Of a stretch of 64,000 bases of DNA, positions 1 through 64,000 are shown piece after piece. The DNA lies in contig JANJGN010000064.1 in NCBI GenBank assembly GCA_026770705.1, positions 1,736,001 through 1,800,000 on the forward strand. Direction: 5' to 3'. The translations under genes and the position numbers were made by a program. Position 1 is the stretch's first letter; each line of letters opens with the position of its first letter. Below the pieces are notes generated by a model. That model saw only the letters and a program-made list of their open reading frames with translations. It ran no database searches and was not told where the DNA came from. This DNA is from Isurus oxyrinchus. Taxonomy: Eukaryota.

Positions 1-686
1 CATGTCTTGGTAATATCATCCACGAACGAACATTGCAAGTCTGTAGAGATGGAGGGACATCACAGAACACGACAGGATTCGAATCATCTTGATTTTAAAA
101 AGGGTCCCAGTCTGTAATGTTAGCCTAGTGTAACAGCTATTTAAGTTTGTGTACGAACACTATCAGCAATCAAAGAGATTACTCACTACCAGCAATAATA
201 CAGTAGGTTCAGGAATATTAATACCACAATAGCAGCATACGCAATAAAGTTAGAATAGGATCAGCATCAATAAAGCTAAATTTGGGTTGCTAACAAAAAC
301 GTTAGTGTAGCGTTGGCGCCAATAACAGAAAGATCTAATTTTAAATATAGAGTGAATGATTACACTGTTCAAAATTTCTGTTGAGCATCCACCCTCAATT
401 GTTTAACCCAATGTCCAGGAGGAACTTGCACTCAAGAGATTTGGCCTGTGCACATTAAGCATTAACTCTGCGCCTGTAGTACATTCCATTTCGTGATTGT
501 AAAGGACGGACGTTCATGAACTGAAATGTGCCATTTCCCAATTGCTGCTCCCGGGTGCGCTGAAGCAGAAAATCTACCAATAATTGTTCAGTGACTGCAA
601 GTAAAACGATGTTTCATTTTTTCATGCTCGGGCATCGAGTAACCAAAAAAAAATGCGTTTGTTAATGAGTCTAACATGCACTTCAG

Positions 687-786
687 ATGGATCAGAATTC
701 ACCTGTTCTTGATAAAATTTTACAAGCGGCAATCCTCCTGATAAAGGACATGTTCTATCCACTTCTCGCAACCTTTGGTGTTCCTG
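687..786 (+). CDS. First coding exon of a GPR139-like class A GPCR (N-terminus + start of TM1)
   Basis: ATG at 687 gives MDQNSPVLDKILQAAILLIKDMFYPLLATFGVP, then G|gtcagt donor at 787 (phase 1). Matches the GPR139-family exon-1 ending (YxxLxxxGxP|) and the paralogous exon at 60017. No intact + strand exon 2 found in the window. Confidence 0.7.
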
Positions 787-1934
787 GTCAGTCGGAGAAT
801 CCTGTTGATGAAAATTTGTTCGACTTCATGACAGTTTTCGCCCCTATTAGGTATTTTAATTACTTTCTGATTGCACCGTCATTATATAATCACAGGGACG
901 TTGGAGTAAACCACTAATACCAGCAGAACAGCAAATTAGGCGCGGGAGGCGAGGCTCTATGCATTTAATAAAATATGAGCGACCTTGAAATTTATTTCAT
1001 TATCGCAGACTTCTCACTCGCTTTTAAAAATGAGCTGCTCATTAAACGCTATCTGGTCGTTTTCCGTTTAGAACCTTGCTAACTCTCCTTAATATGGAAA
1101 TTACTCTGGCGACAGGTGAAGTTTTGGAAAATCAATGGAAGGTAATTTGTAAAACATATGTTTCAAGAACCAATCATGTGGCTCCCAGAGCTTCCTTTTG
1201 CTGCAAGGCATCCCCAAAGAATCTCCCAGGTGCCTCAATGTCACAGGAAAATCCCTCTGCCACATTCTGGGATGTATTCCTGATTTAGCTTTGCCAGAGC
1301 GGAGCGTTAGGTGAAATAGGTGAAAGACTTTCCTTTGCACCTTCCGTCCAGGCAACCTTTTTAAGCGTGAGGTGTTCAAATTGCATTAATAAATGATAAC
1401 GACCAATATCTCATTCAATATTCTTTTCCAAATTGCTGTGTAATTCGTTACTGAAACTTTGCAGAATGAGGAGAAATATAAGCAAAGCCTAACGGGCCAG
1501 CGGCATCACATGAGTTGCACCAGGCATGGGCATTGTTGAATAATGTTTGGCAGCTATTTCTGGAAATATAAAGATTCAAATTAAAAATTGGGCAGCTGAT
1601 AAAAAGAGACAAATGGTAGGGGCGCAAAATTGGACCGGTGGGTCAACATCTGATATTGCAGTCAGTGGAACTGAACATCAGGAAGTCCTGAGAAATGCCT
1701 CCAGATCCTCTACCGCTTCTCTACAGCGGCCTGAGGCAAATCTTTAGCTAATTTTCGAGCTCCTACCATGAAAAGCAGCATAATGTACTGGGCCGTTAGT
1801 TTACAATAGCAGATGAGAGATTGGGAAATGTGGCAAGGAGGACCTTAGCCTTTTAGACCCCCAGCGACTATTCCACATTATTCTTGGATGATATTTAATG
1901 CTCCAATGCATTATGTCATGCGAACACGAAGAAG

Positions 1935-2260
1935 AAAATAAATACTGTGGATAGTGCAGTAAATCTGAAACAAAAAGACAGATTTCTTATACAAAGTAGA
2001 AAATGCTGGAAATGGAAACAGGTCAAGCAGCAGATCGTGGGCAGGGGAGCATGTCAGGGGGGGCATCAATATACATAAGAAGCCAACTTCGTGAGTCTAC
2101 ATGGTGAGATTATAGGCAAGTTAACGGGTCAGACAAGGAAGAAAAAAATACGTTTTGGGTTCTGATGAAATGTCACAGGCCTGGAGAGTTAACTCTGTTT
2201 CTCTTTCTCCAGTGACCCCCCTGACAGAAATTGCCTTTCCAGCATTTCTGCCCTGCCTTC
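1935..2260. mobile_element. Penelope-like element pseudo-LTR remnants in inverted arrangement
   Basis: aatactgtggat...aatctgaaacaaaaa...aaaatgctggaaat followed by the opposite-orientation copy tctgatgaaatgtcacaggcctggagagttaactctgtttctct...tccagcatttctg; same family recurs across the window. Confidence 0.55.
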
Positions 2261-2439
2261 AGTATCAAGTACCTATGTTTTGCAAGGTGTCTGCTGCCCG
2301 TCCTATATTCCTCTACAATTCTTGCTTATGACTAACAATAAATATGCCTCCCACTGTGTTGTCCCTGTGCGCTTTACGTGATATTCTACTTTTCACGCAA
2401 TGTTTGATGCTTCTGCCTTTGTGGTCTACATTTTATTTT

Positions 2440-3870
2440 TTATTGAATCACGGGATGTGCACTTCGTTCGCTGTGCCAGTACTTATTCTCCCACCTAGTT
2501 TCCTTTGAAAGGTGGTGGTGACTTGCATTCTTGAAACAGTGAAGTCCATGTGGTGAACGTACGGGCAGAGTGCTGTGAGGGAGGGAATTATAGAATTTTG
2601 AACCAGCGACAGTGATGGAACAGCGCTGCATTTCCAAGTAAGGATGTTGAGTGACTTGAAGGGGCACTTCCACGTGGTGTTGTTCCCGTTTAACTGCTGC
2701 ACTTGTACTTGCAAATGTAAATTTTTGTGTGTTTGGGAATTGCTGTCGAAGGAGCCTTGGTTAATTCCTGTTGTGTATCTTATCGAAGGTACACGCTGTT
2801 GCGACTGTGTGTCCGTGGTGGGGGTGGGGGGAGAGTGACTGTTTCCGTGTGTGGTGCTAATCAAGGGGAATGCTTTTTCTTGAATGGTGTCAAGCTTCCT
2901 GCCTGTTGTGGGTGCTGCACTCGTCCCGGCAAGTGGGGAGTATTCCATCACACTCCTTACTTGTGCCTTGTAGATGATGCTTTGGAAGGAAAGAGGTGAG
3001 CTACTGGCAGCACAATTTCTATCCTCTGACCTGCTCATGTTGCCACAGTATTTACGTGGCAAGTCCGGTTCCATTCCTGGTCAATGTTGATAATGGAGGA
3101 TTCAGTGATGGTAATGGCATTGAACATCAAGTGGCGATGTTTGCATTATCTCTTGTTGGAATTGAGCATAGCCTGCCACTCGTCAGCCCAAGCCTGAATG
3201 TAGTTCATGTTTTGCTGCATTTGGACGTGGATTGTTTCAGTACCTGAGGTGTCGAGAATGGTGCTGAACATTGTGCAATCATTCACACCATCCCCACTTC
3301 TGACCTTACGATTCAAGGAAGATCTTTGAAGAAGCAGTTTAAGAAGCTTGGTTCTAGGACACTATCCTGAGGAATTCCTGCGCTGATGACATGGAGCTGA
3401 GATGAGTGACCTCAAACAACCAGAAACATTTTCCTTTGTGTCTGGTAAGCCTCCAACCAGAGGTCAGCTTTCCACAGCATAACCATTGACTCCAATTTTG
3501 CCAGTGCGCCTTGACACCACACTCGGGCAAGTGCTGCCTTGATGTCAAGGGCACTGACACTCACCTCAGCTCAGGAGGTCTACTCTCTTGCTTGTTTTTG
3601 AAACAAGGGTGCAATGAGGCCAGGAGCTGCGTGGCCCTGGCGGAAACCTAACTCCGAGTCGGTGAGTAGGTTATTGCTAAACAATTTCCACTTGATAGCA
3701 CTGTTGATAACCCTTCCCGTTGCTTTATTGATGACCAGTGTAGACTGGTGGGGGGGCGTAATTAGCTGGGGTGGATTTGCCCTGCTTTTTGTGTCAAAGA
3801 CATACCTGGGCAACCTTCCATATAGCTGCGTAGATTACCGTGTTGTCGCTGTACTGGAACAGATTTTCTA
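2440..3870 (-). mobile_element. CR1-group LINE, 3' part of RT ORF2 plus 3' tail, degenerate
   Basis: Minus-strand peptides LLTDSELGFRQGH and IYKAQVRSVMEYSPLA..SAAPTT..KLDTIQEKA; frameshifts; A-rich tail at about 2440. Confidence 0.85.
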
Positions 3871-4289
3871 GACGTCTGACAATTTCTTGGGCACAGAATT
3901 CAGTACTAATGCCAGAATATTTTGAGGGCACACAATGTTTCCAAAATGCTGTAAAACATTGCATTCAAGAACATCTCCCTCCTTCCCTCCTCCCCCAACC
4001 TTATTTCCACTCGTTTCAGGCTACGGGTAATGTCTGAATCAAAAACAAAATGTGCCAGGAAAACTCAGCAGGATAGATAGCATCTGTGGAGAGAAAGGTT
4101 TGGTTAGCTTTTTGAGCCTTTGTGACTGCAGCTTCAATATTCAAAGGACGGAAACATACATCAGACCAGTTAACCTAATATCACTCATTGTGAAACTACC
4201 AGAATGCATTATTATGGATGAAGAAACAGAAAATGAACGGAAGAAAACATAATTCAATCAGCCAGTGACAGCATGGCAGGGAAATGTGA

Positions 4290-4790
4290 ATGATGCATTT
4301 AGTATAGCTCGATCAGGATGTAACAAAGAGGGTGGCTAATGGATTACTAGCAGATGTAGAGCGTCTGGTCTCCCAAAACACATTTTGTAAGGTACCACAT
4401 TGAAGCTTAATATATAGATAGTAGGCAGTGAGGCGGTGAGGATGGGGAAGAGATGATATGTTAGCAATGGAAATGGGCTGAACAACTAACAGATCACAAA
4501 GACTTGTGATAAATGGACCAATTTCAGGATCACAAATTGCACATACTGGAGGACCACGGGAATACCTGCAGGGTCTTCACTATCTACGATTGGTCTTAAT
4601 CAATTCGATGAAGGATCAGACTTGGTTCGAGCTAAACTCGTTAACATACAAAGGTAGATAGGATATTAAGTTGTGGGGACGATGCAACGGGTCTGAAAAG
4701 GGGTTTTAATCGTTAAATTGCGTTGGGAAACAATTGACAGATTTAGGACAACATGCGGAATTCCGAGGTCGTTCAGACTGTCAGGAAGAG
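4290..4790 (+). mobile_element. CR1 LINE RT fragment, highly degenerate
   Basis: aaggtaccacat, ctaacagat...gtgataaatgga, aaaggtagatagga resemble CR1 ORF2 RT nucleotide consensus. Confidence 0.55.
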
Positions 4791-4819
4791 AAGAAAAGAA
4801 GACGATATAAATCGATACC

Positions 4820-5050
4820 AAAAGAAAAAGTGCTGGAAAAAGTCAACACTACTGACATCAACTGTGAAGTGAACGGTAGAGCTAACGTTTCAGCTCCATA
4901 TGACTCTTCCTCAGAACATTCGGAGTAAGTCATATGGTGTCTAAAAGTTAACTCTGCCTTTTTCTCCATAGATGCTGTCAGACATGCTGAGTTCTTTCAC
5001 CAATGATTGTTTTTGTTTCATAATTCCAGCCTCCGTACTGTTTTTCCTTC
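4820..5050. mobile_element. Penelope-like pseudo-LTR inverted pair
   Basis: gtgctggaaaaagtca...gctaacgtttcagctccatatgactcttcctcagaac followed by inverted gtcatatgg...gttaactctg...gatgctgtcagacatgctgag. Confidence 0.55.
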
Positions 5051-5269
5051 ATCTTCTGATCATTGCCTCCCGCTCAGCGCTGCACCTAGACCAACTGAAC
5101 ATTTGTGTAGCATTTCTATCTTACTACGCTACTTTTGTGATTCTCACAATTTGGAACGCTTCCGCCAATGAGCCTTCTTGCTTTAAAAGGGTTAACATCA
5201 CAATTTCCAACAACAAACATCATATGGAATTGTTTACCCATTCGCATCTCTGTGGGTTTTGATCTGCCC

Positions 5270-6440
5270 TCTCCAATTCCTACAATTCAACACACCGCCG
5301 AAGTAAACACAATCAGCAAGGGTCAGTGCAGATAGTCGGAAACAACAATCCTCACCTCCCAAGCCACGGGTTAGGAGCAAACAGTTGGAGTTAATTAAGT
5401 GATTTGATAAACGAAGCCAAAGGGACGCTGCTGATCTGCCTATAAAGGAAATGTGCTGTCGAGGATGGATTAGCAAACAAGGGAATGAAAGCAAAAAGTG
5501 GTTGCAATGCCTCATGTCAGGTGGCAAAGGCAGCTATTGGAAGAATGATTATTCCAGCTGGATGTCTCAATCGGTAAAACTTAACATATGTAATATGCGG
5601 GTCTATTGTTCGAGTGCAGGTTTGGACAGTATGTTTTGACTCGAGGTGTTTTCCCCCCTGTAAAGCAACAGGAAATACAGGAGTCAGGGATGCTGAGTTC
5701 TTCAAGCGTGCAGAAGACACAGATATGTCTATTCGATTGGCAAAAACATAGTGTCTTCTAGAATTTATTGTAGATTCGATCAACTTTTAAAAATTCTTTC
5801 TAAATTTCCAACTGCCCTAATTGTGAAAAAAGCTTCCTGTTTTATTTATTTATTTATTTATTAATCTTTGTTGGCTTAGACCTCATTTCTCTGCATCAGC
5901 ACCAACAACATGACTTGAATCAGCCCCATTCTTTCCTCCAGGGTTGCGGTTTCTCCCTATATAACTTAACACGTGGTTTAAATGGAATAGAAATTTCGAT
6001 CAGATCACCCTTCATTTTATTTCTAAAGAGACTAGAAACAGGGAAAAGACCTGAAAAGAAAAAAAAAATGCACGGGAGAAGGCGGTTCATTTCTCCATGA
6101 GAGAAACAGAACAGACAGGACAGGACGAATGGCTTCATTTTGTGCTGTATCCATTATATGATTATACCTTTCTATGATTTTCAAAACTAAATTCCTAAAG
6201 TAAACGATTGCAATCCGAAATCCCATTGGTGAATCAGCAGTTTTTTTTTTGCATTCTGGTGCCAATAGGGTGATTCCTTCGAGTGTTATCTACAAGAACA
6301 CGAGAAATAGAAATTTGTGCCTCATGAATTTAAAAGCTTCACGACCATTCCAGCTGATCCTTTTTTCCACAATTGCAGCTGCGTGAAAATTCTCATTTCC
6401 CCCTGTCCTACATCGCAATCACAGAAAAAGAATTCACAAA
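5270..6440 (+). repeat. Diverged copy of the tRNA-Lys cluster unit
   Basis: Colinear similarity to about 14930-16020 and 18130-19230 (gaagccaaaggga, ccccattctt, tcgatcagatca, ctggt(g/c)aatcagc, gagaaatag). Confidence 0.7.
5556..5628 (+). pseudogene. tRNA-Lys(TTT) pseudogene
   Basis: GCTGGATGTCTCAATCGGTAAAAC...GGGTC...GTTCGAGT aligns to Lys-TTT (GCCCGGATAGCTCAGTCGGTAGAGC...); same position in the duplicated unit as clearer copies. Confidence 0.55.
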
Positions 6441-7447
6441 GTTTCAAGCCATAGAAGAGGTGAACAACTATGCACATTGCAAAATATTGGAAAACAATTC
6501 AAAGCATGCTTTAAGCCTCTCCGTTAGTTGCATGGATCTGTTTTCTAATTTAAGCTACAAATTCAGGTCAGCTGTCTAAACATTGATTGTAAGGATTGTT
6601 AACTCGGATATGAAAATCTTGAAATGGAGATAAAAGATGGTGTTATTTGTGCATGCATACTGGCTGTTTGTGAGCCCTCGACCTGGAGATCGAAAACAAT
6701 TTGCTTTTCCACAGCCCCTTGTTTCTCACCACCGAGAAAATACACTCATTTCACAAATGGTACCTGAAATATATATTCCTTGTGTACTCTCATATACTTA
6801 CTGACTGGCTCTGCATTTACTGTCCAGTGTCTTGCCATTCTGTGTTCTGTGTTCTGTGTTCTGTGTACACACCAAGTCCAAGGGAGCAGTTCCTTTCGAT
6901 CCATCCAATCGAATCCACAAGCGCTATTCTTGGTAGTTCCTCAAAACTAAATTGCAGAAAGAACACGGAACATGATAGTAGAATATAATTAGATTATCTC
7001 TGTGTTTCTGTCAACAAAATATTTATTTGCTGTTGCACCTTTAAGGCAGCTATTGCCACACCTCCGTGTTGAGTTACAGCAGGTTCTGAATGTCCGAATA
7101 TTTATAATTAACATTGTGATGTTTGAAATTGGTTGTTATGTTTATCAGTGTGCTCGTTCTGAATGAATGTGAGTGTGTGACTGTTTTATCTCTCAAAGTA
7201 TTTGTGAATATCTGCGTTGTGTGTAAATATATTTAAGAGTCATTGGGAAAAGGAAAGAAACAGGCAGAAAAAATATTTCTGCATCAAACCAGGTTCAGTG
7301 GATAAATCGAAAATACAGCTCTGCAACCAGCAGAAGGATGACACGCATTTATTTTCAGCACAAGAAGTCAAAATCATACGAAAGAGAGACACTTAATGAG
7401 AATTGTTTTGGACGGTGATCAGTCTGGTTTGTATACTGCTAAAGTGC

Positions 7448-7525
7448 GTAGTTGTGGCTGAGTGCGGAAAGCAAATACACATCCATTAGGGTGCCTTCGA
7501 GCAGATTCAAATGATTGCGACTACG
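7448..7525 (+). pseudogene. tRNA-Ser pseudogene
   Basis: GTAGTTGTGGCTGAGTG...ATCCATTAGGGT...GCAGATTCAAAT...GACTACG versus Ser GTAGTCGTGGCCGAGTGG...ATCCATTGGGGT...GCAGGTTCGAAT...GACTACG; anticodon arm damaged. Confidence 0.75.
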
Positions 7526-7859
7526 CATTCTTTTCCTTGCTCAGTTTCAAAATTTGACCAAGTTCCTTAGAGATGAGTTCTGCCTTATGCGGTATCATAT
7601 CCCACACCTTTCAACAACAGAAGTCGCTTTCCTCATTCTTATTCATCTCCGTGTGTTCATGAACTTTCTCTCATGAATACCACAGATATCAGCTAAATTA
7701 ATGCCACCCTTCTTTTTCTCCCTCTCTCACATTTTCGATGTCACTTTAAGCTTAATTAGATGTGCCCAACGGTATGTGCAGGCAAATTTTCCGTGCGCTT
7801 GTATCTGTGCATGTGTGCGTTGTTTTTGTTTATTGCTCCCGCGTTGTTCTTGATTATTG

Positions 7860-8470
7860 TGGTTTTCTAAGATGCTCGTCTGCAAAGGCCTTTCCAATTT
7901 CTATTTGAAATTATTCACGAAAATATCTTCTGACACCTATTCATGTCAAGCCTTCCAGATCCCACCAACTCCGAGTGGAAATGTCTCTGCTCCCGTCATC
8001 TGCATAACTTTTGTCAACGAATTTGAATCAATTCCCTTTAATTATTGATGTACACACAGAGGGGATTTTGTCTTTGTTTACCCTCCCCAAATCTCGCATG
8101 ATGTGGAAAACCACTATTTGGTGATTTTTCAACCTTTTTTGTCCAAAGTATAACAACCCGGGGTTCTCCAACAACCCCTCATAATAGAACTATTTCATCC
8201 TTGAAAACGCCCCAGTGAACGTTCTCGAGCCCCGTTCTGATGCCTTGCTGAAGAGTGGTGAACAAAACTAACAAGATTGCTTACGAATGTGTAACTTCAG
8301 GACTTCAAATTCTAGCATTACCTCGGTGGCTTAATATGTTCTTTCTCGATTTAGAAACCAAAATATTCAATATGCTTTACGAGCTAAATTATGAGCGTTG
8401 TGTATATGGAGGGAAATGCCTCTCTGCTCATCCACACTTTACAAAACCCTCGCCTTTACAGTGTAGCGAT
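7860..8470 (-). mobile_element. CR1 LINE 3' fragment, degenerate
   Basis: ggcctttccaatttctatttgaa, ccttccagatcccaccaactc, aacaacccgggttctccaa are typical reverse-complement CR1 3' sequence. Confidence 0.55.
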
Positions 8471-9199
8471 TTTCCATATTGGTCCTCCCAAAGTTCATAA
8501 TAACATTGCTTACTTCCTCGTATTGAAATCTATCTCCATTTTAAACGTGTTTTATTATGTTACTTTATTATATTACTTCCTGAACTATTTTCTGAGCGTT
8601 TCATTGTTTCTCTGGAAGTCTTTCTCTTTGCCATGTCCAACTAATGAAGCAACAATATTGCGATGCATGTCTCCGCACGTCATTCTCTACCTTTTGAATG
8701 TCTGTCTGTTTGTCTCTCTGTTTCCCTCTCTTTGATCTCTATATGCAACAAATTCATTTTCCAATCAGTCTGATGGATAGGCGCAGGGCTATTCTCATAT
8801 CCTCTTATCCCCTCAGTATTCAATAATGTATTGATTTCAGGTTTAAATATTTTGAGCTCTCCCAATCCCCTGTGTTAGGGCACTTCAAAGATACATAAAC
8901 ATTTGTTGAATAGATTTCTCCTCATCACTGATTACACTAAGCTCCAGAGAGTATAGAGTAATCTTGCTGAATCTCTGCTTTGAATTTTGGAATGAACCTA
9001 GGGACCAAGCTATAATTAAAACATGGGACTTTGGGCCTTTAGATAATGCTGGCTTCACTCAGCAGCTCAGACAACACCTTTGGTTTACAGAGCTGAAAGA
9101 TTGAGATTTTCGCTCTCCCAGGAAGCAGTAGTGTCTGGAGAGCAGAACAGGAATTTCTGTTGTTGCTTCAGATTTCCAATATCTGCATTTGCTACGAAC

Positions 9200-10340
9200 A
9201 TAGGAAATAGGAGCAGAAGTAAATCAATGGATCTTCGAGACTATTCCTCCATTCACCAAGATCATGGATGATATGTTGTATTGCGCATTCCACATTCCCA
9301 TGTGCGCCGAGAGCCTTTGAATCTTTTGCCTTACAAGAATTTATTTACCTGTATTTTTAAAATTTTAAATGACAGCACCTCCATTACTTTCTGAGGCCGA
9401 ATGTTCTGAAGTCGCATAATCACCTGAGAGAAAAAAAACATCTCATTTCCACTGTCCTACAAGGAACACCCCCAGTCTGTCCGACCAATACCCATAAGGC
9501 ATCCGCTCATTCCAGGTATCAACCCAGTAAACCGGCTCTGAACCGCCTCAAACTCACTTACATCCTTCCTAAAGTCAAGGGAAAAAAAGGCATACAGTAC
9601 TCCAGATTTGGAGTCATGATTACCCTGTATTACTGAAGCTTAACAGCCTTTCTTTTGTCTCCAATTCCTCTAGAAATAAAGGATAGCATTGCATTCGACT
9701 TCTACATTACGTGCTGTACCTGCATACTAAGTTTTTGTGACTCATGAACCAAGGCACCTCGAGCCCACTGCAGCTTGGAACTCTGCAGTCGTTCTCTGTG
9801 TAATTAATAATTTGTTTCTTATTATTGTTTTCCCTACTAAAGTGAACAACTTCATATGTTCCAACATTATTATCCATCTGTTGGTTTTTGCCCAGTCACT
9901 CAATCCATATATTTCTATTTGCATGTTCCTTTTGCAATCTTCAGAACTTTCCCAACTTTATTTGTGCCAACTGAAAATTTATCTATCATGACTTAACTCT
10001 CCTCATCTAAGCGGTGATATAAATAGTAAAAAACCATGATCCCAGCACCTATCCCTATCCAGTCGTATTTCCTGCCAATCAGACAAAGACCCACATATGC
10101 ATACTCTCTGTTTTCTGTCAGCCAGCCAGCCTTCTCTCCATGCCAATATCTTACCCCTATACCATGAACATTTATTTTCTGCAATAACCTTCGATGTGGC
10201 AACTTGTCTAAGGCCTTTTGAAAATCCAAGTATATTACGCATACGTGCTCCTCTTCATCCATAACACATGCTTATCCTTCAAAAAACTCTAATAACTTGG
10301 TTAAACATGATTTCCCTTTCGAAAAACCATGCTGAGTCTT
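9200..10340 (-). mobile_element. CR1 LINE RT and 3' end
   Basis: Peptide VIYLDFQKALDKLPHRRLLQKINVHGI, ILAWREGWLADRKQRV; 3' tail near 9200 (aacataggaaataggagcagaagt on +). Confidence 0.85.
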
Positions 10341-10489
10341 GCTTTCGCATGAGGCTAGTGAACACGTGTTATATCATCTCTACCGGATGCGTTTCCTCTT
10401 TCAGATAGGGACTCCATACTGACAATTATTCATTTTGTTCAGGTCCCTTACAACAAATGTTGTCCAGAAGAAAGAGAAAGATGCCGATG

Positions 10490-10660
10490 TGAACATCCTG
10501 CAACTCCATCTCTCACTGCACTCTGAGTGCACCTACACCACATGGACTTTAGCAGTTCAAGAAGGCAGCACATCACCAAGTTCTCTAGCGTAATTTAGGA
10601 ACAGCTGTAAATGCTGGCCTAGCCAGCGATGCTCACATCCCATGAATGAAGAATAAATCA
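10490..10660 (+). mobile_element. CR1-group LINE/SINE 3' tail
   Basis: catggactttagcagttcaagaaggcagc...taaatgctggcctagccagcgatgctcacatcccatgaatgaa; homologous to the tail at 2440-2560 (minus). Confidence 0.6.
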
Positions 10661-11049
10661 TACCGACCTGGGGTGCAAAATGAGCAATATGATTGTGCTG
10701 ATTATTTTTTTAAGACTGGCAGTGCTGGATGCATGTAATAGAGCACCCAGCAGAGTCATGAAATACATCAAACAAAGCGAAAAGGACATCAACATGTGAA
10801 CTGGTCGGTTAGATTGTATTTGCAATGTTCGCTGAAGTTAAAAAAAGTGCATTTTACAAAAAAAAAGCCATAAACTGTTTGATCATATTTACCGGTGAAT
10901 TTCAATTCCCATCACAGCAGGTGGAAGAAAATGTTTGTCAAGTGAGAAAGAGCCTTTTGCGTGTCATGAACATTCAGAACATCCATGCGATGCAAACGCC
11001 TAATTTCCGGGCCTTGGGTGAAAGAAAGTCTTCATAGAGACAGCAAAAA

Positions 11050-12420
11050 GTAAAATTACACAGAACGCCACTCTACGAGGAGTAAAAAAGCCTCGCATTT
11101 CCTCTTAAAATAGAGATCTCTCCTTTTTCTACACTGTCCCCTACTTCTCGACTCCATCCGATCATGTCCCTTCGGGACCAGGTATGATTCAGTAAGGTCT
11201 CCTCGCTTTCTTCTCATCTCTAATGGAAACAGAACCAAACTGCCTTAATAAGTTAATCCCATCATCCTCTGAAAGAATTGACTGACCTTTCTCTGCGATG
11301 CTTCTTATGCATTTGGTATGACAGGTGATGTATGCCAGGTGGACCAAATGCACAAGGGAAACTTAGCCATTTATCACAAAAGTTCAGGCAATTTGTATTT
11401 ATTCCGAGAAGGCTTTTGCACTGAACTCCGAGGCATTGAATCCAATATCACCTTAAGAGATTTTTAATTATCGTAAAACATTTATTAACAGAAGGAAAAA
11501 AAAAACGATAAATAAACACAATATTAAAGTTACACGGTTATATAGGCGTAGCATTTCCCAAAGTTCTTAGTTAAAAGGTTGCCAACTCCACTCCCCCTAT
11601 AAGGCAGCAGCCTAAAATAGATTTGAAACTACAAAATCAATGATGCAAAGATACCACACCAAGTACTCGACATTGGATTGCCAAAGCCTTGCAAGGCAGC
11701 TCTTTGTTTTTGTAGACATAGTTAACGTCTGCTAAAGTGGCTGTTCCCCAAGGATTGCTTCACATAGTGTACCTTTCAATCTGACATGGCAACGCTCTCT
11801 ATACAGTCTTTCATCCGTTTGTATATACGTTTCTCTCATTCTAATCTCTAAATTCCATTGTTCTACAGGACTGTGAAAGTTTATTTTTGTCGTTTTGTAA
11901 AAGTCATTCAGAAAGTCAATAAAGGCCGTTTCCTTTTAGGAAAAATAAACATAATAACCTTGCCCTGTTTATCTTGTTAGTTGCAAAAATGCTACTATCC
12001 ATTTGATACCCAACCACCTTCCACTTATCTGAAAATGCAAATTTCCTTCACACCCTGCACCTCATCCATATTTACTTACTGGCATTTCAGATGTCTTCCT
12101 GCTCTTAATTTATTTCGATAATTTGAAACCTGCAGTCTCTCTGACTCTAATTCAATTACTTCATTCACTTAGGCAGGAACATCCACATTCACACATATAA
12201 GCCGACAATAATATTACGAAAAATATTATCGTTTCATGGCAATTTTTAAAAAAATATGGTGGCCAACATTGTACACAGTTTTCCAGATGTTTGCTCACTA
12301 ATCTTCTGTACAGCTGCACTAAAACTTCCATTCTCCCTCAATAAAAGCCACCATTTAATTTGCCTTCCTAATCACTTGCTGGACCTTGTATGCAAGCTAC
12401 TTTAATGATTTATGTACAAG
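11050..12420 (-). mobile_element. CR1 3' fragment split by an LTR-like insertion
   Basis: LFPLEMRRKRGDLTESY..KGHDR..SRSRG in 11056-11238; CR1 sequence resumes at about 12250 (aacattgtacacagttttccagatg). Confidence 0.65.
11314..12241. mobile_element. Solo LTR-like element
   Basis: About 930 bp block with termini TGGTATGA...TCATGGCA (TG..CA, short imperfect inverted repeat) that interrupts a CR1 fragment; no clean TSD. Confidence 0.5.
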
Positions 12421-14418
12421 GACCTCTGGTGCGTATATGGTCAGTTGAGGAAACTATTTCCGCTGGCTTGGAATTTGGGAAAAAGGAACACAGAGACAAC
12501 AAATAGACAGATTTCAACATTGAAATTAGGAAACAATAGAGACAGAAAGGGTGCTGGAAGTTCAGAGCTCCGTTCTGTACATATTAATTGGTGGCTTTAT
12601 TTTAAAGCTGCAATCGATAATGTTTCATTAGAAAATTTATTGACTTAAATGGCAAAAGCGATTTGGCTCCCAATTTGCCACGATATCTTTAAATAATAGA
12701 ACAGAACCTAGGGAATAAATGGCCTCACCAAAATCAAAGCTTATGGAAAAGTGGATCATCTTTTGACTCAGGACGCTTCAGCCACTGAACTCAAAAATGA
12801 GTTCATCAATTTAAGTTCTTAATGTCCTTCTTTATCTTCTTTCTTGTTTATTTCCTTTGCGGGCTGTGTTCGGTCTCCTTTATTTAATTGTTCCTACATG
12901 TTGCCTTTGGACGACTTCTATGCAGCTTTTCATAACCTCACTTAGACACACATTTTGTTTATTTGAAGACAGTGCATTTTAGACTGTATTGTAAGGGGAT
13001 TTGAGTTCAAGAATTTATAAGTCTTGCTAAAAAAACAAAGAGCTTTGGTGACATCATACCTTTAATATTATTTGCAGTTTTGATCTGCATCTTTAAGGAA
13101 AGATACCAGTGATTTGGAGGCGGCACAGCGAATCTTCACTGATTGGTCCCCAGGATGAGGGGACAGTCCTATGATGAGACACTGAGTACAATGGAGTAGC
13201 ATTCTGGCTCTGCCACGTGGTTATTACATATGTTACTTTCCGGAACCACCAAAACAGCCACCCATCATGCTCCCGGCTTAATTTCCATGGCTATTGATCC
13301 TGGCATGAGTCTCAACATTTATTTGCACTATCACTGTGCAGATTAAGCCATTCCCAGTTAGCTCGCAGAAACATGGTAATTTTATCTATATAAGTCCACT
13401 TAAGGGAAAACCTGGATTGTTCTATAAATTGAACATTCTCAGAAGTCAATAAGCAACGGATTGATAAATGTTTCATCACAGTACTCAGAGCTAAAACCAT
13501 CCCACAACTGGGCTGGTGCTATGAGATGTCATTTTAATAAATTAGACCCGCAGCCACATGGAACAAATAGATGGATGCTGTCATTTAGTTCCCTGGTTTT
13601 TTGTGGCGGGAGGGGAGGGGGGTCGCGGGAGCAGCATCAGAGGTTAGCAGTATTGTATATAAATTCCAAATCTTTACTGGAAAGATAGGAATTTTTATAA
13701 AAGGGCTTGCACAGGAAAAAAGTACTCCTGTGTAAAACCTGTGCTCCATCCGTTAAAGCGGGTCACCATCTTGCCGAAAGATATCCAGCTGTCCCGCCGC
13801 AACCGTGGGGAGCGACCCTAAAACTGGTTCAGCACTATATCTAACAACGGCTCTTTTATAGAGCCACAAAATGGACAAAGGGAAGGGCTGTGATCTGTGA
13901 CTGCTGAGACCAGCATTTCCCCACCCCCTAATTGCTCTTTGCAACTGCGATTTTAATAAGACCCAGTGCTTTGCTAGACCAATTCAGGGGGACAGTTTAG
14001 AGCTCTGTGTCTGGAGTCACATTTTGACCAATCCATGGTCGGAAGGAAAGACCTAGAACAAGTGATCTGTGTTTGACTCCAGAAATGAGGTTGATCTTCA
14101 ATTAATGGAGGGTGAGTCTGCTATCTGACCTAAAATACAGCAACAGCATCTCCGGGATCTGCCAGGACTTCACATTTCCACAACAGGCACTATGTGAAGC
14201 AGTTTCCCAATTGGAAAAATCAATCCCTCTCCCTTTTACCTCTCACTGGAATTTATGTGACTTAATATCTCACCGAAAGAAATCGAATCTTCAAAGCTTT
14301 GAAAGCCCTTTGCAGATTCGGACTTTCATACAGCCCAATAAGAGATGAACAATAATGTTTGCAGCAAAGTAGTGGGATATAATTTGGAAGTTTACATTGC
14401 AAAGCTCTAGTCAGTGTT

Positions 14419-14492
14419 GGCGTTGTGACTTAGATAGTTAAAGCGCTTGTTTAATGTAAAAGCGATTCTGCTTTTAATTGTCAGATGTGTCT
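14419..14492 (+). pseudogene. tRNA-Thr(AGT) pseudogene
   Basis: GGCGTTGTGACTTAGATAGTTAAAGCGCTTGTTTAAT... versus GGCGCCGTGGCTTAGTTGGTTAAAGCGCCTGTCTAGT...; B-box destroyed. Confidence 0.7.
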
Positions 14493-15136
14493 TTATCGAT
14501 TTGTCGATGCATGGCTTTAAATAAAAACATTGACGTCCAGAGGCAGCATTGATAATTAGGCGACGACATACTGAAGCCAGATAGGATCATTGTTTCCTTG
14601 GGAAGTCATGCAGGAGGAACATTTTAAAATATTGCGGTGACAACTGTGGGCAAAGTTTGAATGATTTATGTTACTGCGCTTTAGGAAGGAACGAACGGGG
14701 AGAGATAAATGTTGGTGCTTTTTTGATGAAGTCCTTGGGCTGGCAGATTTATTTCCATCCCTACAATTTGTGATTTGGACTATTTAGAAGCTTTGTTGAT
14801 TTCAATGTGATGTCATCACACGTTCCCACTACAAACACCGTTAGAAATTGTTTATTCATTTTGTAGCTTCCGACTCCAATTATATCTTCCCGAAACCAAT
14901 GCAATCTTCAAAGCTTTAAATGCCCAGTGCAGATAACTGGCTAACAACAGTTGCGAGGTCACACACCATGTGTCAGGAGTGAGTAGTTGGTGCAAATTAG
15001 AATAATTGTAAAATGAAGCCAAAGGGAGGGTGCTGGTCTGCTTGAGAGGAAAACGGAGCTGGAGAAGATGAGTCACCTCACAAGGGAATGCATAAAAAGC
15101 TTGTGACGCCGCTTTTTAAGTAGTGATGGCTGCTCT

Positions 15137-15209
15137 CACTGGGCAGCTCTTTCGTTAGGGCACCAGAATTTTAATCTGAGCGTTCAAGTGATAGGTCCAC
15201 GTCTGGCTG
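15137..15209 (+). pseudogene. tRNA-Lys(TTT) pseudogene
   Basis: AGCTCTTTCGTTAGGGCACCAGAATTTTAATCTGAG matches AGCTCAGTCGGTAGAGCATCAGACTTTTAATCTGAG. Confidence 0.65.
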
Positions 15210-16082
15210 TTCACTTTCGGCTTAAGATGTTCACGCCCGGTGAAACGACCAAATGAAACAGCCTTGGATGCTGAACTCTTCAAAGGGAGCTGAGGAACTG
15301 GCAGCGTTACTTTGATTTCCAACAAAGGATCCACTCTCTTGCAATTGTTGTAGCCTCGATCAATTTAAATTCTTTCCTGGGTTTCCAGGTACTCCTTGTG
15401 TGAAGAGTGCTTCCTGACATTCCTCTTGCTTGGCTGGCACCTGCGCTGTGGAACTGTGACCAAAACAAAAAATCAACATTCAACCCCATTCTTCCTGCCG
15501 GTTGAAATGGCTTCTCTGTGTTTAAACTAACAATTCACTTTAACAGGTTAGAAGCCTCGATCAGATCATTTTTCTATAATGATGAGAATAGAAAAAACAG
15601 TTAATCCCTGAAAATGAAACTAAAGATTTCGTAAGGATCGTGGAGATGGCTGGTGGATTGATTGATGCGAATTTTTCCTTCAATGAGCCAGCACTGACAG
15701 GATGTTCCAAATGGCCTATTTATCGGCTGACCCCATTGTATGCTAATACGAATCGTGGATGATGAAATTTAACTCCAGATGTAACCGGCTGAACTCCAGA
15801 GCCCACTGGTCAATCAGCGCTGCTTCCTTTCCTAGCTTAGTATAATCCTGATGTATCTTCTGAGCAGTGTCTGCAACAACATGAGAAATAGGGACAGGTG
15901 TGTCATGTGTCTTAAGGCTTCACAAACCGTCCAGACCTTCTTGGTTGAATGTCCACCTCATTTGCTCCTTCCTCAAAATTCTTATTTCGTGCTGCCCTAC
16001 AGCCCCGTAACAGATGAAGAATTATCTATGAACTTACCGCAAAATAGTGAAATACGGTTCAAAACATAACTGTTTGTGACTT

Positions 16083-16157
16083 AGCAGTGTGGTAGAGTGG
16101 GTCATGTCTTACATATAGTCATGCAGACGATCCTGAGTTCAGATTTCAATGGTGCTG
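16083..16157 (+). pseudogene. tRNA-Thr(AGT)-like pseudogene (second copy in unit)
   Basis: GTGG..AGT.GGT...TAGT...CAG..GATCCTGAGTTC..AT..CA..GGTGC aligns to Thr-AGT 3' half GATCCTGGGTTCGAATCCCAGCGGTGC. Confidence 0.5.
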
Positions 16158-16929
16158 TTATTTATTTAAAATTAATCAGGCAAAGAGCTGAACATTTTCA
16201 GGTCGTGAGGAAGCATATAGAATGAATGTGAACATAAAGAAGCACAATAGGATCGAACTTCCCTTTGAAAAGAACGTGCACCGGTATGCTTATGTATCGC
16301 TCCCTTTTCAGTTCATTCCAATGTACCAGTGGGTTTGCCATATTACGTGAATGATAACTGCTTTGTGGTCAGTGCAGAAGTCGTGCAGGATATAACATTT
16401 TCTTTTCCTCTCTGTTTTTATCCACTGCATGCACTTACATGAAGAGGAGCAACATGGATCAATCTACGAACGTCTCAAAGGATTTGAGACGTTTTTCCAG
16501 CAAAAAAAAACAAGATTTTAAAGACATCTCAATCAAGCACTAATTTTGTAAAAACAAATGTTTTTCTCCGCTTTCATTCCACCTGGAAACTGTTGTTGGG
16601 ATGAACCTCACTGAATAGACGGTGACCGATAAGGTTTGGTCCACTATGGGAAGCTTTGAACTGAGGATGGCACAGGACACTAGGGTAGGACTGCAGCGAC
16701 CCTCGGAACACATTGACAGCCTTTTATTTTATTGCTTCCTGAATTTAAGATTCGCTGCTGAGGTCATCATTAATATTCAGGGCCTCGTTCCCAATCAGTG
16801 TTTAATTGTCCACCGCCTTTCACGACTGGAAGTGACAGAACTGCACAACTTAGATCCGATGTGTTGGTAATGGAATCACATCGAAAGCGATTGTCTATGA
16901 GGACAACAGACATGGCACAAAAAAAAAAG

Positions 16930-17420
16930 AAGAATGGTGTAATGGGAATAACATAAGTAGGATTTCTAAGTGTCCCTAAGAGTTTAGCCTCAGCTGGTGC
17001 ATCCCGTCTGGTTCTGTGCGCTACAATTTAGGAAGGATATTAAGGACGCTGGAAGGAGTGCAGAACAAATTCACGAGATGGCTGCTGAGATGAGGAACTT
17101 CAGTTAGGAAGATAGATTGCACAGGTTAGGACGGTTTCTGGGAGAAAAGAAGGCTGAATGGAGATTTGATAGAAGGATGGAAAATCACGAGGGGCCTGAG
17201 CAGATTTGATGGGAGGAAAGTGTTCCCGTTCGTGAAAGGATCAAGTTCGAGCTGTTGCAGATTTAAAGTATTTGCTAAAAAAAATACTGAGACAAAGAAA
17301 AATAAAACTTTATTTTTTCTCGCAGGAAGAGGTTAAGGTCTGGAATGCAGCGCCTGTGATTGAGGTGAAATGAACTGCGAGGGAAGAATTAAGAACGGAC
17401 TGAAATCTGGAAAGGAAGAA
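16930..17420 (+). mobile_element. CR1 3' ORF2 fragment inside duplicated unit
   Basis: tttaggaaggat, atgaggaacttcagtta, gagaaaagaaggctg, gatttgataga; paralogous copies at 20160-20770, 47110-47610 and inverted at 50480-51060. Confidence 0.75.
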
Positions 17421-17586
17421 CGTTCATGCTTGCAACTTAATATCTCACCTGAAGAAATAGAATCTTCAAAGTTTTGAAAGCCCAGTGCAGCTGAAGGTTT
17501 TCAATTCGCACAAATGAACAATAATATTTGTAGCGAAGAAGTGGGATGCAATTCAGAACTTTGCTTTGTAAACTCTGGTCAGTGTT

Positions 17587-17660
17587 CGGCTTGTGACTTG
17601 GTTATTTAAAACGCTTCTTTAATACACATGAGATACTCTGTTAAAATGTCAGTGGCACCT
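17587..17660 (+). pseudogene. tRNA-Thr(AGT) pseudogene
   Basis: Paralogue of 14419-14492; ends ...CAGTGGCACCT (Thr ...CAGCGGTGCCT). Confidence 0.55.
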
Positions 17661-18344
17661 TTATCCTTTCAGTCAATGCATGGTTTTAAATTTAACCAAT
17701 GACGTCCGGAAACAGAGTAGAGAATTAGGAGCCGATGTAATGAAGCCAAACGGGATAACCGTTTCTTTGGGAGGTTCAAGCGGAAGGAGCAATTTGAAAT
17801 ATTGCCGGCGAAAATGATGAGCGAGAGTTGAATTTTTTGCGTTACTGCATGTTCGCCAGGAATGAATGAGGAGGGATAAGTGTTGCAGTCCTTTTTGATG
17901 AGATCCTTGGGTTGACACTTTCTTCAACCCGACACTTTGTGATTTGCACAATGTATAGCGTTACTCCGAATAAGCTTCGTGGTTTTCAGTGTGACGGTGT
18001 CACCAGTTCCCACAACAAGCACGATATGATTTTTTTTAATCCACTTGAGAAATCTACCTCTGTGCCTTTTGTAACTTCCCACTCCAATTATATCTTACCA
18101 AAACCAAAGAAAGCTGCCAAGGTTTAAAGAGTCAGCGCAGATGCCTGGGCAACAGCAGTTGTCAAATCATACATTGCTGGCAAGGAACGAGTAGTTGGTT
18201 CAAATTATAATAATTGTGAAATGAAGCCAAAGGGAGGCTGCCGGTCTGCCTGTGAGGGGAGTGTGCTGCAGAGGATGAAATACCTAACTGGAAAATTGAA
18301 CAAAAGCTTGTGATATCTCTTGTTCAACAGTGATGGTTAGTAGA

Positions 18345-18423
18345 GGCCGAGTAGCTCTAGAGAGCTCTGTAGAGCATCAGACATATAACCTGAGGGTCCA
18401 GGCTTGAAGTCCCAGTCTGTGGG
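18345..18423 (+). pseudogene. tRNA-Lys(TTT) pseudogene
   Basis: GTAGAGCATCAGACATATAACCTGAGGGTCCAGGCTTGAAGTCCC versus GTAGAGCATCAGACTTTTAATCTGAGGGTCCAGGGTTCAAGTCCC; small duplication in the D-arm. Confidence 0.8.
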
Positions 18424-19303
18424 TTGTCTTTTGGATCAAGCTGTTGATTGCAAGTGAAACGACAAAAGACAGAACAATGGACGCTGACATCTTCAAGGAG
18501 AACTGAAGTAACGTTTCGTTTATTTCCAAGGAAAGATCCACCCTCTCGAAACTGGGGTAGCCTCAATCAATTTATGAATTGTTACTGGGATTCCTGATGC
18601 TCCAAGTGTGATAAGTGGTTCCTGACATATCCGTTATTTGGCACAATCATTGCGGACCTGTGGCAAAACAAAATGTTAAAATTCAATCCCGTTCTTGCCA
18701 CCAGAGGAAACGACTTCTCCGCATTTAACCTAACAATTCATTTTAACAGGTTAAAAACTTCAACCAGATCACGCTTCATTCTCCTGTAATCAAGGGACCA
18801 GAAAAAATATGAATCCCTGAAAGTAGAAAAAAAGATTTGTGCCGGGATGGAGGGACGTCGGGGGATTGACAGTGGGCGAATTTCTCCCTCAAAGAGCCAG
18901 TACAGACAGGATAGGGCAAATGGCCTCGCTCTGTTCTGTATACATTCTATGTTTATTCCAATCTAGGATGATGAATCTTTAACTTCAAAAAAACCCTAAT
19001 GAACTCGGGAATCGCACTGGTGAATCAGCACCGCTTCCATCCCAAGCTCAGTATAATCCTGGTGTTCCCTCTGAGCGGTGTCTGTAAGAAAATGAGAAAA
19101 TGGAGCAGGTGTATCATGTGTCTCACGTCTTTTCAATCATTCCAGAACTTTCTGTTTGGATATCCGTTTCAATTGCTCCTTTCTGAAAACTCTCAATTCC
19201 TGCTGCTCTACGGCCCCATAGCAAATGAATAATTCCAAACGAGTTTGCTGCAAATTAATCAAACACAGTTCAAAACAGGGCTGTGTGATGTTGCTTGTAA
19301 CTT

Positions 19304-19370
19304 AGCGCCGCGGATCGTTTCTTACATTTAATATTGCAGACGGTTCAAAGTTCGATTCTCAATAACGCGG
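19304..19370 (+). pseudogene. tRNA-Thr(AGT)-like pseudogene
   Basis: Paralogue of 16083-16157; begins AGCGCCGCGG (Thr GGCGCCGTGG), keeps GTTCGATTC B-box, D-arm deleted. Confidence 0.45.
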
Positions 19371-20159
19371 TTATTTATTTCAAATTAGTTAAGTAAAGAG
19401 CTGAACATTTTCAAGTCGGGAGGAAGCATATAGAAAGACGTGCGAATATAAAGAACCACAATATGGTCGAAATTCTCTTCGAAGCGAACATGCACCCCTT
19501 TTCTTAAGAATTGCTCCCTCTTCTTTCCATCCTGATGAACTTGTGGGTTTGCACTGTTACCAGAATGATAACCTGTTCGGGGTTATTGCAAAAGTTATGC
19601 TTTGGATGCCATTTTCTTTTCCTGTTAGACCTTTATCCGTCGCACACACTTTAAAAAAAAACGATATTACGGGTACATTTACAAAAGCCTTAAGAGATTT
19701 CAGAAGTAATTCTTCCAAAAAAACTTTAAAGATATCTCAATCAACCACAATTTATTTCAGAGCATTTTGTTCCCCGCTTTCATTCCACCCAGAAACTCTT
19801 CTCGACATGGTTCTCACTGAAGAAATGGGTGACGCTGTGGTATCTGTCATCGTGCTGGTGATGAGATTTGGGGCTTTTGCCCAACTGAGACTGGGACAGG
19901 GCTCCAGGGAAAAATTGATGCAAGGTTTGGAATATATTAACAACTTTTTTCTTTTATTCTTTTGGGGATGTGAGAATCGCTCGTAAGGTGATCATTTATT
20001 CGTGGAGCCTCCTTCTCCAGTAGGTGTTGTCCACTACCATCCATGACTGCATGTGGCAGGCTTACAGTGCATAAATCTGATCCGTTGGTTGTGGGATCAC
20101 CTCGAATGCGATTGCCTGTGAGGACAGGAGACAACATACTTAATGACATAAATAAACAA

Positions 20160-20770
20160 AGAGTATTGTAATGGGAATAAGATAAACAATTTTTGCAGAA
20201 GGTTTTACTTCAGTCTCCGCTGGTGCATCCCCTCTGGTTCTGGTCACTGCTCTTTAGGAAGGATGTGAAGATGCGAAGGATGTTGCGAAGAGGGCAGAAA
20301 AAATCACGAGAATGCTTCTTGGGATGAGGAACATCAGTCACGAAGATATATTTGAGAAGTTAGGACTGATTCCCTGGGAGAAAAAGGGGCTGAACTGAGC
20401 TTTGATAGACGGATTCAAAATTACGAGAGGCCTGGGAGTGTTCCCGTTCATGAAATGATCAAGATCAAGTTGATGCAGATTTAAAGTATTTGTTCACAAA
20501 GATCAGAAGTGAAACGGAGGAAAAAATAGAAAAAAAAGTTTTTTTTGAAGAAAATGCTTAGGCCTGGAATGCACCCCCTAAGAGGTGGAGGGAGGTTCAA
20601 GGGAAGCATTGAAAAGAAGATAAGACTGTTATTTGGAAATGAAGAACGTTCATAAAGGAACGTGGCGGGTAATGACACAAAGTGAATTGCTCATTCAGAG
20701 AAATGGTGCAGACATGATGGGTCGAATGACATTCACCTGCGCTGTGGCAATTCTGAGCTTCTGTCATTCT
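20160..20770 (+). mobile_element. CR1 3' fragment with tail
   Basis: Same CR1 segment as 16930, extending to gcagacatgatgggtcgaatgac...ctgcgctgtg tail. Confidence 0.75.
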
Positions 20771-22919
20771 GTGGTTATGATATTGCACACAAAATATATG
20801 CCCAGATGAGGTTGTGAACGGCAGCACAGCAACCTCCCGAATGTAACATGGAGGTTAAAATAAGAAACGGGACAAACCAAACCAGCAAATACACGCTAGA
20901 AAGAAAATGGGGACAGATGTTCGGATCTAAATTTGTTGAATTCAATGTTGAGTCTAGGAAGCTGCAGATTACCCAGTTGGAACACGAGGTGATGTTCCTC
21001 GATGTTTGCTGCTGTTAACGGCATTAAGCACCTAGAACATGCTGAATGATGTTGTGCCTGATTTGTGACTATCTCAATATAGTCGCCATTGCCACATCGT
21101 CCTTAATACCCTCTGATAAAATTCTATGAATCTCAGATTTAAAGTAAAACAGTTACTCGAGCATTAGTTTCTGTATCCAAATGGGAGCTCTGAAGTTCCA
21201 GCATCCTTTGTGTGTAGAATTGTTTCATAATTTCCATACTGGGATACATGGCTTTACTTTTTAAACTATGGCCCTTCATGCGAGTCTTCAAGGAAGTGGG
21301 AATAGATTCTTGGATTGATCTTATGTTTCTTCTTGCAACACGAAACCTTGGATCAAATAATTGCAAAAATCACGAGGGAAGATTCGGTACAGCAGCAGTC
21401 AGTGGCTTAAAAATAGGTCGTGTGCTGTGTTTTAGTGTCCAGAACTGAGGAGCATTAGGCGTGAGTTCAACAAGCAAACAGAGTTGCAGAGCAAGAAAAC
21501 TGAAAGATTGGCGAGGAGTCAGAGTGAGGAATATGAATTTTGTTCAGGATTCTTTCCAAAATGTTTCCAGGTAGAAAAGAACAGTAGTACAGACACTGGA
21601 AAAATGCAAGATGAATAAACAGAAAGCTCCAGAAATATTCAGCAGGCCATAGAGCATCTAAGGAGCAAAAGGCCAGGTCGATAAGGTCTTATCAAAATTG
21701 AAGAAATATGTGAAAACAACATATTTTATACCAGTGGAGTGCGGGAGGGGGTGGGATGTACGAAACAGATTGTCAATGGAGTTGGAGGGCGGGGGGGGGG
21801 GGGGGGGGGGGCACACTTCATGGTTACAAACATATTGTAATGCCTGTAGGAAGGAAACATAATAGCTGTGTCCATATGAGGCTGTGAATGGCCCCTTAGC
21901 AAATGTGCGAATTTAACACGAAGGAATAAAGAAAAGATCATGACAAAACAATATTGAGGCAGAAGATTGGATCTAAAATTGTCGAATTCAATGTTGAAAC
22001 CAGACGCCGCTGTCGTACTCCATTGAAATACCCGGCACTGTTCATCGAGATTTGCTCTTGTTAAGACCCTTTATTCGCTGGTGTATGTTCGTTATTCTGA
22101 GAACCTGGTTGGTTGGCGTGTACCTCCATATGTTCGTTTACCCCTCATATTCGTTAAGAACATCGTTTAAGATAACACTTTGAACCTGCTTTTTAAAATA
22201 AAGCCATGGGTTAAATAGAAATTGGCGTGCTCAGATGTCCTGCTCTCTTTGTGCGCAAAATTGTTTTATAAGTCCAGCAGAGAAATCTCGAATTTTCCTA
22301 CTGTGACTGTGGCCCTATGTCCAGGATTCCCAACCAGCGGCAATGGTATATGGGTCTGGTCTTAAACGTTCAAAGTTACAAAAATAAAAATATCGAATCC
22401 TTCCTGCAATCATGAGGAAGGAGGATGGCAAAGGGACAGTCAATCTTTTAAATATAGGGCCTCAGCTATGGTTTACAGAGGGAAATTGAAGAGGGTAAGG
22501 AGGGAGTTCAAAAGCCAAGCAGAGATATAGAGGAAGACAATTGTAATATTGGCGAGGAAGAAGAGGGAGGAACGTGAACGGCATTCACCATCTTTCAACT
22601 TTTACTCAATGAAAGAAGAAAAATAAATTAATCCCTGAGCCAAGGAGCTGCTGATTCATGGCGTGACTTAAAGATAGAACTTGAGTTCGCAGATTCACGG
22701 TGTTTATTGAGTGGTAGATGATGGGATAAGTAAATAAATAACAGATGGAAGTTGATTGGCAGGATCATGAACTGATCTTTGCTGCAGGGTCAGTTCTCGC
22801 CTAATAGCCTAATGATATTTCAATGGCTAATGATAGCTGTTACTACAAAATACGGAGTTAGAAATATAACACAACATGGACAAACTTAATGGCAATCTTA
22901 TTAATTCCAGTCAAGCATA

Positions 22920-23990
22920 TTGGGGTCAAGGGTTTATTCGGGTCGATTGTATGCTCAGGTCATCTGGACAGTTTGGGCAGGGTGAGCAGTATGTTGGGGT
23001 ATAGTCCGGTCGGGTGGGCAGACCGGTCGGGTAAGCATTCGGGTTGATGGTGCAGTGAAGCTTGGTGGATGGTCGCGTCCAGGTGCCAAGAGGATAACCC
23101 AATAGCTTCAACTGTTTGCTGAGCCCCAATACAGAAAATCATCAAACTGACACAAGCTTCAGTCTCATCCGTCTTTAATACATTCCACTAGTTCTTATAA
23201 ATCCACTAATTTAAACTGCACCTGCACCTCTGAAAGAGCAGCAAACCCTTCGCACCTCACAGGCCATTTGACCCAAATCACAGAGAAGTGCAGAAAGGTA
23301 ATGACATCCTTGGTTCCGATTATCCTGCCCTCCCGGCTGCTGTCAAATCAGCATTTCGGAAGCAGTAACTCAGATGTCATTTATGATCAGTACTTGGGTC
23401 AGGGTCAGTAGCCGGATCGTGGGGGAACTGAGGTCAGTTGGGCTGTTGGGTCAGTGGGTTGTCAGTTTGGGGTGGGTAGTTAAGCTGGGCATGGGTTGTC
23501 GGGTCAGATGTGGGTAGCTAGTTGGCTAGGATAAACAATCAGGCTGTGTGAGCAGTCAGGTCATGGAGATGGGTAATCGGGTTGAATGGGCAATCAGGTC
23601 TCAGAAGTAGGTAATCAGTTTGGGTGAGCAGTCGGGTGACACAGGTGGGTAATTGGGTTGGGTGGACACTCCAATCCTACGTAGTTGTTTTGCTTCAGGT
23701 GTGCCGTTGAGTCGGGTTTGTAGCCAGGTTGAGACGTAGTTGGGCAAGAGAGTGTTGTTGGGTGGCAAGTAGCCAGTTCGGGAAAGGGCAATCAGGTATC
23801 GGGGCAAGGGTGTGCAAATTGGGTAAGGAGTAGCCGACTTGGAGGCCGTAATTGGGTCGGTGAGAGAGTAGTTATATTGGTTCGGCCATTGCTTCGGGTG
23901 GGCAATCGGATCAGGTAGGCTGTCAGGGCTGGGGATGTATCCAGGTTTGGCAGGTGATGCTGAGTTGGGGTGTTGGATTTGTTGTGCAGT
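22920..23990 (+). repeat. Degenerate G/T-rich short-period repeat (gggtagtcgg-like units)
   Basis: Many variants of agtcgggt/ggtcgggt/aattgggt/aatcaggt with strong G skew; interrupted at about 23100-23390. Confidence 0.6.
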
Positions 23991-24601
23991 TCAGTTATGC
24001 TGGTTAATCTCTGAGTTAAACCAAAGTTTTAACCAGCCTAACACTTGCAACATAAATATGCAGGCAAGTCCCGTATATCTGACCCCCAATCCTCTTATAC
24101 TGAGCTGGGAGTGGCAGACATTGACAGTGGGCCTACGGCAGCACAAATCAACCAATCAGGAATTTCAATTCCCGAAGCCATTTCAGCACCTGTGCACATG
24201 ACAGGACGCCCGCAGTGTTTGGGATGCGCAACTGGAGCTTAAATTCACTGTTGCGGGCATTGGAAGTCTTAGGACCGTCGCTGTTCATTAAACTGGCGCT
24301 TCACATTTAAGTACCTGCCTTGCAATGGAGATAGGGGCAACACAGAGAGGGTTTACTCCACTTCTGAAGCATATTAATGACGTAACCTGTGTGACAAGAT
24401 GTATAGAAAAACAACTAGTATAATCCCCGTGGAAAATCAGCAGACAATAAATAAATGAAACAAATTGGAAAAGTGGTTTCTGATTCCATTTAAATAAAAA
24501 TACATTGTCATTGATGCACAAAGGCCACCATTCAGAACTGAAACACTGGATACAATTTAACTATTATTAGAACGTGGAGAGTTGGTATCATTTTGCATTT
24601 T

Positions 24602-25481
24602 TTAAATCAGTATCAAAATTAGTGTCCAAGGAAACGTCGCTATCTTCTTCAGCTCTTCCCTGAATTTAATTTGTGCAGCCGCATAAATAACCGTGTTTGT
24701 GCATGAACTCAAATACATGAGCATGTTTCCGGTCTGATGGGCGATGTACACAGGAGCTGTATAATCCGGGCGATCATGAAGGAGCAAACCACCGACTAAG
24801 GAACAAATGACCGCTGTCAACCACAACACTATAAAACTAACTGATACAGTGAACAGTAAAATAATAGATTTCCTTCGGTTCTGTATTTCCGGATCACTCT
24901 GATTCTTGCTGCTTTGACCCCGGAGCTCGTCTGGCTACTAAAATTCATCTGACTGTCAAAGAACTAAGAAGCAATATCAAAGGGAAAGGAATGCAAATCA
25001 ATAAAATGCTTTGTAGCCAAGTAAATGCACACCAAAAGGAGATGTGTATAATTCCAGGCTGTGTTGGAGACTCCTTTGAACATTGTTAACTGTTCGCTTA
25101 GGTTCAAATGCAAACCAATATGGTATGTTTTCTAAAAACGAGAGGGTACAGATTGATGTTTGAACTGTAGCCTTAGTTCGCACTATGCAATATGTTGTCT
25201 TAAACTTGTAAATACATATGGAGACAAACTGGTCAAATGTGAAGGAGAATGTAAACCAGACCGATAAATACACGTAGGTATTAACTGTGTACATTATGAA
25301 CTTGCAAATGGGTGTATAGTGCATGATTATTTGTGGAAAATGCATACCCAGGATTTTATGCATGAGAACATTGTTGAGCATGAGCAGTAGATGGCTGTTG
25401 CCATGGACACCATATAGAAAGAAATGCATTTTGAAAGGCCGCAGTTTCCTCTGGAGAGAATCTCGATTGTCATCAGGTTCG
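24602..25481 (-). pseudogene. GPR139-like GPCR second (main) exon, pseudogene
   Basis: Acceptor ctccctttttcccacag| at 25482 then (A)NLMTIEILSRGNCGLSKCISFYMVSMATA; TM3 SVWFTFSFTFDQFVSIC; ICL3/TM6 DPEIQNRRKSIILLFTVS; TM7 LSSCTNTVIYAAAQIKFREELK; stop at 24602. At least three frameshifts, one in-frame TGA (LTVR*), DR changed to DQ. Confidence 0.9.
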
Positions 25482-25574
25482 CTGTGGGAAAAAGGGAGAG
25501 TAAGTAGGTAGCATGGGCACTCAGGTACATTCCACAGAACATTATAAGAAATGTTTCTGTGCATTTCTACTCGG

Positions 25575-26440
25575 CGTTATATCCATATATTTGATTTATA
25601 ATATTGGCTTGTGTTTTTTGAACTTCCTAAATAAATATACGAACATGCACTCTATTGTGCTAAAATAGTTTCCAAGACAGTATTTTTGCGAAAGCCCTTA
25701 GGTGAAACAGAGACAAGAAGCATGCTAGGATCTCCAAAGTTGACATCGGACTTCTGGGAAATGACGCTGTGCACGTAATTGTTAAGAAAACTGAAACTGA
25801 TTGGGAAATACAAACAGACTTGGAGACGGGATATATGTATTCAATTAATTTTCAGCAGAACAGGGCCATGTCCATGGGCTCTTGCTAAAGCTGTGTGTCT
25901 AAAACTCGTGAAAATCTGTGAGATTACCAAGAGCTGATCAGAGTGTGTACTAGAGAGTTATGGGATGTTAGGTGAGAGTGCCTGTGTTAATCCTCAGCCA
26001 TCAGGCCTGTAGTGACCCGAGAGAAAGATGCTTCACAGAGTTAGGCCTTGTTGATTATAATCATATCCGTGGAGCTGGGATGGAATCATACAGCTGTTGG
26101 AGAACATTTGAGAATCGGACACTGCGTGAAGAATAGTTGAGCACGCTGGACCATGATGGATTTGTGAGAGACATTTGGACTAAACACAGTGCGAAATATG
26201 TGCTTGGAACTAGGCGAGAAATGCGTGAGACTTTCCATTGTTGTGTCAGCTACTTCAACTATAATTAATACTTTCTACTGAATACAATTAGCATTTAATT
26301 ACATATGTTTTGACTTTGTTTTTTTTTCATTTACAGTAAATGTTTTAAAAAGTAACATCTTGTCCATTGGTTTCTTCCATCGGGCTCCTTGGGGAAGTTT
26401 GGTTCTTTCAGGTAATTGATCCTCAAGTGGAGACAGTAAA
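25575..26440. mobile_element. Probable solo LTR-like insertion in GPCR intron
   Basis: Composition and 3' portion (tacagtaaatgttttaaaaagtaacatcttgtcc...) resemble shark LTRs; termini decayed. Confidence 0.35.
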
Positions 26441-28194
26441 TCATTGTCTAATGATTAGGCTTCTGCCGCCTCCCATTGAATTTCAGTCTGAAGTTTTCAT
26501 GATGTGGTAATAAATGTCTCTCGAATTCAGTCTGGAAACTTCAGTCTTGGAGAGTATCCCCCAAACTCCTCCTACGACAACCACATTTGGGCTTCGATGC
26601 CTCAAGTGTGGCTAATGGTGACTTAGGAAAGAGGGTGAAACCGGCTAATTCGGATCAGCCTTCCGTCATATATAATCCTCTCTTCCCTTTAAACGAACTT
26701 CGTCCCTGGCACTGGAATGAGGCTTGATGGAACAGTTCAGTGCAAGGCTATCCGTGAGTGCCTCGCAGGGGCAACCAGGTTATCATATAGAATTTTCATA
26801 AAAGGAAAATTGGATACTTTTTTAACTTGTAGAATTTCAACAGCCAAATAATAAACGGTTTTCCTTATATTCAACCTTCCTGCCATCAGCCAGTTGCCAT
26901 TGAGACACTGAGCAAATTTGACAATTTGCCACTGAGCATCCATGTTACACTAAACAGAATTTTACAGTCTGCTCCGTCTGCTAATTTGGAGATGGCGATT
27001 CTTCGGGAGGATATCAGATACCAGTGGTGTTCAGTATAATTCCCAGGCCATTACAGGAAGCAATAAATTCAAATAAAAATTTCTTCTGAAAAAAAAAAGA
27101 CTATCCAAAGTAATTCAAAACGGTGCCCATTTTCTATCCGTAATCGATCTGAAAGATTCGCTCAGTAACTGAACTGAACCGAGACATCACAAACAATTCT
27201 TTCCGATGGAGGAATGACGAACAGCTTCCTGTTGATCAAAATATCCTCCCGTCCCCTTCTGGGCGCAGGACGCTGCAGCTCTTAGAATTATCACTGTAAA
27301 TTAGACAATGGGCCACATTACCTCTCAGATGGTTACCTTGGATTCTAAGCAGCACATTGTTTAGTGGCCAATGAACCTCTGGAAGACCGAGAAATAAACC
27401 TCCATCTTCTTCAATGTGAACAGGAGTGTGAGGTGCTCAAAAGGTACTGAGCAGCATCGCAGCTTACACCGCAAAGGGCTAGGGCTCCCGCTGCTATTCA
27501 GCAATTTATCCCCGTAGAGAAATGTGCTGGCAGTGAGACATTCCCGCAATCAGCCACATAATCACTAGCAGTGAAATAGCCAAAAGCTATTGGACAACAC
27601 TGAATTAGGGGAATAGCAAAGACTGCCAGAATTGGGTAGTAAATATTCGTTACTTGTAGGATCATTAGCTGGATCATGTTTTTTTTTTAGAACGATGCGA
27701 GAGCTCACTCAGTTTTCTAATTGTGCTGAGATTCCAGAAATGTTTCCCACTGTACAGGTCAATTTGTCTCCCCGTGAAGAAATCAGTTTACACAATAATT
27801 CGGATTAGTCATCATCACTTCACAAACAAGCGGATTATTTCACTGTTCAGACACCCCGGTGCCTCATTGGGGAAATTTATCAGCTCAGTTCCAGAAACTT
27901 TGTCAATTAAAATTAATGATCGGAAAGTAACCACAGAGGAAATGTATTCTGCGCATAGCCCTTTGAATGTTGAAAGGAACATCTCTCCAGGACAACCTTG
28001 GATTCTATGAGCTTCATATTATTCCGCTGCGATATTTACTGAGACATTGCAGAATGTGAACGCCTTCTGGACTGTAATTACGTAACTTAAACTTTCTGTC
28101 TTCTGTGGCGTCACATCGTGATGACCCAACGTTAATAATTCTGGTGATAATATTGCTCTACAATTAACTTTACTAGAGATATCCGTATTATTCC

Positions 28195-28450
28195 GCTAGT
28201 CCCATTGACCTGCCCCTAGCCCATAACCTTCCAGACTTCTACTATCCACATATCTATGCAATTTATTCTTGAAACTTAAGAGAGAGCCCGCATTTACCAC
28301 GTCAGATGGGAGGTCGTTCCACACTCTCACCACTCTCTGAGTGAAGAATTTCACCCTAATGTTCCCACTAAACCTTTCCCCTTTCACCCTACAGCCATGC
28401 CCTCTTGCGTTTATCTCTCCTAACCTAAATGGAAAGAGCCTACGCGCATT
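28195..28450 (-). mobile_element. Young CR1 LINE 3' end
   Basis: LFPFRLGEINARGHGCRVKGERFSGNIRVKFFTQRVVRVWNDLPSDVVNAGSLLSFKNKLHRYVD..LEGYG..AGQWD, the canonical CR1 ORF2 C-terminus. Confidence 0.9.
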
Positions 28451-28668
28451 CAGACACATAGAAAAACTCATACACACACACTGAACCAGTATTGGGAGGG
28501 TGTTCACTCTCTCCAGAGAGAGAGAGAGTGAACAGGGAGCTTGTTGGTTTTGGACTGGTTTGGGTATATCCTGATGCACATTTATCCTGAGTGAGCTGTA
28601 TACAGATTCCAACCCTTGATTCTCAGACATGACTGGAATGTCTCTCAATCTCTCCCCTAGGCGCCCCA

Positions 28669-28870
28669 TCCATTGAATCTTAATCCAAGGACAGGACAGC
28701 TTGCTGATCCTTTCCATTCAATGTTAATCCCAGGACAGGGAACCTTGCTCATCCTGTCCACTGAATGTTAATCCCAAACAGAACACCTTATTGATCCTGT
28801 CCAATGAATGTTGATCTCAGGACATGACACCTTGCTGATACTGTCAATTAATGTGTTAATCGAGGACAGG
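28669..28870 (+). repeat. Minisatellite, about 44 bp unit, about 4.5 copies
   Basis: Consensus about tccattgaatgttaatcccaggacaggacaccttgctgatcctg. Confidence 0.85.
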
Positions 28871-29094
28871 CTGGGTTCAACAAGGGCCTGTCTTAATTTC
28901 TGGGATAAGTTTAAATCTATATTTCTTACCCTGTTGATTGTGTTACTCCAGTTCCAAACCCTGATATCACACAAACCCCTAAAACACTGGCAGTAGCCCT
29001 CGTCACCCACGAAACACAGGGAGTGGAAAGAGATTGTTTTTTTTTTTTACTGAGGTTGTGTCTTTGGATGTTTTACTGATCTCACTATCGATTG

Positions 29095-29395
29095 TACCGT
29101 GTGTGAGTGCATCCCTCTGTCTGTGTCTCCCTGAGTGTGTGTGTCTCTGGGTATGTGTTTGTGTGTGTGTGACTCTGTGTGTGTCTCTGTGAGTGTGTAT
29201 GTCTGTGTGTGAGTCTCTGTAAGTGTGAGTGTCTCTGTGTGTGTCTTTGTGTGTGCGTCTCTGTGAGTAGTGTGTGCATCTCTGAGAGTAAGTGTGTGCG
29301 TGTCTAGTCTGTCTGTGTGCATCTGTGTGTCTGCGTGTATGTGTGTGTGCGTGTCTGTGTGTCTGTGTACATCTGACCTCTGAGTATCTCTCTGT
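29095..29395 (+). repeat. Compound (TG)n/(TC)n microsatellite
   Basis: Visible low-complexity tract; source of the His/Thr-rich spurious ORFs. Confidence 0.95.
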
Positions 29396-29399
29396 CTTC

Positions 29400-30620
29400 T
29401 GCACTCCTATACATTTTCAGGGCACACCGGACCCTCCCTGCTCACCTGAGGAGTCCGAGGACTTGGTGGTAACTCCAGTCACATCACACCCTCTCACCCA
29501 GCCATTGCTCACGGAGATGCTGATGACATGCAGGTCAGTGTGAAACTCCAATCGTTGCTCCGCTGGATTGACTCTACATCAAGGTCAACAATCTCTCAGT
29601 AGAGGATTCCTAGGGCACTCATTCTCGGGACAGAACAATACGCCAAAACTGAATTAAATTCTACATCCTTTGTGTCTTGTTGTTAATAGTTTTTTGAAGC
29701 TCTGACAATTGTCCACGTACCTCATGCTCAATTCCAACACATGCTGCCTTTTTGAAGACGTTGGTGATATGTCATCATCATGAAGCTTGACATTGCCTTT
29801 CCCTCCCATAGCCCTCCAAGTATGAGTGACCTTGGGTATTATTGTCTTTGTCAGCTGCTTGGGCGTGTCTGTGCTGTTCACCAGATTTTGACTCCTTTAC
29901 TTATGGAATGTGACTATTTGCCGACGTGATGTTACCTGCACTGGAGGAGGGTGCGAGGGGAATAATGTGACGATGCACACTCTGAGGTCCACTTCCCGTC
30001 CTCAGAGGTGGATGGCTTTCACCCGGTCACAGTCCTTGATCTGTGAAAGGAAAAGTAGTGTTAGAAGGGAAACATTTGTTTTGTGCTCGCTAGAGGTTCT
30101 CCTGTGTTCATCCATTAGGGCATTCTTTCTCTCAGCTCCAAAACCCCCCTCAACATCTGTGATTGCCCGCCCTGCCTCCAGATCTACCAGGACATGTGTC
30201 TGAATTTCCATGGATCTAAGGATGAGGTGATCTGGGCAGAGAGACCCAGCTTGGCTCATGCCCTCTCGTCAGCTGTTTCATCTGCAAACAGAGATATCTT
30301 CATGTAACTCGCCCATCAAAGAGACACACTAGCCTATACTGGTGGCAGCCTGACTCTCCCGCATGGCACCACAGGAACGTGTCCTGCATGCAGCACTAAT
30401 CAGCGTGCAACCCTTCATCTGTCTTCTGACATTTCAGCTCTTCATTCAGTAACCAGGGCTCCCTTGCTATCTCCTCCAGAGCTGCTGTGTTTGAAAGTAC
30501 TGCTGGCTGCCTTTACAGATGGCTTCAGCATTATCTGAACCAGGATGTCCCCCGTCTGCACCGTCGAACTGGACGCCTCCTCCCACCTGTCAGCGGTGAT
30601 AATATTGCATTTGTAACACT
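29400..30620 (-). mobile_element. Harbinger/PIF-like DNA transposon relic (Myb/SANT-like accessory ORF)
   Basis: Minus-strand fragments DEGL.TLISAA...G.RLPP (30330-30420), LRSMEIQTHVLVDLEAGRAITDVEGG (30140-30230) and STDT resemble NAIF1/MSANTD-type ORFs; part recurs at 31570-31850 and 33745-34010. Confidence 0.4.
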
Positions 30621-31157
30621 GACTACCCTGACTCTACGTCCAAATACCCACTTACAATCTGATCAGCCCTTCGCACCCTGCGGTAAAATTCCAGTCATTA
30701 CCTTCAGCCCCATCACAAACTCCATTCCCGAGCCATTGACCATCCCATACCCCTCCCTAGGAACCTGGATAAGGACATGGAATCCTGCGCTTTTGTATTA
30801 TATCATCATCCTTTTTGCCATTTTGTCCTTTCCTTGCCACCCTCCCATCCCCATTTCCCTGTTGCTGAAAAGATGTTGACTAGCTGATTTTTTTTCTTCA
30901 GTTCTATTGAAAGCGCATTGATAGAAACATTTAACTCTTTTTTTTTCTCTCTGAACAGATATTGGCTGACCTGCTGAGTATTTCCAGTATATTCTATATA
31001 GATTTCAGATTTACACCAACGATAGTATTTTATCTACTCGATAAATGGAAGTTGTTTTTTGAATTTTGCACACCATGTATTATTGTCGTAATTATTGGTC
31101 TTAAAAAAAAACTGATTTAATCCTGATCCCTGTTATCTTTTTCGCTCTGATCTTCAG

Positions 31158-31328
31158 CCTGTGATATAACGATCTCACAAGTTCTGCTGCCGGGGATCTC
31201 GCCTCTGGTCTCAGTACCAGCTGGTCACTGACGAATCTGAACATTGATCTTAATAAATTGTGAGATTCAGGGGTGAAAATATTATCTGAGGCTCTGAGGA
31301 ATCTGGAGAGTAAAATACAGAAACTGCA
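31158..31328 (+). pseudogene. NLR (NLRC3/NLRP-like) leucine-rich-repeat exon, disabled
   Basis: tcttcag|...|gtaagt, exactly 171 nt, phase 2-2: L*YNDLTSSAAGDLASGLSTSWSLTNLNIDLNKL*DSGVKILSEALRNLESKIQKL; two TGA stops. Confidence 0.9.
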
Positions 31329-33312
31329 GTAAGTACAGACTGTGTGATATTATGTTTATAAGAGCAGGATAGAAAACAAAACAATGTCAGCACAATTACT
31401 TGTATAATAAATAAAAGCTGTCCAACTTTATTGGTGCCTGTGATAAAGTTATAAATTTAAAAATTCTCCATTTACTCTGATTCATGTAATTTCTGTCTCT
31501 AATCCCATCTATGGCATGTCCGTCCCACAGAATTTGTGCTGAGGGTGCAGGGGAATAAAGGACCCCTCCCCCTCCTCAGAGATGGTCTGTTCCCCGGTCA
31601 CAGGAGTCCTGGATTTGCGATAGTAAGAAGAGGGTTTCGAGGGCAATGCGCTTTACAACACCATCCTCAGATTATTGTTTGTGAACAGTGATGCACACAT
31701 GAACACGATGTTTTGTGGTGACCAGAGGCTCTCCTGTGTCCATCCATTAGGCCACTCTCTCTCTCAGCTCTGTAACCCATCTCACCATCAGTAATTGCTG
31801 CCCAGACTCTAGGCTTCCCAGCTCCAGCGCTTCACCTTCCCTCATAGTCCGGAAGAAGGCTAAACTGGTGCAGCTCGACTGTCCATCATGACGCCACTGG
31901 GATGACTCCTGTATGGAGCCATTTGGTCGGCACAAATCAACTCTGACTCGGCCCTTCAGAGAGGCTGACATCCCTAACAGGCAATGCTGCTGCCTGGGCA
32001 TTGCCAGTGTCTGGGTGGGAATGATCTTTCTACCAATTTCACTTTCATCATAAGTCATAAGTGAAGCTGTAAGCTTCACCTTGTGTGCTGCACTCACGGC
32101 CATTATCCTCATCCCCACCACAAACTCCATCCCCTGATCACTGATGCTCCATGTCCTCTAGCGACCCAGGACAAGAACTTGGGGATGCTATGATTTGGTC
32201 TTGCAAGCAGGGAAATTATCCCTTTAAGGTCGTAATCACAGAATTACAGCGGGTGTGACGTGGTTCAACACCCAACAGAACATCACAAATGTTAGATTCA
32301 GAATCAACTCTTAGGCTGTACTGAACTGTTCCCACGTTACTTCCATTTACAGTAAGCTAACACTTAGTCGCACATGTGATATATATGAGACATCAAGTCC
32401 CTAGGCTATCCCTCTCTGAACTAGCTATTCCCAAAGCTGCTAGAATAACACTTACAATCACCCCTCGGCTGGTCTTCTGATGAGGATGTAGATCCTGCTG
32501 CCAGTGACTATCTTTGGCTCCAGGTGGGTGTATTATACTGCAGATCACAGTGCACACTTCTACAGCTCTCTGCACAAAATTGTGATTGCTCTTTCTCTGG
32601 AGGCCAACTTGGCTTTCTTGTTAGCTTATGTTCTCACTCACTTTAAACAGAATTTGATCGTTAATCAAGAGGGACAAAGGCCAGCTTGTTTCTGCTGATG
32701 GTTGACCCATACAGGTTTATATACCCTATTGTCTGATTATGTTAGCAGACGCTAAACCAGTTTACCTACTCAAGTGTTAATAGTCACTTGAAACAGTTGT
32801 TTGACCACATTTCCTGCTGCAACTTGGCTCTCAAAAAGCAAATTCTCACTCCAGGAGATACTGAGTGCTGTCCTTCATGCACCATCATCCTGTGTCATTT
32901 AATCACACCTGCACTTCCATTTTGTTTCTTTCTTACCTCCATCTCCCCCATTTCCCTGGCAGGGGCGGATGGTCGTCTGAGGCCTCGATCACCCCAGCGT
33001 CAGTTGCTGAAATATAACGTCTGGTGGGAAGCCCAGCCGAGAAACTTTACTCTCACCCATTGCTTAAAACCTACTGGCGGGTGAGCTTAAAATTCAAACT
33101 GCTATCTCTAATTCTACCTTCACATATAGTGTCTGACTTGTTGAGTATTTCCAGCATTTTCTATTTATATTTCAGATTTTCATCATCAATAGTATTTTCC
33201 CTAGATATAATGGAGTGTCTCACATTGTACTTTACTATTGTCATTAATGCTGTACCCTCAGACACCGGAGATTTACCCTGATTTTTGTTGGTTTTCTCTC
33301 CCATATCTGCAT

Positions 33313-33483
33313 TCTAAAGAATAACAATCTCACAGGTTCTTGTGCCAAGGATCGTGCCTCTGCTATCAGTACAAACCAGTCAGTGACAGATCTGGACATG
33401 GGGCTTAATCAACTGGGTGACTCAGGAGTGAAACTACTGTCTATGGCTCTGCAGAACTTGGACTGCAAATTACAAAGAATGAA
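33313..33483 (+). pseudogene. NLR LRR exon, open frame but mutated acceptor
   Basis: 171 nt: LKNNNLTGSCAKDRASAISTNQSVTDLDMGLNQLGDSGVKLLSMALQNLDCKLQRM; donor gtaagt intact, acceptor reads ctgcat rather than ctgcag. Confidence 0.9.
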
Positions 33484-34629
33484 GTAAGTACCAAACGGTG
33501 TGAGAGTATGTTGATAATAACTGAATGTCTAACAGAACATTTTCAGCAAACTTATTAGAAAAAATAATTACCACTGTCGATTATTACTAACGTCAGTTAT
33601 TATGGTATTATTGGAAATGAAACTGCATGTCCTCCGCCTCCTGTTACTTCTGTAAAATCCCCAGCCTATGCGATGTCAGTCCAAGAGATTTGTGTGCCAA
33701 GGGTGTGGGGGAAAAATGTGACGGTGCACCCAGGGGCACTCTCCCCCTTCTCAGAGGTGGATGGCTGCACCCAATAACAGCAGCCCTTGATTTATGAGAT
33801 GGAGGAGAGTGATTATGGGGAAATGCACATCCCAACATTTCCTTCATACTACTCCATGTGACTAGGGACTGATACATGATCACTTTATTTGTGGTCTCCA
33901 TAGGCTGTCCTGTGTCCATCCTTCAGGCCATTCACTCTCTCAGCTCCACAACAATCTCACTGTCAGTGATTTCCTGCCCTGATTCCAATCTCCCATGGCC
34001 AGCATTTCATCTTCCATTGGCTTAATGGTGACAAGATCTGGATGTAGCCAACTATCTTTGATGGTTCCAAGACATTGTGTGCTCTCTTGTACAAGCACGT
34101 AAATTTCCATAATTACTCACCCATCGAAGACATACAAGAGCCTGCGGTGGTGACAGCCGGACTTTCCATCATTGAGACACAGGGATGCTTCCTGCTTGAA
34201 CTCACTGTGTCACGGGAGCACATGAGTCAATTCTGACTGACCGGGGATCACCACCGAGAGGCTGATATCCTTCTGGCAGCCAATGCTTCTGCCTGGGTAT
34301 TGCCAGTGGCTGCGTGGGCAAAACCTTTTGACCAAGTTCACTTTTATCCTTCGTCACTTATAAGGCTGTGAGGCTAACACTGTGTACTGTACTCACAGCC
34401 ATTATCTTTCTCCCCATCACAAACTTCATTCCTTTACCATCCTCCTTCCATGTCCTCACACGAGTGACACGGGTTTAAGGTGTGGAGTCCCCTGATTTGT
34501 TTTGTACCCTAGCCAGTTTAATCACGTTAATACTCGGTGCGTTTCCATTTTCTACTAAAAAATCCCTGCAATTTGCTGCCACTTAAAACCGGTCAAGACC
34601 CTGCTTTTCCCAGTTCTATTGTAAGCTCA

Positions 34630-35330
34630 TCAAACTGAATCATTAACCTGGAGTGAATTTTTCCCTTTCCGGTCGCATGAATGAGGTGCCTGGGAGCGGA
34701 TGTGAAATGCGCTTCTGCCCGATCAGCCCCGCGACCATGATCTTACGCTGCTTGGCCAAATGAGAGCCAGCCAGTGTGAAGCGTACCCGGGGAAAGTCTC
34801 AGCACTGCCGCTGGGGGAGGGAAGAGGGCGGCACCGACCTCATTGTAAGTGCTAATGAGCGCTTCCAGTGAGCTCCCTGAAGGCAGATAGATGACTGAGA
34901 GAGCTGCAGACCCCCGGATAAAAAAAAGAAAAGCACAAAAGGGCTGCAAAAATGTCAATGCAGCACAATCAAGCTCGTTAAAGCAGGCCTCACACAAAAA
35001 ATAGTCCTCGGATATTTATTTTTATTTTAAATCCTAACGGAGATTCCATCCCTCCCTTGGATGAGGTTTCACCAAGAATGTAAAGGTTTTCTGGTCGATT
35101 GGCTGGTCCGCCAACGTAAGGTTTCATGGGCCACGAAAACCCACTGACAATTGGGACGTTAGTGGATTTAATTTCCCGCTTAATTGTGCGCGTGTGCTCT
35201 TTAAATTTTGCGAGTACTCGCCAAGCGAAATATCGCAAGAGTGCGTGATGACGTCACTACGCTCGTCCGAGATCATCTCATACGATTCCAAACCTGCTTG
35301 CGTCAGGCACGCACCCACCTGCGGGACTCT
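34630..35330. mobile_element. CpG-rich non-autonomous DNA transposon (Harbinger-type MITE-like)
   Basis: Abrupt CpG-rich block beginning ggagtgaatttttccc...; resembles shark non-autonomous elements; TIR pair not confirmed. Confidence 0.4.
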
Positions 35331-35564
35331 GGGGTCTGTTTCTCCCTTCCCAGATACTGTCTCACAGGCTGACTATTTACAGAATATTCCTTTATATTTC
35401 GCAATGACAGTATCAATTATAGATTACTTTTATGTTTTCAAATTGTTTCTTCAATGTTTCACACTGTATATTATTATTTATATTAGTTACTTTCCTTGAT
35501 AGAAACTGGAAATATATTCTGATTACTGTTATTTATCTATTTCGAACTCTCCTCCACCCCCCAG

Positions 35565-35730
35565 TCTATGGGGCACCAATCTGACAGATTCTTGCGCAAA
35601 GGATCTTGCCTCTGTTTTTTTAGTCGCTCAGTGACGGATCTGAACCTGGGTAACAACAAACTGCGAGATTCAGGAGTGACACACTGTCTGTCGCTCTGAG
35701 GAGGCAGGAATGTAAAATACAGAACCTGGA
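35565..35730 (+). pseudogene. NLR LRR exon, frameshifted
   Basis: ccccccag|...|gtaata, 166 nt: LWGTNLTDSCAKDLASVF / SRSVTDLNLGNNKLRDSGVT / LSVALRRQECKIQNL. Confidence 0.9.
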
Positions 35731-35744
35731 GTAATATAGATTTT

Positions 35745-36010
35745 TCTTTTCCCACCTATTTCCATTATTTTTAAATATTTTAAAATCTTTTATGCTCTCC
35801 CCACCCCCATTAGAGCTATACCTTGAGTGCCCTACCATCCATTCTTAATTAGCACATTCGTTTAGATAATATCACCAACTTTAACTTTAACACCTATGTG
35901 TTCTATTGTACCATTGTCATTGACATCTTTTGATGATTTGCTTCTATCACTGCTTGTGTCCATACAACCACACCCCCAACCCCCCACCCCCCAACCCCCC
36001 ACCCCCCAAC

Positions 36011-36043
<33 letters not shown>

Positions 36044-36255
36044 CGCCCCCCCCCCCCCCCCCCCCACACACACACCTTAAACCAGCTTATATTTCAACTT
36101 TTTCTTGGACTCGAACTCAAGTTCTGTCGAACGGTCATGAGGACTCGAAAGGTCAACTCTTTTCTTCTCTGCCGATGCTGCCAGACCTGCTGAGTTTTCC
36201 AGGTAATTCTGTTTTTGTTTTCGATTTCCAGCATCCGCATTTTTTTTGTTTTCAG
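35745..36255 (+). mobile_element. Penelope-like element 3' end / pseudo-LTR, comparatively young, with C/CT microsatellite
   Basis: Ends gatgctgccagacctgctgagttttccaggtaattctgtttttgttttcgatttccagcatccgca, the best-preserved copy of this family in the window. Confidence 0.7.
36120..36158 (+). ncRNA. Degenerate minimal type I hammerhead ribozyme motif in Penelope pseudo-LTR
   Basis: AGUU-CUGUCGA-A-CGGUC(AUGAG)GACUC-GAAA-G-GUC-AACU: stem I AGUU/AACU, stem II, GAAA, GUC site; core deviates from CUGANGA and GAAAC. Confidence 0.5.
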
Positions 36256-36440
36256 CCTGGATATTGTCCAGGTCTTGCTGCATTTGGCCATGGACTGCTT
36301 CAGTATCCGAGGAGTCGCGAATGGTGCTGAACATTTTGCAATCATCAGCGAGCATCTCCACTTCTGGCATTATGTTGGATGGAAGATCATTGATGAAACA
36401 ACTGATGATAGTTTGGCCGAGGACGCTACCCTGAGGACAC
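36255..36440 (-). mobile_element. CR1-group LINE RT core fragment
   Basis: PQGSVLGQTIISCFINDLPS..EVEMLADDCKMF..QQDLDNIQA (RT motifs PQGS and ADD). Confidence 0.9.
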
Positions 36441-36449
36441 TGCACCGCA

Positions 36450-37380
36450 AGTGAGAGCCATGGAAAATAATAGAAAATTCATTGGGGAAGTGAAGAGGAA
36501 ATGCAGGTAGAAAAGCGCGACTGGGAGAATAGACTAGCAGTTACTTTCTCTATGGATATAAATATAAAAGGTTGTGAAAACAGGAGCGGGCAATATAAAC
36601 CTGCTTTTAGTTAAATGTTGATCATTCACAGGATTGGTTTAGGGGCAGGGCGTTGAGGAAAGTAAGTTTGGAAATTGCGGAGGGCAGTGGGCCGCAAATT
36701 TCCAATCCTGCTTAGTTATAATGGACGATGCTAGAGGATTGTAGAATTGCAAATATTATACCATTGTTAACAAAATGTAGCTAAGTATCATTTTGTAAAC
36801 CACACAAGCACCAGTTTAACCACAAGTGGTTGAAGAGCTTTTGGAAACGATATCCAGAGACAAAATGTATTACCACATGGATAACTGCGGATTCTTTAAT
36901 TAAAACATGTCTGGATGTGTTAAAAGCAGATTGTGTTCAGTTAACTTGATTGTTTTGGGAAGAAGACTGTCAGTGGAGCATGGGCACCAAGTCAGCTGAA
37001 TGATAGAAAACAAAGAGCTGCTGTGATTTGATATATAATGGGATTCTCCAGCTATCAACAGTGTCATCAATGCTGTTTTTCTCCAACACAGGACCGAGGC
37101 GCCAACTTGGAAGGCACCATTTCAGAATTTGTGGATGACACAAAACTCAGAAGTGTTGTGAAATTCAGAGGAGGCTAATAATAAACTTCCAGCGGACGGA
37201 GGTAGGCAGAAGGGACAGATGCCATGAAGTGAAATTTAATGTGGAGAAGTGTGAAGTTGTACATTATTTCAGGGATAGCGAAGGAAGGTGATATGAGCCA
37301 ATGCTAAATGAGATACAGGAGCCGAGGGGGCTGGAGAATGGGCTGCACCAACCATTGAAGTTGGCAGCGCATGTCGGGAC
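36450..37380 (+). mobile_element. CR1 LINE ORF2 fragment, degenerate
   Basis: gaggattgtagaattgcaaat (DWRIAN-like), atttgtggatgacacaaaact (FADDTK-like), tttaatgtggagaagtgtgaagtt (FNVEKCEV). Confidence 0.75.
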
Positions 37381-38339
37381 GTTAGTTAAATTAGTGACCG
37401 GTGATTCAGCGCAAAATCAAGTGGGTCCACCGACTGTGCGTTGAATTTTCAATTCACTCCCAGCATTCAGCGGAGTTGCAAGGAGAGGGAACTGGAATAT
37501 CTTTCTACTTGGCTTTCAGTCAGAGATTTGTCGTGTTTGTAGCAAATACAGTGACAACTAACCAGAAGGAAAAATAAAGCAACTGCAGTCGTCATGTATG
37601 CGTTGATCTCAGAGACAGTCGGCTCGCAGCACCGCTTGACAGAAGAGAAGACAACACTGTGGAGAGTTCTCACTGATTTCCGCTAATATTTGCGCTGTGC
37701 TGAGTGTTCCTCATAAGAACTGAAACCGTTTTAAATTTAATTCAAAAAGGTTATACGGCGAAAGCGTTCCTTTCTCAGTTTGTGAATTTTAATGAATTAT
37801 GTGCCACTGAAAAACTTCTGAGCTATGACGTATATTTTGCAATATCATTGTTTTGTTTCACCCGGACGTGGTTTAAAGAAATTCGCAACAAATTATTCCC
37901 CTGTTGTACGAAACTTGTAAAGCACATAGAAACAAATGATTTTAGTGCCGCCAACTGAACAGTCGATGCAGAGCCAGTCATGAAGGATGTGTGGAGTACA
38001 CGAAGAGCATATCATTCAGGAATCCAGTGAGCAATGGACGTATTTTCTAGATGATGAGAATCAGGGGAACAAGGAGGTGCAAAAGGTTGGGCCTTCAGGT
38101 ACTTCGCTCACTAACCGCCAATGCACTTGTACAAACAATCACTTTAAGATCTCAACTTCCAGGCTGTCATATCCGAACTACCACTCATTGCAATAGATAT
38201 TTATACAACTGCCTTTAATTTGCTGCTACACGGATATATGTAACATGCTAAAAACCTACAAAGGAGTTTTGTAATGCAATGTTGCGAATTACATACCACC
38301 ATCTTGCTATAAACATGACTGTACACCACTTCTGGGGTC

Positions 38340-39800
38340 GCAAAATTAAAAGGAATTCTTTATGTAAGTGATGGTGCTGTATGACGGTGCGAATTGAGAA
38401 TTCTGAGCGTGGTATAATGGAGGCAGCAGATCAGCCAGAAAGTTACTGAATTTTTGTGAAGCCATGAAACACGTTATACATCTGCTCCTATTTCTCATAT
38501 TCTTTGAGGCACTGCTCAGACGAAGCACGAGGATTACATTGACACTGGATTGGAAGCAGTGCTGATTCCGCAGTTTGGTTGGTTACTTTAGGAGTTCACT
38601 TCTCATAATCTTAGATTTGTATAATTTCAGGAAGGGTAAAGCAGAGACGGTGCCCGTCCTGCCTTTGCTGGTTCGCTCAAGGAGACATTCACCTAGTATC
38701 AATCCCCTACCGTTTTCTGCATCTTTCCACCCCGCCCCCCCCAACACCCTCCACCCCGCCTTTTCAGGACTTCTACTTGTTTCTAATCTCTTGAGAAAAG
38801 AAGAATGAAGGGTGGACTGATCGAGATTTCTACCCAGTTAGAGTCTAGGGTTAGATGAAATAGGGAGAAACTGCTTCCGCCGTCGGGACGAATGGAGTTG
38901 AACCAACACATATTGCTGGCACTAATTCACAGATTCAGTGTCTCGGATAACCAAGGGAAAAGTCCAGAAGAACTTATCACACTGAGAGCAGCTGGGAATC
39001 TAGAAATAATTCCTAAAAATTATCAAGGACACCGAAATTTCGGGAAAAAATTCTTCATTGTTTGCAAACCGATTAAACATATTCATCTCTTCTGTTCTCT
39101 TGAATAAGTCAGTAAGCTTTGCTTTTGTTAAACTGTAATTTCACTGGGATTAAACCGTTTGACCCAAAAGGCTGCACTTGGAATACGTCAGGAGCAATGG
39201 GCCCTCAGAATAAAGGCCTGATGCTCTACTGACACGGCTATCCGGGCTGTATTGAACGTTTTTCCCATCGCTGCCTTCACCGTCTAACAGGAGTCTTCAC
39301 AGCGTTTATATTTTTTTTTCATTTCCTTCTGTGGTAATTCACTGCCTGCAACACATTTACCCCACAGGCAGACCTGCAGCCTCCCTTTGGCTTCATTTCA
39401 CAAATCTTCTAAAAAGCATCACCTATTCGCTCCCAACCACTGGCGTGTGAAGTGACAATTGTCGTTATCCTTTTATGTGCACTTGACCTTCAAAGCTTTG
39501 AAGGGTGTATATATTTCAGGGAGTTACTAAGTTGCAGGAATTGAAAACCGAGCTCCACAGCCACAGAGATTGATTTCGTGAGTGGTAAATAATTTATTAT
39601 GTTTCTTGTTTGAGGAAAGTGTGATACTATTCCGTTGAAAGCAATACAGCTCACTCGGAGTGACGTTTAAATTTTATGAATCGCTAAGTGTAGGGATGTA
39701 AATGGATCTGTCAACCCGAGACCATCATTAAAACGATCCACCATTTAACCCTACCCACTCTTTCTTGTATAACGTGCAGTAACATAAACCAGTGAACCTC
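38340..39800 (-). repeat. Inverted copy of the tRNA-Lys cluster unit
   Basis: Reverse complement matches about 14640-16020 (ccctttggcttcattt, gaagcagtgctgatt, tatttctcat). Confidence 0.8.
39161..39247 (-). pseudogene. tRNA-Lys(TTT) pseudogene
   Basis: Minus strand GCCCGGATAGCCGTGTCAGTAGAGCATCAGGCCTTTATTCTGAGGGCCCA; T-arm disrupted by a short insertion. Confidence 0.8.
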
Positions 39801-42800
39801 CTCCCTTGTTCTGCTAAACCTGTAATAAAGCAAAGTGTTTCCTTAAGTAAACACCTCTAACTGTAATGTTGGTCCATCGGGCTTCAAATAGCGGCACATA
39901 AACTCAAATGTTTTTTTTCGGACATTGTTACGTTGATGTAACCTTCATAACATCTGCCTCCATCTTATCTTTTACTGGGTTTAACAGGTTTAATTTCATC
40001 ACGTTTCTATCTTTGCCTCTTCATGTTACATTCAGACGGTTGCTATGCAACCATTTTCAACCCTATCTGGACATGTCTTTTAATACTTCACCATAACCAT
40101 TATAACTCTCGACAGCTGTTACATCAGGAAAAATGTTCTCCGCTTCCCTCCACCATCAGACATTCGCCTTTGTACATCCTGCCCTTTCCTACTCTCCTCG
40201 TTTTTAAAAGTAGGTATATTTATATTTTTCTTCATTTCTGATAAGTCATCGACCTGCACAGGTCACGCTGATGCCACCACAGGTGCCGCCTGACCTGCTG
40301 ATTATTTCCAGGTGGTTTGTTTTTATTCCCAGCAATCACGTTGCATTGCTTTACTATCTGAAAGTTTGGTGGAATGAGATTCAATCTGAATTTAAAGAGA
40401 ACTAATTTACAGGGTGACGTGGGAAGCGGGATTGTGGGACAAAATTGACAGCTCTTTCCAAGAACGGGCACAGAGTCGACGGGCCGACAGGCTTCCTTCT
40501 GAACTGCAGGATTTGATGAATCGTGGCTTTAATTTCTGCATTGACCACGAGATTAGAAAATAGCTGAAGACGTGAAGGTGATGACCGAATGGCTGCAGAT
40601 CATTGCCTGATGTTTTGTGCCGAACATGTAATGCATATAAGATGATCTCAAGCACAACATAGGTCTACAAATTACTATTATATTAACTCATAAAACCCTT
40701 AATTAATTTGGCTTCCAATTACAGCCCCGTTAAGGCAACAGTAAAAACAATTACATTTAAACAGACCCCAGCATGTCGACACAATACCCTGGTCAGAGGT
40801 ATTCAGACGGGCTATCCAAGCTTCGTCTGTGTAGACAGCAGGCTTAAATGCAAAAATACTGAAGGTTGTTTGCACTTCCAGTCCAACTTAGAATGCCTTG
40901 CCTGTCCTCGTTCTCCTTTATATATGTTTGCCCTTTTTAATATAAGCCCCATTGTTCCCATATGTCCTTGGACCTTTAACTGTCTAATAATATGAATCAT
41001 ATTGCTCATCATAGTGCTAATATTATCAGGAACATTTGGAAAAAATACCCATGATGAATGGTTGCCTTATCTGGCTAGGTGTAACATCCAACCATCTCTT
41101 TGAAATTGAAACTACTGTGATTTATCTTAAACTGCAAATTCTGCTCACCTCACATTCTAAGACTTCAGCCATGTTTTCCCATTTATCATTTCAAACCTAG
41201 CTTCATTTGATGAGTCAAATCCTCCAGACCAGTTGTCTCCAATTCAATTAAATCCCACACACACTCAGAGAAACTAATCAAATCCTCCTACTTTTAAAAT
41301 AAATCACAGTGATGTTATGAGAATTATTGTACGTTCTTGACATCTGAATTCCGTCCCTCAAACTCTATCCCCCTTTACCTCTCTCTTCTTCTTTCAAACA
41401 CTCGTTCAAATCTACCCATTTGGCCAGACAGTTCGTCATTTTCCAAAATACATCCTTGTGAAAATTCGTTCTGAATGTTGATATATAACGCTCATTTCAA
41501 GCACATTGGCAAGCAGAGTGGTGGGGAGTGTTATTTTGTCAAATGCAACAGATACATAGAAGATTCTGCTGTGTTGTTCAGTTGAGCGGACTTCAAAATT
41601 AAATTCTGTGGATCCATTGAATGTTAATATATCCATCCAGTCAAAGCTTGGGATGTGGATATTGATGAGGATCACTGCTGAATCGGGGATGTCGAGTTTT
41701 ATCTATAGTTGGCTCCCATTTTTAGCAGCAGGTACCAGAGGCTATCCACGTTCATCATGCCAGAACACCAGCATCAATTTCCAATTTGTTAACTTCCATG
41801 TGGTGACCAGGACTGCACACAGTACTCAAATTGTTGTCTAACCAATGATCGATAAAGTGCCAAAATAACCTCGCTGCTAGCATATGTTGTGCCTCGTCTA
41901 TTAAACAAAATGATTCTACCCGACTTCTTAAACACCTCATTAGCCTTTCAAGTTCGGGAATCTGTGGAGATTCGCTGCAATGTCCATCACTTCCTCTAAA
42001 CCTCGCAATATTCTCTTCATTAATTCTATATTCCCCTCGGCCTGTTTGAGCACCCCAGCTGCATTACATCGCTCTCCCCCACTCCCTTTAGCACTTTTCT
42101 GACCTCCTAACCAGTAAATTGATATCTTCCTGATATCAAACCTCCTCACTCTCAAACACTCTCGTTGCTTGAAAGCTTCATGAAGATTCTCCCTATATAT
42201 GTATTGCCAAATAGCTAATATGTGTCATGAAAAGCACGGCTAAATATGCATGTGACTTTTTTTTCAGCAGAGAAATCTGGTTGCTGCAAATCTATGTCCC
42301 CAATACCTTTAACGCTGATGTTTTCAGGATTCACGTCGGAGCTCGGGCGCTCTTTTAAATGTAAGTTCTGCATTGGCTCTGCCATGCAGCCAGATGAAGA
42401 ATTACCAATGATCTTTGCAGCAAAACAGTGCAACGGATTTGAAAACTTTGCATTATAACTACACACCGTTGATTGGTGACACATAACCTCCTGGGCTCAG
42501 AAATCAATGCTGCCCCCGTCTAATTCCAACCAATCTCGAACGCTCCGTTATGAAGACAGCCAGAAGAGGGTAAATGGGAGGCAAAACAGGAGTGAGCTCC
42601 CCCATAATGTTAGTCTGCGACTTGTGAAGCGGCGCTGTTGCATGACTGTTAATCAGATAAATACATCAACAACAGAGGCATTTGGCCTGTTACTTACCGC
42701 TTTCCCTAATTGCTCTGATCGCCTCAAATTCATCGATTGAGGGCCAGGGGTTAAAATAGTTCAGTTCCCTGACATTACAACTCCCCCGAATGATAGCACC

Positions 42801-43364
42801 AAATGTGAATTTCAACAGATAATCGGAAAGTTCTTGTTTAAGCCCCCGTCGTGTATTTGCACGACTGTGAGCACATTCCTTCTAACTCGCCATGAAATCC
42901 ACACGCTTCAATTCCAACATCCTTGAGATACAGCAACATTTCGACACTGTTCTTACTTCAGTGTTTGAAGTGCTTATATATTTTATTTAATTTAGCATCC
43001 TTCCGAAGGCAATTGTGAATGAGCAACTTACACTGGTCATGCGGACATGCCCACACCCCATGAAATAAATAGAAAAGAGATTGCATGTGGTATCAGCCTA
43101 TTGATGACGGGAGCTTTTGCAACTTAAGGTTTGCTTTGGACAGATTACTTTCATCATTGAGAAGAAGGATAACAGCTTTGTTAAGATCGGATCATTTAGC
43201 AGCTCTGAGAAAAAACATAGCCTTACAGTTTGCTCGTAACCTGAAGCATGAAGTGGGCAAATAGGAGAGTTCCTGGCCGTGCGCAATCAATCAGCTGAAT
43301 GCTGAATCCTGCACTCACTGAACGTTAAATTTGAAAACCAGATAGAAAGGCAAATCCACCAGGT

Positions 43365-43438
43365 GGCCGGTTAGCTCAGATGGTTAGAGCGTGGTGCTAA
43401 TAACGCCAAGGTCGCGGGTTCGATCCCCGTACGGGCCA
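43365..43438 (+). tRNA. tRNA-Ile(AAT), intact
   Basis: GGCCGGTTAGCTCAGATGGTTAGAGCGTGGTGCTAATAACGCCAAGGTCGCGGGTTCGATCCCCGTACGGGCCA, 74 nt, full cloverleaf, anticodon AAT, intact A and B boxes. Confidence 0.97.
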
Positions 43439-43883
43439 ACGTATATTATTCGACGTAGAAGTAATTAAAGCCCACATTCCGGTTCAGTTGTTATTCCTCC
43501 GCTGTCACATGGAAAGAGCCTTTCAAAAATTCTTCTGCACCGTTGCAGGCTGAGTTTTATTTTCCATCCATGCTTCCTGAATGTGGAACATTTCTGCCTC
43601 TATTTCTGACAAATCCGTCCTTCTTTTAAACATTCTGTGCCACAAATTTGTTGGTGACAAGGCAACAAATCTTTGCTACTGTACAACGGAACTCTTGCAA
43701 ACGACGCTCTGTTCAGCAAATATATCTTTACAGCTCCCTGGTAACCTGAAGGTTTGACTGGCCAAATAGAGGAGTTCTAGCCTGTGCGCGATCAGTCAGC
43801 CAAGGAAGAATGCTGAATTCTCCACTCACTGTTAGATTGAATTTGAAAAGCATTTGATCAAACTAGGAAACGTGCAACTTGGC

Positions 43884-44133
43884 GACCAGTTAGCTCCTAC
43901 ATAAAGGCAAAATGCTGCGGATGCTGGAAGTCTGAAACAAAAACAAAACATGCTGGAAAGCAGAGTCTTCAGAGTCATACGGACTCGAAATTTTAACTGT
44001 GTCTTTCCCTCTACAGATGTTGTCGACGTGCTGAGTTTTTACAGCACTTTCTGTTTTTGATCAGTTAGCTCCAATGGGTAGAGGATGATGCTAATAGAAT
44101 TGAAGCTCTCGGGCTCGATCCCCATTGAACAAC
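43884..44133 (+). pseudogene. tRNA-Ile(AAT) pseudogene interrupted by a Penelope-type insertion
   Basis: GACCAGTTAGCTCC [insert 43898-44061] CAGTTAGCTCCAATGGGTAGAGGATGATGCTAATA...CGGGCTCGATCCCC; 11-bp direct repeat CAGTTAGCTCC flanks the insert. Confidence 0.85.
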
Positions 44134-45039
44134 TAGACATGGGAGATGTATGGTAAGTCTGCCCCTATTTCAGTTCAGCTTTAGTCCTTATACTGTTACG
44201 TTGTTAGAGGTTCAGTTGTAATTCCTATCCTGTCACATCAGAATAGATTTTTCGAATAGGACCATGTTCTCCTGTGGCATCGCAGGTTGAGTTTTTTTTT
44301 CTTCCACACTTCCTGTCTTTGGAAAATTTCTGCCTCTTGTCCTGAAAGATCCGTCCTTCTTTTCACACTTCTCTGCAACAAATCTGCCAGCATCATGGCA
44401 ACAAACATTTTCTGCTGTACAGCAAAACACTTGCAGACGAGCAGTGACATCGCCTGTGCCGTGCCTGCCGTTCGCTGCAATGCTGCAGGCAAATTCACTT
44501 GAGCCAACTTGCAAGTGTCAGTGCAACCAATCATACCAGCCAACCATAAAGTGATTGCATTCCAGCTATCAACAGCGTTCTATACGACAACAATAACCCG
44601 CTTCACAACAATTTCACCTAAATACTGCATCTGTCAGCAAAGTCTATCCATTAGCAAATTTCTCAAGAGTCAGTCAGCCGCTGGCGAGGCCAAAAAATCA
44701 TTTGCTGCTTCGAGATGTCTTTTAAAAAAGCAGCAGAATATATTCCTAATTTGTTGTTACTTATTCTCAAACATGCCCGGAACGTCGTCAAATACTGAAC
44801 CGCAATTCTACTTCATTGCTGAGCTACTTGTAAGCGACGGATAAGCCAGATCGCTGAGAACAGCGGTCTCTTCTTGATCTATTAGGAGAATATGCCAATT
44901 CGGTTGCCTAGGAACACAAATATTCATTTTATCAGCAACAGAACAACCTGCAGAAACGGGTGATCAACAAACTAATCATTAACAATGTTCATTGGGGCTC
45001 CCGCCCTGGCATGGATTTTTTGTTCCCATTGTCTTCCGG

Positions 45040-45410
45040 GGTAGCAGAATTTTCGCATGTATTTTATCTCCATTTCTCAATTTTCTTTTTATTTTATTAA
45101 TTAATTGTTTGACAATCAGGCACATTTTAACAGCTACCAGAGACCGCAGGGGACTCCCGGCACACAACAGCAAGAATCAGAATGCAACAGAGGTGGGAAA
45201 CCGAATAAAGCCCTTCATTTGCTTGTTCACTATATCAGGCAGTTTTATGATGCTGTGGTGGACAGCTGCTCTCTGTTATGTAACTATCAGCTTAGCCTTT
45301 ATTTCCGACCCGATTTTCCACCCCTGGCATACATCGCCTCTCAAACTGTTTATATGTTGATCTTTTGTGTTCCTCTCCAACAACTTGCGTTTATGCAGCT
45401 ACACAAGCTG
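45040..45410 (+). pseudogene. GPR139-like GPCR 3' fragment (TM5-TM7)
   Basis: ILSPFLNFLFILLINCLTIRHILTATRDRRGLPAHNSKNQNATEVGNRIKPFICLFTISGSFMMLWWTA, then shifted AYIASQTVYML and TCVYAATQ; homologous to 24602-25000; TM1-4 absent. Confidence 0.85.
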
Positions 45411-45707
45411 TTACCATCCTTTCATGCAGATAAATCCCCTCCAAATGAATGAAAGCAAACCGCGTTAATGCTCATGAGCAGAAAATCCTGCCTTTCCTCC
45501 CAAATATTTCAATTTCTTTGTTAAGATACATTTCAACCAGTTTCCTTAACACCTGTTGTTGCAGTTTGTTCCGTTTCTAGCAAATCTACGTTAACTAATT
45601 GCTCTGCGTAAATTATTTGTGTTTCCAAACTTCGAGTGAATTGGTTTAATTTAATGCATTTTCAAGTCAGGGAGCTGATGCGAGAAGATAATCATGTTAA
45701 TCATGGA

Positions 45708-45791
45708 GGCTGCGAGCAGTGTTTGAACGTTCACTCCCAACCGCATTAACAACAGTCATGCACAACACCGCAACCACTCGGTCGCCACAGC
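45708..45791 (-). pseudogene. tRNA-Ser-like pseudogene
   Basis: GCTGTGGCGACCGAGTGGTTGCGGTGTTG...GTTCAAACACTGCTCGCAGC versus Ser GCTGTGATGGCCGAGTGGTTAAGGCGTTG...GTTCGAATCCTGCTCACAGC. Confidence 0.6.
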
Positions 45792-46240
45792 TGGACAAAT
45801 GCAGCCTTGTTACATGTCGCTACAAAATGCCAGGCACAATGTAATGTACAAAACATCAGACAATTGCTTGGAATCATTCGTTCATCACCTTCACCTCGTG
45901 AGCCCTTTTCTAATCCCCCAGCCCATGTCGAAATGAAACTCGTGAATCGCGGAATCCTATCAGTCAGAAGGAAGCCTGTCGGCCCATCGAGGATGTCCAT
46001 GCTCTTTGATAGATCTGTTAATATTGTTCCACAATCCATCTTTTTCCCATTACCCTGTAAATTAGTACTATTGCAATCCCGATTGAACCTGATTCCACCA
46101 TCCTTTCAGCTGGAAAAGCACAGCAGCTTCAAAGCTGGCAATATAAAAAAAACAGAACTGCCAGAGAAAGAAATGCAACAAAAGTTTGCGATGCCTCTTT
46201 GTGGACAGTGAAGGCGGCTGTGGGAAGAATGTTAAACGAA

Positions 46241-46312
46241 GCCCAGGTACCTCTGTCGGTAGAGCATCAGTCTTTTATCCTGAGGATCCAGGTTTCCATC
46301 GCTGTTTGGTCG
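46241..46312 (+). pseudogene. tRNA-Lys(TTT) pseudogene
   Basis: GCCCAGGTACCTCTGTCGGTAGAGCATCAGTCTTTTATCCTGAGGATCCAGGTTTCCATCGCTGTTTGGTCG; downstream 46310-47610 is another copy of the unit. Confidence 0.85.
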
Positions 46313-47619
46313 TTGTCTTTTTGGCTCAAGGTGTTCGCTCCTAGTAAAACGGCAACAAAACGAATCATGGACGTTCTTCAAGGAGAACTGAAGAAACGGA
46401 GAACCCTTTGATTTACAGAAAAATACCCACAATCTCGTAATTGCGGCAGCTTCGATCGACTTTAGAATTGTTTTCAGGTTTCCATTTACTCTAAGCCTGA
46501 AAAGTGCTTCCTGATTTTTGCCTTGGCTGTCACGATCGCTATGGATCAGAGGCAAAAACATATCAAGTTTCAACCCCATTCTTACCGGCGGGAGAAACAG
46601 TTTTTCCGTGTTTAACCTAACAAATCACTTTAACAGGTTTGAAAACTTTATTCTTCTATCCTGAAGGAAATAGAAAAGTTTGGAAGCCCTGAAAAGGGTG
46701 GAGAGTGGGGGGCGGTGTTATGCAGGGAACAGGAAGAAGGCGAAGGATTGATAATGGGAGAAATTCTCCTTCTGAAAGCCAGCACATAGAGGATGGGCCA
46801 AATGGCCTTCTGTTCTGTGCCCGTTCTATGATTATATTTTAAATGTCAGTGTATAGGCAATGAGGTTGAGGTCAAATTGAGATTATTTCAGCTGAGACTT
46901 CGAAATGACCCCAGGTTAGGGTTGCTGTAGGTTTTGGAATACATCAACAGCTTTTACTATTTTTCGTTCTTGGTTGAGAGAATTGCTGGTAAAGCCAACA
47001 TTTATTTGTGCATCCTTCTTCTCCACTGTACGTGCAAACTCTGCACAGCTTAAGTCTGATCCTTTGATTGTGGGACCATATCAAAAGAAAATGTCTGTGA
47101 GACAATAGGCACAAAAAACAAGTGTTGTAATGGGACAGAGATGCACAGGATTTGTCGAAGGCACTAGTTGAGTCTCAGTTGTTATATCCCGTCTGGCACT
47201 GATTGCTGCTCTATAGGAACGATATGATGATTTGAAGGATGTTGGAAAAAGGGCAGAAAATATTCACGAGAATACTCCTGGAATGAGGAACTTCAGTTAT
47301 GATGGTAGATTGGAGATGTTAGGACTGTTTTCCTGGGAGAAAAGAAGGCTGAGAGGAGATTTGATAGAAGGATTAAAAATCACGTAGTGCCTGGTCAGAA
47401 GGGACAGGGAGAAAGTGTTCCCGTTCGCCAAATGTTCAAGACTGAGATGGTAGAAATTTAAAATAGTTCATTTAAAAAAAGCAAAAGTGACACGAGGAAA
47501 CACTTTACTTTTCTTGCAAAAAGTGGTTAAGGCCTGGAATGCACGGCCTCAGAATGTGCTGGAGGCAGGTTCAAAGGAAGCATTAACAAGAGAGTTACAC
47601 TGTTATCTGGCTTTAAATC

Positions 47620-48640
47620 CTTGCTTGTGGCCCTGGGTCTCAGGTTCCAAGTCATAGGAAAAAATTTTCAAGAAGAATTACCAAATTCCTTCTGCAATCA
47701 TGATTATGGGTTTCGGTAAAGAAGCTTTCAGTCGGTAAAATGTAGGGACTGAGCTGTGCTTTAGTGTCCGGATTTGAAGAGGGTCAGGAGGGAGTTCAAG
47801 AACCAAGCAAAGTTCCAGTGGGGGAAAACTGAACGTTAGGCGATGAGGAAAAGCGAGGAATGTGAATGGCGTTCACCATCTTTCAAATTTTATTCAATGA
47901 AGGACCCAAAGGAAAAAAAAACATCTCTGTGCCAAGGAGCTGCTGATTAGTGCAGTGACCGGAAATAGAACTGAAATTAGCAGAAGTCTGGTGTTTACTG
48001 AGGGAGAGGAAACGGGGTAAGGAAGGAAACAAAAGACGGTGGATTCTGAATAGCTGCTGTCAAAAAGCAAAGGAAATGACGGAAAAAAGTAAATTTTAAA
48101 AATGAACCAAATGGTGGCAGAGATTAAAATCTAACTTTCTCTGTCATGTTACAGTCAGCGTTTACAAGATGCACGTTTATTGTCAGATTATTAATGAATA
48201 CTACTTGTATACACGTTAACAAATCGAGCATAGCCCGGTTCCTCTCCGTTTTAAAATACCTTTTTCAGCAAACTGTCCTCGATTCAATCTGCCAAAGCAC
48301 TATTTTCACAGAAATTACGATTCAGCCCAATTGAGGTGAAAGAGCCAGTTTCTGCGTTAACGCACGCACGGAAATGTCGCCTGACTGTGTGGGTTAAGGG
48401 CCCGTCTTTTCAAGGGGCTCTCATATCCCGGGAATCTCTGAAAACAACCGCAGATTCTTGACTCTGTTGATAAACAATCTTTATCTGCATCTGTCTCTCA
48501 CATACCAACCAATTTCAAGCTCTGTTTCTAATTGTGCGTGCTTTCCCTCGATGAATACCAGAGCAATCTCCTCGTCGGGGAATTGAACACTAGTCTCAGA
48601 CGTGACAAATGGAGATATTCACCACTATACTAACGAGTAA
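47620..48640 (+). repeat. Segmental duplicate carrying tRNA-Asp (partner 54490-55560; partial copies 21250-21550 and 22310-22760)
   Basis: ttcaccatctttcaaattttattcaatgaa, ccaaggagctgctgat, ctctgtcatgttacagtca shared. Confidence 0.9.
48568..48639 (-). pseudogene. tRNA-Asp(GTC) pseudogene
   Basis: TACTCGTTAGTATAGTGGTGAATATCTCCATTTGTCACGTCTGAGACTAGTGTTCAATTCCCCGACGAGGAG; 72 nt, anticodon and T stems mispaired. Confidence 0.9.
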
Positions 48641-49749
48641 ACTGAACTGCATGATGGGTACAGGTTTAGATCTTTCATGCCTCTGACATGCACAGACAAA
48701 CTCCTTTACAGCACAGCAAAGCAATGATCATTGCACTGCTGCCGAGGAGATGCTTTCTGACTGACCTAAACGAGAATAATTATCGTCCTGTTTAAAAAGC
48801 AATCTATTATATATAAAGACACAAAGTGCAATGGTGAACGTATGTGTGTGTGTGTGATGCGGAGGTAATGATAGAGAGGTGGAGAGAGACAGAGACTGAA
48901 AGAGCCAGTGATGCCAGAGGACTGAAGGATTGATTATGTTATATCCAAGTTGAAGAAAGTGGCGGTTGGAAATATTCTGATTTAAATTTCTCCCGCGTGT
49001 CTTTTCGGAACAAATCTCACCGAAACGGATCAAAATAATCTCCGAGCTTGGCATTTCTTATTTGAGAGTTTTAAAATTAACAATAATAAAAACAGAACAT
49101 ACTCGAAAAGCTCAGCAGGTCTGGCAGCTTGTGTAGAGAGAATAACCAAGTTAACGTTTCGAGTCGGCATAACTTCCTCAAACTGAGATTGGTGGGAATG
49201 GAACATGAATCAACTGCACGGAAGACAGATTATATTCACCACTGCACCACTGATGCTGATTACAGGCCCTTCAATGGCGGGAAAAATGCCAATGCACTTA
49301 CCAAGAACGTTAACATTAAAAATAAAATGGCCGGTTTCTATGCAGCCATTCACAATCTCATCTGGACACATCCTTTGTTTTTCTTGATCAGAATCATTAC
49401 AATTGTGTTCAGCTTTTGTACGATGGCACAGTTTCTCTCCTCCACCCCAACAACACACCGCCCCACCAAAAACCCTCAATCGCCTCTTTTGTTAAGTCTG
49501 CGCCCTCCCGCTCTCCACTGGTGAAACATTATATCCTTTTACAGTTCTATTGTTCTGATGAAAATCCATCGACCTGAACAGGTCATTGTGTTTGTTTACA
49601 TTGATGCTCTATGCTCTATGACCTGCTAAAGCATTTTGGGTCCTTTTTATGCTTATGTTTCATTTTCACTTTTCCAGTGACTGCACTGTTTTCATTTTCC
49701 ATTTCAAAGGTTTGTGAAAAAGTTGCGAACAATATTTATATTCCTCGTT

Positions 49750-51260
49750 CTTCCTCCTTGCTAATTATCCAGTTTTCTTCCTCCATAGGTCTGCTGTCTC
49801 GTGAGCTCCCTCCTAACGCTCCTCAATTCCAGACACTAAACCAAAGCTAAGTCCCTATGCTGAAGCCACTGATTGCCCCAGTAATGAAGTCCCCCTTTCC
49901 TGATTTCTGCAGTGATTTGACACAAGCTTTCCAAATGCTAAGGGAAACAGATCAATCAGTCGAAGAATCTATTTCTATTGGCTGGAAATCTCGGAGTGAA
50001 AACATTAAAACCAGAGATTCCAGCATGGAAATTAGGAAACTATTCTACACACAAAGCGAGCTAGAACTTCAGGGTCACATTCTGTGAACGAAATCTAATG
50101 TTTGATTGATTGTTATGTTTTCAATCTGAGATTGATCAAGTTTTGTTAAAGGAGGGTTTTAAGGAAAAAGAGGCAAAGGTGAGCAGATGGAGTTAGTCAT
50201 CAAATAGACACAACATTACTGAACATATTCTAGGGGCAAACTAGCCTCAGCAACAGCAAACCTCGAGTGAAACAACTAACCTACAGCTTTCTGGACTGAA
50301 CATTGAGTTCAAGAAATGTACATCATAATATCTGCCTCCATGTTCGTTGTTGCGCCTAATTTTATTTTCCGGGTTTGGTTTTGTCACGGTTCTTTCTTTC
50401 TACATCATGTTACAAATAGGCGGTTGCTATGCTGCCATTCACACCTTCATCTGGACACATTTTCTATTCTTTACTGTACCCACAGGAATACAGAAATGTT
50501 ACAGTGCAGCAGAAGGTCATTCGGTCCATCCTGTCTGCAGCAGACCTCCGAATGAGACATTCCCTGGCTTCTTCCTCTAGCCCTGCACATTTTTCCTTTG
50601 GAGATATCAGGCCAATTCTGTCTGACCCAATCTCAGGCAATACATCCCAGAACGGAACCACATACAGTGAAAACAAAAACATTCCCTCATGTCATTTTAT
50701 CTTCTTTTATCAACTAAATCCAACCTGTACCCTCTCAATCTCGATCCTTTCACGGGTGGGAACACATTCTCCCTATGTACACTGCCCAAACCCCTCATGA
50801 TTTTTAATACCTCTATCAAATCAGTTCCCAACCTTCACTTCCCCAAGGAAAACAGTGCTAACTTCTCCAATCCATCTGCATAACTGAAGTTCTGCATCCC
50901 AGAAACAATTCTTGAGGACATTCTCCCCACTATTTCCAATATCCTTCACATCTTCACTTTCTTCCTCAAATGCAGCGCCCAGAACCAGACGGAATACACC
51001 AGCTGGTGCTGAGATTGAGCCTCAAAAAAATCTTATTTGCCTCACACCCATTACAACACTCTTTGTGTCATGAAAAATGTTGTTCCCTGCCACACAGGCA
51101 ATCACTTTCGAAACGACCGCACAACTGCTGAGTCAGATCAAAGCTCTGCAGTCCTGCCACATCGAGTCACGTATGATGGTGGACAATTTAACATCTAACT
51201 GGAAGGGGAAGCTACGCGAATAAATGTTGGCCTGTTCACACATCATTCTAAATGCGTCTT
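49750..51260 (-). repeat. Inverted duplicate of about 19980-21560 (Penelope + CR1 + SINE pieces)
   Basis: Reverse complement matches: ttccagcatggaaattaggaaactattctacacacaaag vs 21205-21245; aacattgagttcaa vs 20935-20950; CR1 segment inverted. Confidence 0.75.
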
Positions 51261-51299
51261 CCTGACTTGGACATGCCTGGCTTAGTTTGAGTGCAACAA

Positions 51300-51828
51300 C
51301 AGTCGGTATTGCACTTGGAACCTTTAAGCATCATTGACCACCGAAGATCATTTCATACTTATGTCCAGCCTTGAGTATCACTTTGATGATATTAATTGTT
51401 GGCTTGTTTTGTATGTCTTACTGCAATGTGTCTATGCGATTAACAAGTGAACAATTCTGCCAACTATTTCTGCACTTGAAAAATCATACGAAGGACCCCT
51501 TTCACCATCTGCTGATGAAGTTGTCCATGGCTTCGATCTGTTGTGGAAATGACATGACCTGTCGATGATGAATTCTGAAGTTGAACGTGATTCTGAAACC
51601 GTCTTCGAATATAACCTATATCTTTGCGCATCCTTTAGCTCGTCTGCTGTTAATCCTGACATGTTCAGCCTGCGTAGACCTTCGTTCACAAATGTAGGCC
51701 AATTTTAATGGCTTGCTTGTCTGGCGCGGGCATTAGAGAAGCAAAGAACAATAGCTAAGTTTAAACTTTTTGAATTCGGCTGGTAGTTCAGCTACATCCG
51801 AATTCAATCTGGAGAATTTTGTGGACAT
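51300..51828 (-). mobile_element. Gypsy/Ty3 LTR retrotransposon gag relic
   Basis: MSTKFSRLNSDVAELPAEFKKFK..DKQAIKIG..NEGLRRLNMSGLTADELKD / IFEDGFRITFNFRIHHRQVMSFPQQ.EAMDNFISR / YDFSSAEIVGRIVHLLIA; includes the gag Q..E..D.F..R motif; frameshifted. Confidence 0.7.
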
Positions 51829-52279
51829 TTTGACAAAGTCCCTTTGACCATCCATCTTCTATGGGACTTGGACTGACTTTCACTGTGGCTGCTTTTGCTG
51901 TCTTTTCCTAAGTTGTGCCAATATAATTGTAGCCTTCTCTGGCCTGATTTTTATGCAGTTTTCTTTATTTTTATTTTCATTCTTTGACTCTCCCTCGCTC
52001 CCTGTCAATCCAATACATGCCCAGGTCAGTCGCCTTTCTTGACTGGCATAATCTGGTGCTGGTTCTCTTCACACCCCCTCCTACTCACTGAACGGACAGG
52101 CCATGCATTGCCATCTAATCATGAAGGATCCGTCAGCTTCCCTGTGCTTCATTTGAACACTATCTGACTCTGCCTTAGACCCTTTTCTGGACAGTCAGCG
52201 CGTTGTTTTCTCAATGCTCTCCGAGCTTCGACTCTTTTTAGGTCTGATAAAAACTCCAAGAGTTGCTTCATGCCATGTA

Positions 52280-53060
52280 GCACAAACTGATATTGTTCAC
52301 CAATCGTATCTGTAGTTAATCCTAATGCCAATCTGTCTGACCATTGCATAACACCATTTTCTGTTGTTATAATGATGGAGGCGCCAAACACCATTCAAAA
52401 AGAGGGTAACTGCTTTGAGATACATTGCCCCAGTCAAGTACATATCGTTAAATATGGTGGGCTGGTGATGAGCATAGCTGCTTTTCAAGCAGTTGGTCTG
52501 CAACAATCGCAGTTTGTTCATTTTACATTTCTGAGTTCAGGAGCTCCAAGCAGTAGTGGATTCTGATGAGATGAGATTTTGTTCTGAAAACACATGCGGC
52601 TCTAATTCAAGCAAAGTGATTTCCAAGGTCCACATTTATAAGGGAGGAACATAGTCATGGAGGGATTTGAAATTGAGAATGAGGATTTTATAATTGAGAC
52701 ATTGGCGGGTCAGGAGCTAGTTTGCTAGGTCAGCAAACGTGGCGGTGTTTGGTACGGTTTCATATATTTAGATGAGGGACACATAAATATTTGTCCACAG
52801 GTAGAACGTTTGAAGGCATCACAGCGTTGCCTTGTTCTGCTCACAGGCAACAGTGAAGCTATGAATGAATTGCACGGATCATTTCCCTTCTAGTAAATCA
52901 TGCTGCTATCCCTCAAAGGCAGATTACAAAACCGATGCACATTTTCCCCTAGAATATGCAGCATTTCAGTCAGATTTCTCAGGATATGCCCTACATCACT
53001 TCGGATAAACCATAAATATGCAAGGAACTGAGCACAGCCTTGAAATTTTCACAGGAAACA
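52280..53060 (-). mobile_element. Zisupton/HMGXB3-like (KDZ) transposase relic, C-terminal part
   Basis: Reconstructed: VLSSLHIYG..HILRNLTEMLHILGENVHRFCNL; LPVSRTRQRCDAFKR; after acceptor ttttcag at 52584: PLLLGAPELRNVK / IVADQLL..SSPAHHI*RYVLDWGN. Motif order matches remembered HP(V)T..R, PEL..N..VAEQL..SP..HI..R. Confidence 0.5.
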
Positions 53061-53089
53061 TTGAGTTGGGAAAGAGGTGAAATATTTAA

Positions 53090-53600
53090 AGAAATCATCT
53101 CAAAAAATTGGAAAATGCGGGAAAGATGAGAGAGAGCTGGAAAAGTGGAGGGGTTTAGGAAGGCAGTCCAGAATTTTAGACCAGGTCAACTGAATACACG
53201 GTTTTCGATGCTGTAGAGATTAAAACCCGGAATGCACAAGATGGCAGAACAGGACGAATCTGGAAGATTTGTTGGGCTGGAAGATGTTGCAGAGAAATTA
53301 AAAGTCATGGAGAGATTTTAAAGTAAGGATGAGGGTTTTTAAATTGTGGCATTTCTGGGGCAGGAGCCAATGTCGGTCAGCAATCACGGGGGTGATTTGA
53401 GAACTGTTCTTGGTTCAGGTGATGTTCCAGGCGGCAGAATTTTGGATGAGCACAGGTATGTGTGGGGTGGAAGATGGGAGGCCGGCCAGGTGAACACTAG
53501 AATAGTCATGTCTAGAGTGAACAAAGGCGTGGATGAGGGTTGCAGCAGCTGAATAGCTGAGGCAGGGTCGCAGTTGGCCGATGTTTAGCATGATCAAGTA
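53090..53600 (-). mobile_element. L2 LINE 3' ORF2 fragment
   Basis: NIGQLRPCLSYSAAATLIHAFVHSRHDYSSVHLAGLPSST....LIQNSAA, canonical L2 C-terminal region. Confidence 0.85.
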
Positions 53601-55495
53601 TTGAGTGTTCATCTGATAACAGCCTGTCAGTCTGCCTAATATCATGCAGTTTTATCAGAGACATTAGCTGTAAAATTGATACAGCGTCAGCCATTATTGT
53701 TCAATATTAGGATTGTTACTGTATCTGTATCTCTGGAACATTATGTCAGTGCAGGACATTTCGTATTTCACTGCAATCAGAATCTGAACAACATGTCCCA
53801 GACTGTGGCCAAGGAGTGAGAGCCTTTAAAGCTGAAATTTGCCCCTTAAGACGCCCTATTGGGATCATTCCCTGCAGGATATTTGCTGTTCATGAACCAT
53901 TAATATCAATAATTCCTGACACTGGGTTCACTGAGAAGGATGAAGAGTCAGTGAACAGTGCGGTGTGTCACAGTTGTTGTGTTCCTGACTCTCCCCCTCC
54001 CGGTAGTTTAGTGAGGACTCAGTCTCCCAGAGAATGTGTTGTCCCCAATTCCGCCCGATTCCCGTCTTTTAACACTGAGTGAACTGACAGCTGTCAGTAA
54101 CTCCAGTATCGGGATCCTGGTGAATTCATTGTGGCTCAGTGTTTAGACAACACAATAACGAACAAGGTTCATAGAAAATATGATAGCTCAGATTCAGGAA
54201 GGGATGAGAATTGTGTGCAATGTGCGCTGTCGACATACTGATTCAGGTTCCTGACCGTTACGGAAAAAGAAATGATACTTCTTAGATTGTGGCTGTTATG
54301 GTCGTATGGCGTACTAGATAAGGCATTTTACTTCACTGTGCCGTGCAAGGTTATCAGAAGGTTGTCGGTTGAAGTGCTGTAATTTGTCCTATGATCATTT
54401 CACGCAGATAAATTTCCGTGCACAGAAGTTCTCGAACACTTTGTGTGTAGAATTCTTTTTCTAATTCTCTCGGTAAAAACTCTGACTGTAACTCTTTGAC
54501 GGTTGCACTGGGTCCTAGATTCCCAGTCAGCGGAAATAGTTTTGAGCTGGTCTTACTTGCTCAAGGTTACAAAGAATTGTATCGAATCGCTCCTGTAATC
54601 ACGAGGAAGGACTTCGGTAAATGGTCAGACAGTGCGTTAAATTTAGGGACTGACTTGTGGTTTGGTGACGGGAATTGAAGAGGGTTACGAGTGAGTTCCA
54701 GAGGCAAACAGATTTACAGAGGAAGAAAACTGAATGATTGGCGAGGAGGGAGAGAGAGGAATATGAATGGCCTTCACCATCTTTCAAATTTTATTCAATG
54801 AAAGATCAAAAGAGAATATAACCTCTGTTCCAAGGAGCTGCTGATAGTGCAGAGAGCAGAAAATAGAGCTGGAATGAGGAGAATCGTCGTGTTCACTGAG
54901 GGACAGGCAATGGGATAAGAAAAAAATGTTGCGAAGAGGCGAGGATGAAAGGCAGGATCCAGAAATGCTGCCGTCAAAAAGCAATGGAAATAAAGGGAAA
55001 ATACGTTTAATAAATTAATATAATGGTGGCAGAGTTTATAATGTAATTTGCTCTGTCATGTTACAGTCACTGTTTACAAGATGCGCGTTTACTACCAGAT
55101 TACTAATGAATTCTGCCTCGTTAGTCTTAACTAAATCGAGTGTGGCCGGTTTCTCTGGGTTTTAAAATGCCTTCTCTCAGCTAGCTGCACTGGTTTCAAA
55201 GTACCAATTCACAAATTTCACTTAAATTCCGATTCAGCCCAGTTTAAGTAAAAGAGCAAGCTTTGGGTGTTCGGACACATAGGGAACGGTCGGCTGACTG
55301 TTGGTGTGAAATGCCTTTCCTCTCAAGGAACACTAATGTTCCGGGATCTGTAAAAGCAGGCTCAGTCCCTGAATCTCCCTGTCGCTGAGACGAAACCTTT
55401 ATCTACATTCCATCAGGAACATCAACCGACGTCAAAGACATTTCCAATTTCGTGTGTTTCTTTTCATGAAGATAATACGACTACGCCTACGCCCA

Positions 55496-55555
55496 CGCCC
55501 CGTCGGGGAATTGAAACCCGGTCTCACGCGTGACAGGCGGGGAAACTAACGAGGA
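55496..55555 (-). pseudogene. tRNA-Asp(GTC) pseudogene with D-arm deletion
   Basis: TCCTCGTTAGT[12 nt missing]TTCCCCGCCTGTCACGCGTGAGACCGGGTTTCAATTCCCCGACGGGGCG. Confidence 0.9.
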
Positions 55556-55849
55556 ATTACTGAACTTTGCTATAGAGTTGAGAAACCTGGGGTTAACTTC
55601 ACTCAGTAACAAATGAAAATGCTGAAGTGGCACAATGTGGGAGTGGAGGGTTGCGGGCTTCCTTCAGTTTTCTCAGAGAGTGGAAGGATGACCGGGTACC
55701 TTATCTGATTGAACTTGCTGTTCATCAATTGCAATCAGGAAATTATGATGCATAATAACCCACAAATTGTTAGATTTGTTGAATGAATGAAATTGAAATG
55801 TCCTCCAATCAGCACATTCACATCGTGAATCATTCCTCTTTTGTGTAGT

Positions 55850-56402
55850 GTCTCGGTTCATCAATGGGAAAATCTGATCGCCATTGAGATCTGAGCATGT
55901 CATATTCACACCAAACTTCCAGGGAAGTTGCCAATCTCGGGAATTGTCATTGAATACACGGCACACGCCTATTCACAATCATGCGCACGACTGACGAAAA
56001 AATGTAAATCCTGCACCTGCAGGGAAAGTCTAGCAGAATTCGGAGACAATGAAAATGTCTTCAATTCGGGTTATCTGTTTTGTTGCAAATCCTGGCAAAA
56101 TAGCATTTCTTCTGACCACAATTTGGGACTTTTAATAATGATAGGGATTTATTTTTACTCTTGAATCATTTCCCGAACAGGAACACAAGGAGGGAAAAAT
56201 ACCCAACTTTTGAAATGAAACGTGAATATATTTGTGTTCACCCTGCAGTGCCGGGGAGATCCCTACCCTTATGCTATCCAGCCTCCAGCTGGGCCGCAGT
56301 CTTGCAATTGTGCAGCAGCTGTTTATTATTCGGTTCAGCTCTGTCTTTCCCGTCACTGGCTCTCCATCCTGTCGATGGTGCTGTCTCATGAACTCCGACA
56401 AG
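55850..56402 (+). mobile_element. Zisupton/HMGXB3-like transposase relic, cysteine-cluster (CxC5-like) region
   Basis: HQWENLIAIEI*ACHI...YTAHAYSQSCARLTKKCKSCTCRESLAEFGDNENVFNSG; then exon ccctgcag|56249-56402|gtaacg with AGEIPT..LAIVQQLF / YYSVQLCLSR. Confidence 0.45.
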
Positions 56403-56429
56403 GTAACGCATTTGCGTATTAAAATCACA

Positions 56430-57000
56430 AGACAGAGACTGTTTGAGTGAAACATTTGGTCGCAGACGAAGTGTTTCGTTCACCAGCCAGCCGCCCCTGA
56501 GAATTACATGCAACATATTTAGTTGCTTTATAAATGCCTGGCTACTGGTTCATATATGCACTCACCCTTGACAGCCTCAATCGCCTTCAAGGGTAAAGGC
56601 CTCCTCCCGTCTGCTGTAGAAGCTTGACCCCTGCAGTTTGCTTTCGGTAGTGCATCGCTAGTGAAGAGTTGATGTACCAGACGGCTTCCAACCAGATTTC
56701 TCTTTTCCAAATTTTTCAGGTTCTTCAATTGTTCAGGCATGTTGCAGCTCCACCTTCTCTTGGCCACGGTTCTGAAATTTGAGCTCCTGATAGTCTAAAG
56801 ACTGCAAATGTGTGTTGCTACTAATGGGATGTGAAAACTGGACATTGTGCTTTCATTTTCTGAAAGAATAGTACTTGTGTCATATCTCCGCTCCCATTCC
56901 CGTTCTTGAATCCTGCCTCCAGGAGGTATCCTTTGTTTGAAAATGGTTTCTTTTTGACCCTGGAGTTATGCAATTTCGACATGCATGAGTGGTTGATTGG
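56430..57000 (-). pseudogene. BEN-domain gene relic with short introns
   Basis: Exon 56801-56566 (ttgcag|...AAG G|gtgagt): EKVELQ / PEQLKNLKNLEKRNLVGSRLVHQLFTSDALPKANCRG....RRPLPLKAIEAVK; next acceptor ttctcag at 56497 with VNET..ATKC; upstream coiled-coil-like LEA/RIQEREWERRY. Confidence 0.6.
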
Positions 57001-57299
57001 CAGTTTCCCCTTGAGGTCTGCCATAATGCTGGGAATGACTGCTGGCCTTTTTGCGAAAGTGGAAAATAAATGTTTCAATGGCGGGGAGTAAATCATCATA
57101 AACAGCGAGTCAAAGCTTGATTGTTGAGATTTGTCATTTAAATTTCCAGTCTGCAGACAAGAATCACTCATTGGATTCTTTAAACATCAAAGTTTTAGGC
57201 TGAGCTAAGCAGGCCACTATATGCCTTACAGAGGGTTGGAACAAAGGGTTTTTACATTATCTGAAATGTGACATCCCTGACAAGGTCGGCATCCACATC

Positions 57300-57580
57300 C
57301 CTTGAGAATGGTTAAGAGTCAACCACATTTCTGCCGGCCATATAGGGTAAGGACAACAGATTTCGACCCTGAAAGAGCAGTTGTAAACGTGATATATTTT
57401 TATAACAATCGATGACAGCTTAATGTGGGTCAACATTATTTAGATTAGATTTACATCCCAGAATTTCTCAAACAATTTTAAATTCGATCAGCTGCCAGGG
57501 TTGGATTTGAACCTTGAGCATTCACTCCTCTGGGTTACTAATCCAGTGCCATGAGCAGAGCATATGGTAATGACTCGCAT
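57300..57580 (-). mobile_element. SacSINE1/DeuSINE-like tRNA-derived SINE
   Basis: gttaagagtcaaccacatt, ggtaaggacaacagattt, cagctgcc..ggttggatttgaacc, gggttactaatccagtg. Confidence 0.7.
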
Positions 57581-57659
57581 TCAAGTACTATAACCAAATT
57601 TTCAGATTACACCAGAAAAGGTTCGAAAGAATGTTGCAATGAATAAATATGAAGTTTAC

Positions 57660-58310
57660 AAAAAAAAAATGGACAGTTTAGGTGAACCGGCCAAAATTTG
57701 GCAGATGGAATTTAACGTTGATAAGTGTGAGGCTGCCCATTTTGGCCGGAAGAATGACAAGGCGACTGATTATTGAAATGGAGAGAACCTTCAGAATGCG
57801 CCAGTTCAGAGGGATCTGGGTGTCCAAATGCATGAAAAGCTGAAAGGTACTTTGCAGGTACAGCAGATAATAAGGGAGGCAAAGGGAATTTTGACATTTA
57901 TTGATACAGGAGTAGAGAATTAACATATGGAAGTATGTTTGCAACTGTGCAAGGCATTGGTTTGACCGCAACTGGAGTACTGTGCACAGTTTAGATCCCC
58001 TCATTTGAGGAACGATATAATTATATTGGAGGTGGTTCATAGCAGATTCACTAGATTGATTTCAGAGTTGCAGAACTTTTCTAATAAGGATAGATTGAGA
58101 AGTCTAGGCCCTTACCCGCTAAAGGTTAGAAGAGTGATAGAAGATCTAATTGAGATATAAAAGATGCTAAAGGGGATAGACAAAGTAGACGTGGAGCAAT
58201 CCAGATCGAGAGGCCATAGTTAAAGGCAAAGGGGTGGTAGATTTAAATCAGATATGTGGAGGAATTACCTTTCTCAAAGGATAGTGGAAGTCACTCCCTC
58301 AGAGTGGACA
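57660..58310 (+). mobile_element. CR1 LINE 3' ORF2 fragment
   Basis: tggcagatggaatttaacgttgataagtgtgagg (WQMEFNVDKCE), cagagggatctgggtgtc (QRDLGV), ctggagtactgtgcacagttt (LEYCAQF). Confidence 0.9.
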
Positions 58311-58329
58311 GGGTGCACATTAATTTAAT

Positions 58330-59200
58330 ACCTCTATTCAATTCCCCTGATCTAAGTAGGACACGTCCAGCTTCTCCAGTCTCTCCATGGAACTGAATTA
58401 TCTTTATCTCTGTCACCGTTCCAGTGAATCTCCTCTGAAATTCTCCTAGACCCTGAAATATTTTCTAATATGTAGTGAGTAGATTTAGGCACATATCCTG
58501 AGCTTATGAATATCCAGTGATGTATGAAACTTCAACATAGCTTATTGCTTTTGTGCTCTCTGCCTTTTAATATAAACTAATGCACCCTCAGTGCATTCTT
58601 AACAATCCTATCAACTTGTTCTCACAGTGATAAAGAAATGTGCACATGTTCTTTCTGTTCCTGCACACTGTTTAAAATTGTAGATTTTAGTTAAAAACGT
58701 CTCTCCTCATTCCTCCTCCCAAATGTATCCTTCACACGCTCCTGAATTAAATTTCCATTCCACGTGTCTCTCCATTTCGCCAATCTCAGTATATGTCCTG
58801 AAGTTTATGACTATGCACGTGAATGCTTACCTTTCCGGATCCCTGTAATCTGCAATTATGGACATACAAAATACTAGGCCATTAGGCTCTTCGAGCCTGC
58901 TCCACTATTCAATAAGATCATGGCTTGTCTGCTTGTTTTTCGAATTCTACATTCTCATCCAACTGCGAAAAAATCTGAATCACTTGCCTAACAAAATCTG
59001 GCTCAAAGTGATTCAGTATCACTGTCTCCATTGCTATTGGCCTTCTGAGGCAAAGATCCAAAGTCGCCGAACACTGAGAGAAACCAAGTCCTCCTTATCA
59101 AGGTCAGAAAATGGAGCCAATTAATTTTAGAACAGTGGCCCCTCGTTCTTGAAATGATGTTTTTCACAAAGAATCCGACAATATTTAGGTCTACCATAAA
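58330..59200 (-). mobile_element. Two CR1 LINE fragments
   Basis: 58330-58850 internal ORF2 piece; 58860-59200 3' end (SRTRGH..KI, tail aggccatt...gagcctgctccactattcaataagatcatggct on +). Confidence 0.7.
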
Positions 59201-59889
59201 GAGCAGTGGTTATCTTACCGAGAGCTAACACACTACTCTACATTCCTCTCCAGTCTGCTTAACTTTTCCCGCTGATAATGCTCTCAACGCTAATTGTGTA
59301 TCCAATCTGTCACTGTCCCTTTAACCTATGAAATACAGTTTTCATAGCAACCCGCTTAAATGGCACTTGGTCACATTTTGTTCATATAGATATAATTATG
59401 TTAACTTCACTGATCAACCCTCTGGTTATTGTGGGAAAAAAAATCTATTATGTTTATCAGCTACGACTTATGATTCACATGCTCGTGTTGTTGGTCATTT
59501 ATGAACCTGTTTATCTGAAAAAGAAACAAGTATTTCTGCTAGGATTATGGTCTGCTGAAATTACCCCACTGATCCCATTATTATGACAGCTCTGTTGTAT
59601 CAGTCTTAATCCCTATTTCCTTTAATATACAGCAAGGGACATTTTCACCCATCAGGGCCTCTGGCACCAATCCCAGAATTGAAATTTAATGGCTAGTGCC
59701 TCCGCTGTTTCCATCATTCCTTCCATCAGCTGCCCTCATACATCCCAGCCAGACCGGGTAAATTTTCTACTTTATTGTTGTATAGAAACGTGCTGGAATG
59801 AAACGAGTTAACTCAACCTGTTTGTTCAGTGATTGTGAGTAATATAAGTCTACGTGGGTGTTAACTGTCACTGGGGTGTTTCCCACTTC

Positions 59890-59895
59890 TATAAA
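59890..59895 (+). promoter_or_regulatory. Candidate TATA box of GPR139-like gene
   Basis: TATAAA about 125 bp upstream of the ATG at 60017. Confidence 0.4.
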
Positions 59896-60016
59896 TAAGG
59901 GACATATTTAAATGCATTATCCCATAGCGTCAGCCGAAGAATCACCTCCAACACCAACAGTGATCAGCGTCAGCAGTGAGAGGGAGAGGGGAGATCAGAA
60001 TCTGAGAAGAACAGGT

Positions 60017-60212
60017 ATGAATGTTCCAACAATGGATCAGAATCTTACAGCAAGAGATTGGAATGTTACAAGAGTGTACAGAAGTTTATCCTTGGCGCTT
60101 TACTCGCTTTCTACATATCATGATGTTTTTTTAATTGGAAATTGCACCTATTACTTCTTTTGGGTTGTTCAAGGAGGTTATTATCTCATCCTGGCTCTTG
60201 TTGGTGTACCTA
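60017..60212 (+). CDS. First coding exon of a GPR139-like GPCR (start at 60017 or 60032)
   Basis: MNVPTMDQNLTARDWNVTRVY...GNCTYYFFWVVQGGYYLILALVGVP then A|gtaaat donor at 60213 (phase 1); N-glycosylation sequons NLT, NVT, NCT; exon 2 not in window. Confidence 0.75.
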
Positions 60213-60419
60213 GTAAATGTCTCTGCCAAGTTATTTATTCTATAAACCACATTTAATTTGATTGCTGTACTTGTATTGTGAATTTTGGAACTATGGGGTA
60301 ATTGTCTTCAATTTCAGTCAGAAACTTCGCTCCCTATACTCTGAATCTGAGACTGAACAAACTTGTCCAGAGCATGTGTGATCCCTTTGACGCTGAGATG
60401 ATTAGTTGCCGCATATTCT

Positions 60420-60730
60420 CTCCACTCTCAATCCTTCCCACTACCTTCTCCATAATATAATCTCTCACCATCTCCGCTTCAGCCCACCTGCTGAATAAAC
60501 CCTCACCTGTGTCTGAAGCCAGAATCGACTATCCCTGTGTTATCCTCCCACTTACAACCCTTCATATGACCTAACAAAACCAAATTACCTTTTGCATATC
60601 CTAAATCACACCATATCCGTTTCACCCAGCACTTCTGTTCTCACTGACTTACTTTGCTTCCTGGTCTCGTATCACCTCACTAATAATATTTTCATTCTTA
60701 TGATATGATCACTCCATGCCTAACTCCTGT
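60420..60730 (+). mobile_element. L2 LINE fragment
   Basis: tcagcccacctgctgaataaaccctcacc..ccagaatcgactat..cacccagcacttctgttctcactgacttac; homologous to 53090-53600. Confidence 0.6.
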
Positions 60731-62169
60731 GACTAAAGAAATCCCTCTGTTAGTTTTGCATATTCTTGCAAATTGCTCAGCTGAAGTTAGAGTCAATATA
60801 ATTTCAACATGATTATAATTCACGCTATATCTCCCCATGGCCATGATTCTGGTCTTTGTAGATGGTCACAGTCACTTGTGCCAGATTTCTGAAGCTCAAA
60901 CAATTAAATGCTGCGGGATGCGCTGTGATTGACTTCCCAGCATCTCCCAAATGGTGCTCCATGTTGGACAGACGGTTTCAGCAGCTTTGATACATGGATC
61001 TTGGATTGTACCTGGCCATTGAATGTCTGCGTTATTCACTCTCAGCTGAACATTTTTCCTGCAACACAGTGAACCAGCACTAGTGCTATCTTAAAGGACG
61101 AGGCACAAAACCTACAGCTGTGGGGAGTTTGACCGAATTTTTTAATTGAAAATATCATGGAAGTGTTATTGATGGTTTTCTCTAGCTCACTCTGTAGTGA
61201 GCTGCTGCGTACGTCATGGAAGAACAATGTGTTTGCCAACCGAACTTTGGAAGGGCTAAGGGGATAGTAGTTAAAGGGCACCTGAGACTGCAACATGACC
61301 AACAAATGGAGAGGGGAAATGCTGTAAAAAATGGAGGAGGGGGCGGTTGTGCCCATCTAACCCCAGTTTTTCAAGAACACTTTACCAACCTCCACCTAAC
61401 ACAGGAGAAAAGCGTGAGGGAAACCTGACTCAACAAGGAAGTTTTCAAGGAGCTTTTCCATCCTCTTAAATAGAAGTGCAAACCTCATACCAGGGTGAGG
61501 AAGGTGCTGTGAAATGCCGTTAACGTCACAGCTTCATTGAACTTCGATGGATTGGGAAATTAACTGCAAGTGATCTCAATCGATCTGCCCAGCAGGTGAC
61601 GAAGACCATCCATGCGAGGTGAGATGAATACGTAGTTTTTTTTTCACTCAACACGGAGAAGCAGAATTATAATTTCCATGGTTTTCCCAGCATAGCAGGA
61701 TCCCGATGCTGCATAATGCTCTGCAGAGTCCCCTTGCCAAATTAGAGACATACAGGAACAGCAAAAACTCTTACCCCATTAACGTACAATTCCTGTGTTC
61801 CCATGTAGAGTACATGTTGGTGAATGTTCGCTAAAGCAACAATAGCCCCGAAACCCCCATTCTGAACCATTCAGTCATTCCCTCCATCTTCTGATCTTAA
61901 CTGAATCGTAGCTTCTCGGAGATGAATTCTGCCACCTCGGAACGTAATTTAAAACACCTACACCCTCATCAATCGACATTGCCAAAGCAACAATCTGAAA
62001 ATAACACATGTCTAGAGATAACAACTATCAGTGTGATGAATCAATGCTTCTGATTCCTGAACCACCGAGTGTCACCACCACCCCCCCCCCCCCCCCCCTC
62101 CACCCACTGCCCACTCCAGTGCACGCTGGAGCAGATACTGAAGTTAATGGAGTTCGGCTGCACTCTTCA

Positions 62170-62940
62170 TATCATCTCCATTATGAGGACAAAGGTGGGG
62201 GTTAAAAAGCCTCACGACCCCCTGCGAGAAAAAAATGGCCTCATCTCTATTATAAATATGCGACACCTTATTTTTAAACATTGAAACCAAGTTCTAGTTT
62301 CTCACACAAGAGCAAACATCCCCTCCAATTTCATTCTGTAGACTTCCCTCAGGATTATATATATTTCAATCAAGACGCGTCATACTCTTCTAAACTCAAG
62401 CGGATACATTCCCAAATTGTATTTATAAGATAACCTGCCCATTTCAGGTCTTATCTGGGAAAAGTTCTCTGAATTGCGTCCAACACATTTACATCTCCCC
62501 TTAACTAAGGTGACCAAAATTGTACACAATACTCCAGATGTTTTTTTTCAGTTGTGTTCTGCGCAGCTGAAAAATAGCCTATCAACTTTTTTATTCCATC
62601 CCCGTCGTCATAAATAACAACATTCTAGTAGCTTTCTTAAATAATTGCTGTAGCTGCATACTAGCATCTTGTGATTCATGCACTAAGAGCCGCCAATCCT
62701 TTTGCATCTCAGAGCTCTGAAAAATCTCACAATTTCGATAAAATGTCTCCTCTCTACTCTTCCTGCCAAAATGGGGAATTTCAAAGTTTACCACCTTATA
62801 CTCCATTTTCCAGATCTTTGCCTTTTTCCAGAGTTTTTTCCCGATCTCAGATTCACTTGCAAGAACTATGATTTTTTTTTGTAAATTCTTCATGTTCTCT
62901 CTACAAATTACTTACATCCATATCTTTGTGCCAACAGAAA
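62170..62940 (-). mobile_element. CR1 LINE 3' ORF2 fragment
   Basis: AKIWKMEYKVVNFEIPHFGRKS...QSSEMQKDWRLLVHESQDASMQLQQLFKKATRML. Confidence 0.85.
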
Positions 62941-63169
62941 ATTAGCCAGGCTTATATCCATAATGGGGGTATGGCGCACCTCAGATGCATCACCCTGAAG
63001 GCGTAGCCCCATTTAAGAATTTCCCTCGCCTCTCAAACCTGTATCCCTCCCTTAGGTCAGCTTGCTATGTCTGAGAGCTAGGCCATTTGAACTCCCTGCA
63101 CAAAACATCAGTTCGGCTTCCCTTAGCTGCTCCTTTTTCTAGGCTGGTTTTTGTCAATAACCCAGTGGT

Positions 63170-63475
63170 TGGGAGTGGTGGTGGTGTAATGCAAATGTCG
63201 CTGCTCTCTTAATTGAAGGCTAATGCTCTGGTTACACAGATTCAAATCCAGTGAAGCAATTGCTAATTGCCATAAAATCCATCTCGTTCATCAATGTCCT
63301 TTACGGAATGAAATATACCCCGCCCCTTATTTGGTCTGGCCTACATGGGACTCCAGACTCAGAGCAATGTGATTTAATCTTGAATACTTTCTGAAATTAC
63401 ACTAATGGGCAAATTATGAATGTGCATTAAATGCCTGGCCAGTGGCACCCACATGCCATGAAAGCAGAAATAAAT
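63170..63475 (+). mobile_element. SacSINE1/DeuSINE-like SINE
   Basis: tRNA-like head (gtggtgtaatg..ttcaaatcc), Deu core ttcatcaatgtcctttacggaa..tggtctggcctacatgggactccagac..agcaatgtg, LINE-derived tail. Confidence 0.8.
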
Positions 63476-63479
63476 GCTG

Positions 63480-64000
63480 TTCCAGGGCAAGTACAACACC
63501 CTTCAATGTGGAAAATTGCCCAGCTATGTTCTGTACAAAAATAAACAGGAGGAATACAAGCCGGGAATTACTGGTTCATCAAAAATCAATCAAGCGGCAC
63601 AGGCATAGTTAGAAACAGCTCAATGACGCTTAGTTTGGTTTCAGCCAGGGCCACTCGTTTGACCTCATTTCAGTCTTGGTTGAACCATGGACAAAAAATC
63701 TTCAATGCCGACATGAGGTAAGGCTGATGACTCTTGACAGCAAGGCCACATTTGACAGAGTCTGGCATCAAGAAGCACTAGCAAAGCTGGCGTCAATGGG
63801 GGTGGGTTGGCGTGGGGGTGGGATGGGCGGTATAGACGCTGGTGGGTGTCATACCTAGCACAAGTAAAATGGTTTTGGTTGTTGGAGGTCAGTCATCTCA
63901 ACTCCAAGTCATAACTGCAGTTCTTCCTCAGTGAATTGACCTCGGCCCAACCATCTTCAACTTATCAATGAAAAGTCTTCCTTCCGTCACATGGTCGGAA
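63480..64000 (+). mobile_element. CR1-group LINE RT fragment, truncated by window end
   Basis: WKIAQLCSVQK, FGFSQGHS, LDSKATFDRVWHQEALAKLASMG, LGPTIF. Confidence 0.85.

Follow-up and report, generated by a model that had tools for sequence, protein, structure and literature searches.

The stretch between positions 52280 and 57000 of the window, as we call the whole 64,000-nucleotide piece of Isurus oxyrinchus DNA that was analysed, raises the question of what kind of mobile element its degraded coding relics derive from. An earlier note had read them as a spliced plus-strand transposase of the KDZ/Zisupton type with an antisense or intron-nested BEN gene. Our data lead to a different answer: what lies in the window is very probably a dead piece from the interior of an old DNA transposon of the EnSpm/CACTA type, the full form of which combined a transposase with a head-to-head, spliced BEN gene that was likely a DNA-binding helper.

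The part of the earlier proposal that was borne out is the spliced BEN-domain relic on the strand opposite the proposed transposase. The minus-strand exons within 56879-56213 align to the basking-shark protein P0001 across both splice joins, and residues 34-138 of that protein, which cover both exons, match the BEN structure of NACC1 (PDB 8yzs, 7bv9) at E 3e-8, the only significant match in the PDB. One profile of the main BEN exon (A2) finds P0001 at E 1e-13, another (A4) reaches the NACC1 BEN at E 5.5e-6, and an Atlas search returned a BEN cluster (0.92) with PF10523 on 31% of its members. Pfam gave BEN at E 0.09-0.17 only and DUF4806 at E 0.017, and the AlphaFold model of P0001, at pLDDT 47.5, was too poor for fold comparison. 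Judged from these alignments, the minus strand does carry the relic of a spliced gene with a BEN domain, and 'BEN genes' listed in databases, the basking-shark model among them, may themselves be annotated transposon fossils.

Table 1. Features in and around the flagged stretch (window coordinates)
Feature	Position	Strand	Basis or remark
Part of >50-kb segmental unit with tRNA genes, carrying the BEN fragment	36254..64000	.	collinear on many contigs
Gypsy-type LTR retrotransposon remnant	51288..52931	-	68-75% identity to locus L166
Decayed tRNA gene, kin to the unit's tRNA-Gly(TCC) copies	52449..52512	+	alignment to the tRNA-Gly of copy C17
tRNA-Asp(GTC) pseudogene, 13-nt deletion	55496..55555	-	called as tRNA in other unit copies
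Internal, apparently non-coding transposon part between left subterminal repeats and BEN 3' end	55927..56212	.	DNA homology
Last BEN exon (FMRQHH...CCT.ARR)	56213..56394	-	3' end approximate
Main BEN exon, encoding the first two thirds of the BEN domain	56566..56771	-	acceptor and GT donor intact
Upstream exon region	56879..57140	-	P0001 residues 14-30 align here; 5' limit approximate
Intronic stretch, last part common to dispersed copies	57141..57513	.	DNA homology
LINE reverse-transcriptase remnant at the cut-off point of the element	57600..58317	+	tblastn match to other window repeats

The gene in the window is a ruin. Of its two introns, 56878-56772 measures 107 nt and 56565-56395 measures 171 nt, both longer than the roughly 70 nt first estimated. 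The first codons of the main exon are thrown out of frame by a 20-nt deletion at about 56738 that is specific to the window lineage. Two splice sites are dead: the acceptor of the last exon is GG rather than AG, in the window as in nearly all copies of the segmental unit, and the donor of the upstream exon region, which includes a short stretch judged by eye to be coiled-coil-like, is AC where the dispersed copies C7 and C15 have GT. Beyond the end of the shared intronic stretch the window copy lacks the BEN 5' exons, the transposase and the right terminal inverted repeat (TIR) found in fuller copies, and it has no termini at all. The transposase is absent from the window and from 20 kb beyond. 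On the other side, a profile built from the left interior of TIR-bearing copies aligns to 55927..56212 at E 3e-12, the alignment being broken by indels of 8, 20, 2, 7, 5 and 6 nt; in the 350 bp to its left, DNA comparison found no matching dispersed copy. DNA homology assigns the window copy to the EnSpm/CACTA-type family as a fragment of the element's interior. The BEN gene is dead in every copy examined.

The segments proposed for a transposase of the KDZ type have other explanations. The quoted letter motifs are present in the six-frame translation. Those at 52400-53060, however, are read from two different frames of the minus strand and the cysteine motifs from the plus strand, which rules out a single spliced gene. 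The VADQL..SPAHHI motif is the antisense of the decayed tRNA gene, whose reverse complement reads VADQLLEKQLCSSPAHHI, and the rest of 52280-52930 is Gypsy LTR sequence, PV..T..R falling within the LTR piece at 52833-52931. The BEN relic had been said to begin right after 56403; its last exon continues through 56394-56213 and therefore overlaps the proposed plus-strand exon at 56249-56402, which is its antisense. At the plus-strand donor claimed at 56403, three dispersed copies (C10, C15 and C7) have no GT, and the same bases are the minus-strand acceptor, a canonical AG in C10 and C15.

This leaves the cysteine frame at 55829-56161, which offers the KDZ proposal its best points: most of 21 copies have no stop in its 111 codons, and it has splice-like ends, belongs to the same element as the BEN gene and shows a dN/dS of 0.65 among dispersed copies, which are poorly aligned. 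Its length is nevertheless at chance level, as an open frame of at least 111 codons appeared in 261 of 500 shuffled versions of the 4.7-kb region, and it suffers frame-breaking indels relative to the TIR-bearing copies. Among unit copies its dN/dS is about 1 (0.99-1.11 over 55927..56212, which contains the K.C..C..F.D..FN.G motif of the earlier note). No homolog of it emerged: nothing usable was found in the Atlas, and a comparison with 1.84 billion representatives gave only two matches, both repeat proteins. KDZ (PF18758) and CxC had no Pfam match in any window or copy frame tested, nothing HMGXB3-like came up among the database matches, and the null result of the KDZ/CxC genome searches is weak since those searches matched nowhere, controls included. 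The 52280-53060 segment is not common to the five BEN copies outside the unit; for this segment there is neither a profile match nor linkage to the BEN gene, the outcome that the earlier note had named as refuting its proposal. The family of BEN copies already has another transposase. A spliced KDZ/Zisupton transposase with an antisense or nested BEN gene is almost certainly not what this DNA encodes, and the KDZ/Zisupton reading of the window, largely refuted, is a wrong-frame reading. What survives of it is the idea of BEN as transposon cargo on the strand opposite a transposase; the family and the nested or overlapping anatomy do not.

The left part of the flagged stretch belongs to other repeats. 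The Gypsy remnant consists of a gag-like part with leader (51288-52162) and LTR pieces at 52268-52376 and 52833-52931, and it is interrupted by the tRNA relic; the related locus L166 has two LTR-like repeats 5.3 kb apart and Pfam matches to rve and Integrase_H2C2 above cut-off. The LINE remnant on the far side we take to be CR1-like. For 52200-55400, a Slowpoke_C match below cut-off (E 0.0027) and inspection by eye had raised the possibility of a Slo/KCNU1 channel pseudogene. It was ruled out: PDB searches were blank, the Slo loci of the genome lie elsewhere, and the sequence consists of LTR and tRNA remains.

The identity of the element comes from its dispersed relatives, which carry terminal inverted repeats (CCCTACCAGAAAA) starting with CCCTA, subterminal repeats, the BEN gene and a Transposase_21-like transposase, and which as a family show one sharp terminus and inverted copies. 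Both TIRs were found within 10 kb in 10 of 20 fetched loci, and in 11 of 20 after extension. Short subterminal repeats are a feature of EnSpm/CACTA elements; in the shark family the 7-mer AAATGAT occurs 6.75 times per kb near the ends against 0.43 inside, and the top 7-mers are about 8 to 30 times denser near the ends in 11 elements, these 7-mers having been chosen for being frequent there. At the target sites, a direct repeat of 2 bp in two of 12 elements and of 3 bp in one of 12 is near the chance level; the copies are 25-35% diverged. In the fuller copies the transposase and the BEN gene are arranged head-to-head, the transposase on the 5' side of BEN, with neither nesting nor overlap. This arrangement, BEN on the minus and transposase on the plus strand, is seen at five loci (C3, C24, C23, C11, C1), three of them with both TIRs; within the fetched DNA, only 3 of 10 loci with a transposase hit, and only 2 of 8 BEN copies outside the unit, showed both genes.

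The class of the transposase can be given less firmly. Genome-wide, with all 18 of 18 candidates scored, the sole Transposase_21 match lies at a family locus and had E 0.07 and 23.3 bits, and another transposase relic frame gave E 6.5e-4 and 19.4 bits, both scores lying below the Pfam cut-off of 28.6 bits. Seventeen other relic frames had no Transposase_21 match in Pfam, protein searches with two relics found no match, and an AlphaFold model of one relic (pLDDT 35) was unusable for fold comparison. These scores weakly suggest a Transposase_21-related DDE enzyme of the EnSpm/CACTA type, and the EnSpm call draws in part on motifs that we take to be those of EnSpm. DIRS and Harbinger were also considered for the element and set aside.

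The history of the window copy differs from that of its dispersed relatives. About 129 copies of the BEN fragment were seen inside the tRNA-bearing unit, which recurs on many contigs at intervals of 50-600 kb and in either orientation. Amplification of the fragment would have been passive, because the flanks of the unit copies stay collinear for more than 40 kb and are 85-99% identical, neither TIR nor transposase was found in the window or at the same place in four other unit copies, and the broken splice sites are common to the window subfamily. Rfam called neither tRNA relic in the window, and ARAGORN at a lowered threshold calls orthologous copies of the decayed gene at 52449..52512. Beside the non-unit copies there was no ARAGORN call at a plausible position, and we therefore claim no Dada-like targeting of tRNA genes.

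Another conceivable reading is that all of the unit's more than 50 kb is one giant mobile element carrying BEN and tRNA genes, and its many copies in both orientations would fit. However, the copies are mosaics that differ in internal order, and no transposase or helicase frame of at least 150 codons was recognised in the window and 15 fetched stretches, which makes this very improbable. A further challenge comes from selection. Among dispersed copies the main BEN exon has a dN/dS of 0.48, and so does the last exon in its own frame, whereas its three plus-strand frames give 0.77-0.88. Among unit copies the main exon stays at about 0.5 (0.52), both inside the window subfamily and when subfamilies are compared; shifted frames give 0.9-1.7 and the intron 1.3-1.4. 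Purely passive copying does not predict the value of the main exon, although it covers 55 codons only and its pairwise counts are not independent. The fragment might thus once have been a working, domesticated multi-copy host gene family that spread under selection with the cluster; the main exon is open in many copies, and the tRNA-rich Chr4R block of zebrafish is described as containing DUF4806/BEN genes (excerpt of PMC11075544). Against this, the last exon has a dN/dS of 2.5 in the same set, the last-exon acceptor and the upstream-exon donor are broken in the window subfamily, which also lacks the BEN 5' exons, and the copies C17 and C188, which retain these exons, have stops in them. We regard such a history as quite improbable.

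We thus favor a decayed EnSpm/CACTA-type element that was carried along. The transposase and BEN genes may have shared a central promoter, and the BEN protein could have bound the subterminal repeats, contributing to assembly of the transposition complex or to regulation of the element, much like TnpA of maize En/Spm; by this analogy the BEN gene is likely the element's DNA-binding helper. One copy would have inserted upstream of a tRNA-Asp gene and decayed there; later segmental duplications of the tRNA-gene unit, rather than transposition of its own, would have multiplied it passively. The fragment would then be fossil evidence for vertebrate EnSpm/CACTA transposons with a separate gene for a BEN protein of predicted DNA-binding function, and transposon-borne BEN genes offer a concrete route for the scattered, lineage-specific BEN expansions in animals. 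NACC1 is a host BTB-BEN transcription factor, and the transposon family provides a testable origin for the BEN domain of its type. A bolder version, which we consider unlikely, holds that a BEN protein replaced plant TnpA as the binder of subterminal repeats in an animal EnSpm lineage, that this vertebrate branch donated the BEN of NACC1 and NACC2, and that the captured copy spread more than a hundredfold through the tRNA-gene block and may have been selected.

The pairing of BEN with EnSpm was not found in the literature searched. The NACC1 BEN is the closest solved relative of the transposon BEN, whereas the N-terminus of the transposon gene differs. Zisupton/KDZ and HMGXB3 resemble the shark family only in the idea of a multi-exon DNA transposon with chromatin-related cargo; the transposase and termini differ, and KDZ/CxC was not found. 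PIF/Harbinger elements with a Myb/SANT partner likewise combine a transposase with a separate DNA-binding gene (PMC11601247, in the part available), yet both the transposase family and the DNA-binding fold are different. Closer are the animal CACTA/EnSpm 'TRC' elements, SmTRC1 of Schistosoma and the TRCs of Tribolium and Aedes, which according to excerpts of PMC1636069 share with the shark family TIRs starting with CCC, distant Transposase_21 similarity and many internally deleted copies. A 2-bp target duplication is reported for them, compared with a near-chance 2-bp repeat in 2/12 shark elements, and the extra proteins of SmTRC1 come from one alternatively spliced unit, whereas the shark family has a separate, divergently oriented and spliced BEN gene. 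Maize En/Spm and plant CACTA elements (TnpD with TnpA/ORF2) have the same two-protein design, short conserved TIR and repeat-rich subterminal regions (PMC4158355, PMC1636069, both as excerpted), and TnpA, with tandem HTH motifs, is described in the accessible part of a preprint as a protein of its own in flowering plants only, the animal counterpart being fused to the transposase (bioRxiv 10.64898/2026.08.24.746577). The shark family differs from plant CACTA in that its second protein is a separate BEN protein and its TIR begins with CCCTA rather than CACTA.

Judged from sequence comparison, the element in the window is a fossilised piece of an EnSpm family that carried a BEN gene. A profile built from 11 copies of the main BEN exon retrieved a single protein, the basking-shark model P0001 (E 1e-13, 53% identity), whose sequence spans both predicted splice joins of the window's BEN exons. 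Residues 34-138 of P0001 match the solved NACC1 BEN domain (E 3e-8), with no other significant PDB match, and a 12-row BEN profile had the same outcome. The Pfam matches are weaker than this PDB match (BEN, E 0.09-0.17; DUF4806, E 0.017), and DUF4806 is classed as a BEN subtype in PMC11075544. On the strength of these alignments we regard the BEN gene in this region as genuine. Its two introns span 107 and 171 nt. At the first donor the window has AC where the copies on C7 and C15 have GT, and at the last acceptor it has GG where those on C10 and C15 have AG. Both BEN exons show dN/dS of 0.48 among five dispersed representatives, copies located outside the amplified unit to which the window's BEN fragment belongs. 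On C10, C17 and C188 the BEN exons are preceded on their 5' side by further exons, which encode a coiled-coil-like stretch and, with the motif CLVFWI.E, a short N-terminal module; this arrangement resembles that of BEND5-type proteins.

Features of the window and their positions
Feature	Position	Strand	Remark
Upstream BEN exon	56879 upward	minus	donor AC
Main BEN exon	56771-56566	minus	P0001 match
Last BEN exon	56394 to ~56213	minus	acceptor GG
tRNA-Ile(AAT) gene	43365-43438		Rfam 59 bits
Second, weaker tRNA-Ile(AAT) copy	44058-44133		in short tandem repeat
Old tandem duplications	14260-20653		~3.2 kb, 69%
Old tandem duplications	30955-34457		~1.2 kb, 67-71%
192-codon open frame	25001-25576	minus	by eye G-protein-coupled receptor-like piece; no Pfam family

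The earlier note had read this region as a candidate spliced Zisupton/KDZ transposon with an antisense or intron-nested BEN gene. The BEN relic stands through its P0001 and NACC1 matches, but the KDZ exons are not real, and the Zisupton reading was rejected, its segments being a BEN antisense, a tRNA relic, an LTR piece and an unconstrained cysteine frame. Located on opposite strands, the proposed exons do not form one gene. The proposed plus-strand exon 56249-56402 runs antisense to the last BEN exon. Its donor GT is missing from C10, C15 and C7, and its plus frames give dN/dS of 0.77-0.88 compared to 0.48 in the BEN frame. The VADQL..SPAHHI motif arises from the reverse strand of a degenerate tRNA gene (52449-52512) alignable to the unit's tRNA-Gly copies. 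PV..T..R falls inside an LTR piece matching L166, a locus that bears an integrase and paired LTR-like repeats and is matched by window 51288-52162, 52268-52376 and 52833-52931. Segment 52280-53060 is absent from all five non-unit BEN copies, contrary to the proposed linkage. In most of 21 copies no stop interrupts the cysteine frame, but 261 of 500 shuffles also reach that length; dN/dS among unit copies is 0.99-1.11, and the DNA alignment to relatives bearing terminal inverted repeats (TIRs) has indels of 8, 20, 2, 7, 5 and 6 nt. For this frame, nothing usable came from Pfam or the Atlas, nor from 1.84 billion proteins searched by profile. Genome-wide, the KDZ and CxC5 profiles had no match, which carries little weight as the searches gave no signal in controls either.

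Searching the genome with P0001 (150 of 388 candidates scored) gave ~134 loci with the main BEN exon, by hand count among the 150 listed. Solitary copies make up five of these (C7, C10, C11, C15 and C23); the remainder lie on small contigs, at C20:79-81 Mb and on C17, and we infer their unit membership from position and the minority of copies examined. Solitary copies have in common with the window only ~55960-57513, at 65-70% identity. DNA of the C7 copy found 45 matches across many chromosomes (40 of 87 candidates scored), most of them internal deletions. A sharp end, CCCTACCAGAAAA and then TTTGACAT, is seen in 15 aligned loci, and its inverted copy closes the element within 10 kb at 10 of 20 loci and at one more after extension. 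Short motifs are far denser towards the element ends; direct repeats that might be target duplications have two bases in 2 of 12 elements and three bases in 1 of 12, close to chance. At L106:501-4760, two family elements lie 156 bp apart with both TIRs on each. Five TIR-bearing derivatives (L107, L112, L114, L120, L121) share an internal segment, unmatched by BEN or transposase queries, that is possibly a further exon set or a second partner gene; some have long purine-rich low-complexity tracts.

Comparing long BEN-bearing copies revealed a second gene, which as a query gave 12 matches. The sole Transposase_21 match in the genome is one family locus, below cut-off, and another relic frame also matches Transposase_21 below cut-off (E 6.5e-4); the motifs also fit animal EnSpm transposases. 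Five loci have the BEN gene and the transposase in head-to-head orientation: three (C3, C24, C1) among the 10 transposase-match loci and two (C11, C23) among 8 BEN copies outside the unit. Both TIRs are present at C3 (6.2 kb), C24 and C23.

The contig that holds the window is 3 Mb long, in a genome of 4.98 Gb. Of 217 candidates for 55700-57250, 40 were scored, and these gave 40 full-length matches at 86-100% identity. Unit copies are collinear with the window, taken with 20 kb beyond it, from 36254 to at least 78247, and shared DNA extends further left in other copies. The unit, whose tRNA genes (Ile, Gly, Glu-like and Asp) include both tRNA-Ile(AAT) copies, seems to have been assembled from repeated tRNA-plus-flank modules; differences between its copies look like neutral decay. 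At 53122 the window lineage is missing 700-950 bp, tRNA gene included, that other unit copies have at this point. Segments 47673-48640 and 54572-55358, 73% alike, are the two parts of an old internal duplication that took in a tRNA gene and its flank. Long minus-strand frames in the unit and adjoining the window (L027:9012-9998, L022:3553-4754) are, we assume, a Penelope-like element.

Because family copies differ from one another by 25-35%, and the copy on C15 has 82-94% protein identity to the basking-shark model yet is frameshifted, the family would have gone extinct long ago; this similarity suggests that the C15 copy is an orthologous fossil. C15:35492574-35493276 is the probable ortholog of basking-shark LOC144691243 and is frameshifted in this genome, so the LOC144691243 model in the database may represent a fossil transposon. 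One element copy would have ended up upstream of a tRNA-Asp gene; since the flank of the BEN copy is common to both unit subfamilies, a single insertion followed by duplication is indicated. The window lineage is without termini, transposase and BEN 5' exons. Within the unit, main-exon dN/dS of ~0.5 speaks against a purely passive history; the last exon, not so constrained there, does not.

Full-text searches of the literature, with passages of PMC5704228, PMC11075544, PMC11601247 and PMC4158355 among the results, turned up no EnSpm element described as carrying a BEN gene, and BEN as a whole word has zero occurrences in the main text of bioRxiv 10.64898/2026.08.24.746577. Plant CACTA elements have a second ORF (PMC4158355), and TnpA-like separate regulators are reported only from flowering plants (bioRxiv 10.64898/2026.08.24.746577); PMC1636069 already describes CACTA elements of animals whose termini are CCC. 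Layout and decay are observed directly; beyond them, transcription would most likely have run divergently from a central promoter, and the BEN protein would most likely have bound the subterminal repeats, by analogy with maize, where TnpA aids TnpD according to PMC1636069.
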